Assembly (NCBI GenBank): GCA_965197745.1
Contig: CBDANS010000006.1
Span: 1,248,001 to 1,312,000, forward strand
Source: Opitutales bacterium
GTDB lineage: Bacteria; Verrucomicrobiota; Verrucomicrobiia; Opitutales; PNEW01
Reading direction: 5' to 3'
Length of the DNA stretch: 64,000 nucleotides
The notes beneath the pieces are model-generated. The model ran no database searches. It was not told the origin of the DNA and was given only the letters and a program-made list of their open reading frames with translations. This document shows, piece by piece, positions 1 to 64,000 of this stretch. A program made the position numbers and the translations under genes. The first letter of the stretch is position 1; each line of letters begins with the position of its first letter.

Positions 1-609
1 TACAAGCGTATCGATGTCCTGGTCAATAATGCCATGAGTCGCCTCGTTTCCTGGGGTGAAGGTAAAACAGCGGTCGAAACATCGGAAGAAGAATGGGACA
101 AAATACTGGCTGTTGGTTTGAAAGCCCCCTTCATTGCCTGTCAGGAAGCGATTCCTGAAATGATTAAACAGGGCGGGGGATCGATAATTAACATTGGATC
201 CGTCCGGTCATTACGACCTTCTCCTAAGGGGATCACTTATGATGTCGTAAAGTCAGGGCTGATCAATCTCAGCGCCCAATTAAATTTAGATTATGGCAGT
301 CAGGGCATACGTTCTAACCTGATCTGTCCCGGATGGATTTTTGTCACCCCCGGCTACGCAGACGAGGTGGAAAAGGACCCTGTTTTACGCGGCCAGGTGC
401 AGCTTTCGCAGACCATCAAGCGACCTGGACTTCCCAGTGATATAGCCAAGGCCGCGCTTTTTCTAGCTTCTGAAGATTCCAGTTTTATGGCCGGATCGGT
501 TTTGGTTGTTGACGGTGGTAACTTAATTTTAAGTGGTCGCCAGTTTGACCCGAAACTTGAACAACAGGTGAACGCACTTTTTGCCGCCCATGCGGAACTT
601 AATACTTAA
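1..609 (+). CDS. SDR-family oxidoreductase, 5'-truncated by the window edge
   Basis: Frame is open from base 1 (YKRIDVLVNNA...); IINIGS, catalytic YDVVK (YxxxK), NLICPG, VVDGG. Confidence 0.92.
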   Translation, partial: YKRIDVLVNNAMSRLVSWGEGKTAVETSEEEWDKILAVGLKAPFIACQEAIPEMIKQGGGSIINIGSVRSLRPSPKGITYDVVKSGLINLSAQLNLDYGSQGIRSNLICPGWIFVTPGYADEVEKDPVLRGQVQLSQTIKRPGLPSDIAKAALFLASEDSSFMAGSVLVVDGGNLILSGRQFDPKLEQQVNALFAAHAELNT

Positions 610-658
610 TGCCTTGGGCTGATGTAACAATAATCTATTGGGTAAGGTAAATATTTAT

Positions 659-1201
659 ATGAAACACCTGTCGCACGATGAGATAGAAGAATGCATAGTC
701 AAAGTATTCGCATCCCCAAAAGATGAGGGTGCTGTCGAGGCTATTTTCATTCGTCCGAAAATGAATGAAAGAAAATCACTGCAAGAGGCACAACTCTCTC
801 CGGAGAAGGGTGTAGAAGGTGACCGGTGGGTAAATTTATGCTGGGTGAAGCTGAAGGATGGCAGCTCTGATCCCCGGGCTCAGGTATCCCTTTTCAACTC
901 CCGCCTCATGCGCTTGATCGCGCCCGATAAAAAGTTCTGGGCCTTGTCTGGAGATAATTTTATAGTAGACTTTGATTTAAGCGCTTTCCATCCGGGACAA
1001 AAAATAAATCTTGGGGAGGCCGTGATTGAAGTATCGGATCTGCCTCACACCGGATGCAAAAAATTTGCCGCGCGTTATGGAGCAGCAGTTAAAAATTACC
1101 TGGATTCACCTAAGGGGCAAAATCTGAATCTTCGAGGCGTTTACGCCAGGATATTAAAAGCAGGGAAAGTAAGTGTAGGGGATACACTGAATCGGATTTG
1201 A
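659..1201 (+). CDS. MOSC-domain protein
   Basis: GVEGDRW, GDNFIVD, PHTGCKKF, LRGVYARILKAG; ATG 659 preferred over TTG 638. Confidence 0.85.
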   Translation: MKHLSHDEIEECIVKVFASPKDEGAVEAIFIRPKMNERKSLQEAQLSPEKGVEGDRWVNLCWVKLKDGSSDPRAQVSLFNSRLMRLIAPDKKFWALSGDNFIVDFDLSAFHPGQKINLGEAVIEVSDLPHTGCKKFAARYGAAVKNYLDSPKGQNLNLRGVYARILKAGKVSVGDTLNRI

Positions 1202-1319
1202 TTAAGGGTTTAAACTGTTTAATGGATTAAGAATCATGAAACATTCAGAGTCGTGTGGGGTCTTCATCATACGGCACGATGCCCGTTACATGGTTTTACT
1301 CTATTACCTGACTTTCCGC

Positions 1320-2091
1320 ATGCATTTTCTATTTCGCGCGCTATTTATTTCGGGTATTGTTTTGATGCCATTAATCCTCGTCGCTAAAAACCGTAATGCG
1401 GTATTTACAAGCCCTGAGAGACAAGTGCGCCTGATTGAACTTTACACTTCTGAAGGGTGCAGTAGTTGTCCCCCGGCAGATCGCTGGCTCAGTGGACTGC
1501 TTACGGAATCTCATTTATGGAGTTCGGTTGTCCCCATCGCATTTCATGTCAGTTACTGGGATTATCTCGGGTGGCGTGATCCATTCGCTTCTGAGGAATA
1601 CGCAAAGAGACAGCGTATCTATGCTTCTTACGGAGGAACGAATGTTTATACCCCGGGATTTTTTGTTAACGGTAGGGAGTGGCGGGGGTTTTTTGAAAAT
1701 CGTGTTCTCCCCTCACCGCCAAACTTGAGACCCGGTATATTTAAGATTAAAGGCCATGCAGATCGATGATGATATTTACGAGGTGACATTTCATGAAATT
1801 GAAACAGATGAGAAAGAATATCGTGTTCACGCGGCTTTACTCGGTTTCGGGTTGAGCTCCCAGGTGAAAAGAGGAGAGAACCGAGGCTTACAATTGCAGC
1901 ACGACTTTGTTGTCGTCTCTTACCAAAACGCGATCCTTAAAAAAGAGAATAACGATTTTAAAGGAGAACTGAAAATTGTGTTTCCCGATAAATCAGGAAA
2001 TTCACGCAAAGCCATCGCATTCTGGGTGACGACAATAAAAAGCCCTATACCCATACAATCAACCGGTGGTTTTATTCGGGACCCTGTGTAG
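1320..2091 (+). pseudogene. DUF1223 thioredoxin-like exported protein, split by a +1 frameshift near 1749-1752
   Basis: ELYTSEGCSSCPPAD, HVSYWDYLGWRDPF and YTP are in the first frame; VKRGENRG..L.HDFVV is in the second. Removing one A from ATTAAAGGCC joins them (GIFKIKAMQIDDD). Confidence 0.75.
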
Positions 2092-2358
2092 GACGCGTGC
2101 CCAATGCAGTAATAGAGCGGTGCTCTTTCTTCCATTCTATAGCTCAATAGAAAATCAGAGACTCCCCTTAGATGCCGTCAACAGCGTTAATAACTGTGGA
2201 AAAAAAGAAGACTTCTCTCACTCTAATAATATGGGTTATATAATACTTATATTAAGTGGTAGAAATTAATTCAGGATTGCTTTCTTAAAAGGATTAAACT
2301 ACTCCAGCACTTTAATCTTAATTGTTTTGATAAAATAAAATCCCCACCGCTAAAAAAC

Positions 2359-2871
2359 ATGATAAAGAAAAGAATGTTAAATATTTTACCCGCGAACGCT
2401 ATGGGGAATATATTTTTAACAACCAGTCTGATTACTGTATTTTTGGGAGCAGCAACGGTAGCAAAGGCGATGAGTCATGAAGGCTCTGAACCACGAATAA
2501 TCTCAATGAACGGTAACGATCAGATGAAATTCGACATTACCGAGATCGACGTCACGGCAGGAGAAAAAATAAAGATAGTACTTAAAAACATCGGGAAAAT
2601 ACCTAAAATAGGCATGGCGCATAATTTCGTTCTTCTTAAAAGCGGTGTTGATGCCCAGCAATTTTCGATGGCTGCGATAATGGCAAGAGACAACGAATAT
2701 ATTCCGAAAGATCGCGAAAATGAGATTATCGTCTATTCCGGATTAGCAGGACCGGATGAAACAGTGACTGTAGAATTTACCGCTCCTGAGACACCCGGAA
2801 AATATGATTATGTTTGCACTTTTCCCGGTCACTACCTGGCCGGTATGAAAGGGGTCCTGATCGTTAAATAA
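2359..2871 (+). CDS. Azurin/auracyanin-like type-1 blue copper protein
   Basis: Signal peptide, NDQMKFD, MAHNFVL, C-terminal CTFPGHYLAGM (His, Cys, His, Met ligands). Confidence 0.92.
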   Translation: MIKKRMLNILPANAMGNIFLTTSLITVFLGAATVAKAMSHEGSEPRIISMNGNDQMKFDITEIDVTAGEKIKIVLKNIGKIPKIGMAHNFVLLKSGVDAQQFSMAAIMARDNEYIPKDRENEIIVYSGLAGPDETVTVEFTAPETPGKYDYVCTFPGHYLAGMKGVLIVK

Positions 2872-2986
2872 TTTTTAATCGTAGACGAGGTATCGCGCTG
2901 CCAAATATATTGAGCTACACTATGGATTTAGACCGAAGATTCGGGGATCTTTTTTCTTTCCCACCTTGTCATGTCCATTCAGAAGA

Positions 2987-3484
2987 ATGGAATTAACGTT
3001 TAAAAGCATATTACCCTATCTTTTCTTAATTTGCTATTCCGCCTCTATCTGCATCGCGGATGAAAAGGAAATCGATCCGGAAAAAGTATTTAAAGGGAAA
3101 GTGCTCTATGAAAGAAATTGCCAGATTTGTCATCAACCTTCGGGACAGGGTATTCGTCTTGCTTTTCCATCCCTCGTGGGAACCCCCTGGGTCACTGGGA
3201 GTAAAGATCGCTTAATTAAAATTTTACTCTACGGGGTGTCCGGCCCCATGATCGTGAAGGGAGAGGAATTTGCTACTGAAATGGCAAAACCAGGCTTTCC
3301 TCCGGGATCTTTAAAGGATGCTGAAATTGCTTATTTGCTTACTTATATCCGTAATGCGTGGGGTAATAAAGCTTCAGAGATAAAAGTAGCACACGTTATC
3401 GATATAAGAGAACAAGTGGGTGATCGTAGAAACCCTTTGGATTCTGATAAACTTCTGAGTCAACATCCCTTAGAGGTAGACTGA
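2987..3484 (+). CDS. Monoheme c-type cytochrome
   Basis: Signal peptide, CQICH, FPSLVG, LTYIRNAWGN. Confidence 0.9.
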   Translation: MELTFKSILPYLFLICYSASICIADEKEIDPEKVFKGKVLYERNCQICHQPSGQGIRLAFPSLVGTPWVTGSKDRLIKILLYGVSGPMIVKGEEFATEMAKPGFPPGSLKDAEIAYLLTYIRNAWGNKASEIKVAHVIDIREQVGDRRNPLDSDKLLSQHPLEVD

Positions 3485-3937
3485 TTTAAATACGACAATT
3501 ATTTAAGTTCAGGTTTATCGCTGCCGGCAGTTATGAGCATTGATGAGGTGCTGACTCAAAAGGCTTTCCGGTTAAACCTATCAATATCAATTATACTTAT
3601 CACAGCCAATACGAAATCTACTGAGATTTCACATAAGCCAATAAGCTTTTAATGTGAGAAGTATGTCGGGATCTTAAGATTAATAATCCCCGCCAGTACA
3701 ATTTTCTGAGGAGGATTGAGCATTTTTTGAAAGGTATCGTAAAGGGTGCATAAACTCAAATTTCCTTAAATTTTTGCATAAATAATTGACAGAGCTCTTT
3801 AGGCACGATTAAAGGAAGCCAGTACTCATTTCTCCCAAGCTATTCTTAATTTAACGGTCAGATTTATTATTTAAAAATTGAATTTCGGTTTCGGGAAGTG
3901 TGCTAATTGAAACGAGAAGATAAAAGTAAGACTGATT

Positions 3938-4744
3938 ATGAAATATTTTAAATTGAAACAAACAATTGCAACGTTCCTTGGAGTTATAATTTTAGTTGCA
4001 GTTTATGGATGTGGCGGCGAAAAGGCCCCAGCGGATGAAGCCGAAGCTAAAAGTGCTCCAGCGGCCTCCGCAGGTGGCGTCTCCATTCCGAAAGAGGGAG
4101 CGAAAATAACGGGCAGTGTGGTATTTTCGGGAGACGCGCCGCAATTACGCGATATTGATATGTCTGATGAACCGGTCTGTGTGCATAAATGGGAGGAACA
4201 AGGGACAACTTCAAAGAGTGAGACCTTAGTTTTGGGAGAAGGCCAAAGTATGGCCAATATCCTGGTAAGCATTAAAAGTGGATTAACGGCTCAGACTTAT
4301 AACCCTCCCGCGGAACCGGTAGTTGTCGATCAAAATGGATGTGCTTATTCCCCCCATGTTTTTGCCGTAATGAAAGGTCAGAATATAATCTTTAAAAATT
4401 CTGACGGGGTGTTGCATAATGTTCATGCCCTGCCCGAGAAAAACCGGGAATTCAATTTAGCGATGCCGGGAAGCATGACCGCATCCCCACCGCGCTCTTT
4501 CAAAAAAACTGAGCCCATGTTCCGCATCAAGTGCGATAAGCACCCCTGGATGCTCTCTTATGCCGCGGTCATGGATCATCCCTATTTTTCGGTTACTGGT
4601 GTGGACGGGATGTTTGAAATTATCGGATTGCCCGCCGGGACTTACGAAGTGGAAGCCTGGCACGAGAAATTAGGGACTCAGATTTCCACCGTGACAGTGG
4701 CGGCAAACGCAACCGAGACTGTCGATTTCACATTTTCCAGATAG
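3938..4744 (+). CDS. Lipoprotein with cupredoxin-like and carboxypeptidase-regulatory-like domains; first gene of the oxidase operon
   Basis: Lipobox AVYGC; DQNGCAYSPHV, HNVH, CDKHPWM; GLPAGTYEVEAWHE. Confidence 0.75.
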   Translation: MKYFKLKQTIATFLGVIILVAVYGCGGEKAPADEAEAKSAPAASAGGVSIPKEGAKITGSVVFSGDAPQLRDIDMSDEPVCVHKWEEQGTTSKSETLVLGEGQSMANILVSIKSGLTAQTYNPPAEPVVVDQNGCAYSPHVFAVMKGQNIIFKNSDGVLHNVHALPEKNREFNLAMPGSMTASPPRSFKKTEPMFRIKCDKHPWMLSYAAVMDHPYFSVTGVDGMFEIIGLPAGTYEVEAWHEKLGTQISTVTVAANATETVDFTFSR

Positions 4745-4800
4745 AGACGAATTATTGGTAAGATTATCAAGTAACTTACACCCATTAAATAAAATTAGCT

Positions 4801-6603
4801 ATGGCAGACACGACCGCTACTGAAGTAAAAGACCCTGAAGTAAGCCACGGCGAACATCACGAAGAGCTTCCCTTCTGGCGAAAATACATTTTTGCCACGG
4901 ACCATAAGGTGATAGGCTTACAATATGGTATCACCGCTGGATTCTTTCTCTTTTTTGGATTCGGATTGATGATGTTTATGCGCTGGAGTATGGCCTATCC
5001 GGAGCAGCCGGTACCGATATTTGGTTTCCTTTTTGGCGAGACGGGCATCATGTCACCGGACCAATACAATACCTTTGGTGCTATGCATGGAACGATAATG
5101 GTCTTTTTAGGAGTCGTTCCACTCGCAGTGGGAGCTTTCGGTAATTTTGTCCTCCCCCTGCAAATAGGGGCGGTCGATATGGCCTTCCCAAAAATTAATG
5201 CGGCCAGCTACTGGTGCCTTTTTCTCGGTGGCGTGGTTATGCTCGCTAGTTTTTTTCTACCCGAAGGAGCCGCCAAGTCAGGGTGGACTTCCTATACCCC
5301 GCTGGCCGATATCGATGTTGGGCTCGGTCAGACCTTTTGGCTGATCGGCATGATCTTTTTGATTACGTCTTCGCTTCTTGGTGCTATCAACTTTGTCACC
5401 ACCACGATTCAATTACGCGCCCCTGGCATGAGCTATATGCGATTGCCCTTTTTTGTATGGGCGCAGCTGGTTACCGCTTTTCTCCTTATTCTTGCTTTCC
5501 CACCGCTTGAAGCCGCTGGCATCCTGCAGTTAATGGATCGCGTGGCCGGAACCAGTTTCTTCCTCCCAACGGGTTTAGTCGTCAGTGGAGAGGTCGCAGA
5601 CATCAGCGGGGGAGGTAACGCCGTCTTGTGGCAGCACTTGTTCTGGTTTTTAGCTCACCCCGAGGTCTATGTGCTTATACTACCGGCTTTGGGCATTGTC
5701 ACAGAAATTATAGCTAATAACTCCCGCAAACCCATTTTTGGTTATAATCTCATGGTCTATTCTTTGATTTTCCTCGGGTTTATGTCATTTTCCGTGTGGG
5801 CGCACCATATGTTCATGACTGGAATGGGGACCACCTTGAATGCTTTCTTCCAGACGACAACGATGATCATATCGATCCCCTCGGTGGTTATCCTTTCCTG
5901 CCTCTTTATTTCCCTTTGGGGAGGATCTATTCGTTTCAATACGCCCATGCTCTTCGCCCTCGGATTTTTACCCATGTTTGGTATCGGTGGATTGACGGGC
6001 CTGCCCCTCGGCTTAAGTGCATCGGATATTCATCTCCATGACACCTATTATGTAATCGGGCATTTTCACTATGTAGTAGCGCCCGGGACACTTTTCGCTC
6101 TCTTTGCGGGCATCTACTTCTGGTTTCCCAAGATTACAGGACGCATCATGAACGAAGCCCTTGGTAAACTGCATTTCTTTGGATCCCTTATTTTCATAAA
6201 TATCATTTTCTTCCCTATGCTTATACAGGGACTGGCGGGCGTAAATCGTCGATTATATGACGGCGGGCAGGCCTATGCGGACCCCACGGCAATTATGGAA
6301 CCGGGTTTTTATTCCCATGTGGCCAATGTGCTTTATTTGAATAAATGGATGTCCATGGCTGCCTGGGCGTTGGGTTTGGTTCAACTTATATTCATTTTCA
6401 ATCTCATTTGGAGTATTAAGAAAGGCAAAAAAGTTGATCGCAATCCCTGGGGGGGAACAACCCTCGAATGGGCCGCTCCATCACCTCCCGGTCACGGTAA
6501 TTTTGAAACCCCGGTTGAAGTCTATAGTGGTCCTTATGAGTACAGTGTGCCTGGCGCATCAAAAGATTTTAGCCCGCAATTTGAAAAAGGTTCTAGCACC
6601 TGA
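4801..6603 (+). CDS. ctaD: Heme-copper oxidase subunit I, A-family-like
   Basis: TDHKVIG, MHGTIMVF, GAVDMAFP, WFLAHPEVY, VWAHHMF, HDTYYVIGHFHY, RR pair. Confidence 0.97.
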   Translation: MADTTATEVKDPEVSHGEHHEELPFWRKYIFATDHKVIGLQYGITAGFFLFFGFGLMMFMRWSMAYPEQPVPIFGFLFGETGIMSPDQYNTFGAMHGTIMVFLGVVPLAVGAFGNFVLPLQIGAVDMAFPKINAASYWCLFLGGVVMLASFFLPEGAAKSGWTSYTPLADIDVGLGQTFWLIGMIFLITSSLLGAINFVTTTIQLRAPGMSYMRLPFFVWAQLVTAFLLILAFPPLEAAGILQLMDRVAGTSFFLPTGLVVSGEVADISGGGNAVLWQHLFWFLAHPEVYVLILPALGIVTEIIANNSRKPIFGYNLMVYSLIFLGFMSFSVWAHHMFMTGMGTTLNAFFQTTTMIISIPSVVILSCLFISLWGGSIRFNTPMLFALGFLPMFGIGGLTGLPLGLSASDIHLHDTYYVIGHFHYVVAPGTLFALFAGIYFWFPKITGRIMNEALGKLHFFGSLIFINIIFFPMLIQGLAGVNRRLYDGGQAYADPTAIMEPGFYSHVANVLYLNKWMSMAAWALGLVQLIFIFNLIWSIKKGKKVDRNPWGGTTLEWAAPSPPGHGNFETPVEVYSGPYEYSVPGASKDFSPQFEKGSST

Positions 6604-6621
6604 AATACAGGAGATAATCGG

Positions 6622-7221
6622 ATGTCTACAGTTGAAATTCCTTATATTAGTACCCCCAGACCGGACACCGGATTGGTTAACGCCAAGCTGGGGATCTGGT
6701 TGTTTCTGGCTTCTGAGGTAATGCTTTTCGGGGGACTGTTTTCTACCTATGTCATCCTGCGTGTCGGCGCAGAGACCTGGCCGGAAGGGGCCTCTATTCT
6801 CAATGTACCCCTCGCGACCCTGAATACAATAGTGCTTATCACTTCCAGTATTACAATGGTCATGGCTTGGGCTTCATTAGTGAGAAAAAATTTTAATAAG
6901 TTCCGGCTCTATAATTATGCGACATTGGCCTGCGGCCTGATCTTTCTCATCGTAAAATATTTTGAATACAGTGCAAAAATTCATCATGGCCTTTTCCCTT
7001 CGGAAAGCACCTTTCTTGCCATCTATTTTACCCTTACCGGGTTACATGGATTGCACGTTATTGGAGGTATGCTGACCCTGGCATACCTGCACTGGCCGGG
7101 ATCGAAGATGTGGAAAACAGATCCAGTGCGCTTTACCGGCAGGGTAGAATGCGCCGGACTTTTCTGGCACCTGGTGGACCTCGTCTGGATCTTCCTGTTC
7201 CCCACCCTTTATCTCATGTAA
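6622..7221 (+). CDS. ctaE: Heme-copper oxidase subunit III (short form)
   Basis: WLFLASEVMLFGGLF, TGLHGLHV, FWHLVDLVWIFLFP. Confidence 0.95.
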   Translation: MSTVEIPYISTPRPDTGLVNAKLGIWLFLASEVMLFGGLFSTYVILRVGAETWPEGASILNVPLATLNTIVLITSSITMVMAWASLVRKNFNKFRLYNYATLACGLIFLIVKYFEYSAKIHHGLFPSESTFLAIYFTLTGLHGLHVIGGMLTLAYLHWPGSKMWKTDPVRFTGRVECAGLFWHLVDLVWIFLFPTLYLM

Positions 7222-7233
7222 GAGGAAATAACT

Positions 7234-7551
7234 ATGGCAGAAAACTTAGAAGAACTTGATCAACATGTGCGGGCCTGCTTCGCCATTTTTGTGGCCCTGT
7301 TATGCCTGACCGTAATGACCGTAGCAGTATCATATTTAAACTTACCGGTACCCGCTACGATCAGCCTGGCCTTGTGCATTGCTTTAATCAAAGGATCTAT
7401 GGTCGTCTCCTATTTCATGCACTTAATCTCTGAAAAAAAAGTTATATTCTGGTCCCTCACGCTGACTGCTATTTTCTTTATATTTCTCATGATCCTTCCC
7501 GTGATAACGGACCTGGATATCATCTCTTATACGGTTACCGTCAGCCATTAA
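7234..7551 (+). CDS. ctaF: Oxidase subunit IV family protein (3 TM)
   Basis: LLCLTVMTV, IALIKGSMVVSYFMHL (K..V..FMHL motif). Confidence 0.85.
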   Translation: MAENLEELDQHVRACFAIFVALLCLTVMTVAVSYLNLPVPATISLALCIALIKGSMVVSYFMHLISEKKVIFWSLTLTAIFFIFLMILPVITDLDIISYTVTVSH

Positions 7552-7734
7552 ATGTCCTTAAAAATATTTCATATTTTTTTTATTTCCATTTCATTAATTC
7601 TTTGTCTTGGTTTCGGCTGGTGGTCGTTCCAGCAATCCGGAGCCTATATTTTTGCGGGCATTGGGTCTTTTGCAGCAGGTATCGCTTTATTTTTCTACGG
7701 CAATTATTTTCTGAATAAAATGCAGAATCTATAA
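7552..7734 (+). CDS. Small 2-TM membrane protein in the oxidase operon
   Basis: ATG directly follows the previous stop (TAAATG); 60 aa, two hydrophobic segments, conserved-looking MSLKIFH start. Confidence 0.7.
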   Translation: MSLKIFHIFFISISLILCLGFGWWSFQQSGAYIFAGIGSFAAGIALFFYGNYFLNKMQNL

Positions 7735-7736
7735 CC

Positions 7737-7976
7737 ATGGGCAGTATCATTAGAGATTATTATTTTCGGTTAATAATAGCTGCTTTAGTATTCGTTACGG
7801 CACAGCCACTCATGGCTTGCAGCAGTTGCTTCAGTAAGGTAACCGGGAGCATGGCAGACAGCATTAATATGGGTATCATTTCATTGTATATGACTGTCCT
7901 GGTCCTCCTTGGCGGATTTGCCTGTTTTTTTATTAACCTTTGGAAGCGCGCTAAAAAATTCTCGAGAGATAATTAA
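7737..7976 (+). CDS. Small exported/membrane protein with CxxC
   Basis: Signal-like N-terminus, ACSSCF, then one TM helix and a basic tail; 2 nt after the previous stop. Confidence 0.7.
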   Translation: MGSIIRDYYFRLIIAALVFVTAQPLMACSSCFSKVTGSMADSINMGIISLYMTVLVLLGGFACFFINLWKRAKKFSRDN

Positions 7977-8013
7977 TTTTTTTTAAAACCCCACTATTTA
8001 TGAAAGGTCGATA

Positions 8014-8805
8014 ATGGAACAACCGATGAAAGAATTCTTTGGGATGCCATGGCTACCCATTGATGTTTCAGAGCATGGAGCTGCGCTCGATGATCTAAAC
8101 TGGTGGTTACACCTCTTAGCGATTATCCTTTTTGTGGGATGGACAGGCTATTTTATTTATGTCCTCTTCCGGTTTAAAAAGTCACGTAATCCTCAAGCAG
8201 ATTACGAGGGGACAAAATCTCATTTGGGAACGTATATTGAAGTCGCTGTAATCGTTGCGGAAATTGTTCTTCTAATCGGTTTTTCTATCCCCCTTTGGGC
8301 ACAATGGGCCGATGATTTCCCCGAGGAATCAGAATCAGTGGTCCTTCGCATAGTGGCTGAGCAGTTTGCCTGGAATTTTCACTATCCGGGATCAGACGGG
8401 GTCTTCGGCAATACTGCACCTCAACTGATCGATGTGCAGACTAATCCCGTGGGACTTGATATGGAAGATCCCAATGCGGCCGATGATGTAATAGCCAAAC
8501 GGCTCTATCTTCCCGTAGACAAGCCGATTATTACGCATCTAACCTCCAAGGACGTCATACACAGCTTTGGGATTCCCGCTATGCGGGTAAAACAGGATAT
8601 CATTCCAGGCATAACCATTCCCGTGACTTTCAAAGTCCTGGAGACGGGAAAATATCTTATTGCCTGCAGCCAGTTATGTGGTAACGGTCACTACAGCATG
8701 CGCGGCTTTATCGAAGTCCTGAGCCAGGATAATTATACTGACTGGCTGAATAGGGAGGTAGAGAAAGCTAAAAAACAGGCGGAGGCTGGTGATGATTTAT
8801 GGTAA
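8014..8805 (+). CDS. ctaC: Cytochrome c oxidase subunit II (CuA)
   Basis: Two TM helices, AEQFAWNFHYP, SKDVIHSF, KQDIIPG, CSQLCGNGHYSM. Confidence 0.95.
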   Translation: MEQPMKEFFGMPWLPIDVSEHGAALDDLNWWLHLLAIILFVGWTGYFIYVLFRFKKSRNPQADYEGTKSHLGTYIEVAVIVAEIVLLIGFSIPLWAQWADDFPEESESVVLRIVAEQFAWNFHYPGSDGVFGNTAPQLIDVQTNPVGLDMEDPNAADDVIAKRLYLPVDKPIITHLTSKDVIHSFGIPAMRVKQDIIPGITIPVTFKVLETGKYLIACSQLCGNGHYSMRGFIEVLSQDNYTDWLNREVEKAKKQAEAGDDLW

Positions 8806-8861
8806 TTCATTTCCTCTAATTTTTGATACTTTGAAATTTTCCTAATTAAAGGAACCGGATC

Positions 8862-10586
8862 CTGAGCGGCTATTGTAAAAGTTGTATAATTAAATTTGTC
8901 ATTGCCTCTTGGGCGTTTTTAGCGGGAGCGACAGCACTCCTGGCGCAAACACCGGAAGGAGGTTCGGACGTAGCTTACCGGGATTTTCCCCTGGTCGGTA
9001 GTCGCATCGCCATTTGGGCCATAGGGGAGCTGCATCTTATGTATGCGGCCTTCGTTTTGGCCGTTCCGATGTTCGCTCTCCTCATCGAGTTTATCGGTTA
9101 TAAAACCGGGGATAAGCGATACGATAAGCTGGCCCATGAATTTACCAGTTTATTGAGCGTTTCCTTTTCCTTTACCGCTACTCTCGGAGCGATCCTCACT
9201 TTCATGCTGATGATTCTCTACCCGAGATTCACGAGTTACCTGGTTTCCATTTTTGATAAGACATTCTGGCCTTATGGATTGCTCTTTTTTGCCGAAGCCG
9301 GATTTTTATACAGCTATTACTATGGGTGGGGCAAATTCTCGCCTCGGGTCCACCTTCTTTTGGGTGTAGGATTAAATATCGTTGGTACCGCGATTATGTT
9401 CATCGCTAATGCCTGGCTCGCTTTCATGACTTCTCCAAGTGGAATTGATGAAGCCGGCAATCTTGTCAGCACCTGGGACGCCGTGAACAATTATATTTGG
9501 ATGCCCATAAATATTCACCGCATGATTGCCAATGTCTGCTTCGGCGGAGCCATTGCCGCAGCCTATGCGGGTTTCAAATTTTTAGGCGCGAAAACAAAAG
9601 AGGAAAAAGCGCACTATGATTGGATGGGCTATGTCGGAAACTTTATCGCCATTTCCGCGTTGCTCCCCTTACCCTTCGCCGGTTACTGGCTGGGAAGTGA
9701 GATCTATGCTTTCCGCGCGCAAATGGGAATGGTTTTAATGGGAGGAGCCTTTTCCTGGTTATTTATCATTCAAGCGGTACTTATCGGGATGCTTTTTCTC
9801 GGGGCTAATTATTATCTGTGGCTGGGAATGGAGCGAATAGAGGGTGCCGAAAAGTATAACAAGTTTATAAAATACCTTCTCGCTACGATCACCGGCTGCT
9901 TCATTGTTTGGGCCACGCCGCATTCACTTGTCGCGACGGTTGAAGAAGCGCGTAAAATGGGGGGAGCCCATCACCCGATTCTTGGTATTTTAGGGGTGAT
10001 GTCGGCAAAAAATACCGCGGTTAATATCATGATTCTCACCACCTATATCAGCTTCCTTCTCTATCGCCGGGGAAACAAGGTGGCCACGGTTTCATGGGCG
10101 CCCCTTGGCCATACGGCCCAATTCCTCATTTTTGCGGTTACCATAATTTTTGTTATTATCATTGGGGTGGTGGGTTATTTTATCGAAGCCTCAGTGCGGA
10201 TTGGGCTTTCCGTTCCCCAGGTTCTGTCTGTTTTGTCCGCGATGATCTCAGTTACGATTATTGATATATTCCTCTTCCGAAATGCGCGCATCGTCGGTCA
10301 GATAAAATGGGGAGAGATCTCGGCAAGAGCGCAGTATATGCTGTTTTTCCTCGCCGTAACCTTTACCTGGCTGATGGGGCTGATGGGCTATGTTCGTTCA
10401 GGTCTCCGCCTGCACTGGCATGTTTACGAGGTGATGAAGGATACTTCCGTTGACGCCTTTACCCCGACACTGGGTTTCGCCAGCACCGTGGTTTCATGTA
10501 TCGTTATCATTTTCTTCACCTTTATCATGTTTAATTTCTGGCTAACCGGGCTTCTCCACAAGAAAGATTGGGAGCCTCGCACTTGA
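8862..10586 (+). CDS. Cytochrome bd-like oxidase subunit I (Nitrospira/Nitrospina-type CydA homolog); probable CTG start
   Basis: ELHLMYAAFVLAVP, FFAEAGFLYSYYYGW, ANAWLAFMTSP, NIHRMIAN, GAHHP, MGYVRSGLR.HW. Frame is open from 8850; AAAGGA at 8848-8853 precedes CTG 8862. The ORF-track ATG (9039) lies after the conserved His. Confidence 0.85.
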   Translation: MSGYCKSCIIKFVIASWAFLAGATALLAQTPEGGSDVAYRDFPLVGSRIAIWAIGELHLMYAAFVLAVPMFALLIEFIGYKTGDKRYDKLAHEFTSLLSVSFSFTATLGAILTFMLMILYPRFTSYLVSIFDKTFWPYGLLFFAEAGFLYSYYYGWGKFSPRVHLLLGVGLNIVGTAIMFIANAWLAFMTSPSGIDEAGNLVSTWDAVNNYIWMPINIHRMIANVCFGGAIAAAYAGFKFLGAKTKEEKAHYDWMGYVGNFIAISALLPLPFAGYWLGSEIYAFRAQMGMVLMGGAFSWLFIIQAVLIGMLFLGANYYLWLGMERIEGAEKYNKFIKYLLATITGCFIVWATPHSLVATVEEARKMGGAHHPILGILGVMSAKNTAVNIMILTTYISFLLYRRGNKVATVSWAPLGHTAQFLIFAVTIIFVIIIGVVGYFIEASVRIGLSVPQVLSVLSAMISVTIIDIFLFRNARIVGQIKWGEISARAQYMLFFLAVTFTWLMGLMGYVRSGLRLHWHVYEVMKDTSVDAFTPTLGFASTVVSCIVIIFFTFIMFNFWLTGLLHKKDWEPRT

Positions 10587-10594
10587 TCAACAGG

Positions 10595-11413
10595 ATGAAG
10601 AATATTATCAATATATTTGTCTTAACTATCTTAACCACCCTTTTTTACTGGTATGTGGGGCAGATGGTTCCGCAAAAGGAGACGCATCCACCCGAAAGCA
10701 CGGAAATTCGAGATGACATGAGCACTGAGGAGATGATTGTTGCCGGGGAAAAGATAGCTACGGGCAAGGGAACCTGTTTTCTATGTCATACGATGGGCGC
10801 TGAAGGAACGCGCGCCCCGGACCTGGCCGGTATAGGACAGCGAGCGGCTTCGCGTATAGAGGGTTATAGCGATGTTGATTATCTGGCTGAATCTCTTTTT
10901 GAACCGGCCTTATATGTCGTGGAGGGATTTAATCCTATCATGACGCCATCGAATAAAGCACCTATTAGCTTAACACCGCAGGAAACATTAGCGGTTATTG
11001 CTTATCTTCAAAGTTTAGGGGGCACTCCCTCGGTGACGATGAAGACGAAATTAAAGTACTCTGAAGATGCGACGGTGACTCCGGCACCAGCAACCGTATC
11101 AAGCAGCGATGCCAGTGCGGTTTCTTATGACAATCTCAGCGGGGAAGAGCTATTTAATAAGTATGCGTGTATGGCCTGCCACAGTTTGACGGATCCGATC
11201 CAACTGATTGGCCCAAGCCTCTATGATGTGGGAAATAGATTAAGCAGGGCGGAAATCTATGAATCCATTATCGATCCCGATGCCGTGGTCAACGAGGGTT
11301 ATGTTAAAGGAGTAATGGGAATTACCCTCGAAGGTGCCGGATTTGATAGTAATGTTACACCCCAGCAACTGAGAACGATGGTGGAATTTCTATCGGAGAA
11401 AAAGGGCAGTTAG
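10595..11413 (+). CDS. Membrane-anchored diheme c-type cytochrome
   Basis: N-terminal TM; CFLCH and CMACH; YLAESLFEP..YVVEGF..IM; ATG 10595 is 8 nt after the upstream stop. Confidence 0.9.
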   Translation: MKNIINIFVLTILTTLFYWYVGQMVPQKETHPPESTEIRDDMSTEEMIVAGEKIATGKGTCFLCHTMGAEGTRAPDLAGIGQRAASRIEGYSDVDYLAESLFEPALYVVEGFNPIMTPSNKAPISLTPQETLAVIAYLQSLGGTPSVTMKTKLKYSEDATVTPAPATVSSSDASAVSYDNLSGEELFNKYACMACHSLTDPIQLIGPSLYDVGNRLSRAEIYESIIDPDAVVNEGYVKGVMGITLEGAGFDSNVTPQQLRTMVEFLSEKKGS

Positions 11414-12247
11414 ATGAAATTTCTTATTATACCCCTGGTCTTATTTATTTTATTTGTCATTTATTTATTCAGCAGATCAAAAAAACTCGCCTTGTTTAAC
11501 GCCCTCTTTTGGGTAATTGCCTGGTGGATTGCTTTTTATGTGATTTTTAAAAACGCGATTTCACCTCCGCTTCCATCCTCCATCGTCCAGATGTTTATGG
11601 CGATTATTACGATTGCGCTTTTCTTTTATATCACCGCGGATACTCAGCGATTAAAGGAAACTATCCACCCGATTATTCAATTTCTCGTAAATCGAAAATT
11701 TACCCTGCCCCTGGGATTAGTAATTATCATCATTCCCCTGCTCGTGGCCGGAAAAGTTTATTTAGGTTCTCAGGTAGAAATTGTGGCCCCGGTATTTGGG
11801 AGGAGTATCCATCCCGCGCCGCCTACGGAAATTAATTTTCAGGGCAGACCATTATTACTCAATGAACTTGAAAATCCTTATCGTCATCTGGAGACAGAAA
11901 ATCCTGCTGCTTTCCAGGAACACGTTGAAACTGGCCGTAAAGTGTATTACAATAATTGTGTCTATTGCCATGGGGACACGCTCGACGGGAAAGGAAATTT
12001 CGCCCATGGATTCAATCCCATTCCTGCCAATTTTGCTGACGTCGGTACCATTGCACAATTGCAGGAATCCTATGTTTTCTGGCGTGTAGCTAAGGGAGCC
12101 CCCGATCTCCCCGACGAATCAGGACCCTGGAGTTCTGCCATGCCTGCGTGGGAAAAATTTCTTACTGAAGATGAAATTTGGGATGTCATCCTTTTTATTT
12201 ACGACTTTACCGGGCACAGGCCAAGGGCGCGAGTGGAGCATCATTAA
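11414..12247 (+). CDS. Multi-TM membrane monoheme c-type cytochrome
   Basis: About 4 N-terminal TM helices, RSIHPAPP, CVYCHG, PWSSAMPAWE. Confidence 0.9.
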   Translation: MKFLIIPLVLFILFVIYLFSRSKKLALFNALFWVIAWWIAFYVIFKNAISPPLPSSIVQMFMAIITIALFFYITADTQRLKETIHPIIQFLVNRKFTLPLGLVIIIIPLLVAGKVYLGSQVEIVAPVFGRSIHPAPPTEINFQGRPLLLNELENPYRHLETENPAAFQEHVETGRKVYYNNCVYCHGDTLDGKGNFAHGFNPIPANFADVGTIAQLQESYVFWRVAKGAPDLPDESGPWSSAMPAWEKFLTEDEIWDVILFIYDFTGHRPRARVEHH

Positions 12248-12253
12248 TCTTGA

Positions 12254-13873
12254 ATGGGTATAATGAAATCAGGCATGCAATTATCTAAGAATAGTAGACT
12301 CTTACAGCTGTCATTTGTCCTCACGGTTATAGGTTTTTTTACAGGTAGTATCCTCTACTCCGGCGAAGTAAACCTGGGGACGGAAACGGAGCGCGAAGAA
12401 GGTAAAAAATTGTATTTAAATTATTGCGCCCACTGCCATGGGGTTGATGGTGACGGTGAAGGGAGCGCGATGCGGTATTTTCATCCCAAACCGAGAGACT
12501 TTACCGGGGGGAAATTTAAACTGCGCAGCACCGAAAGCGGCGAACTCCCAACCGATAATGATATTATTCAGGTAATTCAAAAAGGGATGCCATACACCGG
12601 TATGCCTGCGTTCCCTGATTTTAATGAGGAAGAATACCAAAACCTCGCCTATTATCTTAAAACATTTAATGACGATTTCACCGACCCGGATTTTATCGTT
12701 GATCCGCTCAGCTTTCCTAAAGCGCCACCCTACAGTGAAGAATCGGCTTTGAAGGGAAAGGAGATTTATACTATCAATGAGTGCAATGGCTGCCATGGTG
12801 AGTCTGGGCGAGCCGATGGGATATCGGCCTCTACGCTGGAAGACGATTTCGGTGATATAAAATACCATATCCGCCCCGCTGATTTGACAAAAAAATGGAC
12901 ATTCCGACGAGGACCAACGCGCGAGGATATGTACCGTGCTTTTACTACCGGGTTGAATGGAACGCCCATGCCTTCTTATAAAGATTCTATAACCCCAGAA
13001 GACCGGTGGCATCTGGTGAATTATATTTACTCACTCTCCGATCGTGTTGAACCGAATTATTCTACAACCGTAATTGCCGAGTATACAGAAGAGAAGATAA
13101 ACCTTTCAAAAGGTAAATCACTATTTGAAAATAGCGAAGTAGCGTTTTTTCCTGTCGTCGGGCAAGTGATCGAACCCGGGCGTGAGTTTTTTCCGTCTGC
13201 CAATGCCATCGAAGTGAGGGTGATCTACAATCAGGATGATATTGCATTTATGCTTTCCTGGAATGACATGAAAGCTGAAGTTGAAGGGAGTAATGCTCCA
13301 GACATAGCGGTTGAGAAAAATCATCTCGATAAGCCGGAGACTCAGATGAAAACACGGGTCGTTGAGGACCGCGGAATAACGTATTCGGATGCGGTTGCAT
13401 TACAACTTCCCAGTGTCATGCCCGATGGGTTTAAAAAACCCTATTTTCTTTATGGCGACAACAAAAATACCGTAGATATTACCTTTCTTGATCTGGCCGA
13501 TGAAAATGAAGTAAAGCGTTACACCGGTTTTGGATATGATCGGCTTACCCTGGTAGAAAACAATGATGCATCTGCTGTCTCTAATTACGATAACGGTGAA
13601 TGGTCAGTTATTATCAAACGCAATCGGAATTTGGGTGCTGAAGAGGGTCTATCCTTTGTCGAAGAGACCTTTATACCGCTATCGTTTTATGTATGGGATG
13701 GCTTTAACAGTGAACGCGGCATTGATAGCAGCATTAGCTCGTGGTACAGCCTTTATTTAAAAGCCTCGGAAGAGGAATCTCCTATAATCCCCATGATTAG
13801 TTACGGTTTCCTTGCCCTCTTTATAGAATTAATCATAGTTTTTCTCATGAGGAGGAAATTTTCCACGGCTTGA
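12254..13873 (+). CDS. Diheme c-type cytochrome fused to an EbdC/DMSO-reductase-gamma-like domain, with C-terminal TM anchor
   Basis: CAHCHG..PKPRDF..MPAF; CNGCHG..GTPMPSY; then LSWND, SDAVALQLP, NGEWSVIIKR, FYVWDG..SER; hydrophobic C-terminus. Confidence 0.85.
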   Translation: MGIMKSGMQLSKNSRLLQLSFVLTVIGFFTGSILYSGEVNLGTETEREEGKKLYLNYCAHCHGVDGDGEGSAMRYFHPKPRDFTGGKFKLRSTESGELPTDNDIIQVIQKGMPYTGMPAFPDFNEEEYQNLAYYLKTFNDDFTDPDFIVDPLSFPKAPPYSEESALKGKEIYTINECNGCHGESGRADGISASTLEDDFGDIKYHIRPADLTKKWTFRRGPTREDMYRAFTTGLNGTPMPSYKDSITPEDRWHLVNYIYSLSDRVEPNYSTTVIAEYTEEKINLSKGKSLFENSEVAFFPVVGQVIEPGREFFPSANAIEVRVIYNQDDIAFMLSWNDMKAEVEGSNAPDIAVEKNHLDKPETQMKTRVVEDRGITYSDAVALQLPSVMPDGFKKPYFLYGDNKNTVDITFLDLADENEVKRYTGFGYDRLTLVENNDASAVSNYDNGEWSVIIKRNRNLGAEEGLSFVEETFIPLSFYVWDGFNSERGIDSSISSWYSLYLKASEEESPIIPMISYGFLALFIELIIVFLMRRKFSTA

Positions 13874-13894
13874 ATCGGCGGAAAATATACTGAA

Positions 13895-14668
13895 TTAATC
13901 CTGGATTGCCTGTCGGGCTGCTTTCGAGGCCTGCTCCGAAGCGCTCGTGAGAAACATCGAATCAGCACCCGAGGCCAGCATATTAAATCCGATTGAATGA
14001 CAATATTTTATAAGCTCTGGGGAGTGGGCGGGCATAACCGAGAATTTACCGTGTTTATTACTTGCTTGAGCTACTGCCTCCATATCTTTTCCTAACGTTT
14101 CTTTTGTGCGTGGAATATCCATGGAGACACCACGCCGTAAGAGGATGTCATCGGGACCAAGAAACAGGGCATCGATGCCATCAATCGCGGCGATGGATTC
14201 CGCATTTTCCACCGCCCCCGGTGTTTCGATCTGGGCAATGACGAGGGTGTCTTCATTCGCCGTTTGAGAAAACGAACGGCTTTTCCTGTCAATTATACGG
14301 CGTCCACCGAAAGATCGCTCTCCGAGGGGGGGAAACTTCGCGGCACTAACAATAGCTTTTGCCTCTTCTACGGTATTAACAAGGGGGACAATAATGCCGT
14401 CTGCGCCAGCATCGAGGACCATTCCAATAAATCCCGCTTCATGTGAGGGAACGCGTGCGATTGCCGGTAATCCCATGAGTTCACAGACTCTAATCAGATT
14501 CAATATCTCCTGGTAGGCGAGTTGCCCGTGTTGTCCATCGATCCACACCCAATCCCAATCATTGCCGATTCGCTCAAGGATGCCGGGTGCTGGATAACCA
14601 ATGGCAAAATCGAACTGCGTTTCTCCCGCTTTTATTTTTTCTACAAATTCTTTCATCATAGTTTCCAT
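13895..14668 (-). CDS. HpcH/HpaI aldolase family protein
   Basis: DWVWIDGQHG, LDAGADGIIVP, KFPPLGERS, QIET, LFLGPDD. Confidence 0.92.
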   Translation of the reverse strand: METMMKEFVEKIKAGETQFDFAIGYPAPGILERIGNDWDWVWIDGQHGQLAYQEILNLIRVCELMGLPAIARVPSHEAGFIGMVLDAGADGIIVPLVNTVEEAKAIVSAAKFPPLGERSFGGRRIIDRKSRSFSQTANEDTLVIAQIETPGAVENAESIAAIDGIDALFLGPDDILLRRGVSMDIPRTKETLGKDMEAVAQASNKHGKFSVMPAHSPELIKYCHSIGFNMLASGADSMFLTSASEQASKAARQAIQD

Positions 14669-14724
14669 CTATGTATAGCCATAATACTAAACGCAATCCC
14701 AATCATGATTCGGGCCCCATTAAT

Positions 14725-15618
14725 TCAGTTATCTGTTTTTGTGACCACGCAGTATTCAGTATAACTTTGGATTTTTTTTAATCCGAGTTTTTCGAGAAAG
14801 TAAAAATCAACTTCATGAGTGGAGAGTTTAGGAATATCTATCAATGGACTTATTGAGGTGGATACATATTTTATGAGGAGACCCAGTAACATCGGGCCCT
14901 TTTCTTTGCTTTTACACCCGAGTCCCAAAATAGTTACCGGTGATTGCTGACTGACATTAGCGGACTCGTCTTCAATGTAGAATAGATAGGCGGCAATTCC
15001 ATCCATGTCCGGTATGCCTAACCCTTTGATTTCTTTTTTTCGATTAATGAGCGTCTGCGTTCTTCGTTCCCATGCCAGCAGGGTTTCATCACTCTGATTA
15101 TTTTCCCCTGTTTGTGTCAGGTAACGATCTCCAGGATCTTCAACTTCAACCGGGATGATCAATTCAGGCGATACTGGCGGGCTCAATGAAGTAGAGGCGG
15201 TAAAGTCACAATAATTCCGGTGCGCTTTAAAATCCAGTTTCCCGAAAAATTTACCTAAGTCTTCTCGATTATCCGGGATAGCGACGGTCAACGCTGGTGG
15301 CCCCAGCACTGCCATTTTATCTTTGAGGGAAGTTACGAGTTGGGGCCCGTAATTATGACCCTGGTAATCTGGTTGGAGGCCCAATCTTAATATTAACGAA
15401 GAGACATTCCTTTTCGCCGTTATCAGGACGCCAACTGGAACATTATTTTCCAGGGCGAGCATGCATGAACTGGCCCAAAGATTGAGATGCTTCACTTCCC
15501 TTTTAAATCCCTCTAAAGTGAGGGGAGGGACATGGGGAAAATGAATGTCGTAACACCGGTTTACGGCTTCGACAAGTAATGGAATATCATCAGGACGACA
15601 AAACCTGAATGAGGGCAT
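14725..15618 (-). CDS. GNAT-fold acetyltransferase-like protein
   Basis: LGLQPDYQGHNYG resembles motif A (V.P.xR/QxxGxG); FFGKLDF and FLEKLGL suggest tandem GNAT halves. Confidence 0.65.
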   Translation of the reverse strand: MPSFRFCRPDDIPLLVEAVNRCYDIHFPHVPPLTLEGFKREVKHLNLWASSCMLALENNVPVGVLITAKRNVSSLILRLGLQPDYQGHNYGPQLVTSLKDKMAVLGPPALTVAIPDNREDLGKFFGKLDFKAHRNYCDFTASTSLSPPVSPELIIPVEVEDPGDRYLTQTGENNQSDETLLAWERRTQTLINRKKEIKGLGIPDMDGIAAYLFYIEDESANVSQQSPVTILGLGCKSKEKGPMLLGLLIKYVSTSISPLIDIPKLSTHEVDFYFLEKLGLKKIQSYTEYCVVTKTDN

Positions 15619-15624
15619 GCCTGA

Positions 15625-17673
15625 TCAAAGGTCGGAACGTTTACTTTCAAGTTCCGACATGACACTGACTTCATTAAGGTTTTCCTTGGGCGGTTGATCG
15701 TGAGGATAATCATTCACCTCTTCACTTCCATATTCCGGAGCGCCGCTCATTCTTGAATTACCGTTGCCGTTAGTCTGAGCGGTAATCATCTCTTCCATCA
15801 TTTTACGCCCAATTTCGATTCCCTTTTCGACAAGTCCAATATCTATGGAAAAAGTTTTCTCTTCTAATGCGATGCTTTCAATTCGCTCCTGTACTTTGTC
15901 ACGCATAAAGCCAGCGGGAACGCGCAATATGCGCTCCGAGGCTTCCGCGGTCCAATCATAAACCGATTTTAAAGGGGTCCCTTTTTTGTCCCTCGCGATT
16001 AACTTGATCCCATCGTTGAAATCATTCTCAACTGAAGACGCGGAGTTGCTGGATGATGCCGTAAGGTTATGTTCTTCCAGGCTGTCTTCATGTCCCAGCT
16101 CTTTAATTATTTCCTCTGCGAATTCTACGGTTACTGCGTTCAAACGTCGCATCCTGGCCGCTTTTTCAATATAAGCTTTGGCCCGTCTTTTCTGGTAGTT
16201 GTCCTTGATCGCTGGTAACAGCTTGCGCGCTTCTTTGGTCCAGGAGAGTTTTCTCCCGTCGTACGAGGTTTCTTCGTTCGATCCTCCCTCTGATTTTATA
16301 ATATCATCAATAATTTTCGGAGTAATCACCTCAAAGTTTGTTGATCCGCACACCGCACACTTAATCGGGTTTTCCTCTTTAGCCGTCATCCCACAACTTT
16401 TACAGATGGCGGTGTTCCCTTTGCGTGCCATATTAAAGGCCAGGGTTTCTGCGAGTTTATCAGTCGCTTTCGCTGCCTGTTTCGGCATGAAGCGATCCAT
16501 CGCTTCATCGATCAAAGAGTTGGTCACGACACTGTGACCCTTTTCCACGGCGAGCCGTAGGATCCCGGTGCGCGCGATACCTTTTACGAGAGGGGGAACT
16601 CGGGTCATACGTTCTTCGGCTTCCTGGGTCCATTGAATACTCTCTTCCGCTTTGCGGTCGAGTTCCGGGTAGACCAATCGTGAATTGAGGAGCACATCAC
16701 AGGGAGCTATGCGCAATAAGTTATCTGTGTTACTCCCCAAACCCGTGTCTTCGAGATCGCTATGGACCCCAATCCTACCGACGATCAGCAGCCAGGGAGG
16801 ATTTTTACGCGTGTAGTCCAATATTTTCTGAAAAGCTTTTCCGTCGAGAAGCACTTTTTCTGCTTCGAGGCCTTTTTCTTTCAACATCTTTTCCGCAACT
16901 TCAAGATGGGACTGATAGATTTGAGCCAGGCCCGTATCAATAATTTCTTCATGTAATTGGTTTTGTTCTTCAAACCGGAAAACTTTAGCCGCTTTATCAG
17001 TGAGGACATCAACGATCCCATTAAAGACCATATAATGGAGATAAGGGTCATATACACCGATGAGCGTAATTTTTTTATTAAATTCTTTCGCCAGTTCAAC
17101 CGCGGTCATGAGTCCACCAAATGACTGCGGACTGCCGTCCACCCCCACAAGAATCGTATCGCGCTCCGGCTCATCATCTACGGGGAGATGTTTTACCACC
17201 CAGATATCGCCTTTCCCGTGCCGGGTCACGCTCTGGCAAACTGCGCCAATCTGACTGTCTTTCGTTTTTCCAATACCCTTAATCCCCAGGACGGTAAGGT
17301 CGTATTCGGAAGCTTCCATATCTTTCAAAATCTGCTCATGGTGCTTCCCGTCCATCATCTTCTTCTCTAATTCCAGGCCCGCTTCTTCGCAGTGTTTGTC
17401 CATTTCAGTGAGATAACAATCGGAAATCAGCTTTAATCCCATGGTGATTAAGCTGTCGTGAATTTTCCGCTGCCTTTCCAATTCGGTCTCCTGGAGGTAT
17501 TCATCGGGCAGGGTGAACTCCATTTGCTTGAATCGATAATCATGCATTTTTGCGGCATAGACATGATTGCCCGTTAATCTGGAGTTATATTTTTTACCAA
17601 CCTCGACCGCGACACTAATTGCCTGGTTAGAATAGTCTGAGTTATCTACAGGGACGAAAATCGATTTAAACAT
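15625..17673 (-). CDS. Multidomain protein: USP-USP-PCP_red-rubredoxin-like-PCP_red-PCP_red
   Basis: IFVPVDNSDYS and ILVGVDGSPQS USP starts; G.SQIGAV and GLGSNT USP ends; three W(T)xEA helical motifs; CKSC-x12-CAVC. Confidence 0.85.
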   Translation of the reverse strand: MFKSIFVPVDNSDYSNQAISVAVEVGKKYNSRLTGNHVYAAKMHDYRFKQMEFTLPDEYLQETELERQRKIHDSLITMGLKLISDCYLTEMDKHCEEAGLELEKKMMDGKHHEQILKDMEASEYDLTVLGIKGIGKTKDSQIGAVCQSVTRHGKGDIWVVKHLPVDDEPERDTILVGVDGSPQSFGGLMTAVELAKEFNKKITLIGVYDPYLHYMVFNGIVDVLTDKAAKVFRFEEQNQLHEEIIDTGLAQIYQSHLEVAEKMLKEKGLEAEKVLLDGKAFQKILDYTRKNPPWLLIVGRIGVHSDLEDTGLGSNTDNLLRIAPCDVLLNSRLVYPELDRKAEESIQWTQEAEERMTRVPPLVKGIARTGILRLAVEKGHSVVTNSLIDEAMDRFMPKQAAKATDKLAETLAFNMARKGNTAICKSCGMTAKEENPIKCAVCGSTNFEVITPKIIDDIIKSEGGSNEETSYDGRKLSWTKEARKLLPAIKDNYQKRRAKAYIEKAARMRRLNAVTVEFAEEIIKELGHEDSLEEHNLTASSSNSASSVENDFNDGIKLIARDKKGTPLKSVYDWTAEASERILRVPAGFMRDKVQERIESIALEEKTFSIDIGLVEKGIEIGRKMMEEMITAQTNGNGNSRMSGAPEYGSEEVNDYPHDQPPKENLNEVSVMSELESKRSDL

Positions 17674-17803
17674 GTATTTTACCTGACGCTGCTATTGATT
17701 TTTAAGGTTTAGGAAACGAACTTTTCAGTCAATTTCACCATCTGAATTATTTACTTAGATGTCAATGAAATGAGAAACTAATCCATGATTTCTCAAACCA
17801 CTT

Positions 17804-19144
17804 TTAGCGTTTCCCAAAAACTTTTGGAGTCGGCATCTTACTGCGTATTTCAGTGAGCACTTCACCCGTCACTCTGTTTATATTATTTTTCAAGCAATAG
17901 CTTTCGACGGACTTTTTTACCATTCCGCGGACAAATGCGGGGATTTCTTTCATGCGTTCTTTTGCCTCGAATTCCCATTCAATTGATCCGGAATTATCCA
18001 GGTCGTGGGGGAGGCCATATTCCATTCCGGGACGGTTATTGATTGCCTCCTTTGAATACTTTCCCGGGGTGTAATCACAGAGCGGATCTTCGGCCATATA
18101 ATCTCCGGTGACCCCATAAGCGCGGGCGCGGCACCCGCCACAAACACCGTTAAATTCGCAGGTCCCACAACGGTCGCCAAGATTGTTTCTTTGACGGATT
18201 TTTAAAAATAAATCCGATTGGTTCCAGATCTCCTCCATCGTTTGATCCTCTAAATTGCCACCGAAATCGGGGAGATAAGGACAAGGGGTCATGTCTCCAT
18301 TGGGACGTATGCCCATGTACTGGGTTCCGGCCGGACAGCCACCCGCACCCCCGGTGAATGATTTTAAAAACCTGGAGTCAGGATCTTCCTCATAAAGGTG
18401 TTTTGCGTAATGAGGCGCGCACTTGGCATTGGTAATCATTTTCCCCTCATATTTTTTCTGGACTAGAGAAAGGGTCGTTAAGACCGCATTGTATTGATCG
18501 GGGCTGATATCAGAAACAAACTGTCCGCGCCCTGTAGGCACTAAAAAATAGAGGTTAAAAACTTTGGCCCCCATTTCTTCATAAGCGAAATCGGCTATAA
18601 CTTCAATCTTACCAAGATTATGTTTTCCCACCGTCGTTTGGACTATAAAAGAGAGACCTGTTTTATGTAATACCTTTGCCCCATTAACCGTGTTTTCCCA
18701 GGCGCCTTTTACCCCGCGAAACCGGTCGTGGAGTTCGGGGTCGAGAGCGTCAAGCGAGAGTGACAGTCCACGCAAACCGCTTTCTTTTAATATCCCGGCC
18801 AGGTTTTCTGTAATGAGAACACCATTGGTTCCACAAACTACCCAAAGTTCCTTTTCACTGCCATATTTAATGATTTCGAGGATATCTCTCCGCAGCAACG
18901 GCTCGCCTCCGGTGAGAATAGTTAATGCTTCAGGGGCAAAGTCAGCGATCTGATCAATGATCGTCTTACATTGTGCGGTGTTAAGTTCGCTGCGATCAGA
19001 AAATCCATCGGTGCTTAACCGGCGAACATCCTTTCCCCCCGCGTCGAGATAACAATGCTCACATTTTAAATTACACCGGTTTGTCAAATTCCACGATATA
19101 ACATATGGCCGCTGGAATTTATTGTTAGATGCTTCGTTTAACAT
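17804..19144 (-). CDS. Radical SAM/SPASM enzyme (AhbD/NirJ-like) with a C-terminal PCP_red domain
   Basis: WNLTNRCNLKCEHCY, TGGEPLLR, LVPTGRG, GGCPAG, TPCPY, CGTCEFNGVCGGCRARAY, EDPLC; C-terminal WEFEAKERMKEIPAFVRGMVKKSVE. Confidence 0.9.
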   Translation of the reverse strand: MLNEASNNKFQRPYVISWNLTNRCNLKCEHCYLDAGGKDVRRLSTDGFSDRSELNTAQCKTIIDQIADFAPEALTILTGGEPLLRRDILEIIKYGSEKELWVVCGTNGVLITENLAGILKESGLRGLSLSLDALDPELHDRFRGVKGAWENTVNGAKVLHKTGLSFIVQTTVGKHNLGKIEVIADFAYEEMGAKVFNLYFLVPTGRGQFVSDISPDQYNAVLTTLSLVQKKYEGKMITNAKCAPHYAKHLYEEDPDSRFLKSFTGGAGGCPAGTQYMGIRPNGDMTPCPYLPDFGGNLEDQTMEEIWNQSDLFLKIRQRNNLGDRCGTCEFNGVCGGCRARAYGVTGDYMAEDPLCDYTPGKYSKEAINNRPGMEYGLPHDLDNSGSIEWEFEAKERMKEIPAFVRGMVKKSVESYCLKNNINRVTGEVLTEIRSKMPTPKVFGKR

Positions 19145-19161
19145 TGTTTAACAATTAATCG

Positions 19162-19192
19162 ATGTGATGCAGGATACTGGATACATGATGCA
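19162..19192. repeat. Left arm of a 31-bp imperfect inverted repeat made of degenerate 7-mers (GATGCAG)
   Basis: ATGTGATGCAGGATACTGGATACATGATGCA; its first 14 bp are identical to the reverse complement of 19617-19647. Confidence 0.8.
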
Positions 19193-19203
19193 AGTATTAT
19201 GAA

Positions 19204-19590
19204 TCAGGTTTTATGCTTTTCTATAACAGATTCTCTAAACCTATATATCTTGGCTCCCAATACATCGTAATCACACTTTATAGCTTCAAAATTCTCAATC
19301 TTGAGTGAACCTGTTTCAAAAAGTAAGTCTAAATGCGTTCTTGTCTCGTCACATGATGCTATCGCATAAATTAAGAATTTTAGAAAATCATTTTTATACA
19401 ATCTTCTGCCATACCCTTCTACAATATTTGTAACTATGGATTTCGATGATCGCCGTATTTGACTTCCTTCTTCATACATTTCGAAATTAGGAAGTTCATT
19501 GATTGTAATCTTATGTATTTTAACTGCTAGTTGCTTTGACAAATTAAAAATCTCAAGATCCTTATAAGATTGTTTGTTCGTATTTATCAC
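19204..19590 (-). CDS. Four-helix-bundle protein (23S rRNA IVP / TIGR02436-like family)
   Basis: SYKDLEIF, FEMYEEGSQIRRSSKSIVTNIVEGYGR, FLIYAIASCDETRTHL; noticeably AT-richer than its neighbours. Confidence 0.92.
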   Translation of the reverse strand: MINTNKQSYKDLEIFNLSKQLAVKIHKITINELPNFEMYEEGSQIRRSSKSIVTNIVEGYGRRLYKNDFLKFLIYAIASCDETRTHLDLLFETGSLKIENFEAIKCDYDVLGAKIYRFRESVIEKHKT

Positions 19591-19616
19591 TGATTATTTT
19601 CATTCAATATTGAACA

Positions 19617-19647
19617 TGCATCCCGCATCCTGCATCCTGCATCACAT
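19617..19647. repeat. Right arm of the 31-bp imperfect inverted repeat (TGCATCC 7-mers)
   Basis: TGCATCCCGCATCCTGCATCCTGCATCACAT; overlaps the stop codon of the upstream gene. Confidence 0.8.
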
Positions 19648-20142
19648 TTCAAATTCTTCTTTCGCGCGATCGAGGCATTCTTCGTTGACTTGAGTGAAAC
19701 CATTTTCACGGGCGAATTTTTCTATGCCCTTTTTTGCCATGGGGCGGGCAAATTCAGGAATTTTCTGTAATCGGACCATCGCTTGTGCCGTCCAATTAAT
19801 TTCACTATTATCGTCATCATTACTTTCCACCGTGTCCATCATTGCGTCGCGTGCCATCTGGGAGAATGGACATTTAGAAGCGGGTTCAGATTTGACCTCG
19901 TTGATGTCGCCGCTTTCATCCAGCGTGATCCCCTGAGATTTGGACACCGTTTCTCCGCCGATTTCTACTCCCATCGAGGTGACCATCTGGGTTTCGAAAG
20001 CATTAGTGAGCATCGCGATTTCAATCAGGCACTCCGGACATTCGTAGCGAATAGAGAGGGAGCCATGATCATCCGGTTTTAAGGGTGCTTCGCTTTTTAC
20101 CAGTTTCATCTGGGTATTACAGGATGTGCATAAGAATTTCAT
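19642..20142 (-). CDS. Zn-ribbon-like (CxxC...CxxC) protein with a C-terminal PCP_red domain
   Basis: CTSC...CPEC; KCPFS in the linker; WTAQAMVRLQKIPEFARPMAKKGIEKFARENG. Confidence 0.85.
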   Translation of the reverse strand: MKFLCTSCNTQMKLVKSEAPLKPDDHGSLSIRYECPECLIEIAMLTNAFETQMVTSMGVEIGGETVSKSQGITLDESGDINEVKSEPASKCPFSQMARDAMMDTVESNDDDNSEINWTAQAMVRLQKIPEFARPMAKKGIEKFARENGFTQVNEECLDRAKEEFEM

Positions 20143-20144
20143 GG

Positions 20145-21026
20145 TCAGGCCTCCAAGGTATTAATTATTTTTTTTGCGATATTTTGGAGAGAAATGTTAG
20201 TGGGGGAATCACCGGTGCATTCGGTAATCGTTCCACGATCACAATGTTCTGCCACCGCTGGATCAAAGGGGACAGTGCCCAGTAAGGGAACATCCCATTT
20301 CGGATTACCCGAGGGGAACAACGGTTTGATTTCATCAGAGTCCGCGCAGTAATAGCCACTCATGTTTTCTATATACCCGATTATGGGAGATGCCGTTTTA
20401 CTAATGGCCACGACTGAGCGAGTGACAACACCTTGAGAAACTTCAGAGGGAATGGTGATGATAATGAAGTTAGTTTTATCACCAAAGAATTCTGCAAACT
20501 GAAAGCATCTTTCAGCGCCGGGTGGAAGGTCAATAATAAGAAAATCCAATTTCCCCCAGTCAGTATCAGCGAGGAAATCGGAGAGGGTAGCAAATTCTTT
20601 TGTCGCCCGCCAGACATGGGAATCGCCGCTAGCCACACTTTTAAAGTCTACAGCTTCCGTTTCCGGCACGAGGGTTCCGAATGATATAACACCAATGCCT
20701 GACCTGGTTTTTGGAACAACGAGACCATTTTCTCCCGGGATGAGTGGAGCCTCGGTGAGGCCCGCGAGGCGAGCCAGGGCCGGACCGTTGATGTCGGCAT
20801 CAAGGAGGGAGACACTATTTCCTAATCCGTTCAGAGTGGACGCGAGATACATCGTAATTGTGCTTTTACCTACGCCACCCTTACCGGAACCGACGGCGAT
20901 GATGTGTTTAATGCCAGCGAGATTTTTTTCGATTTTGGCTTTGTGGGATACGACCTGACCCATAATGTCAGAACCCCCGTCTCCTCTGAGATCGGAGTAA
21001 GATTTTATATCACTCGAGTCACCCAT
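20145..21026 (-). CDS. Mrp/ApbC/NBP35-family P-loop ATPase
   Basis: SGKGGVGKST, LLDADINGP, WGKLDFLIIDLPPG, GYIENMS. Confidence 0.92.
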   Translation of the reverse strand: MGDSSDIKSYSDLRGDGGSDIMGQVVSHKAKIEKNLAGIKHIIAVGSGKGGVGKSTITMYLASTLNGLGNSVSLLDADINGPALARLAGLTEAPLIPGENGLVVPKTRSGIGVISFGTLVPETEAVDFKSVASGDSHVWRATKEFATLSDFLADTDWGKLDFLIIDLPPGAERCFQFAEFFGDKTNFIIITIPSEVSQGVVTRSVVAISKTASPIIGYIENMSGYYCADSDEIKPLFPSGNPKWDVPLLGTVPFDPAVAEHCDRGTITECTGDSPTNISLQNIAKKIINTLEA

Positions 21027-21189
21027 TTAATTAATCAGGTTGTGTGTTGATTCTATATAATTGTGTTTCTAATCGCAGATTTTACCGAAATAAACATTGG
21101 CATCGAATTCTATCGACACAACTTAAATATATTAATTGTTTTTTGATATGCGGTTACAACTTTATCTTAAGTAAATTTAAGTTAATAAC

Positions 21190-21531
21190 ATGCTTAGCTA
21201 TAGTCTGTTAAAAACATTTCATCTTACAGGAATCTTTCTTTTTTTGACGGCCCTATCGATACTGTTTTTCTCCGATAAATATAGCCGTCTTTTTAAAGTA
21301 ATTTCTCATGTGTCATTGCTCGTTATTTTGATTACCGGATTGGGATCGGTTGTCCATTTAAGTATTGGAGTACCGCCATGGGTGATAGGAAAATTTATAC
21401 TTTGGCTTGTATTATCCTTTGCCGGGATTTTTGCAGCCACGAAGTTGAGAAAGTATCGCTTAACGGCTTATATCATACTAATATTTCTCGCTTCCACTGC
21501 CGCCTTCCTCGCGGTCCATAAACCATTTTGA
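21190..21531 (+). CDS. Small 4-TM membrane protein of unknown function
   Basis: Four hydrophobic segments, His in TM1 and TM2, W..GKF..W, C-terminal KPF. Confidence 0.75.
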   Translation: MLSYSLLKTFHLTGIFLFLTALSILFFSDKYSRLFKVISHVSLLVILITGLGSVVHLSIGVPPWVIGKFILWLVLSFAGIFAATKLRKYRLTAYIILIFLASTAAFLAVHKPF

Positions 21532-21773
21532 ATTTGGAACTCAGGAACTGGGTGTTTGCATTTAAAATACAGGGTATAAAAAGAAGGTGCGCCTTTTTTA
21601 TAATAATCCAGGTGGACGCGACAACACGCGTCCCTCCGGAATAAAGTATAGTGGGAGGGCCACGCGTCGTCGTGGCCGTATAAAAATAATGGACTGTCTG
21701 TACACACCGTTTTTCCCGGTCATGCTGCATCCCCGACAACTCAACTTCAACTACCCTGAGTTCCAAATTTAAA
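21527..21773. mobile_element. MITE/REPIN-like non-coding element
   Basis: Perfect 15-bp inverted repeat AATTTGGAACTCAGG (21531-21545) / CCTGAGTTCCAAATT (21755-21769), enclosing two inverted REP-like hairpins at 21614-21637 and 21654-21677. Confidence 0.6.
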
Positions 21774-21813
21774 TTACGTCGTTAATCGTTAATTCTTAAA
21801 TACACTCAATAAA

Positions 21814-22689
21814 TCAATTTTGGTGTGATAAATGCGTAAGTTCCTGTAAGATGTCATCGGGTGTCCATTCATTTCCCTTGTAGATCTTAATCAGTATACC
21901 CGAGGCGTCGATAATAACGGTTCTCAAGTTGTGCGTAATGTCCACTGCCTCACCACCGTCCTGAATGATCGTGAATCCAAATTGTTCAGCGAAATTTATG
22001 ATACTTTCACGATCACCGGTAAGAAAATTCCAAAACGCATAGTCCGCCTGCAATGCGTCACCGTGTTTTTTCAGCACTTCAGGGGTATCGAAGACGGGAT
22101 CTAAACTGATCGATAATAATTTTGTTTTATGACTTAAGTCTCCAGCTTTCTTGAATTCTTCCTGCAATGTATTGAAGTGAAGATCCATGAGAGGACAAAA
22201 ATTGGGTAAGGGGCAACGGGTATAAGTAAAAGTTAGAATAAGATTATTACCTCGAAAGTCCCCTAATTTACGTGAGTGATTATCCTGGTCAATAAAGGTT
22301 GCGTTGGGAATGACATCGCCTTTCTTGAGTAGCGGGACGCCGCTTGTAGGATGCTTCAAGGGTTCAATGCTGATGGGCTCATCGAAACCGGTTTTTACGA
22401 GATCCGTGAGGTAGGCTTCTTTTTGTGTCACTACAAGTTTGGCCTCAATAATGTCCCCGGGCATTCTTCCCTCAAGTAAGGTGACATCTTTAACTTTAAA
22501 AGGCATGGTCATGGCGGGCATGAAGCCTGGTATTTCTTCATGTCTAATCGTGATTTCATTATTCAAAGAATAAATGGAAATTACCTGACCGCGCAGATCG
22601 TAGATGACTTCTCTAGGGGCGGGACGGCAGGATATACAGAGGGCGAAGAGGATAATTATCGAAATAAATAAGCGATGCGTAGATAGCAT
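21814..22689 (-). CDS. CusF-like copper-binding domain fused to SCO1/SenC; probable lipoprotein
   Basis: Lipobox-like CISC; HEEIPGFMPAMTMPF; YTRCPLPNFCP; SISLDP..DTP; ITHNLRT. Confidence 0.9.
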   Translation of the reverse strand: MLSTHRLFISIIILFALCISCRPAPREVIYDLRGQVISIYSLNNEITIRHEEIPGFMPAMTMPFKVKDVTLLEGRMPGDIIEAKLVVTQKEAYLTDLVKTGFDEPISIEPLKHPTSGVPLLKKGDVIPNATFIDQDNHSRKLGDFRGNNLILTFTYTRCPLPNFCPLMDLHFNTLQEEFKKAGDLSHKTKLLSISLDPVFDTPEVLKKHGDALQADYAFWNFLTGDRESIINFAEQFGFTIIQDGGEAVDITHNLRTVIIDASGILIKIYKGNEWTPDDILQELTHLSHQN

Positions 22690-22794
22690 TATAATAAATC
22701 GACTAACCCGGGAGGAAGCGCTGTTCCCCGCGCGATTAGCAATAAAAATTCTATTCAGTGGGTGCTGAGGGACCAGCCGTTATTATGCAAATTA

Positions 22795-23661
22795 TCAAAT
22801 ATCACTGGACTCGCTTAACGGCGTAAATAACAGTTTTACATCGGGATCGGGGTGGGGGATTGCTGAAAGCAGCATGCGGGTGTAAGCGTGCTGCGGATTT
22901 TCAAAAATAGTTTCTGTATCTTCTATTTCTACAAGTTTTCCCCGATGCATAACGGCAACGCGGTTGCTTATATGTCGCACTACGCTGAGGTCGTGAGCGA
23001 CAAAAATATAGGTTAAATTTAATTCTTCCTGAAGGTCTTCAAGCAAATTAATTACCTGGGCTTGCACCGAAACATCTAGCGCTGATACTGCTTCATCGGC
23101 GACCACTAATGAAGGGCGCATGATGAGAGCGCGAGCAATGCCGATCCGTTGTCGTTGACCACCACTGAATGCATGGGGATAACGTTGCCGGTGTTCCGGT
23201 TTCATTCCCACTTTGACGAGCATATCATCAACGCGATCGATCAATTCCTTGCCCTTGGCCAATTTATGGATAAGCAATGGTTCACCCACTATATCTCCTA
23301 CTGTCATCCGTGGGTTGAGGGAGGAAAAAGGATCTTGAAAGATCATTTGCATTTGGGTGCGCAAAGGTTTGAGTTCACTTTCCGTTAATTTAACTAAATT
23401 GATCGTTTTTCCGTTGGTTCTGAAAAGAGCTTCCCCGCTTGTCGGTATGAGTGCGCGCAGAAGGGTTCGCGCACAGGTGGTTTTACCTGACCCACTCTCG
23501 CCAACCAACCCGAGTGTTTCCCCGGGATTGAGCTTGAAACTGACATCGTCGACAGCCTTAACAACATCTATCTGTTTTCTTCCAAAACCCTGGCTGTAAA
23601 CCGGAAAATGTTTACTGAAATGGGTTACTTCGAGTAAAGGTTCTATAGTCCTGTCATTCAT
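22795..23661 (-). CDS. Oligopeptide/dipeptide-type ABC ATPase (OppF/DppF-like)
   Basis: [39 protein letters not shown]. Confidence 0.95.
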
Positions 23662-24689
23662 ACGCTGGTTGACTCCTTATAATTTCTCACACCGCAGCAG
23701 GCTACCTGACGACCATTGGGCAAGGTCTCCATGACCGGGTTATCTCCTACGTCACAGATGCCGGGAATCGAGTCCGGACAACGCGGGTGAAAGGGGCACC
23801 CCGTAGGTAGATGGGTCAGTGATGGCACGTTGCCCATAATCGAGGATAGCCGAGCCTGTTTCGTTTCATTTCTTGGCAACGACTTTAAAAGCCCAGCGGT
23901 ATAGGGGTGGAGGGGGTCTTTTAAGACTTCACGTACCGAAGCCTGTTCGACCAGTCTCCCCAAGTACATAACCGCGACGTCATCAGCAATCTGTGCTACA
24001 ACGCCCAGGTCGTGGGTGATAAATATTACGGAGGTCCCCCGGTCTCGCTGTAAATTTTTGATCAATTCAAGAATCTGAGCCTGGATCGTGACATCGAGTG
24101 CGGTTGTCGGCTCATCGGCGATAAGCACTTCAGGTTGGCAGACTAAAGCCATGGCGATGACTACGCGTTGGCGCATACCACCACTGAATTCGTGTGGATA
24201 TTGTCGAAATCGGCGTTCTGGTTCAGGGATGCCAACTTCACCAATCATATCGATGGCTCGTTTTTCGGCCTCCTTTACCGTGACATTCTGGTGGAGGAGA
24301 ATTGCCTCACATATCTGGTTGCCGATGGAGTGGACCGGACTGAGAGCCGTCATGGGCTCCTGGAATATCATACTGATGAGGCCACCTCGCACATCGTAGA
24401 GGGTGTCCGACTTTGTGTTTAATGCAGTTATCTCTATGGACTTACTGTTTTTCGGATAGAGAGTAATTTTACCGCCAGCAATCTGCCCCGGTTTCTGAAT
24501 CAAGCGGAGTATGGAAAAAGCAGTTACACTTTTTCCACACGCGCTCTCCCCTACGATGGCGAGAACTTTACCTCGCTCCAACGAAAAGGTCACGCCATCC
24601 ACTGCGGAGAGGACGCCCTCTTCTGTCGTGAATGTAACTTTGAGGTCTTCGACACTCAAAACAATTTCTTTTTCTTCGTTTTGTATCAT
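23658..24689 (-). CDS. Oligopeptide/dipeptide-type ABC ATPase (OppD/DppD-like)
   Basis: [45 protein letters not shown] 24689 just after the permease stop is the likely start. Confidence 0.95.
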
Positions 24690-24693
24690 CTTA

Positions 24694-25869
24694 TCAGTTG
24701 GTATGAGAAGAGTAGGGATCGGCGGCGTCGCGGAGGCCGTCACCCATAAAGTTAAATGCGAGGACTGTTAGGATTATGGATATTACAGGCATAAGAAGCC
24801 ACGGGTAATTGGCTACAACTTGCAGATTCATGCACTCCTGGAGCATGACCCCCCAACTCACAATGGGCGGACGCAGCCCCAAACCTAAAAAACTCAAAGC
24901 CGTCTCCCCGAGGATCATGCCGGGGACACTCAAGGTCAGGGTCACAATTATATGGCTGGTAAACCCGGGCAGCAGATGACGGAATATTATACGCGCGTGG
25001 CTGGCCCCTAAGAGATAGGCTGCGACGGCATAATCTTCTTCACGCAGTGATAGGATTTTTCCGCGAACTACACGGGCGAGTCCTGTCCAGGACAGAAGGC
25101 TGAGGACAATAGTAATAGCAAAATAGACTCTTAATGCCGGCCAGTCGCTAGGCATAATGGCCGCGAGGGCGAGCCATAACGGTAATTGGGGAAAGGCGTT
25201 TACGATTTCAATGGTGCGCTGGATTAAGTTATCGACATGGCCGCTGATATATCCGGATATGCCACCGATTGTAACTCCCAGGATAAATGTGATGACAATG
25301 GCTACGATCCCGATGGAAAGACTGATGCGGGAGCCGTAGACAATACGGCTGAAGATATCGTGGCCAAATTTATCAGCGCCGAGAAAATAGAAAGTTGGCA
25401 GTGATGTTTCCTCTTCACTAACGGGAGCCTGGTAAGCTTCGTGATCTACCCCCAGGAATCGGCGTTCCATCGGGATCATGCCCCATAATTTGTAGGGTTC
25501 GCCTTTCACAAAAAATTTCAAGGGAATGAAATCATTTTTTTGTTCGATGTAATATTTTTTAAAAGTAATTGGATCGATATTGCGATGCATGGCCTTGACG
25601 TTGACGCCATGGGTAAAATTAAACTGGGGCAATTGTGGGGGACAATAAGCATGATCGAGATCGCGCCAATCCCTTCCATAGGGCGCGAAAAATTCCGCAA
25701 AGATAGCCATGAGGTAGAGCACAATTAAAACGTAGAGTGAAGCCACCGCCAATCGATGCTTGGAAAAACGCAAACGGATAAGTTGCCACTGGGAGAGAGT
25801 TGCGGTGCTCTGTTCTATCAGCTCATCATCACCGTTCAGAGGGAGGGGTGGTGTTTCAATATCTGCCAC
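24694..25869 (-). CDS. ABC permease (OppC/DppC-like)
   Basis: LGADKFGHDIFSRIVYGSRISL, EAA loop REEDYAVAAYLLGAS, ETALSFLGLG, GDGLRDAADP. Confidence 0.95.
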   Translation of the reverse strand: MADIETPPLPLNGDDELIEQSTATLSQWQLIRLRFSKHRLAVASLYVLIVLYLMAIFAEFFAPYGRDWRDLDHAYCPPQLPQFNFTHGVNVKAMHRNIDPITFKKYYIEQKNDFIPLKFFVKGEPYKLWGMIPMERRFLGVDHEAYQAPVSEEETSLPTFYFLGADKFGHDIFSRIVYGSRISLSIGIVAIVITFILGVTIGGISGYISGHVDNLIQRTIEIVNAFPQLPLWLALAAIMPSDWPALRVYFAITIVLSLLSWTGLARVVRGKILSLREEDYAVAAYLLGASHARIIFRHLLPGFTSHIIVTLTLSVPGMILGETALSFLGLGLRPPIVSWGVMLQECMNLQVVANYPWLLMPVISIILTVLAFNFMGDGLRDAADPYSSHTN

Positions 25870-25871
25870 AA

Positions 25872-28800
25872 TTAACGACTACCTCCTTCCATGCGTATTC
25901 GGGGATCGAGCCACATGAGCAAGAGGTCACTGCACAGGGTGCCTAAGACCCCGAGCAAGCTGAGAACCATAAGCATCGAGCCGGCCAAATACATATCTTC
26001 CTTCATCAGGGCATCGAGCATTAACGGCCCCACCGTGGGAAGACTGAGGACCATGGCGACAATCGCGCCCCCGGAGACTAATGAAGGGAAAATTCCCCCG
26101 ATTCCCGAGATAAATGGATTTAACGCTAAACGCACCGGATATTTCATTAAAAGCTTAAACGGTCGCACTCCCTTGGCCATAGCTGTTATGACATAGGGTT
26201 TTCTCAACTCGTCAAGCAAGTTGGCTCGCATAACGCGTATCATACTCGCGGTTCCCGTGACACCCAAAACCACAACAGGCACCCAGATGTGCTGTAAAAG
26301 GTCAATTATTTTACCTCTGGTCCATTCTGGTTGGACTGCATATTCAGGTGAAAACAGGCCTGAGATATTAATGCCCAAGTATTTACCGCTCCAGTACATA
26401 ATAATTAAGGCGAGGAGAAAACTCGGGACGCTCATCCCGATAAAGCCAATCAAGGTGATTAAATAGTCGCCAAGGGTATACTGGCGAATTGCCGAAAAGA
26501 TACCAATAGGCAATGCGACCACCCAGGTAAAGAGGATCGTCCCAAGGGAAATGAGAAAAGTGAGAAGCATGCGATCGCCTACCACTGCATTGATCGTATT
26601 CTGGTTCTCCATCGACAATCCCATATGTCCCTGCAGCAAACCCTGATCTTTTTTTTCGAAAGAGGTAAACCAGTTAAGACCGAGCCAGCGGATATACCGT
26701 TCAGTAATGGGTTTATCAAGATGAAAAATCTCGCTCAGCTCTTTAATCTCAGCAATGGAATTTTCTCCGCCTTTCAGCTGCATCACCAGGATTTTGGTTT
26801 CGATGAAATTGCCCGGAGGTAGCTGGATAATAACAAAAGAAATCACCGAGATGATGAGAAGGGTAGGAATCAAAATGAGCAGCCGCCTTCCGATGTAGGG
26901 ATGCCGAACTCCCAGCAGTATAATTCCACAAACGATGATACCGACAAACAAGTGTCTGATCAATCTTACCAGGCGATTTGTGCTATTCGATTCGAGCGTG
27001 CCGGAAACCAGACCGTAAGGAGCAGGTGTGATTTCGATCAGTTCTTTTTTGATTTGTGAAATGGCTCCAGGCGAATGATATGGCTCTTCAAAGTAATAGG
27101 TTTCTATTCCAGCTTGTGACGGTGGATGATAACGATTGCCATAGAATGCGTTGCGCGGAACATTTTTAAACCCATTTTTAACTACCACCGGGTGCGGTGG
27201 CGCGGTGGCAATATTAATCGACCAGACATTTTCCGCGGCGATATAGAACACTTTATTGAAAATCTTACGTTGGGCTTCACGCGTGGATTCACCGTAAGCT
27301 GCGTCAATGAGTTTCATCGATAGCCGTAAGGGATGATCATTCGGTGGTTCGATGCCTCCGAGTTGAGTGGCTCCAGGATTGCCTGAAAGTCCATCTCTAT
27401 TATACCAGGTAAAATAGCCGAAAGCTTGGAGTGAGGTTAACGCGGCAAAACGTTCTGGTCCCATGATCGGATTGTATTCGCTCTCCGTGGCCCAAATAGA
27501 AAATTCAAGTTTGCCTGATTGTTGTTCTACTTGAAAAAGAGAAAGCGCTGGCTGGTGTCGGATGGCGCGAATGCCCACGCGGCTCCAATCCCCGATGATG
27601 AGCTCCGTCGGCCCTTCGTCTTCCCCTTGCGGCACGGAATAATGCCAGGCCATGCGCGTGCCATCCTTAAATGTACGGTAGCCTTCGGTATCGCGCCGGG
27701 TGAGGCCTATCGCATCGAGCAATTGATTAGCTCGATCGGGCGCATACTCGGTGAAACTTTTATGAAGTTTTTCATGGTGGAAAAACGATTCCCTGCCGGG
27801 CGATAGCTGTGCCGGTTCTCCTACTCCATTGTAAACAATTTCGATGATTTGCCGGCGATTAATGGCGAGGGAGAGCGCCTGGCGGAAGCGTTTGTCATTG
27901 AGAAGATCATGTTTCATTTGGGTAACCGGATTATCAGGGTCTACCAAAAGGTTAAGATTCGGGTAAATAAGGTAGCGTGAGCGTGTTGCCGGAAACCAGT
28001 GATAGACTTCGTAATCACTTGTTTCGCGTTGTGACATGAGCAGGGTGTAGTAGAAATCCATAACAAAAATTTGAAAAGTGATTGCTCCGTTAGATGCCGC
28101 TATGGGTATCAATCTGTAGTTTTTAAGATCGTAGTGTAACCGGTCCACATAAGGGAGCTGATTGCCTTTGGTATCGACTGCCCAGTAGTAGGGATTACGC
28201 ACAAATGTATGGGGCGGGTTAGCTTTATAAGTGCGGTAGATCCAGGGCCAAAGCCGTGGATGTTCCGGGTTGTTCCATTGTTTCAATGATGCGTATAGGG
28301 CATTGCGCGAAGGCAACCTGCTTTCTTCGAGGGTAGCCTCAATTAACGCTTCATCGCCGAGTAGAGGATGGTATTTTTCCAGGTAATGGCGAGGTAAGTT
28401 GAAAATAAGGGCTCGAGCCAGGCGTTCAAGAAACGCTCCGTAGGGTTGAGGAAAAACAAATTTTACCGTGTAATCATTGATTTTAACAATCTCCCCTGCC
28501 ATCCCCCCTACTTTCATCCAATCCGGAGTCACACCACCAAATATTTCATCATTAGTTGTATCCTCCCACCAGAATAGAATATCGTCGGCGGTAAAAGGGT
28601 GACCATCGGACCACTTCATCCCTTTGCGCAGGTAAAAGGTCCATTCCTTCAAGTCGGGACTGGATTCCCAACCTTTAGCTATGTGAGGCACGATCGGGTA
28701 ACCGAGCGGAGACCAGCGAACGAGCGTGGACCCGGAATAGAAGCTTTGGATGATACTCATATCGTTGTAGGATCCTACTACTTTGAACCAGGTGCCGCCG

Positions 28801-29156
28801 TATTTACCAATACCTTCCACCCCTTTGAGAACCAAAGGTTCAGATCCTACGCGTTCAACGACCCGAGGTAGTTTGCCTTCATTCGCCAGTTCATTAAGGA
28901 TAAGTGACTCACCTCTTGGGTACCACGGAGCAGATTCTCCCACGCCGTAGTCGACATTCTGCTGTATTGTAAAAAGGTCATCCTCGGTAAAACTGACGTC
29001 CCGTAATTTTTTCGTATAGTCAATCACCTCTGCACTATAGCGAAGAGGCTCTTCTTCCAGATCCGGTTTTAATACATCTCCCCAAAAATAAATAAACAGG
29101 AATAAGAGACAGCCGGTGAGAACCGTGTACCCCAGAAAGGTGAAACTTTTTTTCAT
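25872..29156 (-). CDS. Family-5 solute-binding protein fused to an OppB-type permease, copy 3 (intact)
   Basis: LRKGMKWSDGHPFTADD, RNPYYW..D..GNQLPYVD, RFRQALSLAINR; then IIQLPPG, DELRKPYVITAMAKG, LDPRIR. Confidence 0.92.
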   Translation of the reverse strand: MKKSFTFLGYTVLTGCLLFLFIYFWGDVLKPDLEEEPLRYSAEVIDYTKKLRDVSFTEDDLFTIQQNVDYGVGESAPWYPRGESLILNELANEGKLPRVVERVGSEPLVLKGVEGIGKYGGTWFKVVGSYNDMSIIQSFYSGSTLVRWSPLGYPIVPHIAKGWESSPDLKEWTFYLRKGMKWSDGHPFTADDILFWWEDTTNDEIFGGVTPDWMKVGGMAGEIVKINDYTVKFVFPQPYGAFLERLARALIFNLPRHYLEKYHPLLGDEALIEATLEESRLPSRNALYASLKQWNNPEHPRLWPWIYRTYKANPPHTFVRNPYYWAVDTKGNQLPYVDRLHYDLKNYRLIPIAASNGAITFQIFVMDFYYTLLMSQRETSDYEVYHWFPATRSRYLIYPNLNLLVDPDNPVTQMKHDLLNDKRFRQALSLAINRRQIIEIVYNGVGEPAQLSPGRESFFHHEKLHKSFTEYAPDRANQLLDAIGLTRRDTEGYRTFKDGTRMAWHYSVPQGEDEGPTELIIGDWSRVGIRAIRHQPALSLFQVEQQSGKLEFSIWATESEYNPIMGPERFAALTSLQAFGYFTWYNRDGLSGNPGATQLGGIEPPNDHPLRLSMKLIDAAYGESTREAQRKIFNKVFYIAAENVWSINIATAPPHPVVVKNGFKNVPRNAFYGNRYHPPSQAGIETYYFEEPYHSPGAISQIKKELIEITPAPYGLVSGTLESNSTNRLVRLIRHLFVGIIVCGIILLGVRHPYIGRRLLILIPTLLIISVISFVIIQLPPGNFIETKILVMQLKGGENSIAEIKELSEIFHLDKPITERYIRWLGLNWFTSFEKKDQGLLQGHMGLSMENQNTINAVVGDRMLLTFLISLGTILFTWVVALPIGIFSAIRQYTLGDYLITLIGFIGMSVPSFLLALIIMYWSGKYLGINISGLFSPEYAVQPEWTRGKIIDLLQHIWVPVVVLGVTGTASMIRVMRANLLDELRKPYVITAMAKGVRPFKLLMKYPVRLALNPFISGIGGIFPSLVSGGAIVAMVLSLPTVGPLMLDALMKEDMYLAGSMLMVLSLLGVLGTLCSDLLLMWLDPRIRMEGGSR

Positions 29157-31548
29157 GCAAATTATTTATTAACAACGAATGAAGATAAATGACACGAATT
29201 ATGTTAACGGCTGATTAATCGACAACGGGAAGTAATAATCCTCATCTGCTCCCGCTCTCCATTCGAATTCTTGGATCAAGCATAAGAAGCAGAAGATCAC
29301 TGACAAGCGTGCCAAAGACGTCGAGCAGGCTTAGAACCATAAGCATGGATCCGGCTAAATACATATCTTCCTTCATCAGCGCATCAAGCATCAACGGTCC
29401 CACCGTGGGCAGGCTTAGAACCATGGCGACGATCGCGCCTCCAGACACTAATTGGGGAAAGATCACCCCGATCCCGGAGATAAAAGGATTAAGCGCGATA
29501 CGCACCGGGTACTTCATAAGTAATTTGAATGGCCGCACCCCTTTAGCCATAGCGGTTGTTACATAAGGTTTATTCAGTTCGTCAAGAAGGTTGCCACGCA
29601 TCACCCGTATCATGCTTGCTGTTCCCGAAATGCCCAAAACTACCACAGGCACCCAGATATGCTGTAAGAGGTCAATTATTTTACCCCGCGTCCATTCTGG
29701 TTGCACTGCATACTCAGGTAAAAATAGACCGGAAATGTTAATACCCAGATATTTACCGCTCCAATATAAGAGGAGCAAGGCGAGGAGAAAACCGGGGACG
29801 CTCATCCCGATAAAGCCGATGAAGGTAAATAAATAATCACTTGTCGTATACTGTCGAACCGCCGAATAGATTCCGATAGGGAAAGCTATTGCCCAGGTAA
29901 AAAGAATAGTGCCCAACGAGATGAGGAAAGTAAGGAGAATGCGATCACCGACCACTTCATTGACCGTGCTCTGGTTCTCCATTGACAATCCCATATGCCC
30001 TTGCAGTAAGCCCTGGTCTTTTTTTTCAAATGAGGTAAACCAGTTCAGGCCAAGCCAGCGGGCATAGCGTTCAGCGATGGGTTTATCGAGATGAAAAATC
30101 TCGCGCAGCTCTTTAGCTTCGTCAATAGAACTTGTGCCGCCTTTTAGCTGAAGTTCTAATATTTTGGTCTCGATATAATTTCCCGGCGGAAGCTGGATGA
30201 TAATAAAAGATATCACCGAGATGATGAGTAGGGTTGGAATCATAATAAGCAGCCGCCTGCCAATATAGGGATGCCGCAACCCGATCATAATCATCCCACA
30301 TATAAAAACGCCGATAAGCATGTGCTTAATAAGCCTTGCCAGTCGGATCTCCCTATTCAATTCACGATTGAATGAAGCCACGCTATGAGGAGCAGGGGTG
30401 ACTTCAACCATTTCCTTTTTAAGCTGAGCAATGGCGCCAGGAGAATCATATGTTTCTTCAAAATAATAAGTTTCCATTCCCGCATGGGCAGGCGGACTGT
30501 AGAGCGCGCCATAAAAGGCGTTGCGCGGAACATTCTTCAATCCGTTTTTGACTACGACCAGATGCGGTGCCGGGGTTGCAATATTGATTGTCCAGAGATT
30601 CTCCGCAGCAATATCGAATACTTCATTGAAAATTATTCGTTGATCACCACGTGCGGTTTTGCTGTAAGCTTCATCAATGAGTTTCATCGATAACCGCAAT
30701 GGATGATCTTTCGGGGGCGCGATGCCGCCGAATTGTGTGGCTTCAGGATTATCGTAATGCCCCCCTCTTATATACCAGTTATAATAGCCGTATGCCTGTT
30801 GTTGAGATAAGGCCATGAAATTTTCAGGGCGCACAATAGGATTGAATTCGCACTGCGCCGAATAAACGGTAAATTCCAGTTGGCGTGATCTAATTTCAAC
30901 GGTATAAAGCGAGATCGTTGGCCGACGACGGATAGCGAGAATACCCACGCGGCTCCAGTCTTCAATGATGAGCTCAGTCGGCCCCTCGTCTTCCATCTCC
31001 GGCAGGGTATAATGCCATGCCATGCGCGTTCCGTCTTTGAAGGTGCGGTAGCCTTCGCCATCACGCCGCGTAAGTCCTATCTCGTCGAGTAATCTATTCG
31101 CTCGCTCGGGGTCATACTCGGTAAAACTTTTGTGTAGTTTTTCATGGTGAAAGAAAGATTCTCTGCCGGGTGATAACTGCGCCGGTTCTCCCATCCTGTT
31201 GTATACCGTATCGATGATTTGCCGGCGATTGATGGCGAAGGAAAGAGCCTGGCGGAAGCGTTTATCATTAAGAAGATCATGCTTCATTCGGGATACCGGA
31301 TCATCGGGATCGATCAAAAGGTTGAGATTAGGATAAATGAGATAGCGCGAACGGGTTGCTGGAAACCAATGATATACTTCGTAATCTCCTTTAGCACGTT
31401 CTGACATCAGCAAGGTGTAATGAAGGTCCATGACAAATGTTTGAAAGGTAATAGCTCCATTAGCTGCTGCTATTGGCATAAGCTGCTGATTTTTTATTTC
31501 AAAATGCAAGGTAATTAATAGATTTGGGCTTGATGTTTAATACGCGCT

Positions 31549-31868
31549 TCAATCTAGACCCAACTCATTTTTAAGCTCATCAATTCTCTGCTTCGTCGAA
31601 TCAATCTCTTCTATTAGCTGGCAAAGTTCTTCTTCGGAAGCCCAAGAAATTTCCTTACGCGCCCCACCTGTTCCTGGCACGAAATACAATAATTTCCCTC
31701 TTCCCACGGCGTAATTAAAGGGACGCTCGTCAAGCAGATTGCTAACCCCATCTATATAGTTTGCTTCATTGATCTTGCCTTTGATCTAAGGCATTTCAAG
31801 TGATTTTTTTGTTCTCCATGTTCGCGATACATTTTACCAATCTCACGATCTTTCTCTTCTTCTGTCAT
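31549..31868 (-). pseudogene. IS passenger gene, about 105 aa, frameshifted; unknown function
   Basis: AAAGGA RBS then ATG 31868: MTEEEKDREIGKMYREH...MKQTI*. Removing 2 nt from ACTATATAGAT continues IDGVSNLL...RIDELKNELGLD* just inside the TIR. Confidence 0.6.
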
Positions 31869-31882
31869 TGTATTAATTCCTT

Positions 31883-32752
31883 TCAATTCATCGCCATATT
31901 AAGGAATGCACTGAATCCGTCATTGCGTTCCCGTTGATTATACTTCCAGCATGCCTCAGCGATGTATAAAGGCATGTAAAGCTTTTTATAATGGTGGTGC
32001 TGACCAAACCAAGCACGTTTCAAGTGAGACCAAAACCCTTCTATTGAGTTGGTGTGAACATCACCGTCTACATAGCTCTCACTGTGATTGATAGTGACCC
32101 TAGCCAAGAGATTATCGAGAATCTTGTATGCGGGAAATTCATCGGTAACTAAGATAGTCTCATCAGCATCGGTTGCGCTGTTAATAAAACGTAGTACACC
32201 AAATCTGCTCAGATCATCGACAACTTTGGCTATAACTTTACCACCACGCTCTACCGCGCCTATAACAGGAGTTTTCTTGGTTCCCCTACCACGCTTTGGA
32301 AGGTCATCATCGTCCTTACTGCGTCGTGGCTTCCCACCGATATAAGTTTCGTCCATTTCAACTACACCATTCAGGAAACGACGCTCCTTGCTTGCTATAG
32401 CCGCACGAATACGCTGTTGCATATACCAGCAAGACATTTGATTTAGTTCCAGATCGCGAGCCAACTGGCAACTCGATAAGCTTTTCTTTGCATTTACCAT
32501 CAACGCAATTGCAAGGAACCATTTTTGAAGCGGGACGTGAGTTCCCTGAAATACTGTCCCTGAAAGCACGTTAAAGCTGTTCTGGCAATCGTGGCAGTTC
32601 CATCGGCCAACTCTCTTTTTTTCCTTCTTACGCGCTACATGATCGCTTTCACAGTGCGGACAACACGGTTTTCCTTTCCACCTGACAACCTCTAAATGGT
32701 CGATGCAAGCTTGTTGAGTAGGATATTTTTTTAATACGGATATTAGGTTCAT
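31883..32752 (-). CDS. IS1595-family DDE transposase (289 aa)
   Basis: AGGAG RBS; Zn ribbon CPHC...CHDC; VEMDETYIGG, TDEFPAY, HTNSIEGFWSHLKR, GQHH. Confidence 0.95.
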   Translation of the reverse strand: MNLISVLKKYPTQQACIDHLEVVRWKGKPCCPHCESDHVARKKEKKRVGRWNCHDCQNSFNVLSGTVFQGTHVPLQKWFLAIALMVNAKKSLSSCQLARDLELNQMSCWYMQQRIRAAIASKERRFLNGVVEMDETYIGGKPRRSKDDDDLPKRGRGTKKTPVIGAVERGGKVIAKVVDDLSRFGVLRFINSATDADETILVTDEFPAYKILDNLLARVTINHSESYVDGDVHTNSIEGFWSHLKRAWFGQHHHYKKLYMPLYIAEACWKYNQRERNDGFSAFLNMAMN

Positions 32753-33951
32753 TTTATTTTCTCCTTTTATCCTAAGCTTGTGAATCTTATCCATTTTGTC
32801 AAGCCCTAATCTATTAATTACCAAATGTAATCGGTCCACGTAGGGAAGTTGATTGCCTTCAGGGTCGACAGCCCAGAAATAGGGATTGCGCACAAAAACC
32901 TGGGGTGGATTAGCTTTATAGCTGCGATAAATCCAGGGCCAAAGCCGCGGGTGTTCAGGATTGTTCCATTTTTGCAACGCCACATAGAGGCTTTTTCGCG
33001 AGGGGAGTCTTCTTTGCTCGAGGGTAGCCGCGATAAGCGCATCGTCACCCAGTGCCGGGTGGTATCTTTCAAGATAATGGCGAGGAGAACAAAAAGCCCA
33101 GGCTCTCGCTAACTTTTCCAGAAACGTTCCATGGGGCTGAGAAAATAGATACTTTACGGTGTAATCATCGATTTTAATAATCTCTCCTTGTTCCCCCCCC
33201 ACGTTCATCCAGTCCGGTGGCACATCCTCGAATAAATCATATTTAATCACATCGTTCCACCAGTAGAGAATATCGTCGGCAGTAAAGGGGTGACCGTCAG
33301 ACCACTTCAACCCTCTTCGCAGGTAAAATGTCCACTCCTTCTTATCGGGACTGGATTTCCAACCCCTGGCGATGCAAGGCACTATCGGATAACCTAAGGG
33401 AGACCAGCGAACCAGGGTGATCCCGGACAAAAAATTCCGTAAGAAATCTAATTCAGACAGAGATCCATACACCCTGAACCAGGTGCCCCCATATTTTCCG
33501 ATACTGTCCACACCCTTGAGCACCACCGGTTCTGCCCCCGTACGCTTATCAACGGGAGGCAGTTTGCCCTCATTTACCAGTTCGCTTAGTATGGGCGACT
33601 CGCCTTTGGGGTACCATGGAGCTGATTCTCCCTCCCCATAGTCGACGTCCTTCTGTATCTTGAAAAGGTCATCCTCGGTAAAACTGACGTCCCGCAATTT
33701 TTTTGTATAGCCAATCACCTCCTCACTATAGTGAAGAGGTTCTTTCTCCAGCTCCGGTTTTAAAATATCACCCCAATAATAAAGAAATCCGAATAAGAGA
33801 CAGCCGGTGAGAACAGGGTACCCCAGAAGTTTTAAACTTCTTTTCATGTCAATTTTTTAGTCAGGAAATACCTTAATCGGACTTCGATCAACTACCGTGC
33901 CCCGCTATCCCGTGGGCGACATCCACCATTCGGCAATCGAAAATTGTACCC

Positions 33952-36900
33952 TTATCTACTTCCTCCTTCCATCCTGATTCTTGGATCGAGCCACATGAGC
34001 AAGAGGTCACTGACCAGGGTGCCAAGGACGCCGAGCAGGCTTAGAACCATGAGCATCGATCCGGCTAAATACATATCTTCTTTCATCAGAGCCTCGAGCA
34101 TTAACGGCCCAACCGTGGGGAGACTGAGGACCATGGCGACGATCGCGCCGCCAGAGACTAATGACGGGAATATCCCCCCGATTCCGGAAATAAAAGGATT
34201 AAGCGCTAAGCGTACGGGGTATTTCATCAACAGTTTAAACGGGCGCGCGCCCTTGGCCATAGCTGTAATGACATAAGGCTTTCTCAACTCGTCAAGCAAG
34301 TTACCTCGCATCACCCGGATCATACCCGCTGTTCCCGTGACACCTAAAACGACAACGGGCACCCAGATGTGCTGCAAGAGGTCAATTATTTTCCCCCTCG
34401 TCCATTCTGGTTGGACTGCATATTCAGGAGAAAACAGGCCAGAGATATTAATGCCAAGATACTTACCGCTCCAATAAAGGAGAATTAAGGCGAGTAAGAA
34501 GCTGGGGACACTCATCCCGACAAAACCGATTAATGTAAATAAATAGTCACTCAGTGTATATTGTCGAACTGCTGAATAGATGCCAATGGGCAGAGCAACG
34601 GCCCAGGTAAAAAGAATTGTGCCTAGCGAAATAAGAAAAGTGAGAAGGATGCGATCACCGACAACTTCATTTATCGGGTTCTGATTCTCCATTGACAATC
34701 CCATATGGCCTTGCATTAAGCCCTGGTCTTTTTTTTCAAAGGAGGTAAACCAGTGAAGGCCAAGCCAGCGGGTATAACGTTCAGCGATGGATTTATCGAG
34801 ATGAAAAATCTCGCGCAGCTCTTTAGCCTCTTCAATGGAACTTCGTCCGCCTTTTAGCTGTAATTCCAATATTTTGGTCTCGATGTAATTTCCCGGAGGT
34901 AGCTGAATGATAACGAAAGAGATCACCGAGATAATGAGAAGAGTAGGAATCATGATGAGCAACCGCCTGCCGATATAAGGATGGCGCACCCCGATCATAA
35001 TCATACCGCAAATTAAAATGCCGATAAACAAGTACTTAATAAGTTTTGCCAATCGGATATCGCTTTTCAACTCGCGGGCGTCAGACACCAGGCTATAAGG
35101 AGCAGGGGTGATTTCAATCATTTCCTTTTTGATCTGAGCGATCGCGCCAGGCGAATCATAAGGCTCTTCAAAGTAAAAGGTTTCCATTCCCACATGGGAA
35201 GGCGGACTGTAGCGAGCGCCATAAAATGCGTTGTGCGGAACATTCTTAAAACCGTTTTTGACTACGACTGGATGTGGTGGAGGAGTGCTCACATTGATCG
35301 TCCAAAGATTTTCAGCTGCGATATCGAATACTTCATTGAAAATTTCGCGTTGAGCTTTATGCGAAGCTTTGCCGAAAGCTTCTTCAATGAGTTTCATCGA
35401 CAGCCGTATGGGATGATCGTTCGGTGGTGCGATTCCGCCAAATTGAGTGGCTTCGGGGTTATCGTAAAGCCCCCCTCTTAAATACCAGATCTGATAGCCG
35501 TAAGCTTGTTGTGCAGTTATAGCCATAAAATGTTCAGGTCCCACGATAGGATTGAATTCACTCTCCGCGGCATAAACGGTAAATTCAAGTTTACGCGAGC
35601 TCGTTTCAACTTGATAAAGTGAGATCGTTGGCCGACGGCGGATGGCGAGGATGCCTACACGACCCCAGTCTTCGATGATGAGCTCCGTTGGCCCCTCATC
35701 TTCCATCTGCGGCAGGGTATAATGCCAGGCCATGCGCGTTCCGTCTTTGAAGGTGCGGTAACCTTCGCCATCACGCCGCGTAAGGCCAATCTCGTCAAGC
35801 AAACGGTTTGCGCGCTCGGGGTCATACTCGGTAAAACTATTATGTAGTTTTTCATGGTGGAAAAAAGATTCCCTGCCGGGTGATAACTGCGCCGGCTCTC
35901 CCACCCGGTTGTATACTGTTTCGATAATTTGCCGGCGATTAATAGCGAGGGAAAGAGCCTGTCGGAAGCGTTTATCATTAAGAAGATCGTGCTTCATTTG
36001 GGTTACCGGATTATCGGGAACGATCAAATGGTTGAGATTAGGATAGATGAGATAACGTGAACGGGTTGCTGGAAACCAATGATAAACTTCATAATCTCCA
36101 TTATCACGTTCTGACATCAGCAAAGTGTAATGGAGATCCATGACAAAAATTTGAAAGGTAATGGCTCCACTTGCTGCGGCTATAGATATAAGCTGCTGGT
36201 TTTTTATTTCGAAATGTAATCGGTCCACATAAGGCAGTTGATTGCCCTCAGTGTCGACAGCCCAATAGTAGGGGTTGCGCACAAATACCTGGGGTGGGTT
36301 GGCTTTGTAGCTGCGATAAATCCAGGGCCAAAGCCGTGGATGTTCAGGGTTGTTCCATTTTTGCAACACCGCATATAAGCTTTTTCGCGAGGGAAGCCTT
36401 CTTTCTTCCAGGGCAGCCTCGATAAGCGTGTCATCACCAAGTTGCGGGTGGTATTTTTCAAGATAATGTCGGGGCGAGCAAAAAGCCCAGGCTCGAGCCA
36501 GGCGTTCAAGAAACGTTCCATAGGATTGAGGGAAAACGAACTTTATGGTGTGATCATCGATTTTGATTATTTCCCCATGTTTCCCACCCACGCTCATCCA
36601 GTCTGGCAGTGTACTCTCGAATAAATCAGAATTAATCTCGTAGTTCCACCAATAGAGGATATCAGCAGCGGTCAAAGGATGACCATCGGACCACTTCATG
36701 CCTCTTCGCAGGTAAAAGGTCCATTCTTTCAAGTCGGAACTGGATTCCCAACTCCTGGCTATGTGCGGCACGATCGGATAACCGAACGGAGACCAGCGAA
36801 CCAGGGTAGAACCAGATTTAAAGCCTTGTATGATATCTATTTCAGACCGAGATCCATACACCCGGAACCAGGTGCCCCCGTATTTGCCGATACCATCCAC

Positions 36901-37236
36901 CCCCTTGAGCACCACCGGTTCTGTCCCTGCACGCTCAACCACGTTTGGTAGTTTGCCTTCATTCACCAGTTCACTAAGAATGGGCGATTCACCTTTGGGA
37001 TACCATCGAGCGGATTCTCTCTCACTGTAGTCGACATCCTCTTGTATTTTGAAAAGATCATCCTCGGTAAAACTGACGTCCCGTAATTTTTTCGTATAAT
37101 CCATCACCCCCTCACTATAGTGAAGGGGTTCTTTCTCCAGATCCGGTTTTAAAATATCGCCCCAAATATAAAGAAATCCGAATAAAACACAGCCGGTAAG
37201 AACGATGTACCCAGGAAAGGCGAATTTTTTTCTCAT
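33952..37236 (-). CDS. Family-5 solute-binding protein fused to an OppB-type permease, copy 1 (intact)
   Basis: Same architecture and length (1094 aa) as copy 3, with high visible identity. Confidence 0.92.
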   Translation of the reverse strand: MRKKFAFPGYIVLTGCVLFGFLYIWGDILKPDLEKEPLHYSEGVMDYTKKLRDVSFTEDDLFKIQEDVDYSERESARWYPKGESPILSELVNEGKLPNVVERAGTEPVVLKGVDGIGKYGGTWFRVYGSRSEIDIIQGFKSGSTLVRWSPFGYPIVPHIARSWESSSDLKEWTFYLRRGMKWSDGHPLTAADILYWWNYEINSDLFESTLPDWMSVGGKHGEIIKIDDHTIKFVFPQSYGTFLERLARAWAFCSPRHYLEKYHPQLGDDTLIEAALEERRLPSRKSLYAVLQKWNNPEHPRLWPWIYRSYKANPPQVFVRNPYYWAVDTEGNQLPYVDRLHFEIKNQQLISIAAASGAITFQIFVMDLHYTLLMSERDNGDYEVYHWFPATRSRYLIYPNLNHLIVPDNPVTQMKHDLLNDKRFRQALSLAINRRQIIETVYNRVGEPAQLSPGRESFFHHEKLHNSFTEYDPERANRLLDEIGLTRRDGEGYRTFKDGTRMAWHYTLPQMEDEGPTELIIEDWGRVGILAIRRRPTISLYQVETSSRKLEFTVYAAESEFNPIVGPEHFMAITAQQAYGYQIWYLRGGLYDNPEATQFGGIAPPNDHPIRLSMKLIEEAFGKASHKAQREIFNEVFDIAAENLWTINVSTPPPHPVVVKNGFKNVPHNAFYGARYSPPSHVGMETFYFEEPYDSPGAIAQIKKEMIEITPAPYSLVSDARELKSDIRLAKLIKYLFIGILICGMIMIGVRHPYIGRRLLIMIPTLLIISVISFVIIQLPPGNYIETKILELQLKGGRSSIEEAKELREIFHLDKSIAERYTRWLGLHWFTSFEKKDQGLMQGHMGLSMENQNPINEVVGDRILLTFLISLGTILFTWAVALPIGIYSAVRQYTLSDYLFTLIGFVGMSVPSFLLALILLYWSGKYLGINISGLFSPEYAVQPEWTRGKIIDLLQHIWVPVVVLGVTGTAGMIRVMRGNLLDELRKPYVITAMAKGARPFKLLMKYPVRLALNPFISGIGGIFPSLVSGGAIVAMVLSLPTVGPLMLEALMKEDMYLAGSMLMVLSLLGVLGTLVSDLLLMWLDPRIRMEGGSR

Positions 37237-37387
37237 GCTATTTATTTTTTAAACCACGAATTAACGCACCAGGGCTTCAACCGTCGACCAGCAGTCGTAT
37301 GTGTAGACAACGCCTCACCTGCGGCCACACTCCACACGAATGCGAGAGTCGAGGGGCATGAATTTTACCGGTGTGTAATCGTTATCA

Positions 37388-38026
37388 TCATTCCTTAAAA
37401 TAGTGTTGAAACGCTTCTTCGTAATCGGCGGGCGTATCAATATCGGTAATTAACCCGGGATCATCGCAAGGGATAGTGGAGATAATTTCTTTGTAGTCAT
37501 TTAGGGCTTCTCTCAAGTTAGTATGACTTTTTGAAGTTATCTTCTCCACAATTTGAAATGGTAGGATAACCGGATGTCTGCGCCTGCTCTCGTATTCGGG
37601 TTGACAAATATTCTTCGGGTTTTGCCTGGAGTGAGCTATTAAATCGCAAATTGATTTTTCCCGTATTTGCGGTTGATCGCCGAGGGCGACCGCCAGATGA
37701 GATACATTGGATTGCCAACCGTCCCATTGGAATCCGCAAAGGACAGAACTGAACATTTCAGGCGTTGCCTGTGGATTTAAAATTCGATTTTTCTCCGGCC
37801 ATTCCAGGCGGTCGAGTTCGTTGATAACATTTTTATCAACACTACTGCTTACGACCGCGACTTGAGTTGCATCTACTTTTTTATACAAGCGCAAAAGATG
37901 ACCCAACATGGAGGTATCACCCCATGGCAGTAACAATTTGGGTTTCCCCATGCGAAGCGAAGCGCCTCCGGCGAGAATGATTACACCCAGGTGAAAGTTG
38001 TTCGATGGTTTAGTAATGACTTCCAG
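37388..38026 (-). CDS. MocA/YgfJ-like molybdenum-cofactor nucleotidyltransferase; probable CTG start
   Basis: Frame extends upstream of ATG 37951 to give GVIILAGGASLRMGKPKLLL; LGDQP, HPVI, DIDTPADY; AAAAGGA lies 5 nt before CTG 38026. Confidence 0.85.
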   Translation of the reverse strand: MEVITKPSNNFHLGVIILAGGASLRMGKPKLLLPWGDTSMLGHLLRLYKKVDATQVAVVSSSVDKNVINELDRLEWPEKNRILNPQATPEMFSSVLCGFQWDGWQSNVSHLAVALGDQPQIREKSICDLIAHSRQNPKNICQPEYESRRRHPVILPFQIVEKITSKSHTNLREALNDYKEIISTIPCDDPGLITDIDTPADYEEAFQHYFKE

Positions 38027-38082
38027 ACCAATCCTTTTACCTGATTAATCTCCGCTGGTAATAGTTACGAGCGGGTAACTGA

Positions 38083-38919
38083 TCAACTTGATTTTACTTC
38101 GGAAGGGAGATTTTTCAATCGCATATGATTGCCGGAAGCTTTGCGCTGAACTTTTAAAATCTCTCCGATCACACTCACTGCAATTTCTGCTGGCGAATCA
38201 GCGCAAATGTCGAGGCCAATGGGGGCGTAGATTCTTTCAAGGTCTGCGGGATTGGCGCCCTCTGCAACCAGTTCTTCGTGAACGCGATGAACTTTGCGAT
38301 TACTGCCAATCATCCCAATATAACCGATGCTATGATGGGGGAGTAAGGCGCGCAATGCTTCTTTATCGATCATGTAATTGCGGCTGACGATCACGATCGA
38401 ATCAGAAGGCTGCCACCTTTCTTTCCCAAATACCTCTTGTGCTGATTCTTCACTAATACGTTTATCAGCGTGAGGATAATATTGGTCACTTAACAATTCA
38501 GCGCGGTCATCAATGACCGTGACATGTAGTCCACAGTCATGGGCTAAACGTGCAATTGCCTGAGAACAGTGACCTGCGCCTACAAGGAGAAGCCGTGAGG
38601 CGAGCTTCTGCGGTTCAATCAACACCGTTAATTCGCCACCGCAAATAGCGCCGAAAGAATCCGGTTCATTTTCGCGTAGGGTATATTTTTTTAATAGGGG
38701 TTCGCCGTTTGCGTTTATAGCGTTAATCGATTCTTCGATAACCAGTGATTCAAATTTTCCTCCACCTACGGTACCGGATATTTTCCCGTCACTGTATACA
38801 ATCATTTTAGAACCCGGCTCCCTGGGCACCGATCCTTTGACAGAAGCAACGGTAACTAAAGCACAGTTTTCTCTATTTTTACGTGCTTGAAGGAATTCCT
38901 CCATGATCGACTCGGACAT
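38083..38919 (-). CDS. XdhC/CoxI-family Moco-insertion chaperone
   Basis: GSVPREPGSKM, GTVGGG, CGG, VGAGH, YIGMIGS, APIGLDI.A.SPAEIAVS. Confidence 0.93.
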   Translation of the reverse strand: MSESIMEEFLQARKNRENCALVTVASVKGSVPREPGSKMIVYSDGKISGTVGGGKFESLVIEESINAINANGEPLLKKYTLRENEPDSFGAICGGELTVLIEPQKLASRLLLVGAGHCSQAIARLAHDCGLHVTVIDDRAELLSDQYYPHADKRISEESAQEVFGKERWQPSDSIVIVSRNYMIDKEALRALLPHHSIGYIGMIGSNRKVHRVHEELVAEGANPADLERIYAPIGLDICADSPAEIAVSVIGEILKVQRKASGNHMRLKNLPSEVKSS

Positions 38920-39011
38920 ACCTTATTAGTCTTATCACCTTGGCGCGAAGGTCAAGACTGTAGCCGAGGCGTAGCTTAAGCAAATCGCTTACTAAATAGA
39001 CGAAAAGCGGT

Positions 39012-42000
39012 TTATTGCTTCTCTTGAAATTTACCCAAAAGTTTAATCAAGCGGCGGCGTTCACGCCATCCGATGAGGGTAAGAATCAAGCCACCTCCGA
39101 GGTAAGTCGAGGGCTCGGGGACAGGTACAATCTCGTCCCCTTGAAAACGCGCGTGAAAGGACTTACTCGTCCCCCACGGATTGACGAACCTTATCTGCGC
39201 TAACTGCGAGTCGGTCAGCCCCGCCGATCCAAATATGATCTGGTCGATGCCTCCCCCGTTGGTGTCTCCGGTGTAGTCCAATATTGAGAGGATCTGTCCC
39301 GAGTCCGTCCACGCCAGTTCCAGTCCGCTGCTGTCGTCAAAGTCTATAATGCTTGTTCCGATGCCTAAATCGATTGACGAATCCGAGGACAGGGTCAGCG
39401 TTCCTAACACTTCATCGAAACCGTCGGTGTCAAAGATCCCTCCATCCAATTCCATGTTCGCGGTGTCCACGATCTGGTCATCACCACTTAAGAGCAAACT
39501 GCCCCCGGTGATGATCACTGTTGCCGTGCCGTCGAGGGCATTGCCCGCTCCGTTGTTCAGTTCCAGGGTTCCCGCATTGACCGTGGTGTCTCCGCTGAAA
39601 CTGTTCGTGCCGGTTAAGGTCAAGGTGCCCGTGCCCTCTTTCATAAGGTCTCCGGTCTCCGAGATTACGCCCGCAAAAGTGGTGCTCGTGGCGTCTCCTA
39701 CAGTCAGGGTCCCCGCATCGAGGAAGACCTCGGCCGTGGCGCTGCCGCTGCTTAAGGAACCGATCGTTTCACTGAAACTGTTTACGTCGAGGCGTCCGTC
39801 AGAATCGATGGTCACTGCCGAGGTGTCAGCGATCTGTTCGCTGCTGCCGACAAAGGCAATGGCCGATCCGGTTGCCCCCACGCCGTCACCAATGACCAGG
39901 GCTCCGGGAACAGAGGTTCCACCGGATACATTCAGATTCATCGTCCCGTCGTTAATGGTCGTTGATCCGGTGTAGGTATTAGTCCCTCCCTGGAAAAACC
40001 AGGTGCTCGTGCCATCTTTTACAAAATTACCTGTTCCGCTGATCACTGAACCTGAAACCATCCCGGCTAAATCACCGGTATCAACGGTCAGTGTGCTTCC
40101 GTTCAGATCAATATCACCACTGATGGGCATGATCCCTCCCGCAGCATTGGTGATCGTGGCATTGGAGCCGAGGGTGATATCTCCGGTCCACTCATCAAAT
40201 CCTATATCGGTCCAATACAGGGCGCCTACGCCGCCCACTCCGGTGCCATTGATGGTCAACGGCTCCGCGGACATGTTCGCGGCTATACCCGATACTTCGA
40301 GGGTCGCTCCGGACTGGACTACAGTCCCACTGCCGGTGCCGCCCAGGGCACTCGGATCAGTGACCTCGAGGGTCCCCGCCTGTACCGTGGTCGTGCCTGT
40401 GTAGGTATTGACGCCACCTAAGACCAGGGTTCCCGTGCCGGTCTTGTCGAAGCTTCCCGTGCCGGCCATGATTCCCCCGTAGGTCAACGTCGTGGCGGCA
40501 TCGGTTTCGATCGTCCCTCCGCCCGCGTTTAAGGCGATTCCACGGTTGCTGTCCAGGGAGAAGGTGGCACTTGTATTTAAGGTGCCCCCGTCAAAGCTTA
40601 AGTGTCCGGCTGTGGCTGCTCCGGGGGCTGCCCCTAATCCACTGTCGGCGCTGATGCTTAAGGTGCCGCCATCGATCGTCGTCGATCCGGTGTAAGTATT
40701 GACGCCAGATAGGGTGAGCGTGCCCGTTCCGTCTTTAGTTAAATCTCCGGTCCCGGCCATGATTCCCCCATAGGTCAACGTCGTCCCGAAATCCGTGTCA
40801 ACCGTACCGTCTCCTGCATTCAAGGCGATTCCACGATTACTGTCCAGGGAGAAGGTGACACTTGTATTTAAGGTGCCCCCGTCAAAGCTTAAGTGTCCGG
40901 CTGTGGCTACACCCGGTGCGGTGCCCAGTCCGCTGTCCGCACTGATGCTCAGGGTTCCATCGTTTATCGATGTCGTGCCGGTGAAGGTATTCACTCCCGA
41001 CAATGTCAGCGTGCCCGTACCCTCTTTGACCAGATCGCCGGTCTCTGAAATTACGCCGGCAAAAGTTGTGTTTGAAGCGTCCCCTGCCGTCAAGGTGGCC
41101 GTCCCTAAGAAAACCTGAGCTGTTGCTGTAGCACCCGTTAGCGAGCCGATTGTTTCATTGTTGTCATTAAGGTCAAGGCGCCCGGTCGAATTTATCGTCA
41201 CTGCAGAGGTATCGGCGATATGGTCAGCTGATCCGAGAATCACACGATCGGCGCCCGTCGCACCCGTTCCGTCACCAATGAATAGATCACCGGTTATTTT
41301 GGTCGCGCCTGCGGTACCACCCAGTCTTAACCTGCCAGTGTTCACCGTGGCGTCACCGACGTAGTCATTGACCCCACCGCCATCAAATCTGAATGTGCCG
41401 GTGCCCTCCTTAATTAAGTTTCCCGTGCCCGTTAAAATACCTCCGTTACTCAAGCGTGCCGTGACATCGTTATCCATGGTGAGATCACTACCGTTCAAGT
41501 CAATATCCCCGGTAAAACGCATGTTACCCGCATCGACTACGATAAGTGAATCCGATCCCAAAGTTACATTGCCAGTCCATCTTTGGGTACCGGTGTCAGT
41601 CCAATGTAAAGCCCCATTGACTCCACCCACTCCGGTCCCGTTGATCGTAAGTGACTCGGCTGCCATGTTAGCGGCAATGTTTGACACTTCCAATGTGGCT
41701 CCGGACTGAACTACTGTCCCGCTTCCGGTACCGCCTAACGCATTTGTATCAGTGATATCAAGTGTCCCCGTTTGGACTGTGGTTATTCCGGTGTAAGTAT
41801 TGACGCCATCCAGAACGAGTGTTCCGCTTCCGGTTTTGTCCAAGTCACCGGCGCCAGAAATTACGCCTCCGTAAGTCAGCGTCGTTGCAGCATTGGTATC
41901 AATCGTCCCATCACCTGCATTTAGAGTAGTCCCGCGAGTGCTATCTAAAGTAAAGGTAGCAGTAGTATTAAGTGTCCCGCCGTCAAAAGTTATAGTAGAT

Positions 42001-43388
42001 CCCGTAGCGCCTAAACCGCTGTCCGCGCTGATGCTGATGGTGCCATCATTGATCGTGGTGTCGCCGGAGTAAGTGTTGACTCCCGAAAGGGTGAGTGTAC
42101 CTGTGTCATCCTTGATCAGGTCACCGGTATCGGAAACGATACCGCTGAAAGTTGTGTCCCCGGCTCCATCGACTGTAAGATTAAAAGTCTGGTTGTCGAT
42201 GTTTCCGCTTACATCTAAACTGCCAGCTGTAGAGTTGATCGTCGCTGCGGATCCCAGGTCGACTGTGCCCTGCCATTCATTGGCGCCGGCGATGTTCTGT
42301 AAGGCTCCAGCGCTGCTCTCACCCGTACCGTTTAAAGTGAGACCTTCTCCTACAACCGTGATTCCCGTATCGAGAGCCAAGGTGCCGCCACTGTTAACCG
42401 TTGTGTCGTTAGTGGTATCGCCGAGGGCACTGGCGTCTTCGATTTCGAGGATACCATTGTTGATCGTGGTGGTCCCGTCATAGGTGTTATTATTGGTTAA
42501 AGTCCAGGTCCCGTCGCCCTGCTTGACGATGTCACCCCGCTCCGAAATCACACCGGCAAAAGTCACATTCGTAGCATCGCCCACAGTGAGTATCCCGGGT
42601 GCCGCGCCACCCAACATCACTTGTGCCGCAGTGCTCGAACTGGAGAGTGAACCGATCGTATCGTTCTCATCAGTGAGATCGAGCAGCCCATCGGAGAGAA
42701 TCGTAACCGCGCTGGTGTCAGAGATCTGATCATTGTTATTACCGTAATCGACAATCGCGCTACCGGCAGCTCCAACTCCGTCACCAATCGTAAGGTCACC
42801 GCCGATACCTCCATTGGCACTGGTTCGGGCTAGACGCAGTTGTCCGTCTTCCACGATCGTGTCTCCGGTATAGGAACTGACTCCACCGCTTTGGAAGGTC
42901 AGACGTCCACCCTGGTGGGTGATTCCTCCGCTACCTGAGATGTTTCCCTGGAGACGGAAGTTTTGCGTGTTGGCGTTAAAGAAATCGAGATCATCATTGA
43001 GGACTATAGGTGCGGCAATTCTGCTTCTGTCCTGCATGTCCACGGTGAGCGTGGCATTCCCGCTACCCACATCAAAAGTAATGGTGTTGGCCCCTATGAT
43101 ATTGTATTCTCTGTTCCCGGTGTTGTGAAAGAAATCCATTTGCCCGACCGTCACATTGATGTCGACGGTAACATTGCGATTGCCGGTAATAACGGTTCCA
43201 AAGTTGGCGGTGTCATCGATGGCGTTAGGGGGTCCACCGCCGGGTGTCCAGTTGCCGGCAGTACTCCAATTGCCATTGCCATTCAGGTTCCAGTCAAATA
43301 CTTGCGCTTGAAGTTTTGGAGTTATAAAGCAGCAAAACAATGACATCATCATTGTAATTGTTGTTGCACTATGGATGGCTTTTTTCAT
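39012..43388 (-). CDS. Secreted protein with autotransporter-associated beta-strand repeats and a PEP-CTERM sorting signal
   Basis: Signal peptide; many LxKxGxGTLTLSGxNTYTGxTxIxxGTL repeats; ends VPEPSTYLGGGLILTLIGWRERRR. Confidence 0.93.
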   Translation of the reverse strand: MKKAIHSATTITMMMSLFCCFITPKLQAQVFDWNLNGNGNWSTAGNWTPGGGPPNAIDDTANFGTVITGNRNVTVDINVTVGQMDFFHNTGNREYNIIGANTITFDVGSGNATLTVDMQDRSRIAAPIVLNDDLDFFNANTQNFRLQGNISGSGGITHQGGRLTFQSGGVSSYTGDTIVEDGQLRLARTSANGGIGGDLTIGDGVGAAGSAIVDYGNNNDQISDTSAVTILSDGLLDLTDENDTIGSLSSSSTAAQVMLGGAAPGILTVGDATNVTFAGVISERGDIVKQGDGTWTLTNNNTYDGTTTINNGILEIEDASALGDTTNDTTVNSGGTLALDTGITVVGEGLTLNGTGESSAGALQNIAGANEWQGTVDLGSAATINSTAGSLDVSGNIDNQTFNLTVDGAGDTTFSGIVSDTGDLIKDDTGTLTLSGVNTYSGDTTINDGTISISADSGLGATGSTITFDGGTLNTTATFTLDSTRGTTLNAGDGTIDTNAATTLTYGGVISGAGDLDKTGSGTLVLDGVNTYTGITTVQTGTLDITDTNALGGTGSGTVVQSGATLEVSNIAANMAAESLTINGTGVGGVNGALHWTDTGTQRWTGNVTLGSDSLIVVDAGNMRFTGDIDLNGSDLTMDNDVTARLSNGGILTGTGNLIKEGTGTFRFDGGGVNDYVGDATVNTGRLRLGGTAGATKITGDLFIGDGTGATGADRVILGSADHIADTSAVTINSTGRLDLNDNNETIGSLTGATATAQVFLGTATLTAGDASNTTFAGVISETGDLVKEGTGTLTLSGVNTFTGTTSINDGTLSISADSGLGTAPGVATAGHLSFDGGTLNTSVTFSLDSNRGIALNAGDGTVDTDFGTTLTYGGIMAGTGDLTKDGTGTLTLSGVNTYTGSTTIDGGTLSISADSGLGAAPGAATAGHLSFDGGTLNTSATFSLDSNRGIALNAGGGTIETDAATTLTYGGIMAGTGSFDKTGTGTLVLGGVNTYTGTTTVQAGTLEVTDPSALGGTGSGTVVQSGATLEVSGIAANMSAEPLTINGTGVGGVGALYWTDIGFDEWTGDITLGSNATITNAAGGIMPISGDIDLNGSTLTVDTGDLAGMVSGSVISGTGNFVKDGTSTWFFQGGTNTYTGSTTINDGTMNLNVSGGTSVPGALVIGDGVGATGSAIAFVGSSEQIADTSAVTIDSDGRLDVNSFSETIGSLSSGSATAEVFLDAGTLTVGDATSTTFAGVISETGDLMKEGTGTLTLTGTNSFSGDTTVNAGTLELNNGAGNALDGTATVIITGGSLLLSGDDQIVDTANMELDGGIFDTDGFDEVLGTLTLSSDSSIDLGIGTSIIDFDDSSGLELAWTDSGQILSILDYTGDTNGGGIDQIIFGSAGLTDSQLAQIRFVNPWGTSKSFHARFQGDEIVPVPEPSTYLGGGLILTLIGWRERRRLIKLLGKFQEKQ
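40462..41040. repeat. Internal tandem duplication with a 291-nt (97-aa) period inside the PEP-CTERM gene
   Basis: CCGGCCATGATTCCCCC at 40462 and 40753; long identical run CACTTGTATTTAAGGTGCCCCCGTCAAAGCTTAAGTGTCCGGCTGTGGCT in both units. The right end is approximate. Confidence 0.8.
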
Positions 43389-43708
43389 CTAAAGATACTA
43401 CTTCGCTATCATTAATATTTATATTAATAGTGAGCGATTACTATTAGTCAATATATTATAGGTTGTATTTACATATAATTTACAAGGAAATATACCTATA
43501 TTTTACATAGAATAATACCCTAATTTTCTTATACAATGGGAGAACGATCCTTTTTATTGATAATATATTATTATTAGATAATATTAAAAGCGTTCGATAT
43601 GCCTATTTTTAATTGAATTAATAAGCGTAAATTCAAATTTCAGAAAAAATTTGTAGATCAAACTTATTGCTTTCAGTTCTCTATATTACTGAATTAGCAA
43701 GTGAGAAT

Positions 43709-44470
43709 ATGAATGAACAAAAATTGAAAGAGGCCTTTGATAATGACGGGTATGTGTATGTCCCGGAGTTTTTAAAAGGCGAAGCATTGCAGGAACTATT
43801 GAGCAATATTGATAGGTTTATAGAATCGATTGTCCCAAAGATGCCGCGTGGGACGGTATACTATGAAGATTTAACCCGACCGGAGACACTGAAACAGATA
43901 CAGAGACTGCATAAGCATGATCCCTATTTCGAAAAAATGTATTATGGAAGTTGCTTTGAAAAACTGGCAGAGGTTCTTCTCGGAGGCCCGGTAAGCACGG
44001 AAGCCGATAACTTCCAGTTTTTCAACAAGCCGTCAAAAGAGGGTTTACCGACCCCGCCTCACCAGGATGGATTTTACTTTAAGCTCAATCCATGTGAAGC
44101 GGTTACGATGTGGATGGCCCTGGAAGAAGTGGACGAAGAAAACGGATGCGTCCGTTATGTTCAAGGATCTCATCTTCGCGGAATGCGGCCCCATGGCCGT
44201 TCGGGAACACTGGGCTTTTCCCAGGGAATTACCGACTACGGTACGGATGAGGACAAAGCGAATGAAATAGCATTTCATGCCCAAGCTGGTGATTTACTCG
44301 TGCACCATGCGATGATGATTCATCTTGCCGGAGCTAATACTTCAACAACGCGCACGCGCAAAGCAATAGGGACGATTTATTATTCCCAGCGCGCAAAAGT
44401 TGACCATGAAGCGAAAGCAGCCCATCAGCGTAAAATGAACGAAGAATTAAAAGAGGCGGGAAAAATTTAA
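43709..44470 (+). CDS. PhyH-family Fe(II)/2-oxoglutarate dioxygenase
   Basis: TPPHQDGFY, MWMALEEVDEENGC..YVQGSH, IHLAGAN...R. Confidence 0.92.
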   Translation: MNEQKLKEAFDNDGYVYVPEFLKGEALQELLSNIDRFIESIVPKMPRGTVYYEDLTRPETLKQIQRLHKHDPYFEKMYYGSCFEKLAEVLLGGPVSTEADNFQFFNKPSKEGLPTPPHQDGFYFKLNPCEAVTMWMALEEVDEENGCVRYVQGSHLRGMRPHGRSGTLGFSQGITDYGTDEDKANEIAFHAQAGDLLVHHAMMIHLAGANTSTTRTRKAIGTIYYSQRAKVDHEAKAAHQRKMNEELKEAGKI

Positions 44471-44546
44471 TCACCGTGATCTTTTATAGAGAATGCATGT
44501 AAGCATGCGCTTCTTTATTTGAGGCATTTTTAATCTTTAAAAAACC

Positions 44547-45512
44547 ATGTTTACGACTGAAGCGATAGAACACTTTCATCGGGACGGGAATATCGTGGCG
44601 CGTGGCGTTTTTAATGGCCGGGAACTCGAGGTGTTACAAGAAGCGAGCAAAAAAGTAATGGAGGAGGGAATCGCCGGTGAGGGTGAATACCATATGCATA
44701 AGGACAAAGCGGACGGAGCAAAAACGTATTTCCGTAGTGAAATGATGTGGGATCGTGATCCGATTTTTAAAGCAGTTACCGTCCACCCGGAACTGCTGAC
44801 CTGTTACGGGCAGCTTTTAGGGCATTCCTTCCTTCCATTCGTGGACTCCTTCGTCTGTAAAATTCCGCGCGGTGACGTATCTATTCCCTGGCACCAGGAT
44901 CCACCCTATGGCGTGAAGAAATCGGGCTCGGTGAGTGTTGGACGAAAGGAAACTTATGGCATGCCGAATATCGATGCCGACATCTATCTCGACCGGGCGA
45001 CAATAGAAAATGGGTGCCTCTGGGTTATTCCCGAACACCACCTCATCGGGCATGTAGAAGTGGAACGATATTCCGAGGATGAACTTTTTGAAAAACTTGG
45101 GGCAATCCCCGTCGAAATGGAACCGGGTGACGTCAACTTCCATTGCCTCTCCGCTCCACATGGTTCAAGGGGGAATAAGACGGACAGCCTTCGTCGGACA
45201 TTTTACATTCACTACATGAATGAGGAGATCTATAAAAATCTCTATGCGGGAATTGACACGCCAGGTTATAGAAGACTCGAATCGCGCGGACTTTATACGG
45301 AAAAGGGTATCGCATTCGCACATCAAATGGTAGAAGTCCGTAAGGAATTGGGTTTGGGTGGCCTTGACGACAGTGATATTGAAATGACGAATGAAGGGTT
45401 TGAATTTATCGGTGAACCTAAGACTCCGCCCCGTTACTGGGAGAAACTCATCACTGAAATGAGCGAAGAGGAGATGACACAAAAACGAAGCTTGCAGTCG
45501 GTGATGGTGTAG
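44547..45512 (+). CDS. PhyH-family Fe(II)/2-oxoglutarate dioxygenase
   Basis: PWHQDP, YLDRATIENGCLWVIPEHH, PHGSRGN...LRR. Confidence 0.9.
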   Translation: MFTTEAIEHFHRDGNIVARGVFNGRELEVLQEASKKVMEEGIAGEGEYHMHKDKADGAKTYFRSEMMWDRDPIFKAVTVHPELLTCYGQLLGHSFLPFVDSFVCKIPRGDVSIPWHQDPPYGVKKSGSVSVGRKETYGMPNIDADIYLDRATIENGCLWVIPEHHLIGHVEVERYSEDELFEKLGAIPVEMEPGDVNFHCLSAPHGSRGNKTDSLRRTFYIHYMNEEIYKNLYAGIDTPGYRRLESRGLYTEKGIAFAHQMVEVRKELGLGGLDDSDIEMTNEGFEFIGEPKTPPRYWEKLITEMSEEEMTQKRSLQSVMV

Positions 45513-45655
45513 GGATCGGGGGTTATGCGATGCGAAAATGTGTATAAGTGAAAAAGCGTGAATGCGAAAATACGTAAGAAAACATCTTATTTGTCCACTT
45601 AATCATCCTCTTTCATTTGCGAGACTGCCGCACATCGTACGATTAACTTCAGTCG

Positions 45656-47068
45656 ATGAACACGATAATTAAAAATTTACCTGACGAATGGTCGGGAGCA
45701 ATGGGTGATTGCTTAAGCGATAGCATACGGCATACGGGTAAAAAGGTGGTGGTCATTGATGACGATCCCACGGGAACACAAACGGTCCATGGCATTCAGG
45801 TGCTGACTGCATGGTCGGTAACGATGCTGAAAGAGGAGTTATCCAGTGACCGGCTCGCCTTCTACCTGCTTTCGAACTCGAGAAGTCTACCCTTGAAGAA
45901 GGCGCAGGAGATGAACCGTGAAATCGCACGTAATCTAAATCAGGCAGCGCGTGACACGGGTCGTGAATTTGTGGTGGTAAGTCGAAGCGATTCCACTCTG
46001 CGCGGGCATTACCCTGGAGAGGTGGATGCATTAGCTGAATCTTTAGGAGGACAATTCGATGGCACTTTTATTATTCCTGCATTCATAGAGGGCAATCGCA
46101 TAACTATTGATTCGATGCATTACATTCTTGAGGGTGAAAATTTGACACCGGTCAATGAAACGGAATTTGCGAAGGATGCGACTTTTGGGTACGCGAATGC
46201 AGACCTCACCTCATGGGTGGAGGAAAAGACCGAGGGAAGGGTAGCGGCAGCTGAAGTGTTGCGCATCACCCTCAATGATCTCCGCATGGGAGGCCCCGAG
46301 GTGGTAGAGCAAAAAATATCAGAGATGAAAGAGGGACGCGTTAGTGTCATTGACGCGGTTACTTATCGTGATCTCGTAGTATTCATCACGGCATTGATTA
46401 ATGTTGAAGAGAAGGGGAAACGGTTTCTTTATCGAACCGGCGCGTCATTCGTTCGCGTGCGCGCTGGGATTGAAGATCAGCCGCTTTTGAAAACCGAGGA
46501 TATACTTAGAGAATCCGCGAATGGCGGTCTGACGGTGATCGGTTCCTATGTGCCACGCACGACTCGCCAGCTTGAAAAATTACTCGCTTCATCCCACATC
46601 GTGGCAAATGAACTTAAGGTGGAGAGAGTACTCGATTCTCAAACGCGGGAAAATGAAATTCGGGAAATAATTAAAAAAGCAAACACGACTTTAGCGGAAA
46701 AAAAAGATACCGTTATATACACCAGCCGGAACCTTGTCAGTTCTCAGGGCAGAGCGGGGGAGATTGCGATCGGGGTAAAGGTTTCAGCTGCCCTTGTCGA
46801 GTGCATGCGTGGTATTCAGGTATGCCCATCCTATTTAATTGCCAAGGGGGGAATTACGGCGAGTGATATCGCGGTCAAGGGATTGGACGTGCGCCAGGCA
46901 GGTATTCGCGGACAAATTTTACCCGGTGTCCCTGTCTGGCTCTTGGGAGAAGAGAGTCGATTTCCCGGACTTTCATACGTTGTATTTCCAGGTAACGTGG
47001 GAGATGATTTCAGCCTGGTTAATTTAGCGGCGGACCTGAAAAAACAACGCGCGGAAACTGGAAGCTGA
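45656..47068 (+). CDS. Four-carbon acid sugar kinase family protein (DUF1537; OtnK/DtnK-like)
   Basis: IDDDPTGTQTVH, RSDSTLRGH, AKGGITASD, FPGNVG. Confidence 0.92.
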   Translation: MNTIIKNLPDEWSGAMGDCLSDSIRHTGKKVVVIDDDPTGTQTVHGIQVLTAWSVTMLKEELSSDRLAFYLLSNSRSLPLKKAQEMNREIARNLNQAARDTGREFVVVSRSDSTLRGHYPGEVDALAESLGGQFDGTFIIPAFIEGNRITIDSMHYILEGENLTPVNETEFAKDATFGYANADLTSWVEEKTEGRVAAAEVLRITLNDLRMGGPEVVEQKISEMKEGRVSVIDAVTYRDLVVFITALINVEEKGKRFLYRTGASFVRVRAGIEDQPLLKTEDILRESANGGLTVIGSYVPRTTRQLEKLLASSHIVANELKVERVLDSQTRENEIREIIKKANTTLAEKKDTVIYTSRNLVSSQGRAGEIAIGVKVSAALVECMRGIQVCPSYLIAKGGITASDIAVKGLDVRQAGIRGQILPGVPVWLLGEESRFPGLSYVVFPGNVGDDFSLVNLAADLKKQRAETGS

Positions 47069-47081
47069 CAAATTTAATTTC

Positions 47082-48581
47082 CTATAGTGGATTATTAAGA
47101 CTCCACTGAGCTTTAGGGGGAAAAGAATCTCCACCCCGGGCGCCGTTATAGAGAACGTCATTGCATACAAACCAATCCATCAATCGGCCGATCAAACGCA
47201 ATTTCACATCACTGAATTCCGGATCATCCCATAAATTTTTACTTTCGGTGGGATCATTCTCCATGTCATATAATTCACCCTCTAACTTTTTATTATCGTC
47301 GGGAAAATTGTGATAAACATTCAGTTTATACCTCTCATCCCTGAACATCGTGGCATTGATAGGTGGGTCCCAGTATAGTTTGCTATCATCTATTCCCGAA
47401 GTCCGGTACATGCATACGGCAAAATCTCTTCGTTTCTCGTATTCGGATTTATCCTGAATAAGTGAAATAAGATCCATGGAGTCGGGCATTAAGTCATCAA
47501 GTTTTTCCCGGGTATATCCGGCTTGACTGAGTATCGTTCCGGCCAGATCATGCAGCTGGACCAGATCTTTTACCCTTTTCCCGCTTTCAACTTTTTCCGG
47601 AAAGCGTATGATGAGGGGGACTTTAGTGCAGGCGTCATAGAAGAAGGCACCTTTGGCTAAAAGTTCATGATCGCCGATCATGTCACCGTGGTCGCTGCCG
47701 AAAATAACGATCGTATCTTCCTTGAGGCCTTCCTTTTCAAGGACCTCTAATACCCGGCCTACTTCACGATCGATGAAGGCAATCGATGCGTAGTACCCCT
47801 CCCGCATCTGATGTATCTGTTCGGGAGTATAATTGGGGATTCCGCCCAAATAGCTGTGGTAATGTTCTCTTTGGATTCCCTCGGGTCCGGAGGTCGTCTG
47901 CCCTTCATGGATGATCGGTTCTGGTAATTTATTTTGATCGACCTCTTCAAGCATCGTGCTGGGGTAATCGCCATAGGGATCATGAGGATCAACGACACTC
48001 ATATAGCAGAAGAACGGTTTATTTTTGTCACGATTTTTAAGAAAGTCGATGGTCCCTTCTGCCGCCCAGCGCGTAAAGTGTACTTCCTCCGGAACATGCC
48101 CGATATTTCTGCCCTTCTCTTTTAATTTATCATGAAATTCAGGATGATTTTTTTTGAGCCATACACCATAACTGTTATATTTACCCGTGACATTATTAGG
48201 GGTCATGGCAGATTCAAACACATCAAAACCGGTGTTTGGATGACGCACTTCCCGTTCATGGCTTCTCCCACTGACATGCAATTTACCGATTAAGGCGGTA
48301 GCATAATTTTTTTCTTTCAGGTGTTTGGGAAATAAAGAGAATTCTTCAGACAGATTATTGTGCACCTGGTAGACGCCGTGCCCGGGCAGTGGTTTGCCCG
48401 TCAATAGACTCGCCCGACTGGGAGTACAGACCGGGTTATCACAATAACAATTTTCAAACAATGCTCCTTCCTCTGCCAGTCGGTCTAAATGGGGCGTAGG
48501 TATGGCATCAAACCCATAACATCCCAGGGAATCAGAGCGTTGTTGATCGGTAAAAATAAGGAGGACGTTAGGTTGTTTCAT
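47082..48581 (-). CDS. Formylglycine-dependent sulfatase
   Basis: PNVLLIFTDQQR, CTPSRASLLTG, GKLH, DPHDP, SDHGD. Confidence 0.95.
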   Translation of the reverse strand: MKQPNVLLIFTDQQRSDSLGCYGFDAIPTPHLDRLAEEGALFENCYCDNPVCTPSRASLLTGKPLPGHGVYQVHNNLSEEFSLFPKHLKEKNYATALIGKLHVSGRSHEREVRHPNTGFDVFESAMTPNNVTGKYNSYGVWLKKNHPEFHDKLKEKGRNIGHVPEEVHFTRWAAEGTIDFLKNRDKNKPFFCYMSVVDPHDPYGDYPSTMLEEVDQNKLPEPIIHEGQTTSGPEGIQREHYHSYLGGIPNYTPEQIHQMREGYYASIAFIDREVGRVLEVLEKEGLKEDTIVIFGSDHGDMIGDHELLAKGAFFYDACTKVPLIIRFPEKVESGKRVKDLVQLHDLAGTILSQAGYTREKLDDLMPDSMDLISLIQDKSEYEKRRDFAVCMYRTSGIDDSKLYWDPPINATMFRDERYKLNVYHNFPDDNKKLEGELYDMENDPTESKNLWDDPEFSDVKLRLIGRLMDWFVCNDVLYNGARGGDSFPPKAQWSLNNPL

Positions 48582-48697
48582 GATGTTCAGGTATTAAATA
48601 TTTTACCAGGAACTGCTATTGGAAATTTCTGATTCTACGCTTTATCATTTAAGAAAAATCACGATGTGAATAAAACCGGGGTTATCTCTTACGCTCT

Positions 48698-51274
48698 TCA
48701 ATCTGTTTTGGGCAGCATCGTGTAGTAAGTTAACCCCTTTAAGGATTTCTCCTTTTCCGGAATGATAAGACTGGCGATGTAGCCAACGATTACACATACA
48801 GCAATACCGATAAATGCATAAAGAATAAAGTGGATGGGGGTGTAGGTTTTAACAAAATATAAAACCATGGCGCTGACAATAGCTCCAATAAAAACGCCAA
48901 TTCCGTTCGCCCGACGGGTAAAAATACCCAGGATAAATAGTCCGGCGAGGCCACTGCTTAAGAGGCCGACGGTTGAAGAGAATAATAATTGTGCGGATTG
49001 GATGTCTACGGTGACGATATAGAGCGCGAATGAGGTGGCAGAAAGTCCGGTAAGCAGTGTAAACCAACGGGCGATACTTAAATAATTATGTTCAGACTTA
49101 TCCGGTTTGAAACGCCGATAAAAATCGGTGACAAATGATGTAGCCATCGAATTCATTCCACTGTCTAAACTCGACATCGCCGCGGAAAATATGGCTGCAA
49201 TAAGAAACCCTGCAATACCTACGGGTAATTTCTGGGCGACGAAGAGGGGAAAGATGGCGTCATTCTGCATTCCAAGGCTGATCATATCCGGGTGATTTTT
49301 GTAATAGCCATAAAGAGCTGTCCCCATCGTGAAAAATAATAATCCGGAGGGAATGGTGATTGCCACGTTTAACCAGAGTCCGTTTGCCGCCGATTTTTCA
49401 TCCTTGGTTGTAAGGTACCTTTGGATCTGGGATTGGTCTGCGGAGTACTGGATCAAGGTGCCGCATCCACCACCGATGATCACCACCCACAAGGTGGGGT
49501 AAGTCATATCCCAGTCCCAATAGATAGAGCGAAATTTGTTATCCTCCATCCCTATATCGATAAGCCCCATCACGCCGCCATCGATATGAAAAACTATAAT
49601 CACAAGGGCTAAAATGATACCAAGATAGAAAATGAAGACTTGTATAACATCGGTCCATACGACTGCTTCGATCCCCCCCAAGACGGTATAAAAAGTACTG
49701 AGCAACCCCATTGAAAGAATGCACACGTAGATATTGATTCCAGTAATCGTAGAGAGAACGATCGCGGGGAGATAGAGAATAATGCTGATCCGGGCCAGTT
49801 GGAAAAGAATGAACTGCGCACTGCCATATAAGCGAACGGGTAGATTAAATCGTAATTCAAGGTACTCAAATGCGGTGGTGATATTAAGTCGCCTGAAGAA
49901 GGGGAGGTAAAAGTAGATGATAATAATGGGGCAGAGAAGAAGCCCAACTACCGTTGGGTACAAAAACCAATCCATGGAATAAACCATACTGGGGGTAGCG
50001 ATATAGGTAAGCGCACTGAGGATAGTACCCAGGACACTAAGTCCCGCCGCCCACCAGGGTATTCTGCGACCGGCGAGGAAGTAATCATCAGTTCCCTTCT
50101 CCCGCTTGGAAAAATAAATTCCCATGTAAATGAGCGCGATCATGTAGAGAATGAGAAATGTGTAATTGAAGATCCCGAAAGATACGTTCTCGCCCGCGTT
50201 ATGCGTCATGAGTTGAATTTTCGGTGTGCTGCTGCCCGGTGTTGTCTCTCCCCCGGTGAGCACGATGCCGCCATTCCAGCTGACTGCCTCGGCTCTTGTC
50301 ACTCCCCATGGAATTGTTCCTTCTTCTATCCATTTATTTGTGATTGTATGGTAGACAAGTAAATGGGGTGAGATTCCAGGTTCTTGACCTTCCTCTATTC
50401 CCGTATCCACACCCGATGGCTGCAGGTTAGATTCCCCAAAAACGAGAATGTGTGACTGGCCATAATTAATTGCCGGAGCCGCCGCTATCGGGGATGGACT
50501 GTCGGCGATACGCTCCCACTGCATGGTCCGAAAAGTATATCGGTAACAATCATTTGAGATCTCGGTATTAATATTACCCGCGCTATCCTTAACCGTGGTT
50601 TCACCCCCCATGACATAAAGGTAGTCGTAGTCACCAATATTCTGACTGACAACAATAGCATTTATTCGAGCGGATCCTTGCCAAGGCTCCAGAATCTTCC
50701 AGCCCGCATCCAGATTGTTCAAGTCTAGTGACCAAAAAACGTTTTTCAGGTTTGCGGTAGGATCAGCCGTCAGGCCACCGGCGACGTACAATGTCTCTCC
50801 GGATATTGAGGCGTCGGTCAGTGATAAAGGGTGCGGTAATGATGGTAGCGATTCCTGGGTAATAGTCTGTTCTTCAGAATTCCAGGTCAATTGGGTAACG
50901 TTATCCTTATTCCCCTGGGCGTTGCTTCCACCGATTAAAATCAAGCCGTGACTGGAACTTACTGAAGCACCATAGGCAAGGGGTTGATTAAGTTTATAAC
51001 CGGTCAGCCATGACGTTTGTTTTTCATCAGATAAAATATAAATAGTGTCGTGCCAGACTTTACCCCCCGTTTCCTCGGGAAAATTTGCTCCCCCGGCAAC
51101 TATGAGGGCACCCCTGCTGACTCCGGCGAATGCCCCTTCCAAGCCCACGGAAATGGGCAGTTCAGGAAGCGTCTCCCATCTTATAGCTTCTTCACTCGTG
51201 GTCGAATTTTCTTTGCATCCTCCAAAAAATAAAATTGCGACAATACTAAACCCTATTACGGAAAAAAACCTCAT
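48698..51274 (-). CDS. Kelch/NanM-like beta-propeller fused to a sodium:solute symporter
   Basis: Lipobox-like FFGGC; VAGGANFP and repeated GG kelch motifs; DYFLAGRRIPWW, GGIEAVVWTD, DQSQIQRYL, AAMSSLDS. Confidence 0.9.
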   Translation of the reverse strand: MRFFSVIGFSIVAILFFGGCKENSTTSEEAIRWETLPELPISVGLEGAFAGVSRGALIVAGGANFPEETGGKVWHDTIYILSDEKQTSWLTGYKLNQPLAYGASVSSSHGLILIGGSNAQGNKDNVTQLTWNSEEQTITQESLPSLPHPLSLTDASISGETLYVAGGLTADPTANLKNVFWSLDLNNLDAGWKILEPWQGSARINAIVVSQNIGDYDYLYVMGGETTVKDSAGNINTEISNDCYRYTFRTMQWERIADSPSPIAAAPAINYGQSHILVFGESNLQPSGVDTGIEEGQEPGISPHLLVYHTITNKWIEEGTIPWGVTRAEAVSWNGGIVLTGGETTPGSSTPKIQLMTHNAGENVSFGIFNYTFLILYMIALIYMGIYFSKREKGTDDYFLAGRRIPWWAAGLSVLGTILSALTYIATPSMVYSMDWFLYPTVVGLLLCPIIIIYFYLPFFRRLNITTAFEYLELRFNLPVRLYGSAQFILFQLARISIILYLPAIVLSTITGINIYVCILSMGLLSTFYTVLGGIEAVVWTDVIQVFIFYLGIILALVIIVFHIDGGVMGLIDIGMEDNKFRSIYWDWDMTYPTLWVVIIGGGCGTLIQYSADQSQIQRYLTTKDEKSAANGLWLNVAITIPSGLLFFTMGTALYGYYKNHPDMISLGMQNDAIFPLFVAQKLPVGIAGFLIAAIFSAAMSSLDSGMNSMATSFVTDFYRRFKPDKSEHNYLSIARWFTLLTGLSATSFALYIVTVDIQSAQLLFSSTVGLLSSGLAGLFILGIFTRRANGIGVFIGAIVSAMVLYFVKTYTPIHFILYAFIGIAVCVIVGYIASLIIPEKEKSLKGLTYYTMLPKTD

Positions 51275-51384
51275 GAGCTAAGGGACGATGCTGTGGACGA
51301 GCGTGATGGTGTCCAGTATAATTGTCTTCAAATAACGGGATCAGCCATCTATACGAATGAAAAATGAAAGGGTAAAATATATCT

Positions 51385-52596
51385 TCAGGGGTTCACACTT
51401 CCTTTAGTGATGCTCACCGTTAGGCGCGAGATGTCCTCCTCTGCTTCACCTTTCCAGCTCTTTTTGAATTTGTTTAAGAGCGACTTGGCGTTATTTCTAT
51501 TGCCGGAGCTAATGGCTTCTTCGATCGCGATGATCGCTTTCGCATATCGATCGCGCAGTGATGAGGCTTTTTCTTCAGCCATTAAGACGAAAACAATACC
51601 ATTTACCCGACTCTGCGAAGCTGCGGTAAATCCTGCTAACGCTTTATTAAATTGATTCCGTTTCTCGAAGGAGACGGCCCGATCGTATTCTTTTTGTGCA
51701 CTTGTCATCAGGGGCTTGTCGAGTTCGATAATTCCATCTTCAAACCACTCAGCAGGGGGTTGATGATGACCCATGCCCGGTACTTCGAAATAGGAGACAT
51801 GGCGAAAACGGTCTTCGACATACAGATCATAGACGGCCCGCATCTCTCCACGGTTGAAATCATTGGTTCCGGTGAGCATAACGAACCGGTTTTGCCGCGC
51901 TCGGAAAAGATGGGTTCCCGTGGGTTCTCTTTTGAATCCGGGCATATAAACTTCAGCTGCTACTTCAATGGGTCGGTAGGGATTGCAGCCAACGATATAT
52001 AATGCGCCCTTAAATAGATCGGAATTGAAAATAGCGACATGGCTGGCGACTCGGCCGCCACCTGACCTCCCGCTTATGTAAACTCTTTCAGTGTCAACGT
52101 TATAGTGCTTTTTAATTTGATTTACCGATTCAATGGCAAGGGCATGACGCCAGAGAGTGTTGATTTTTGGATATACATTATTCCCCGCATGGTTGGGGCC
52201 GACCCAGATTAAATTGTGCGCGTCAAATACAGGAATCCATTCCCGGGGAATTTCACCCGTATCACTGGAGTTGATATAGATGAAAACGCCATATGATTTT
52301 TCCGGTTGATAATGTGCAGGCACATATACAGACCAGGTAGTCCCATGAACAGATTTAAGTTTTTTTTCTGAATCGCCATTTTTTGATTTAGCAGGAATAG
52401 CGCCGTAGAATCCGAATACTTCATTAAATAATTTCCGGTCAATTCCATCACCCGTTAAGGTGAACAATCCTCGCTGAATCTCATCATCATTGCCCTCTAT
52501 TGGTGAGGCGTGTATTACTGTTATCGCAAATCCGCAAAGTGCCAGTAAGTGCCAGAGAATACATTTCCAACAGTGGCTTCGCTTCTGATATCTCAT
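51385..52596 (-). CDS. Secreted alpha/beta-hydrolase (PHB depolymerase/esterase-like) with a helical C-terminal extension
   Basis: Signal peptide, VYVPAHY, RVYISGRSGGG nucleophile elbow, TGTNDFN, PGMGH. Confidence 0.75.
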   Translation of the reverse strand: MRYQKRSHCWKCILWHLLALCGFAITVIHASPIEGNDDEIQRGLFTLTGDGIDRKLFNEVFGFYGAIPAKSKNGDSEKKLKSVHGTTWSVYVPAHYQPEKSYGVFIYINSSDTGEIPREWIPVFDAHNLIWVGPNHAGNNVYPKINTLWRHALAIESVNQIKKHYNVDTERVYISGRSGGGRVASHVAIFNSDLFKGALYIVGCNPYRPIEVAAEVYMPGFKREPTGTHLFRARQNRFVMLTGTNDFNRGEMRAVYDLYVEDRFRHVSYFEVPGMGHHQPPAEWFEDGIIELDKPLMTSAQKEYDRAVSFEKRNQFNKALAGFTAASQSRVNGIVFVLMAEEKASSLRDRYAKAIIAIEEAISSGNRNNAKSLLNKFKKSWKGEAEEDISRLTVSITKGSVNP

Positions 52597-52830
52597 TATA
52601 TTTATGTTCGTATCTCTAACTCGTTTGTTCAATGGAAGCTGCTTAAATAAATCGTAATCAGCAAATTTTGACACCCCGACAGACAAGTTATTAACATCAT
52701 GCGAATTAAGTAATTCATTTTGAACGTTTATTAATATAATCTGTCTAAAATTTTGAAGTCCAGTTGCTTAATGGACTTTAAAAGTGAGCGTTAAGTTCAT
52801 AGTTTGGTTTGTAGTTTGTTAAGCAGTGGG

Positions 52831-52864
52831 AGACGCCGCAGTTAAATCTGCGGCGTCTTTTTTT
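52831..52864 (+). terminator. Rho-independent terminator
   Basis: 11-bp perfect stem AGACGCCGCAG / CTGCGGCGTCT, 6-nt loop, followed by a T-tract. Confidence 0.85.
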
Positions 52865-52963
52865 ATCACTATTGTTATATATATTGAACCTTGCAATAAC
52901 ACATCACACATTCTCTGTTCGATTTTGACTTTAACCATAGCTTTACAGTGTTAACTTAATTCG

Positions 52964-53734
52964 ATGTCCAGTTTGCGTTGCTATTACCACCATTCAGGTG
53001 AGGAGAGTTTGAATCTAATAGAACTCGGTGCGACCGAAAGCCACCATCTTGTTAAAGTGCGTCGTGCCCGTATCGGCGATACCGTAACTGCATTCGATGG
53101 ACGGGGCAACGAGTGGGAATGCCTGCTTGAAGTAGACAGGGCTAAAGCGGTGGGCCTAAAAGTGTTTCGTCATCGTTTAATACCGCCGCCGCCCTATTCA
53201 ATTACTCTGGCCCAAGGTTTACCGAAGGGAAAGACAATGGATATTATTGTACAAAAAGCGGTCGAATTGGGAGCGAAACAGATTGTTCCGCTTTCAACCG
53301 GCTATAGCAATGTGCGAATGAATAAAGACCGCGCGGCGCAGAAAGTAGAAAAATGGCATACTATCGCTATTGAAGCCTGCAAGCAATCCGGCAATAGCTA
53401 TCTCTCGGAAATTCTAAACATTGATTCCCTAGGTTCCTACTGTGAATCACTTTCTCCGAAGACAATGAAATGCATTGCCAGTTTTTCCGCGCAAGCCGTG
53501 AGTTTTCGCCAGGCTATAAGCAATCTGGAATATGAAAAAGATTCAACCCACCGCTCAGCGATTATACTTATCGGTCCAGAGGGTGATTTCACTCCGGCAG
53601 AACACGATCTCGCTTGTAAAAATGGCTTTATTCCCATTACTTTAGGGGAACGTGTGCTGCGGTCAGATACAGCCGCCATTGTTGCTCTTGCCCTTCTCGC
53701 CTATGAATTGCGCGAAGTAAAATTCAGCAAATGA
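52964..53734 (+). CDS. rsmE: 16S rRNA m3U1498 methyltransferase
   Basis: HHLVKVRR, QKAVELG, EACKQSG, LIGPEGDFT, LGERVLRSDTA. Confidence 0.95.
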   Translation: MSSLRCYYHHSGEESLNLIELGATESHHLVKVRRARIGDTVTAFDGRGNEWECLLEVDRAKAVGLKVFRHRLIPPPPYSITLAQGLPKGKTMDIIVQKAVELGAKQIVPLSTGYSNVRMNKDRAAQKVEKWHTIAIEACKQSGNSYLSEILNIDSLGSYCESLSPKTMKCIASFSAQAVSFRQAISNLEYEKDSTHRSAIILIGPEGDFTPAEHDLACKNGFIPITLGERVLRSDTAAIVALALLAYELREVKFSK

Positions 53735-53770
53735 CTATACCGTAAATTAAAACGAAAAAAGGATACGACG

Positions 53771-54187
53771 ATGAAAGATGAAAAGCGACTCCCCCTTGTG
53801 ATGCTCATTCTTCGATTAAGTGTGTTTCTCGTCATGTTAGTGTGGACCCTGGATAAATTTATCAATCCCGAACACGCCACGAAGGTTTATGAACATTTTT
53901 ATTTTATTGGCGGCCTTGGAAGTAGAGCAATCACCATAATCGGCATCATTGAAATAGTAATCCTCCTGGGGTTTTTATTGGGATTTCAGAAACGCTACAC
54001 CTACGGTGCCGTATTCCTCTTTCATGCCATATCCACGCTCTCGAGCTATAAACAATATATGGATCCCTTTGACCATCTTCTCTTTTTCGCGGCCTGGCCC
54101 ATGCTTGCCGCCTGCTTCGCCTTGTATATCCTGCGCGATGAGGATACTCTCTGGGTAGTTGGAAAAAAAGCGGCAGAACCCACTTAA
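53771..54187 (+). CDS. DoxX-like membrane protein
   Basis: LILRLSVFLVMLVWTLDKF, GIIE, FHAIST; about 4 TM helices. Confidence 0.7.
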   Translation: MKDEKRLPLVMLILRLSVFLVMLVWTLDKFINPEHATKVYEHFYFIGGLGSRAITIIGIIEIVILLGFLLGFQKRYTYGAVFLFHAISTLSSYKQYMDPFDHLLFFAAWPMLAACFALYILRDEDTLWVVGKKAAEPT

Positions 54188-54217
54188 TAGAGGCGTTCTC
54201 AAAAAGTGAGTCGCTAT

Positions 54218-54961
54218 TTATAATTCATATACGGCCAACACGGGCCAGTGATCCGAAGGAGCAAAATCTTCGAAAAAGAATTGAGGCACCGTCGCCGATA
54301 ATGGTCGAGCATAGGAATTAGCCATTATCCAGTCAATTGCCTGGTTCATATTCAAGTAATTTGCCGTGGGATTGCAGGGATAGGTGGGGGGAGAAATCAT
54401 ATTCAATGCTTTGAAACAACTTTCATAACCGGCTTCGCCCATCAAGCGCGCCGGTATGACCGGATCATTAAGATCACCCATAAAGAAGGCCGGTTCATTA
54501 TTTTTTACCAGGCGTTGAAGTTCCTCCAGTGTCCTTCGAGCCTGACTCAGCCGGGGAGAAATTCCTGTTTCCATTTCTTTTTCATGACCCTGGTAAGTAT
54601 AATGAGCGGTGCTGACAAAAATTGTTTTGTCCCCACCCTTTAATTTCAGTCGTGCCCAGAACATGCGGCGGTGCTCCTCGAGCATGCCGATAGCTTCTGC
54701 TCCATGCTCAATCTCTTCAAGGAGATCGCATTTCCAGTAAATGTTACCTTCACAGGTCCAGCCGGGTAAATCGTCATGAACGCGCTGATGCTGTGGCAAT
54801 ACCTTATCGATAAATAACTGTGTCTCTTCGCGCAGTTCCTGAATACAAAGTATATCGGGGGTGAAAAGATCGAGAAACCTGTTCAAGGCCTGTGCGCGCT
54901 GGGGCCAGCGCTCGATATTCCATAAATTATAAGTTATTATAGATAGCCGAAGAGGATGCAT
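54218..54961 (-). CDS. Endonuclease/exonuclease/phosphatase family protein
   Basis: TYNLWN, PDILCIQE, TAH, MGDLN, IDWI, PSDHWPV. Confidence 0.93.
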   Translation of the reverse strand: MHPLRLSIITYNLWNIERWPQRAQALNRFLDLFTPDILCIQELREETQLFIDKVLPQHQRVHDDLPGWTCEGNIYWKCDLLEEIEHGAEAIGMLEEHRRMFWARLKLKGGDKTIFVSTAHYTYQGHEKEMETGISPRLSQARRTLEELQRLVKNNEPAFFMGDLNDPVIPARLMGEAGYESCFKALNMISPPTYPCNPTANYLNMNQAIDWIMANSYARPLSATVPQFFFEDFAPSDHWPVLAVYEL

Positions 54962-55061
54962 AATTTAATTCAACTCGAATGAGGCTTATATAAATGCAGT
55001 AAATGCGATAACGATACTAATCGCGGTAATCGCGAAGAGACGGCGTAAACGGCTGTTTTTA

Positions 55062-55922
55062 TTAACCTAATTTTCCTTTATTCTCGTACACTCCGGAGTG
55101 TTGATAATCATAAATGGTGGTCGGTTCGTTTTCAATACGGGTAAGCCAGTAACGAGAATCAAAATGACGATTATCGGTTAGAAAACGCCAGAGCTTTATG
55201 CGCAATACCTGTTCTATTCGTGCTTCCACTCCCATCCAGGGATGTGATTTCATGAGAACATTCTCAATTTCAGGATCGTTTATATCGTCAGTGTTCCAGA
55301 GATTGATCTGGCGAATGGTGGGGTTAAGGCGCAGCTTGAACATGAAGCGCAATTTGCGCGAGCGGTTCGGTTGTGCGCAATGCCAGATATTGTGGTGAGT
55401 GACGAAGAGGGTACCGGCTTTGCATACAATAGGGAGTTGGCCAACAATATTTTGATAGCGACTGATTTCTGACTCCTGGACCTTGCGGAAATGACTTCCG
55501 GGAAGGATTAATGTGCCCCCCATCTCACGCGGTGTATCCTGGGGAAAAAAGAAAAGCTGAATATCAAAGTGTTCAGTTCGCGTATCGATAATGGAATCAG
55601 CATGCCAGTTTTGTGGTTCAAGTTTACCCGGTTCCACGCGATGTGGGAAATGATGATCGTAACGAGGATTCGGTCCAACCAGGCTCTGAATAATACCCTC
55701 AACCTTAGGAAGCCGAAATATTTTCCCGATCACACTTTTCGGCCATATCTCACTGAACGGCTTCCCGTTGGTAAGCCACCATTTATGATTGGGATTTTCT
55801 TTTAACTCTTTAAACGCTTCATCGCAGAGCTTTTTCGGAATGATTTTATCAAAACGAAGATAACCCTCGTTGACAAAGGAGGCCATTTGTATGCTTGTCA
55901 GTAAATACTTTTTATTAACCAT
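55062..55922 (-). CDS. PhyH-family dioxygenase-like protein
   Basis: QNWHADS, QDTPREMGGTLILPGSH, IWHCAQPN...R. Confidence 0.85.
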   Translation of the reverse strand: MVNKKYLLTSIQMASFVNEGYLRFDKIIPKKLCDEAFKELKENPNHKWWLTNGKPFSEIWPKSVIGKIFRLPKVEGIIQSLVGPNPRYDHHFPHRVEPGKLEPQNWHADSIIDTRTEHFDIQLFFFPQDTPREMGGTLILPGSHFRKVQESEISRYQNIVGQLPIVCKAGTLFVTHHNIWHCAQPNRSRKLRFMFKLRLNPTIRQINLWNTDDINDPEIENVLMKSHPWMGVEARIEQVLRIKLWRFLTDNRHFDSRYWLTRIENEPTTIYDYQHSGVYENKGKLG

Positions 55923-56217
55923 TGATTGATTCCATTTTTTCCAGAACGTGCTCGAATTTTAAGTAAGCGGTTGAGTATTCTGCTCCTCGTTGAAATGATT
56001 GCAGCGGTGATATTTGGATAACGCGCCACCCATCCTTCATCGCGTCAAAGACCGATTCATAGGGAGGCACATCACTATCGCCGGTGATCATCTTTTTCTT
56101 TTCTGTTGCGTCATAAAATGACCAGGCGACGATCTTACTGTCCAGTGCCGAACCGCCCGAATAGAGGATAAGAATCTTTTGTTTGAGAGAGGAAACGGGC
56201 GTTTTATTTTTACTCAT
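55915..56217 (-). CDS. Hypothetical protein overlapping the start of the PhyH gene
   Basis: 100 aa, ATG start, 8-nt overlap with the next gene; PPYESVFDAMKDGWRVIQ. Confidence 0.7.
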   Translation of the reverse strand: MSKNKTPVSSLKQKILILYSGGSALDSKIVAWSFYDATEKKKMITGDSDVPPYESVFDAMKDGWRVIQISPLQSFQRGAEYSTAYLKFEHVLEKMESING

Positions 56218-56332
56218 GTGGGGTGTGGCACTACCGGACTTATAGACAATTACAGTGTCATCGGCTTCGATAATTCTTAGTCACAGATAAATAAATGTAA
56301 TTGTGATTTAATCAACACTGATCTATCGAAAT

Positions 56333-58620
56333 CTAATTATTATCCCACTGGGCTCTGGTCCCCCGGAAGTAGAGAAAGGTTTGCCTGACCGGAAGATCGA
56401 CAGCAGCTTCCCTTACATCCCGTGCTATCTCAATATCACGGTAAACGTCATAAAGGCTTGTCTCCTGCGGAAATTTAAGTGTTCGCTTACCGGCAGTTGC
56501 CGTGTGCAGGGCAATGAATGAATTATTGGCGTAAAGCACATCATCACGAAAGTTATAAATATGCACTCCTGCTGTGGTCGCCATTCCCCGGAGAACGGCT
56601 GAAGTTAACTGAGGAGCCGCGGAATAATATACCTGCAAGCCTGCAAGCCATCGATATTTTTAGTGATTAAACCTGGCAGATCATGACCGTACAATCTACC
56701 CAGCACCACCGTCGAGGGGTCGTCACCATAAAAGATCGGGCCTACCAGGTTTCGTGCTCCTCCTTCCTGTATTCCATAAATACCATTTTCTTCAACTCCG
56801 GGTAAATGAGCGGCTCCTTTATCATTAATGACAACCTGAAGTTGACTTTCCCCTTCAAGCGTGGCGAGGCGAAGTCCAGTCAATGCGTAAGACCCCTCAA
56901 GATCTAATCTTTCTCCTACATAACCCGGTGCATAAATCCACAGCAATGCCTTGGCGCCCCTGTCAGGGAGTCTGCTAATCATCTCTTTTTGTATTGGAGA
57001 AACGTGGAAAGCGTTGAGAAAGATATAAAATTTATAAGGGCGGGCGAGTTCGAGATCATCCAGTAAAATGGTGTCAATGGGCGCGCCGATTTTTCCCAAC
57101 GGAAGCATCTGGTAGTAAAGGAGGGGGATGGAGAGACGTTTGTCACTACGCATCATCAAATTGCTGTACTCATCGACGACCACCGCGATTTCCGCCGATG
57201 AGCGACGGTCGAATTCAATGCTCCATTCCGCGATAGTGTTAAGTTTTTTAATTAATTCGAGCATCTCTGGCGAATCATACCAACCGCCGCCCATATCAAA
57301 CCACCAGGCCCCCGTCGCGTGGGTTAATTCATTGCTGAGTTGGCGTAATTGGGTGGCTTCTGTTTCCTTAAAATTGGTGGTTCGACCATAGCCCGCATCC
57401 TGTGATACGAGGTGTGTCCGGTAATCATTCTCATCCATCCACAATTTACTGTGGAGCTGAATGGATTCCTGCGGTGACATAAAAACGCTGTAACCGGTGC
57501 CCACTTCGCGGAATTCATATTGAGTTGGTGATGATAGAAAATCGATATAAGGTGACTTTAATAATTCACCCAGGGCAAAGTGTCCCTGTTCCTGGTAAGA
57601 ATCTAATATACGTTGGTACTGTCCACGGGAGTGAAGGGTATAGCCGTAAAAACTTCCCACCAGGCTCTCATAATTACAGGCTTCCTTTGCGGCCGCCGCT
57701 AAATAATTAATCATATCCTGAACAATCCATGAGTGAAATTGCATATAATCGATGACAGGCATACTTTTTTTTGGGTCACGGAACATAAAATAATCGCCAT
57801 TCTCCCGTTCTGCCTGCGTTGGAATGGTCACATTTTTTAATTCAATATCGGGATCATTCCATGCCTTGCGAAAAGCATTTTGCGTTCTGTATTTATCTCG
57901 CAACCAGAATTTAAATGCATTTAATTGAGGTCTGCTGAAATCGGCGACGGGACCTTGTTCAAAATTCCAATACAGCCACTCTTCCGTGCTCCCCGATGCA
58001 AGCTGATAGCCGATGACATTTTTGGCATAAGGTTGAGCTCTTATGTGCTCGATGAAGCGCCGCAAATTTTCAGCAGCATCTTCGCGCCATTTTCTCGAAG
58101 CAAAGGAAGGAACGCTTTTTTTTTGAGAGTCGTGGGGTGAGGGAACGAATTTGGGATCCATGATTCCACCCTCAAAAACCATGAGTTCGCTTTTATACAT
58201 TTCATCCCACCAGGATGGTGAGCAAATATAAATGCGCGTGAATATTTTAGCCTCCGGGTTGGCTTCAACTACTGTTTTAAATCTTCGATCCACCTCCGAG
58301 TAGTCATAGGTGTTGGGCCCTGTCCAGGTATCTGGCATTCTAAAATAAAATGAAGCATCACTGGTGGTGCTGAACGAAGTAAGGTCTACACCGATTTCAC
58401 CGAACTGCCGGAAATGATCCGGCTTAAAATTATAAGTCATATAACAAAAGCCAGTGTTGGGTTCACCGTCTATAAATAATGCTGTGGTTCCTTTATAGAG
58501 CATGATTTCAGACATAGGATGAGACTGCGCGTTCGTCACGCAGGAAGTAGAAAGAATCACCGCTACGGTGATTAGTGACGCAGTATTTATGAGATGTTTT
58601 AAAACAGAATCTAAAGTCAT
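56333..58620 (-). pseudogene. GH42-like (clan GH-A) glycoside hydrolase, frameshifted by an 8-bp duplication near the 3' end
   Basis: PSFASRKW, VIGYQLASGSTEEW, IDFLSSP, WMDENDYRTH, WWFDMGGGW. CCTGCAAG is duplicated at 56632-56647; removing one copy gives DGLQVYYSAAP. Confidence 0.75.
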
Positions 58621-58830
58621 TGGGGGAAGTATACCCTGGCTGCCATGAATAAAAGCGCAGGTCTTTTTTATTATAAGTTCATTTCATAGACCTGTAAATA
58701 GAGGACGATTATTTAACCCTCAATTTCAACGTTCGTGACAAGGAGGAAATATTAATATCGAGAACAATTTTATACCACCCGATAATAGAATCACCGCAAA
58801 TAGCTCACTTAGATTAGAGAAGACCCGGGG

Positions 58831-59589
58831 TTATTTATTATCCTGGTTTTCGGCAAAGAGAAACGGCATTTCCATTTCGACATAGATGAGCTTCCCATCT
58901 AATTCGACGGGTTCAAATTCCAATTTTAATGAGGCGACAAGCGCATTGGGCCCAAATTTTTCATGATCTGTGGAGACGATTTCCGGGTTGATCACGATTC
59001 CCTCTTTATCGATAACAAATTTCACGGTGGCTTCACCTTCGACACCACTACCTTTAAGTTCTGTGGGATATACCGGAAATACCATATTCTTTTGAGCAGG
59101 GGAATTTTTCAGTTTGCCTGCTTTGTATATTTTACCCTTCACTTTGGCAAAAACTTCCCGTCCCATCTTACTATTTAACTGTTCTTCTAAAGTGAGCGTA
59201 AAACTAAAAGGCAGCTGAACTTGCTTTGAAATGGGTTCACCATTTTTGCGTGCCGGGATAAATTGCCATTGTCTGATCGCATTCATGGAAGCCGTTCCAA
59301 AAGCTTCATGGGTTGCTGAAACAATCTCGGGATCAATAACTTTACCCTGCTTGTTGATCGTAAATTTTACCACCGCTTTTCCGGTGATGCCATCGTTGCG
59401 TAGCTCCTCGGGATACTCAGGTTTAAAGGTACGCGTTGGTTTCGGATTAGAGTTGCGGGTATCATCTTTACGATAAGAGCCATAAGCACCATAAGCGGGT
59501 GCGCCGCCAGTTAAATTTAATATAATCAGAATGATGAAGAGAATAGCTGTAAGGTTTGCGTGACGGTGAAATGGAAAATCAAATTTCAT
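58831..59589 (-). CDS. TonB-family protein with two TonB C-terminal domains
   Basis: PEYPEELR..GITGKAVVKFTI..G.V and PVYPTELK..GVEGEATVKFVI..G.V; WQFIPARKNG. Confidence 0.9.
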   Translation of the reverse strand: MKFDFPFHRHANLTAILFIILIILNLTGGAPAYGAYGSYRKDDTRNSNPKPTRTFKPEYPEELRNDGITGKAVVKFTINKQGKVIDPEIVSATHEAFGTASMNAIRQWQFIPARKNGEPISKQVQLPFSFTLTLEEQLNSKMGREVFAKVKGKIYKAGKLKNSPAQKNMVFPVYPTELKGSGVEGEATVKFVIDKEGIVINPEIVSTDHEKFGPNALVASLKLEFEPVELDGKLIYVEMEMPFLFAENQDNK

Positions 59590-59819
59590 ATGGATTTGTT
59601 AGTTGAATCTATTGCGTGTTTAAGTGAAATGTCTGAAGGCGGTAAATTACAATAGGCGATTGAGCACATACAAGAATTAAATAACATATCCAGTCGACGA
59701 TTGAATAATACTCATCTATTCAGGTTAATATTATCTTCAGAAGATCCCGCAAGGCAGATCTTAATCACGGCAACTAATTATGTTTGCCAGAGTGATCCTT
59801 TTATCACTTCAATTTTTGT

Positions 59820-60590
59820 ATGAGTGTAATTGATCAATTCAGACTGGAGGGTAAAGTCGCTTTAATATCCGGCGGGAATAGGGGTTTAGGATATGAAATG
59901 GCAAAAGCTTTGGGTGAGGCAGGAGCGTCACTCGCTATCGCCGCCCGCGATTCTCACCGCAATAAAGAAGCGACAGAAAAACTGCGGGAGATTCAAGGAG
60001 TCAAATGCGTGGGTTTAACTTGCGATGTTACCGATGAAAAACAGGTATCCGATACGGTGAGAAATACAGTCGATGAATATGGCAGAATAGATATATTAAT
60101 TAACAGCGCGGGTATTAATATTCGAGGATTTATTGAGAATCTGGACCTTGGTGAATTTCAGCAGGTGCAGGAAGTGAATGTCACCGGGACCTGGTTGATG
60201 TGTCGAGCCGCCGCTCCCATCATGAAAAAAAATAATTATGGACGGGTAATCAATATCGGTTCCACTTTATCGATTGTTGCCTTCCCTCAAAGAACACCCT
60301 ACGCCACGAGTAAAGGAGCCGTGCTCAATCTCACGCGAGCGTTAGCCATGGAATGGGCAACCAGCGGGATCACCGTGAATGCCGTTCTCCCTGGGGCCTT
60401 TACCACCGAGATGAATACCGCACTCCTTAATGATCCGGAAAAATATAAAGCGTCTTTATCCAAAATACCCATGGGAAGATGGGGTGAATTACATGAGATT
60501 GGCGGTATTGCTCTCTTCCTTGCCAGCGATGCCGCCAGTTATGTTACCGGTGCCAGCTTTGTCGTAGATGGGGGGTGGACGGCACATTAG
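59820..60590 (+). CDS. SDR-family oxidoreductase (gluconate 5-dehydrogenase-like)
   Basis: SGGNRGLG, INSAG, YATSK, VVDGGWTA. Confidence 0.95.
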   Translation: MSVIDQFRLEGKVALISGGNRGLGYEMAKALGEAGASLAIAARDSHRNKEATEKLREIQGVKCVGLTCDVTDEKQVSDTVRNTVDEYGRIDILINSAGINIRGFIENLDLGEFQQVQEVNVTGTWLMCRAAAPIMKKNNYGRVINIGSTLSIVAFPQRTPYATSKGAVLNLTRALAMEWATSGITVNAVLPGAFTTEMNTALLNDPEKYKASLSKIPMGRWGELHEIGGIALFLASDAASYVTGASFVVDGGWTAH

Positions 60591-60595
60591 GTGAA

Positions 60596-63001
60596 ATGAA
60601 TAAGACCAATAGACAAAGTGAATATAGTTTAACGATCCGTTCCGTAGATGATGGTGTTATAGCAGTCGATTTCCAAGAAGCTTCATTGCCAGCGAACCCC
60701 TCTTTCCTTATCCCAGATGCCAGCGGAGAAGTATTACCTCTGATGCAATCACGAGGTGAAGAGCGGCGGGCAACGACCAATACCCACGATATTTTAATAT
60801 CCGAAGACTCGATAATAATTCGAAGAAAAACAGACAGTGAAATTATATGTGAACTCTGTAATCCCTCGCTTGAAGGAACAGTCGTAAAATGTGATCGCAG
60901 TTATCCTTTTTACGGTATTGGGGCTAATAACTGGAGTGAATCTATTGATCGACGCGGGAAAAAATATTGTGTTCATCACCGTGTAACCCACCAGGGAAAC
61001 AATCATATGCCCTGGGTCTTATCCTCTCAGGGGTTTGGATTATTTTTTGATAGCACTTATCCGATGAGCATTAATCTTGAGGATAATTTTACGGTAAAGG
61101 GAAGTAATATTCGCAGCATTTATTTTATTGACGGCCCATCTCCCGCATTGGCTTTGAAAAAATATGTAAAGTTATCGGGACTTCCACCCATGCATCCGGC
61201 CTGGGCATTGGGGTATGAGCAGAGCTCGCGCACCTGGTTGAACCCGGGCGAGGTGGATTTTGTCACCACCTATTTTCGGAAGAAACATATTCCCTGCGAT
61301 GGATTTGTTTTTTTAAGCACCTATAATGGCAAAGGCACCGTCGGGCGATGGGGTCGAGGTGCTCATGCAGATTATCTGGAAGGGTATCAGGGGTGGAATA
61401 AATTTCAGGATTACAGCAGCTATAATCCCGCACTTTTTCCGGGCGGGAAAGGGGACATTCAGAAACTCATTGAGATGGGATTTCACCTTATAGTTCATAA
61501 TTATTTTGAAGGTGATTTCACCGATCCCGATGATCTGGAGCGGATCTGGAGTGAGCAGAAATTTCTTATCGAAGATGGCTGGGAAGGCTGGTGGCTGGAC
61601 GGCACGGAAACCGCATCCTCTCACAAGGTGATTCATATTCCGCAGCGCGGTAGAGATGAGAAAGCACTTACCGAGGAATTTAAAGATGAATACGACAATA
61701 TCTGGGCGATTCTACGGGCAAAGGGATTCTATGAACGTCAACGCCGAGATTTTCCTGACAAACGCGTTTACATTCTCAATCGAGCTGCCTTTTCGGGTAT
61801 GCAGCGTTACGCGGTGGGGGTGAACCAGGGTGATTACTGGGCCACCTGGAAACTGATGCAGTTGCAAACCCATTGGCTTTTGCATCATGGAACTTCCGGC
61901 GTCATCATGCCTGAGGCCGACATCGGCGGCCATTATGCGCATGAGGAACTGGATGACGAACTTTGCATCCGCTGGGCCTTCCTTGGCGCCTTCACCCCCA
62001 TCATGCGTTCGCATGGTCACAATTGGCGATGCAAATTACCCTGGGGTTTCGGTCCGCAGTATGAAAAAGCATTTACCTCTTTTATTCAGCTGCGGGTATC
62101 ACTTTTCCCCTATAACTATACCTTAATGCATGAAGCTAATCGCGATGGCATGCCCATGATGCGCGCCATGGTTTTAGAATTTCCCAATGACCGTCATACT
62201 CGATCATTGGGGGATCAGTTTATGTGGGGACCTTCTATTCTCGTTGCCCCGATTTATGAAAAAGGCGCGGTAAGTCGGAAGGTATATTTACCGGAAGGGA
62301 ATTGGGTGCATTACTGGACCTTAAAGTGTTATCGCGCTAAAACCGGTTTGAACTCGGATGCTGGAGAGAGCGATGGCCAGTTCGAAAAGCAGGAGGAAGA
62401 ACTGCAGGTTAATTTTGATATAGATGCGCCCCGTGGTCGCGATCCCCTGTTTTTGAAAGCGGGTAGTATAATTCCCTGCCGGGAACCTAGTGACACCATT
62501 CCTTTTCATGGAGAAATAAATCTGATTTTATGGGTTCTTCCAGACAGTCAAGCAGCTGAGTTCGAACTTTATGATGATGATCGAAGATCGTATAAATATG
62601 AGAAAGGTGAGTATTCGAGACAGGAATTTTCCATGAGTGCCTTGAATACATCAGGCGCATTTTCTCTTAAAATTGGAGAGATAAAGGGTGATCATGATGG
62701 GATAGTTCGGGAAAAATCCTATAGTCTGGTAATCCCGAAATCGCTGGTAGCGATTAACAATGTTTCCGTGAACGGTAACCCACTGCCTGTTGAACAAATT
62801 GCGGTTGATGAAGAATCGTTAAAGATTGAACCCCGAGGAACTGATCACTCCCACCCGTCGATACCAAAGTTTGTTCACGAAGGCGCGTTGTCTGCAGAAC
62901 CCTTGTTCCGTGATGCTCCCCCCTGCCTTGAAGATGAAAATAAATACGTGATCCGTTTAGCGCCGACCGGGGAATCAATCGTAGTCAGATTCAATGGGTA
63001 A
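60596..63001 (+). CDS. Glycoside hydrolase family 31
   Basis: PAWALGYEQS, IPCD, GWWLDGTE, GD acid/base, DIGG, PIMRSHG, QFMWGPSILVAP, VYLPEGNW. Confidence 0.93.
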   Translation: MNKTNRQSEYSLTIRSVDDGVIAVDFQEASLPANPSFLIPDASGEVLPLMQSRGEERRATTNTHDILISEDSIIIRRKTDSEIICELCNPSLEGTVVKCDRSYPFYGIGANNWSESIDRRGKKYCVHHRVTHQGNNHMPWVLSSQGFGLFFDSTYPMSINLEDNFTVKGSNIRSIYFIDGPSPALALKKYVKLSGLPPMHPAWALGYEQSSRTWLNPGEVDFVTTYFRKKHIPCDGFVFLSTYNGKGTVGRWGRGAHADYLEGYQGWNKFQDYSSYNPALFPGGKGDIQKLIEMGFHLIVHNYFEGDFTDPDDLERIWSEQKFLIEDGWEGWWLDGTETASSHKVIHIPQRGRDEKALTEEFKDEYDNIWAILRAKGFYERQRRDFPDKRVYILNRAAFSGMQRYAVGVNQGDYWATWKLMQLQTHWLLHHGTSGVIMPEADIGGHYAHEELDDELCIRWAFLGAFTPIMRSHGHNWRCKLPWGFGPQYEKAFTSFIQLRVSLFPYNYTLMHEANRDGMPMMRAMVLEFPNDRHTRSLGDQFMWGPSILVAPIYEKGAVSRKVYLPEGNWVHYWTLKCYRAKTGLNSDAGESDGQFEKQEEELQVNFDIDAPRGRDPLFLKAGSIIPCREPSDTIPFHGEINLILWVLPDSQAAEFELYDDDRRSYKYEKGEYSRQEFSMSALNTSGAFSLKIGEIKGDHDGIVREKSYSLVIPKSLVAINNVSVNGNPLPVEQIAVDEESLKIEPRGTDHSHPSIPKFVHEGALSAEPLFRDAPPCLEDENKYVIRLAPTGESIVVRFNG

Positions 63002-63017
63002 ATGTAGATTGAAGTAT

Positions 63018-63902
63018 TTATGCCTCTTTTGGCCGCACCTTTATTATCGGGTTGTTGAGCCTTAATCCGCAGACTCCCGTATTATCAAATCTGTGCACCA
63101 CAAGGTTGTCCAACGAAGCGGCAAGAAGTATATCGCGATTGGGTCCCGCAAAAGCGACATCAGTCGGTCCCCGTAACGCTTCGCCTTTCCAATCTTCAGC
63201 GAAACATTTCAGTTCGCCGGTTAGCTCATTGAATACATAGATCGCGTCCGGCCGATGGCAGGCAATCCAAATGCGTTCTTCTGCATCAAAAGCGATGCCG
63301 TCTGGAATGCATCGGGGCATGTGCACGACACGCTCATAAGCGCCAGCCGTGCCATCCCTGTTAATAGCTATTTTGGCGATACTATTGCCATAGGTTTCTA
63401 CGAAGTAAAGATACTGTTCATTGGCGTCCAGTGCTATTGCGTTTGGGGTATTGACCGCTTCGGGATACCAGAGTTGGGCGGTGCCGCCACCGGGGGCAAT
63501 TTTATAAATATGCCCGTTAATCTGATCGGACCAGTCACCGCTGTCCGACAGATACATGTTACCGTCTCGATCAAATGCCGGATAATTGGTACAAAGAAAA
63601 TTTTTGCCGCCGGGGCCGGAGGCATAAGAGCTCTCTTCACCGTCGGGGGTAATCCGAATTACTTTACCCGAGGTATCGGCGCAGTATATATTTCCATCCG
63701 CATCGATCACCTGTCCAAGCATCCGTCGGGGCGCGGTCGAGGCGAACTGGGCAGCGGTATTGGTTTTCAAATCCAGGCGATAGACCTGGCCCCCGGTACC
63801 GGTGGTGTAAGCTTCTCCCTGATGTCCGATGGATATTGATTCGGGGTGGTCGACTCCACGTATATGGACAATAGCATTTAAATCGAAGGGATGAACTGAC
63901 AT
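63018..63902 (-). CDS. SMP-30/gluconolactonase/LRE-family protein
   Basis: DHPES, MYLSDS, TPNAIAL, IPDGIAFDAEERIW, PTDVAFAG. Confidence 0.92.
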   Translation of the reverse strand: MSVHPFDLNAIVHIRGVDHPESISIGHQGEAYTTGTGGQVYRLDLKTNTAAQFASTAPRRMLGQVIDADGNIYCADTSGKVIRITPDGEESSYASGPGGKNFLCTNYPAFDRDGNMYLSDSGDWSDQINGHIYKIAPGGGTAQLWYPEAVNTPNAIALDANEQYLYFVETYGNSIAKIAINRDGTAGAYERVVHMPRCIPDGIAFDAEERIWIACHRPDAIYVFNELTGELKCFAEDWKGEALRGPTDVAFAGPNRDILLAASLDNLVVHRFDNTGVCGLRLNNPIIKVRPKEA

Positions 63903-64000
63903 AATAATAGGGTTTTAGGAATGCGGCTATCGTTGCGGTGCCTGAGAAGAATAGTGATTGCTTATACTTTCTTTCGCCATGTCTTGCCAGTGGTGTTGCG

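Follow-up and report, generated by a model that had tools for sequence, protein, structure and literature searches.

A cytochrome bd-like module with three membrane-anchored cytochromes c in a Verrucomicrobiota genome

Introduction

The closest described relatives of the locus reported here are gene clusters that pair a CydA homologue with cytochromes c. In N. moscoviensis, such a cluster encodes bd-like_3, two membrane-bound cytochromes c and alt_NxrC_2, and its conservation extends to Nitrospina and anammox bacteria, according to the passages on it in Mundinger et al. 2019 (PMC6606698). Enzymes of the OR-N type (OR-N1/OR-N2; Murali, Gennis and Hemp 2021) are interpreted as O2 reductases that oxidise cytochrome c in the parts of that preprint (10.1101/2021.01.16.426971) and of PMC10839748 that deal with them. 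The passages on OR-N and bd-like clusters in the literature, including PMC10839748 and PMC6606698, report no assay of any member, in line with the original prediction for this DNA, which had called them biochemically uncharacterised.

Here we describe a related module in a 64 kb stretch of DNA (hereafter the window), in which 51 ORFs were scanned for families. Based on homology, fold, gene order, conservation and a predicted contact, we propose, with a probability of about one half, that the products of its four genes assemble into a single membrane complex. This complex would belong to the OR-N or 'bd-like' type within the cytochrome bd superfamily and be fed by cytochrome c, with O2 as its probable oxidant.

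Host and genomic setting

All seven organism-named RsmE matches (among 120 listed) belong to Opitutus, Opitutaceae, Lacunisphaera or Verrucomicrobia, placing the host in the Verrucomicrobiota. The window also contains heterotroph-type genes (sulfatase, GH31 and a peptide ABC transporter), and none of the 51 scanned ORFs is an nxr gene; the placement in an apparently heterotrophic PVC host therefore holds. The module lies at positions 8862-13873 on the plus strand, where a CydA-like gene is followed by three tightly packed cytochrome c genes:

8862..10586, plus strand: CydA-like (bd-like, OR-N-type) membrane subunit, 574 aa from CTG 8862 (PF01654, AF2, Foldseek)
10568..11413, plus strand: cytc1, N-terminally anchored diheme cytochrome c, 281 aa, alternative start ATG 10595 (PF00034, PF13442; TM segment 13-34)
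11414..12247, plus strand: cytc2, four predicted TM helices and a monoheme cytochrome c domain, 277 aa (PF13442, PF00034)
12254..13873, plus strand: cytc3, N-terminal anchor or signal, two cytochrome c domains, EB_dh/NxrC-like domain and C-terminal TM helix, 539 aa (PF00034, PF13442, PF09459, TIGR03477)
4801..8805, plus strand: aa3-type heme-copper oxidase, context only, outside the conserved module (PF00115, PF00510, PF03626, PF00116; TIGR02891, TIGR02866, TIGR02229), comprising coxA 4801-6603, coxC 6622-7221, coxD 7234-7551, two small membrane ORFs and coxB 8014-8805

The CydA-like frame is open from 8850 to its stop at 10586, and the gaps within the module are -19 nt (+8 nt if cytc1 starts from ATG 10595), 0 and 6 nt. 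ORFs, family matches (PF01654; PF00034/PF13442) and motif counts agree with the original prediction, which described a CydA homologue without cydB followed by three membrane-anchored cytochromes c with 2+1+2 CxxCH motifs; that observation is confirmed, and the interpretation built on it is partly supported. The aa3-type oxidase directly upstream is complete and ends 56 nt before the CydA-like gene, so an O2-reducing module would be a second O2 reductase here, which counts against our proposal.

The CydA-like subunit

The CydA-like protein matches PF01654 with an E-value of 6.5e-23 (81.4 bits, cut-off 26.2), and this match is partial, covering the N-terminal half only (residues 56-280, profile positions 11-236 of 418). 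Its PDB profile match likewise ends at residue 279, and the protein contains no CxxCH motif. Of 8000 scored database candidates, 7679 match the protein with E-values of 1e-5 or lower, and the top 120 are 70-97% identical to it, so the match is not due to chance. The start of the gene, which had escaped the original prediction, must be non-canonical because initiation at the first ATG (9039) would remove H58 and half of TM1, and no ATG, GTG or TTG occurs between 8850 and 9039 in this frame. Candidate starts are CTG 8862, from which residues are numbered here, ATA 8886 and ATT 8889/8901.

H58 and E145 correspond to E. coli His19 and Glu107 (hhalign against E. coli CydA, probability 89.8, E 1.8e-6; HMMER against PDB chains), and H219 corresponds to His186 (HMMER against PDB chains, alignment to bd-II), as had been predicted. 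For Arg448, also listed as kept, R516 is a candidate counterpart, aligned by HMMER only in a stretch below significance (-0.4 and 0.7 bits), and the 'RLHW' seen in place of the GRQPW motif lies on the same stretch. That weak alignment offers no equivalent of Glu445, and Y138 takes the position of Glu99 (hhalign); the loss of these two active-site or channel residues of E. coli counts against our proposal, as does the absence of an identified Met393 equivalent, which leaves the three-heme site only a candidate. The extra His pair claimed for a GAHHP motif is present as H370/H371, of which H371 is conserved in 90% or more of the 75 sequences aligned.

The AF2 model (pLDDT 89.6, pTM 0.89) has 14 helices, and its ten best Foldseek matches in the PDB, with E-values from 9e-10 to 1.9e-6, are CydA chains without exception. 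The fold is shared with E. coli cytochrome bd-I (CydABX; PDB 6rko and 6rx4, E 4e-9 to 4e-8), from which the window protein differs by five extra helices, the absence of CydB and of the Q-loop region, and a proposed donor that would be cytochromes c rather than quinol. The model places helices where the long loop of the quinol-binding region would be, and the protein appears to be without an alignable or recognisable quinol-binding half. Neither a second CydA-like gene nor CydB was detected by tblastn in the 64 kb, and hhalign against CydB gave a probability of 0.3.

Judged by the features described for OR-N enzymes in the relevant passages of 10.1101/2021.01.16.426971, the module fits this family: it lacks a quinol site, its CydA-like protein has 14 helices and a retained His19 but no heme c motif, cytochromes c are encoded in the operon, and it resembles OR-N2 in having no second cydA-like gene nearby. 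The line between OR-C and OR-N is blurred, since 15 of the best 120 homologues carry a fused N-terminal heme c (CxxCH) domain.

The three cytochromes c and a predicted contact

CxxCH motifs are located at positions 70 and 201 of cytc1, 182 of cytc2, and 58 and 177 of cytc3, and the hydrophobic anchors comprise a single segment in cytc1, four segments in cytc2 and two in cytc3, at its opposite ends. Among 80 loci, a cytc1 homologue follows the CydA-like gene in 79, with two CxxCH motifs in 42 and one in 31 of the 73 recovered ORFs. The cytc2 gene is present in 74 and has a single CxxCH in all 73 ORFs, and cytc3 is present in 72.

The cytc3 protein is an 'alt-NxrC'-type subunit with an EB_dh / DMSO-reductase-II gamma domain (PF09459, E 1.1e-11; TIGR03477, E 1.1e-13), a domain that the original prediction did not mention. 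Its relative in one Nitrospirota or Nitrospinota locus (L058) matches NxrC of Kuenenia (PDB 7b04_C, E 8.8e-14) and EbdC (2ivf_C). In the window, however, Y400 and D491 occupy the positions of the Met and Lys heme-b ligands, both of which are lost, so the electron route differs from the Nitrospira-type model; this too counts against our reading.

Complex prediction of the CydA-like protein with cytc2 gave a median score of 0.73, compared with 0.00 for the best of three controls. Of 157 solved complexes, 116 attained this score, as did 2 of 215 mismatched pairs, counts that are only rough for this pair because the analysis used its own alignments. At least 75% of contacts agree between runs, with a partner pLDDT of at least 77. 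The interface comprises residues 306-374 (including 362-374 with H370/H371), 487 and 489 of the CydA-like protein, and residues 49-77 and 192-212 of cytc2, beside CVYCH 182-186. Hence cytc2 is predicted to pack against the CydA-like subunit.

Distribution

The module is widespread and highly conserved. Relatives are encoded in at least 583 of 589 pattern-matching stretches from species-representative genomes, and the 80 loci kept for analysis carry 12 phylum labels, mostly of non-nitrifiers, led by Acidobacteriota (34), Rhodothermota (13) and Pseudomonadota (13). The notion that the module is rare or out of place in this lineage is contradicted by these counts. It had also been regarded as an unexpected oxidase for its setting, which does not stand: the nearest labelled relatives among the matches listed are Rhodothermota, Fibrobacterota and Calditrichia/KSB1 rather than nitrite oxidisers, and an aa3-type oxidase adjoins. 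Identities of 70-77% to named sequences of Calditrichia, KSB1, Latescibacteria, Gemmatimonadaceae, Rhodothermia and Fibrobacteria indicate strong constraint, and the order CydA-like, cytc1, cytc2, cytc3 is kept in every one of the 60 loci that extend 6 kb or more downstream.

The kinship to Nitrospira/Nitrospina-type modules linked to cytochromes c was predicted correctly. The four-gene architecture is common to the window and the bd-like_3/alt_NxrC_2 cluster of N. moscoviensis, found also in Nitrospina gracilis and Kuenenia (passages on the cluster in PMC6606698 and PMC3578206), and Nitrospinota and Nitrospirota MAG loci (L054, L055, L058) belong to the same family with the same gene order, orthology resting on this architecture and these loci. 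The window copy falls in a different clade, is 52-55% identical to the MAG copies and is without NXR context.

Proposed function and alternatives

In the proposed complex, electrons would enter from the periplasm via up to five c-type hemes on the three anchored cytochromes, with the monoheme domain of cytc2 docking on the periplasmic CydA-like loop that bears the conserved HH pair. They could then pass from a heme at H219 (the b558 position) to a heme at H58 (the His19 position), where the oxidant, most likely O2, would be reduced with protons supplied via the retained E145/Y138 pathway. The quinol-binding half and CydB may have been replaced by the extra helices of the 14-helix protein and the four helices of cytc2.

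An unlikely but genuine competitor is electron exchange between the quinone pool and cytochrome c, in the manner of alternative complex III or reverse electron transport, as proposed for the Nitrospina and Nitrospira clusters in passages of Lucker et al. 2013 (PMC3578206) and Mundinger et al. 2019 (PMC6606698). Here the module would feed the adjacent aa3 oxidase instead of reducing O2, which is consistent with its beginning directly after a coxB that has a COX2 domain without a cytochrome c domain, with the absence of bc1 or ACIII genes among the 51 window ORFs and with a homologue (P0061) annotated as a COX4_pro and CydA fusion. Some other loci likewise have cox neighbours within 10 kb (coxA 14/80, coxB 21/80), which also speaks for this reading, but they form a minority, and bc1 or ACIII may sit elsewhere in the genome. 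A quinol site is not recognisable, the C-terminal half of the Pfam model being unmatched, and the His19 and Glu107 equivalents sit in the best-conserved part, the O2-reducing half. Conservation of the half that reduces O2 in solved bd oxidases also makes distinctly unlikely a cytochrome-c-fed reductase of another oxidant (NO, H2O2 or other reactive species) serving detoxification or anaerobic respiration, and nothing positive points to any particular substrate. Our results leave the substrate unconstrained, though, and the replaced Glu99 and Glu445, as well as a linked oxygen-independent radical SAM enzyme and Usp-domain proteins that suit low-oxygen or stress conditions, would accord with such a role; canonical bd oxidases act in O2 and NO detoxification, a role left open for OR-N in the relevant part of PMC10839748.

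Two further readings fare worse. In Nitrospira, Nitrospina and anammox bacteria, the complex has been suggested to anchor a periplasmic nitrite oxidoreductase in the membrane and to serve as its electron outlet. For this reading, there are both the shared N. moscoviensis architecture (PMC6606698, in its account of the cluster) and the NxrC match of the relatives' EB_dh domain. For this window it is close to refuted, given the lack of nxr-type genes among the 51 window ORFs scanned and beside the module in the Nitrospinota locus L054, a family mostly found in non-nitrifier phyla, and the loss of both heme-b ligands. Many homologues are named 'cytochrome ubiquinol oxidase subunit I' in databases, but an ordinary quinol-oxidising cytochrome bd with cydB elsewhere in the genome is exceedingly improbable. 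It is contradicted by the N-terminal-only CydA match, by a branch of 9.56 changes per column leading to E. coli CydA in the tree, and by adjoining cytochrome c partners in 60 of 60 loci; moreover, tblastn with E. coli CydA misses the gene and no NCBIfam model reaches E 0.01. The original prediction had rightly set the protein apart from canonical CydA.

A linked, likely heme-handling cassette

Five minus-strand genes at 14725-21026, absent from the original prediction, accompany the module in other phyla as well and count as its conserved partners:

14725..15618, minus strand: GNAT-like protein (weak PF00583 match)
15625..17673, minus strand: Usp-Usp-PCP_red-zinc ribbon-PCP_red protein, 682 aa (PF00582, PF08369)
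17804..19144, minus strand: radical SAM / SPASM / PCP_red enzyme of AhbD-NirJ2 type (oxygen-independent coproheme decarboxylase family), 446 aa (TIGR04545, TIGR04055)
19642..20142, minus strand: small PCP_red-domain protein, 166 aa (PF08369)
20145..21026, minus strand: Mrp/NUBPL-type P-loop ATPase, iron-sulfur cluster carrier type (PF10609)

The best-scoring models for the radical SAM enzyme, which keeps the CxxxCxxC and SPASM cysteines, are those of the oxygen-independent coproheme decarboxylase (heme b synthase) AhbD (TIGR04545, 303 bits) and NirJ2 (TIGR04055, 296 bits), each under the 500-bit equivalog cut-off. Unlike these, it carries an extra C-terminal PCP_red domain, an architecture common to all 120 listed homologues, and its gene neighbours are those of a bd-like oxidase instead of ahbABC. 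The Mrp ATPase scored 179.5 bits against NF041136 (MrpORP), under the 450-bit cut-off. Among loci with at least 9.5 kb downstream, the Usp-PCP_red gene is found in 44 of 53, the radical SAM gene in 30 of 53 (13 of 13 in the window's Rhodothermota-type clade) and the small PCP_red gene in 29 of 53; the Mrp ATPase gene is present in 30 of 53 loci. Of the 30 Acidobacteriota-type loci that extend 9.5 kb or more downstream, 24 carry the GNAT-like gene, as against none of the 13 loci in the Rhodothermota-type clade. This linkage persists across differing gene orders and orientations. The cassette genes are likely to be heme-handling, and the AhbD-like enzyme, the three PCP_red-domain proteins and the Mrp ATPase may supply or tailor the hemes of the complex. 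We consider the link between module and cassette the lead most deserving of follow-up.

The presence of an oxygen-independent heme enzyme in the neighbourhood may mean that the complex works under anoxic conditions. A non-O2 substrate would fit such use equally well, which counts against O2 as the oxidant. The nearest Atlas clusters of the Usp-PCP_red protein have a Usp and PCP_red architecture too, and the largest, with 511 members, is most often from Nitrospirota.

Organisation of the module

The module is a Verrucomicrobiota addition to a known family of enzymes with putative function. It lies directly downstream of aa3-type cox genes (4801–8805, +) and comprises a gene for a CydA-like protein and three cytochrome c genes:

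8850–10586, +, CydA-like gene (frame open from 8850, stop at 10586)
10568–11413, +, cytc1, cytochrome c gene following the CydA-like gene
11414–12247, +, cytc2, cytochrome c gene
12254–13873, +, cytc3, cytochrome c gene

Successive genes are spaced by −19 nt (+8 nt if cytc1 starts from the ATG at 10595), 0 and 6 nt. A motif scan counted no CxxCH in the CydA-like protein and two, one and two in cytc1, cytc2 and cytc3, whose hydrophobic anchor segments number one in cytc1, four in cytc2 and two in cytc3; this is the 2+1+2 series of heme motifs tightly behind a CydA homologue that the original prediction had described. A scan of positions 2000–21500 was uninformative on operon limits, returning 32 promoter-like sites versus 37.1 expected and 22 terminator-like sites versus 21.4 expected.

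Since ATG, GTG and TTG are all absent from the CydA-like frame between 8850 and 9039, while the equivalent of E. coli His19 and half of TM1 are encoded upstream of 9039, the start codon must be non-canonical, the candidates being CTG at 8862, which AAAGGA precedes at a distance of eight bases, and ATA/ATT at 8886–8901. More distant homologues carry a full N-terminal hydrophobic segment at the same place. In at least one cluster of database proteins (P0006, with 28 member sequences and a length of 515 aa), the start is placed at the internal Met, which leaves out the His19-equivalent ligand.

Relationship of the CydA-like protein to cytochrome bd

The CydA-like protein matched Pfam family PF01654 (Cyt_bd_oxida_I) with 81.4 bits (E 6.5e-23, cut-off 26.2), a match confined to residues 56–280 (counted from 8862) and profile positions 11–236 of 418, and matched no NCBIfam model at E 0.01 or better. 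Searched against the PDB, a ten-member family profile recovered CydA chains only, over residues 41–281 only, and hhalign aligned residues 45–184 with E. coli CydA 8–151 (probability 89.8, E 1.8e-6). The AlphaFold2 model, built on 75 sequences (pLDDT 89.6, pTM 0.89), has 14 membrane-length helices and an additional broken helix at 270–293, which may be periplasmic. Its ten best Foldseek matches in the PDB were all CydA subunits (E 9e-10 to 1.9e-6). By family model and fold the protein thus belongs to the cytochrome bd superfamily, and H58 aligns with the heme ligand His19 in TM1.

Correspondence between E. coli CydA residues and the window's CydA-like protein, with the alignment used
His19: H58, HMMER PDB-chain alignment and hhalign
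Glu107: E145, HMMER PDB-chain alignment and hhalign
Glu99: Y138 (replaced), hhalign
His186: H219, alignment to bd-II
GRQPW / Arg448: RLHW / R516, non-significant stretch only

H58 is kept in at least 90% of the 75 aligned sequences. Three of the four kept residues that had been proposed by eye, the equivalents of His19, Glu107 and His186, were recovered by these alignments, and the fourth, Arg448, corresponds to R516 only by way of the non-significant stretch. Conserved histidines further include H164, H251, H354, H370/371 and H518/520; judged from helix order and loop charges, the conserved motifs GAHHP (H370/H371), TPHSL (H354) and HWH (H518/H520) would face the periplasm, the side on which bd oxidases hold their hemes.

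The Q-loop and the quinol-binding half (helices V–IX as in E. coli) have no recognisable counterpart. All alignments stop early (Pfam at profile position 236 of 418, the PDB profile at residue 279, hhalign at residue 184), and in the model helices stand where canonical CydA has a long loop. Equivalents of Glu99 and Glu445 and the GRQPW motif are likewise missing, the RLHW region having no Glu at the 445 position where it aligns, at a non-significant score, with RQPW. The 64-kb window holds no CydB-like and no second CydA-like gene, in line with the cydB-less arrangement originally proposed, and the CydA-like protein itself bears no similarity to CydB: its C-terminal helices, considered as a candidate, gave an hhalign probability of 0.3 against E. 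coli CydB and hence no recognisable CydB.

Associated cytochromes c

When the CydA-like protein was paired with cytc2 in a complex prediction, the median score was 0.73, versus 0.00 for the best control; in rough counts using own alignments, 116 of 157 solved complexes reach this value, as do 2 of 215 mismatched pairs. The runs agreed in at least 75% of contacts, with partner pLDDT of at least 77. In the predicted interface the third helix of cytc2 (49–77) packs against CydA-like helices 306–350, and cytc2 residues 192–212, beside the heme motif CVYCH (182–186), lie against the CydA-like loop 351–374 with H354 and H370/H371. This prediction supports binding of cytc2 by the CydA-like protein; no comparable complex with a solved structure is known to us. 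In 15 of the 120 best homologues (database proteins P0035, P0038, P0046 and 12 others), the CydA-like N-terminus is fused to a monoheme cytochrome c domain.

The last cytochrome, cytc3, additionally bears an EB_dh (DMSO-reductase-II gamma) domain. Its relative in homologous locus L058 matches Kuenenia NxrC (7b04_C, E 8.8e-14) and EbdC (2ivf_C, E 3.2e-10), keeps the heme-b Met ligand and has Lys where the NxrC alignment puts the ligand Lys. Across 57 aligned sequences (the window and 56 of 69 recovered ORFs, those of 495–640 aa), the Met ligand is kept in only six, five of them in the Pseudomonadota/Nitrospinota/Nitrospirota clade and none in the window's or the Acidobacteriota-type clade. Most others have Phe at this position, and the window has Tyr400. 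The Lys-ligand column holds Lys in 29 and Arg in 17 sequences (46/57 Lys or Arg), with Asp491 in the window. The window's cytc3 has retained the EB_dh domain, probably without heme b binding.

Comparison with known bd-like enzymes and proposed function

In the classification of Murali et al. (preprint 10.1101/2021.01.16.426971), the OR-N family is described as widely distributed in Bacteria, with 14 helices in OR-N1 and OR-N2 and often no second cydA-like gene near OR-N2. The window's enzyme shares with OR-N the lack of a quinol site, a CydA-like protein free of CxxCH and alternative donors encoded in the operon, and with OR-N1 and OR-N2 the 14 transmembrane helices of its model. It differs from OR-C in having neither a heme c motif in the CydA-like protein nor, in the 64-kb window, a paired OR-C1b subunit. 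A bd-like protein was described by Lucker et al. (2013) in Nitrospina, with 14 helices, retained heme b ligands, three helices instead of the Q-loop and no quinol-binding residues (PMC3578206). By published description the module also has the same architecture as the highly transcribed N. moscoviensis cluster of Mundinger et al. (2019), in which bd-like_3 is joined by two membrane-bound cytochromes c and by alt_NxrC_2, a protein of about 62 kDa that has two heme motifs and a TM helix; the cluster is reported as conserved in Nitrospina and anammox bacteria (PMC6606698). Unlike the Nitrospira-type cluster, the EB_dh/NxrC domain of the window lacks the Met and Lys ligands of heme b (Y400, D491), and the association with nitrite oxidoreductase is not seen, since no nxr-like gene occurs among the 51 window ORFs scanned.

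Gene order, domains and fold match the bd-like, cytochrome-c-linked type of module that had been predicted, with no recognisable quinol-binding half and no CydB in the 64 kb. We propose that the module encodes a cytochrome-c-fed bd-type O2 reductase, a reading to which we assign a probability of about 0.5. OR-N enzymes are described as putative cytochrome-c-oxidising O2 reductases whose experimental confirmation is still lacking (PMC10839748, PMC12342949), and the terminal-oxidase complex TO_1 described by Yu et al. (2022) includes a periplasmic cytochrome b (PMC9040806). The main rival to this reading is a quinone-linked electron-transfer role, which we judge unlikely. For the Nitrospina protein an ACIII-like or reverse-electron-transport role was suggested (PMC3578206); the window's protein has no recognisable quinol-binding half. 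Under the preferred reading, an O2 reductase fed by cytochrome c, electrons would enter through the donors encoded in the operon.

Distribution, phylogeny and host

The original prediction had regarded the module as out of place in its lineage, and this part was not borne out. In a protein collection, 7679 of 8000 scored candidates matched the CydA-like protein at E ≤ 1e-5; a library clustered at 50% identity held 1411 representatives at E ≤ 0.001 and 213 at E ≤ 1e-30; and a search of species-representative genomes with two peptide patterns found a relative encoded in 583 of the 589 stretches among the matches listed. The 120 best homologues are 70–97% identical, some at 83–97%, and those named include Calditrichia, KSB1, Latescibacteria, Gemmatimonadaceae, Rhodothermia, Fibrobacteria and Rhodocaloribacter litoris (73% identity), which we take to be a cultured species. 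Among the best 80 of at least 583 relative-encoding stretches, on which the neighbourhood analysis was based, the highest identity was 75%, the module occurred at 65–75% identity in Rhodothermota, Acidobacteriota, Fibrobacterota and Myxococcota loci, and no Verrucomicrobiota genome was represented. Identities of 65–75% across phyla, with the closest match at 97%, argue for a general respiratory device under strong constraint and not for an accessory of nitrification.

A quick IQ-TREE phylogeny had 104 rows: the window sequence, E. coli CydA, 23 proteins from the databases and 79 of the 80 loci, L060 being left out because it runs off its contig. It placed the window together with five other sequences inside a clade of Rhodothermota, Fibrobacterota and Calditrichia/KSB1 (SH-aLRT 99). 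The sister group of this clade consists of Acidobacteriota, and Pseudomonadota, Nitrospinota and Nitrospirota form an earlier-branching clade. The branch leading to E. coli CydA is very long, and a long-branch-join warning applies to distant rows. The nearest Atlas clusters of one distant relative (P0166) are most often from Pseudomonadota and Nitrospirota. As a weak lead, to which the long-branch warnings also apply, Nitrospirota-typical paralogues (30–39% identity) may form a separate, more distant group.

In eight of the 80 loci (L029, L065, L066, L067, L069, L070, L076 and L079), a second CydA-like paralogue lies about 7 kb upstream, in L029 on the opposite strand; it is 39–56% identical to the window protein over aligned segments. 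In L065, L069, L070, L076 and L079 it is accompanied by a cytc3-like gene of its own, which suggests that the module was duplicated in tandem.

The original placement in an apparently heterotrophic PVC genome held: nxr-like genes are absent among the 51 scanned ORFs, and for the window's RsmE all seven organism-named rows among the 120 listed relatives (45–48% identity) are Verrucomicrobiota, namely Opitutus, Opitutaceae, Lacunisphaera or 'Verrucomicrobia'. Also present in the window are genes for a sulfatase and a GH31 glycosidase, for peptide ABC transporters, for a NanM-solute symporter fusion and for a protein with PATR repeats. Such modules have been discussed almost only in nitrite and manganese oxidisers, as tied to NXR or as a proposed terminal oxidase, and a literature search on bd-like enzymes in Verrucomicrobiota found only work on comammox Nitrospira. 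The question of what they do now extends to ordinary heterotrophs.

A conserved neighbouring cassette

In tblastn searches of the 80 loci, cytc1 was found behind the CydA-like gene in 79, cytc2 in 74 and cytc3 in 72, and wherever 6 kb or more of downstream sequence was available (60 of 60 loci) all three were present. Five further genes recur nearby (counts refer to the 53 loci with at least 9.5 kb downstream):

14725–15618, −, GNAT-like protein, 24/53
15625–17673, −, Usp-PCP_red protein, 44/53
17804–19144, −, radical SAM/SPASM/PCP_red protein, 30/53
19642–20142, −, small PCP_red protein, 29/53
20145–21026, −, Mrp-type ATPase, 30/53

The Usp-PCP_red and radical SAM genes each occur in 13 of 13 such loci of the window's Rhodothermota-type clade, in 27 and 13 of 30 in the Acidobacteriota-type clade, where the radical SAM gene often lies past the 10 kb flank, and in 3 of 8 in the proteobacterial/Nitrospinota clade. 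Gene order varies by clade, the window and locus L077 showing an inverted arrangement; proximity to the module has therefore been kept despite rearrangement. Two genes interspersed in this region, for an HpcH aldolase (13895–14668) and a 23S-IVP (19204–19590), were each found in 0 of 80 loci.

The radical SAM enzyme scored best against AhbD (TIGR04545, 303.4 bits) and NirJ2 (296 bits), both under the 500-bit cut-offs, and we treat it as AhbD-like at best, below the level of the AhbD equivalog. Both names denote the oxygen-independent coproheme decarboxylase (PMC10991733). Of the 25 models listed, named peptide maturases reached 132 bits or less; two other non-tetrapyrrole models ranked above them, a GeoRSP-system enzyme with 147 bits and TIGR04053 (function unstated) with 263 bits. 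The Radical_SAM, SPASM and PCP_red architecture is present in all 120 listed homologues. Foldseek of the structural model (pLDDT 81.8) against the PDB recovered generic SPASM enzymes (among them PqqE, SuiB, SkfB and anSME) and no AhbD or NirJ structure, so the fold cannot separate a tetrapyrrole from a peptide substrate.

We tentatively put forward, as a possibility that is on balance improbable, that this bd-like (OR-N-type) complex has a dedicated tetrapyrrole-tailoring system that would make or insert a modified active-site heme without oxygen. Its parts would be the AhbD-like radical SAM/SPASM enzyme fused to PCP_red, two more PCP_red proteins and the Mrp-type ATPase. If true, a respiratory enzyme found in hundreds of species would have a cofactor-maturation pathway of a new kind, and this would bear on what replaces heme d in bd-like enzymes. 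Targeted literature searches, judged in part by titles and abstracts, found no description of a link between the cassette and bd-like enzymes. The cassette, which may be required for heterologous expression of the complex, is the part most worth following, and the module's conserved link to an AhbD-like radical SAM enzyme and to PCP_red proteins yields a concrete hypothesis on the hemes that the complex carries.

The cox genes adjoin the module in a minority of loci (coxA 14/80, coxB 21/80). Before coxA, a 268-aa lipoprotein-like ORF (3938–4744) has a CarboxypepD_reg domain and a weak cupredoxin match; a homologue occurs in 14 of the 80 loci, in several beside coxA (e.g. L006, L032, L040). Further upstream are genes for an azurin-like cupredoxin (2359–2871) and a cytochrome c (2966–3484), and a CusF-SCO1/SenC fusion, likely a copper chaperone, is encoded near the oxidase genes (21814–22689, −).

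Other features of the window

A DUF1223 gene (1236–2091) is split into two overlapping ORFs covering profile positions 1–82 and 122–201, and is probably frameshifted or a pseudogene. Two intact paralogues of 1094 aa (25872–29156 and 33952–37236, both −) show an unusual fusion of family-5 solute-binding and ABC permease domains. Between them, a third copy (29242–33847, −) is apparently split by an IS1595-family transposase: ORF 31883–33847 joins the N-terminal part of SBP_bac_5 to Zn_ribbon_IS1595 and DDE_Tnp_IS1595, and ORF 29242–31509 is the remainder. A 1458-aa protein with eight PATR repeats (39012–43388, −) is encoded in the most GC-rich stretch of the window, where GC is 0.547 at 40001–42000 versus about 0.46 in the rest.

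Follow-up and report, generated by a model that had tools for sequence, protein, structure and literature searches.

The locus described here raises the question of what is done by an operon in which the PCP_red domain, otherwise the C-terminus of BchB/ChlB in dark protochlorophyllide reductase (DPOR), recurs in several proteins encoded next to an Mrp-type ATPase and a radical SAM enzyme. The window analysed is a stretch of 64,000 nucleotides from an Opitutales bacterium (contig CBDANS010000006.1, positions 1,248,001 to 1,312,000). The operon runs from position 21026 to position 14725 of the window with every gene on the minus strand, and its gene order and coordinates were correct in the original prediction.

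Pfam searches of the window genes gave matches to PCP_red, Usp, SPASM and the Mrp-type family PF10609. The first gene (20145..21026) encodes a dedicated Mrp/NUBPL-type P-loop ATPase paralogue of 293 aa (PF10609, 188.4 bits), and the second (19642..20142), whose start lies 2 nt past the Mrp stop codon, a small protein of 166 aa with a zinc ribbon and a PCP_red domain (PF08369, 53.9 bits, residues 117-161). Downstream of a four-helix-bundle gene of the 23S rRNA-IVP type (19204..19590; PF05635 23S_rRNA_IVP, 92 bits) are the genes for a 446 aa radical SAM/SPASM enzyme that belongs to the AhbD/NirJ2/AhbC clade and carries PCP_red at its C-terminus (17804..19144; Radical_SAM 82.3 bits, SPASM 38.7 bits), a 682 aa tandem-USP/PCP_red protein (15625..17673; Usp 117.5 bits and PCP_red 71.5 bits, each over two stretches) and, starting 6 nt past the USP stop codon, a tandem-GNAT protein of 297 aa (14725..15618; Acetyltransf_1 22.2 bits, cut-off 20.7). 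The four-helix gene, previously read as an insertion, does not belong to the set: none of 80 related loci has it, and it is missing from locus L001, which is otherwise collinear with the window.

The five PCP_red motifs that had been quoted were all found in the translations, and five copies of the domain are present in three proteins, four of them scoring in Pfam and the fifth recognised by profile-profile comparison. In the whole-genome scan, PF08369 was found at only four places in the 4.45-Mb genome, all within this operon: in the small protein (19660..19794, 56.2 bits), in the radical SAM enzyme (17846..17977, 50.9 bits; 46.3 bits over residues 390-433 in Pfam), and as copy 1 (16501..16632, 41.7 bits) and copy 3 (15826..15954, 30.9 bits alone, slightly below the cut-off of 32.5) of the USP protein. 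The degenerate copy 2 of the USP protein (16090..16251, residues 475-528) gave no Pfam score in the window; in hhalign it aligned with copy 3 at probability 96.4 (E 1.4e-9) and with the small protein's copy at 91.7 (E 7.6e-7), with control stretches at or below 1.1; copy 3 matched the small protein's copy at 97.5. In four of five other genomes the equivalent of copy 2 was weakly Pfam-positive (E 0.001-0.005). In genomes G251-G255 all PCP_red matches likewise fell in the module, save one weak sub-threshold match.

The C-termini of BchB/ChlB (2XDQ_B, 2YNM_D, 3AEK_B), the free-standing Asr4154 (2L09) and 2KRU have the same helical PF08369 domain of about 45 residues, and a profile of the small protein matched these chains in a PDB profile search with E values of 3e-9 to 1e-6. 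Unlike in BchB/ChlB, the domain occurs here without a nitrogenase-like body, in five copies on three unrelated proteins, and the module involves no chlorophyll genes. The original prediction saw no photosynthesis genes in the window, and no DPOR-sized PCP_red protein was found in the whole-genome scan.

The Mrp protein shares the P-loop ATPase fold and the GKGGVGKS motif (PF10609) with the Mrp/ApbC/NBP35 carriers, including MrpORP (NF041136), and its Walker A is intact. It differs from them in a conserved N-terminal G-D-G-G-S motif and scores below the MrpORP and ApbC equivalog cut-offs (179.5 against 450 and 122 against 348). The CxxC of these carriers is mostly kept among the module homologues; in the window it reads C-A-D-S, the second Cys being missing here and in L001 and kept in 19 of 21 aligned homologues. 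A second Mrp elsewhere in the genome scores better (308 against 188 bits), and the module Mrp is a second, divergent paralogue beside this housekeeping copy. The small protein consists of an N-terminal CxxC...CxxC zinc ribbon, a linker and the C-terminal PCP_red. Its linker carries a Cys-Pro-Phe motif (19864..19872; C91, P92, F93) that is invariant in 22 of 22 aligned sequences and that we take to resemble haem regulatory motifs; judged by sequence, it is a candidate CP-type haem-binding motif. The USP protein is cytoplasmic. Its tandem USP domains are followed by a first PCP_red copy, a zinc ribbon of the CxxC/CxxC type, the second and third PCP_red copies and, at the C-terminus, a conserved helix. 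Its two CxxC pairs are invariant in 87 sequences, and its AF2 model (pLDDT 77) matched the ATP-bound tandem USP 3ab8 in Foldseek (E 6e-16).

Convergent with this operon is a bd-like oxidase operon on the plus strand (8014..13873), assigned with Pfam and NCBIfam. It comprises a CoxB-like gene (8014-8805), a CydA-like gene (9039-10586), a dihaem cytochrome c (10568-11413), a membrane cytochrome c (11414-12247) and a dihaem c fused to an EB_dh/NxrC-type haem b domain (12254-13873). The CydA-like gene is the sole PF01654 match in the genome and its only cytochrome-bd-family gene. This oxidase context was absent from the original prediction and is decisive here. The bd-like clusters of Nitrospira, Nitrospina and anammox bacteria (OR-N type, Murali et al.) have, according to the available portions of PMC6606698 and PMC3578206, the same composition of a CydA-like protein, two c-type cytochromes and a dihaem c/haem b NxrC-like protein; in contrast to them, the operon here includes a CoxB-like gene, and no nitrite oxidoreductase gene was found in the window. 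The portions of the literature searched, those two papers among it, do not mention USP, radical SAM or PCP_red helper genes for such clusters.

Linkage of the helper genes to the oxidase was surveyed in the best 80 of 570 confirmed related loci, with counts taken over loci with enough flank; most related loci are from Acidobacteriota kin, and the counts overstate independence. In this set 70 of 71 loci have a CydA-like gene beside USP, and 73 of 74 have the haem b/dihaem c protein there; in 64 of the 80 the gene for the latter is co-directional with USP and immediately upstream of it. GNAT adjoined the USP gene in 71/74 loci, and USP and GNAT directly followed the oxidase structural genes on the same strand in 64/80 and 67/80, respectively. 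Mrp was within reach of the USP gene in 39 of 65 loci, the small PCP_red protein near it in 36 of 64 and the radical SAM gene in 29 of 61, which makes the linkage of USP and GNAT to the oxidase genes tighter than their linkage to Mrp; Mrp and the small protein adjoined each other in 40 of the 41 loci holding both. The same gene set is kept through three gene orders: oxidase, USP, GNAT, Mrp, Zn-PCP, rSAM (for example L050); Mrp, Zn-PCP, rSAM, oxidase, USP, GNAT, all co-directional (L032); and the convergent arrangement of the window and L001. The survey thus bears out that this is a conserved multi-gene set and not a chance neighbourhood.

Co-occurrence of the USP protein with the CydA-like protein is strict. 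Each occurs in 1 of 251 genomes sampled from the phylum of the window, in both cases the present genome, and the other 250 yielded no copy of the module. In the phylum of G251 an identical set of 15 genomes out of 201 has both (13 of 199 without the unpublished G303 and G400), and in 14 of the 15 the two genes share a contig, no more than about 6 kb apart; in the phylum of G253 both occur in the same 2 of 124. PF08369 was found in 18 of the 201 genomes, namely the 15 USP-positive ones and three others. We consider it very likely that there is a functional link between the bd-like oxidase and the helper set, which is conserved and for which no description was found in the literature searched.

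The best explanation, to which we give a probability of about one half with the mechanism as modelled here, is that the operon encodes a cytoplasmic module which finishes haem and hands it over to the adjacent oxidase. The radical SAM enzyme, being of the AhbD/NirJ2 type, would modify iron-tetrapyrrole side chains without using oxygen, the simplest such reaction being the conversion of coproheme to haem b, and the dedicated Mrp paralogue would serve its Fe-S clusters. PCP_red would be the common handle on this enzyme, on the zinc-ribbon protein that carries the invariant Cys-Pro-Phe and on the tandem-USP protein, by which a tetrapyrrole, or the proteins holding it, may move from enzyme to carrier to oxidase apoproteins; the tandem USP domains could couple the hand-over to the cell's nucleotide state. 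The BchB C-terminal helix caps the protochlorophyllide cavity (PMC4071322, in the part available), which fits a tetrapyrrole-facing role for that part of BchB, its overlap with PCP_red being assumed.

The original prediction had instead seen PCP_red as a reusable tag by which proteins dock on the Mrp ATPase dimer, in the way that BchB would on BchL, with ATPase, radical SAM enzyme and USP scaffold joined in a single machine driven by ATP; such docking could coexist with haem hand-over, and we regard it as unlikely. BchL and Mrp both belong to the SIMIBI class. Besides the 2-nt spacing and the near-constant adjacency of the two genes, the proposal draws weak support from the predicted complex of two Mrp chains with the small PCP_red protein, which scored 0.52 against 0.02 for the best of three controls (at least 61% of contacts agreeing between runs, partner pLDDT at least 63). 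In calibration, 116 of 157 solved complexes reach the score mark, and among 215 mismatched pairs 2 do; just 18 of the 157 and both passing mismatches have scores of 0.60 or lower. The job used custom alignments and is unlike the calibration. An assignment of the contact to PCP_red is not supported by this prediction: because no interface was reported, the zinc ribbon or the linker may touch Mrp instead. Three of the five copies, moreover, are on the USP protein, which stays with the oxidase far more regularly than with Mrp, and the window Mrp lacks the second cluster-binding Cys, a loss that also counts against the haem hand-over reading. The accessible text of PMC4071322 describes the BchB helix as covering substrate and gives it no role in docking the L protein, and the portions of the review literature searched do not mention such docking.

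As for the substrate in the haem hand-over reading, the earlier assignment of the radical SAM protein to haem-type enzymes was upheld: every one of its top NCBIfam matches is a haem-modifying enzyme, AhbD (303.4 bits) and NirJ2 (295.9 bits; cut-off 500 for both) followed by AhbC (164) and NirJ (153). It falls under every NCBIfam cut-off, and the reaction assigned to it here is therefore a candidate one. The match to AhbD (haem b synthase, TIGR04545) is end to end (model positions 1-339), and the radical SAM core with CxxxCxxC and the SPASM domain are as in AhbD and NirJ2 (TIGR04055), enzymes that act in the synthesis of sirohaem-derived haem and of haem d1. Unlike these, the enzyme has an extra C-terminal PCP_red and is always accompanied by Mrp, zinc-ribbon/PCP_red, USP-PCP_red and bd-like oxidase genes, and the AhbA, AhbB and AhbC partners of the AhbD route were not found in this genome. 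The nir genes for haem d1 (PMC7242693, as far as available), an example of cofactor-maturation genes kept beside their target enzyme, similarly place a member of this radical SAM clade next to a tetrapyrrole-using respiratory enzyme, but their partners differ, there being no NirDLGH-type decarboxylase or NirN-type gene here.

A further alternative, somewhat less probable again than docking, is that the enzyme makes a modified haem other than haem b as the O2-reducing cofactor of the oxidase, delivered by the PCP_red proteins. The distinct clade and the strict co-occurrence with one oxidase type would suit this. The ordinary haem b route also looks complete, with HemF (428 bits) and ferrochelatase, and neither ChdC nor a second AhbC/NirJ-type enzyme was found in the genome (92% complete), so that no evident coproheme source was found, which also counts against coproheme as the substrate in the favoured reading. 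The argument is, however, one from genes and not from chemistry. In G252 the orthologue adjoins ChdC-family, ferrochelatase and amine-oxidase (CgoX-like) genes, which fits plain haem b synthesis better, and bd-like proteins keep the haem b ligands, according to the excerpts of PMC3578206. Counting against the haem b reading in turn, ChdC-family or HemF genes are present in all five other module-bearing genomes examined, and the radical SAM enzyme would therefore be at most a second route.

That USP and GNAT are cytoplasmic regulatory or structural oxidase subunits (for example nucleotide-sensing) and the Mrp/small-protein/radical SAM block is a separate haem-synthesis unit sharing the domain is improbable, as its points (their place directly behind the oxidase genes with the Mrp block often farther off, a USP protein about as conserved as the CydA-like one, at 57-62% against 63-73% identity to Acidobacteriota homologues, and a modelled fold resembling ATP-binding tandem USPs) are set against five copies of a rare domain spread over both blocks and nearly confined to the module, the presence of PF08369 in all 15 USP-positive genomes, and the bracketing of the oxidase genes by the two blocks in one array in L032.

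The tandem GNAT has no place in the proposed haem mechanism. Its AF2 model (pLDDT 93) gave tandem-GNAT matches in Foldseek (3ddd, 3tt2, 5kf1 and 2wpw; E 1e-14 to 1e-12), and its acetyl-CoA loop has Asn in the window and Gly in most aligned homologues. The window copy of the module has peculiarities of its own, being the sole one in its phylum sample, carrying the inserted gene and having an Mrp with an altered CxxC.

The helper operon comprises six genes on the minus strand (21026-14725), separated by gaps of 2, 51, 59, 130 and 6 nt. They encode, in order, an Mrp/NUBPL-type P-loop ATPase of 293 aa (20145-21026; PF10609, 188.4 bits), a small protein of 166 aa combining a CxxC...CxxC zinc ribbon at its N-terminus with a PCP_red domain at its C-terminus (53.9 bits), a four-helix-bundle protein of the 23S-rRNA-IVP type (19204-19590; 92 bits), a 446-aa radical SAM/SPASM enzyme that also carries PCP_red at its C-terminus (Radical_SAM 82.3, SPASM 38.7 and PCP_red 46.3 bits), a 682-aa USP protein carrying two Usp domains (117.5 bits in two stretches) and PCP_red, and a GNAT with a weak Pfam score (22.2 bits, cut-off 20.7). 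The gene order, the coordinates and the five motifs of the original prediction were all correct. The four-helix gene separates the small PCP_red gene from the radical SAM gene, and is missing from the collinear related locus L001, where the same gap measures about 50 nt. Because the four-helix gene and the HpcH aldolase gene (13895-14668) were each found in none of 80 related loci, neither was counted as a member of the set.

The organising fact of this module is that it is strictly coupled with a bd-like oxidase. One genome per species was scanned for relatives of the USP protein; 570 were confirmed, and the best 80 loci were retained. By record title these best 80 were mostly from Acidobacteriota, other titles being Ca. 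Moanabacter, Bdellovibrionales, Thermodesulfobacteriota, Acidimicrobiia, Ca. Eisenbacteria and Solirubrobacterales. ORF clustering, together with Pfam and NCBIfam, revealed that their commonest neighbours are homologues of the window genes at 9039-13873. These encode a CydA-like protein, which gives a weak, full-length match to the cytochrome bd subunit I family, a pair of c-type cytochromes, and a fusion of a dihaem cytochrome c with a haem b domain of the EB_dh/NxrC type. When only loci with enough flank among the best 80 of 570 were counted, the USP gene was accompanied by the CydA-like gene in 70/71 loci, the haem b protein gene in 73/74 and the GNAT gene in 71/74, and had Mrp nearby in 39/65, the small PCP_red protein in 36/64 and the radical SAM enzyme in 29/61. 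The window CydA-like gene (9039-10586, plus strand) sits in an open frame of 578 aa to which a homologue aligns from 8967, so the true start may precede the first ATG at 9039.

One gene set was found in three gene orders. The first runs oxidase, USP, GNAT, Mrp, small zinc-ribbon/PCP_red protein and radical SAM enzyme; in the second, all genes are co-directional and Mrp, the small protein and the radical SAM enzyme precede the oxidase, USP and GNAT. This second order is that of an array from a Bdellovibrionales-titled record (L032:7-11045), which holds Mrp, the small protein, the radical SAM enzyme, the CydA-like protein, two cytochromes c, the haem b protein, USP and GNAT. In the third order, that of the window and L001, the helper operon is convergent with the oxidase operon (8014-13873, plus strand).

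The same coupling was observed genome for genome. Among 251 genomes sampled from its own phylum, the module was seen only in the source genome, which alone carried both the USP protein (1/251) and the CydA-like protein (1/251), and the neighbouring CydA-like gene is the only cytochrome-bd-family gene of that genome. In the phylum of a Vicinamibacterales genome (G251), the USP protein was present in 15/201 genomes and the CydA-like protein in the same 15/201; without two unpublished genomes among the 15 (G303 and G400), the figure is 13/199. In 14 of these 15, a single contig carried both genes at a distance of about 5 kb, and PF08369 occurred in 18/201 genomes of this sample, these being the 15 and three others. 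A sample centred on G252, a genome titled 'Deltaproteobacteria', consists of the same genomes as the G251 sample, and its counts are therefore not independent. In the phylum of a further genome, G253, both proteins were found in the same 2/124 genomes. In all these counts, kin among the sampled genomes are not independent. The original prediction, which left the bd-like oxidase out of its account, had overlooked this coupling, with its identical genome sets of 1, 15 and 2.

The available sections of PMC6606698 and PMC3578206 describe a cluster that is conserved across Nitrospira, Nitrospina and anammox bacteria. It contains a 'bd-like oxidase' with 14 helices, in which the haem b ligands are kept and the quinol site is missing, together with two cytochromes of the c type and an alternative NxrC; one bd-like paralogue is proposed there to be a novel terminal oxidase. 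The names OR-N and OR-C have been introduced for bd-like proteins (Murali et al. preprint). As far as the accessible literature goes, bd-like oxidases have been proposed as terminal oxidases in nitrite oxidisers as well as many uncultured bacteria, and are not yet characterised biochemically. Genes for USP, radical SAM or PCP_red proteins next to bd-like clusters are not mentioned in the accessible parts of PMC6606698 and PMC3578206 or in the main text of Murali et al., the supplements of which may hold operon details. Likewise, no prior description of the helper set was found in the papers searched on PCP_red or on bd-like oxidases. Clusters with Usp and PCP_red in the ESM Atlas were commonest in Nitrospirota (511 members), Pseudomonadota (127) and Acidobacteriota (85).

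The PCP_red assignment was assessed against the PF08369 gathering score of 32.5 bits, which all three proteins exceed at protein level, the USP protein reaching 71.5 bits. A scan of the whole 4.45-Mb genome placed PF08369 at four places, with single copies scoring 56.2, 50.9, 41.7 and 30.9 bits, all inside the helper operon, and found no further site outside it. In the USP protein, the middle copy (residues 475-528) is degenerate and received no Pfam score in the window. The three USP copies were excised from an alignment of 87 sequences and compared as profiles. Copy 2 matched copy 3 (probability 96.4, E 1.4e-9) and the PCP_red domain of the small protein (probability 91.7, E 7.6e-7), reached a probability of only 20 against copy 1, and control stretches from the USP protein gave 1.1 or less. 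Since the middle copy also scored weakly in Pfam (E 0.001-0.005) in four of five other genomes, we count five PCP_red domains across the three proteins, the fifth being backed by the profile-profile comparison.

The likeness to the dark-operative protochlorophyllide reductase (DPOR) subunit BchB/ChlB is confined to this domain. The window proteins match BchB models by the last 55-80 positions or so only, at 44 and 36 bits where the cut-offs are 490-912, and they lack the nitrogenase-like three-domain body that BchB/ChlB carries N-terminal to PCP_red. The C-terminal helix of BchB covers the protochlorophyllide cavity, according to the part of PMC4071322 available. The role of PCP_red in DPOR is poorly defined in the portions of the literature examined, and those of 10.1101/2025.02.17.634645, PMC7242693 and PMC13474568 contain no usable statement on it. 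The domain gains here a second, non-photosynthetic context, which may reveal its job in both settings.

In the NCBIfam ranking of the radical SAM enzyme, AhbD came first with 303.4 bits (304.1 in the genome scan; cut-off 500), followed by NirJ2 (296/500), TIGR04053 (263/395), AhbC (164) and NirJ (153). The enzyme resembles AhbD (TIGR04545) in its CxxxCxxC motif and SPASM domain, but falls below the 500-bit equivalog cut-off. The source genome encodes HemF (428 bits) and ferrochelatase, so that oxygen-dependent haem b synthesis looks possible without the operon; its HemN-like genes are below cut-off (185 of 325 bits). Neither ChdC nor a second AhbC/NirJ-type enzyme was found in the genome scan, and hence no coproheme source is evident in this genome. 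Of five other module-bearing genomes, four carry ChdC-family genes and two carry HemF, each having at least one of these.

We consider the helper set to be an undescribed, haem-linked system, and regard it, with a probability of about 0.5, as a haem-finishing and hand-over module for the bd-like oxidase. For the radical SAM enzyme itself, gene placement in G252 (L086:5748-13479) favours a role as an oxygen-independent second route at the coproheme step. There, the radical SAM/PCP_red gene, which lies 24 kb away from the remaining module, is followed by ChdC-family, ferrochelatase and amine-oxidase (CgoX-like) genes, and next by alternative-complex-III genes (NrfD/ActC-like and ActD). An unlikely, more far-reaching alternative is that the enzyme represents a new branch of the AhbD/NirJ clade, that the module makes and delivers its product, a so far unknown haem derivative, with PCP_red domains as portable tetrapyrrole-binding units, and that this derivative is the catalytic cofactor of OR-N-type bd-like oxidases. 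If that were true, the helper set would be the key to how Nitrospira-like and many other bacteria build their putative terminal oxidases. The notion that the enzyme is a general haem b synthase was rejected in view of HemF and ferrochelatase in the source genome and of ChdC-family or HemF genes in all five others. A ChdC-family frame with in-frame stops (one TGA and one TAG) was noted about 10 kb from the module in another genome (G254:C11:44477-44839).

Co-occurrence of the helper set with the oxidase, genome for genome, provides a handle on how bd-like oxidases acquire their cofactors, and its soluble proteins (the radical SAM enzyme, the 166-aa Cys-Pro protein and the USP fusion) should be far easier to express and assay than the membrane complex. 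In an alignment of 22 sequences of the small protein, the four zinc-ribbon cysteines are conserved, and a Cys-Pro-Phe motif (19864-19872, minus strand) in an otherwise variable linker is invariant in 22/22. By resemblance, we take this motif to be a candidate haem regulatory (CP) motif. The tripeptide pattern C-P-[FVI] also appears in the C-terminal tails of some USP homologues, though not in that of the window.

The ATPase belongs to the P-loop NUBPL/ParA group, and both its deviant Walker A motif GKGGVGKS and an N-terminal G-D-G-G-S motif are invariant in the family of Mrp homologues associated with the module. It differs from the Mrp/ApbC/NBP35 Fe-S carriers in the cluster-bridging C-terminal CxxC, which is kept in 19 of 21 aligned homologues and reads C-A-D-S in the window and C-A-E-T in L001 (4426-5355), its closest relative, the second cysteine being lost in both. 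A better-scoring housekeeping Mrp is encoded elsewhere in the source genome (G000:C7:2109996-2110742; 308 vs 188 bits), and we therefore regard the operon copy as a dedicated paralogue.

The original prediction had proposed that PCP_red acts as a docking tag for the Mrp ATPase in a candidate undescribed maturation system. This was partly right, in that the set is an undescribed, haem-linked helper system; the docking-tag mechanism is unproven. Complex prediction for an Mrp dimer with the small protein, run with their own alignments as a job unlike the calibration set, gave a score of 0.52, the best of three controls reaching 0.02, and was classed as 'weak support'. The mark used was met by 116/157 solved complexes and 2/215 mismatches; with scores of 0.60 or less, it was met by just 18 of the 157 solved complexes and by both passing mismatches. 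The runs shared at least 61% of contacts with a partner pLDDT of at least 63, and the output contained no contact surface. The two genes adjoin in 40 of the 41 loci holding both, with a gap of 2 nt in the window. Taken with the predicted score, this makes an Mrp/small-protein pairing plausible, although the prediction does not identify the contacting domain.

The best 120 database matches to the USP protein all combined Usp and PCP_red, with 57-85% identity over 92-100% of the query, and among cluster representatives its relatives formed 311 clusters at E <= 1e-30, forms of about 400 and 900 aa included. The AlphaFold model (pLDDT 77) predicts a pair of USP folds and, after them, helical repeats. 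Foldseek with the whole model returned USP folds only, identifying a tandem USP protein (3ab8, with ATP, E 6.2e-16; 3cis, E 4.6e-15; also Rv2623). ATP-binding USP domains carry the nucleotide motif G-2x-G-9x-G-[ST]. By eye, the domain 1 consensus fits it (G130, G133 and G143, then Ser in most rows), with Ala after G143 in the window, and in the putative motif of domain 2 the spacing is 10. A divergent short form was seen at G357:C21:10208-12648, where a 466-aa frame matches USP at 37% identity over residues 2-391, and a second frame behind it matches PCP_red strongly.

For the GNAT, the AF2 model (pLDDT 93) predicts a tandem GNAT fold, with Foldseek matches to 3ddd (E 1.3e-14), 3tt2, 5kf1, 2wpw and Eis2. 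The acetyl-CoA loop of GNAT proteins is [RQ]-x-x-G-x-[GA]; most homologues have R-R-Q-G-H-G, and at the corresponding columns the window has Q-G-H-N-Y-G, Asn replacing the central Gly. This substitution, the Mrp without the second CxxC cysteine, the inserted four-helix gene, the convergent gene order (shared with L001) and the finding of the module in just this one of the 251 sampled genomes are the peculiarities of the window copy.

A respiratory island surrounds the two operons (2359-7221 and 21814-22689), with a plastocyanin-like protein, a cytochrome c and COX3, and an SCO1/CusF fusion beyond the far side of the operon. A gene for a CarboxypepD_reg-domain protein lies directly 5' of the aa3-type COX1 gene, a pair that recurs in the related locus L087 (9958-12604). 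Elsewhere in the window, an ORF of 1458 aa (39012-43388, minus strand) falls in the most G+C-rich stretch, with a G+C content of 0.547 at 40-42 kb vs about 0.46 elsewhere.
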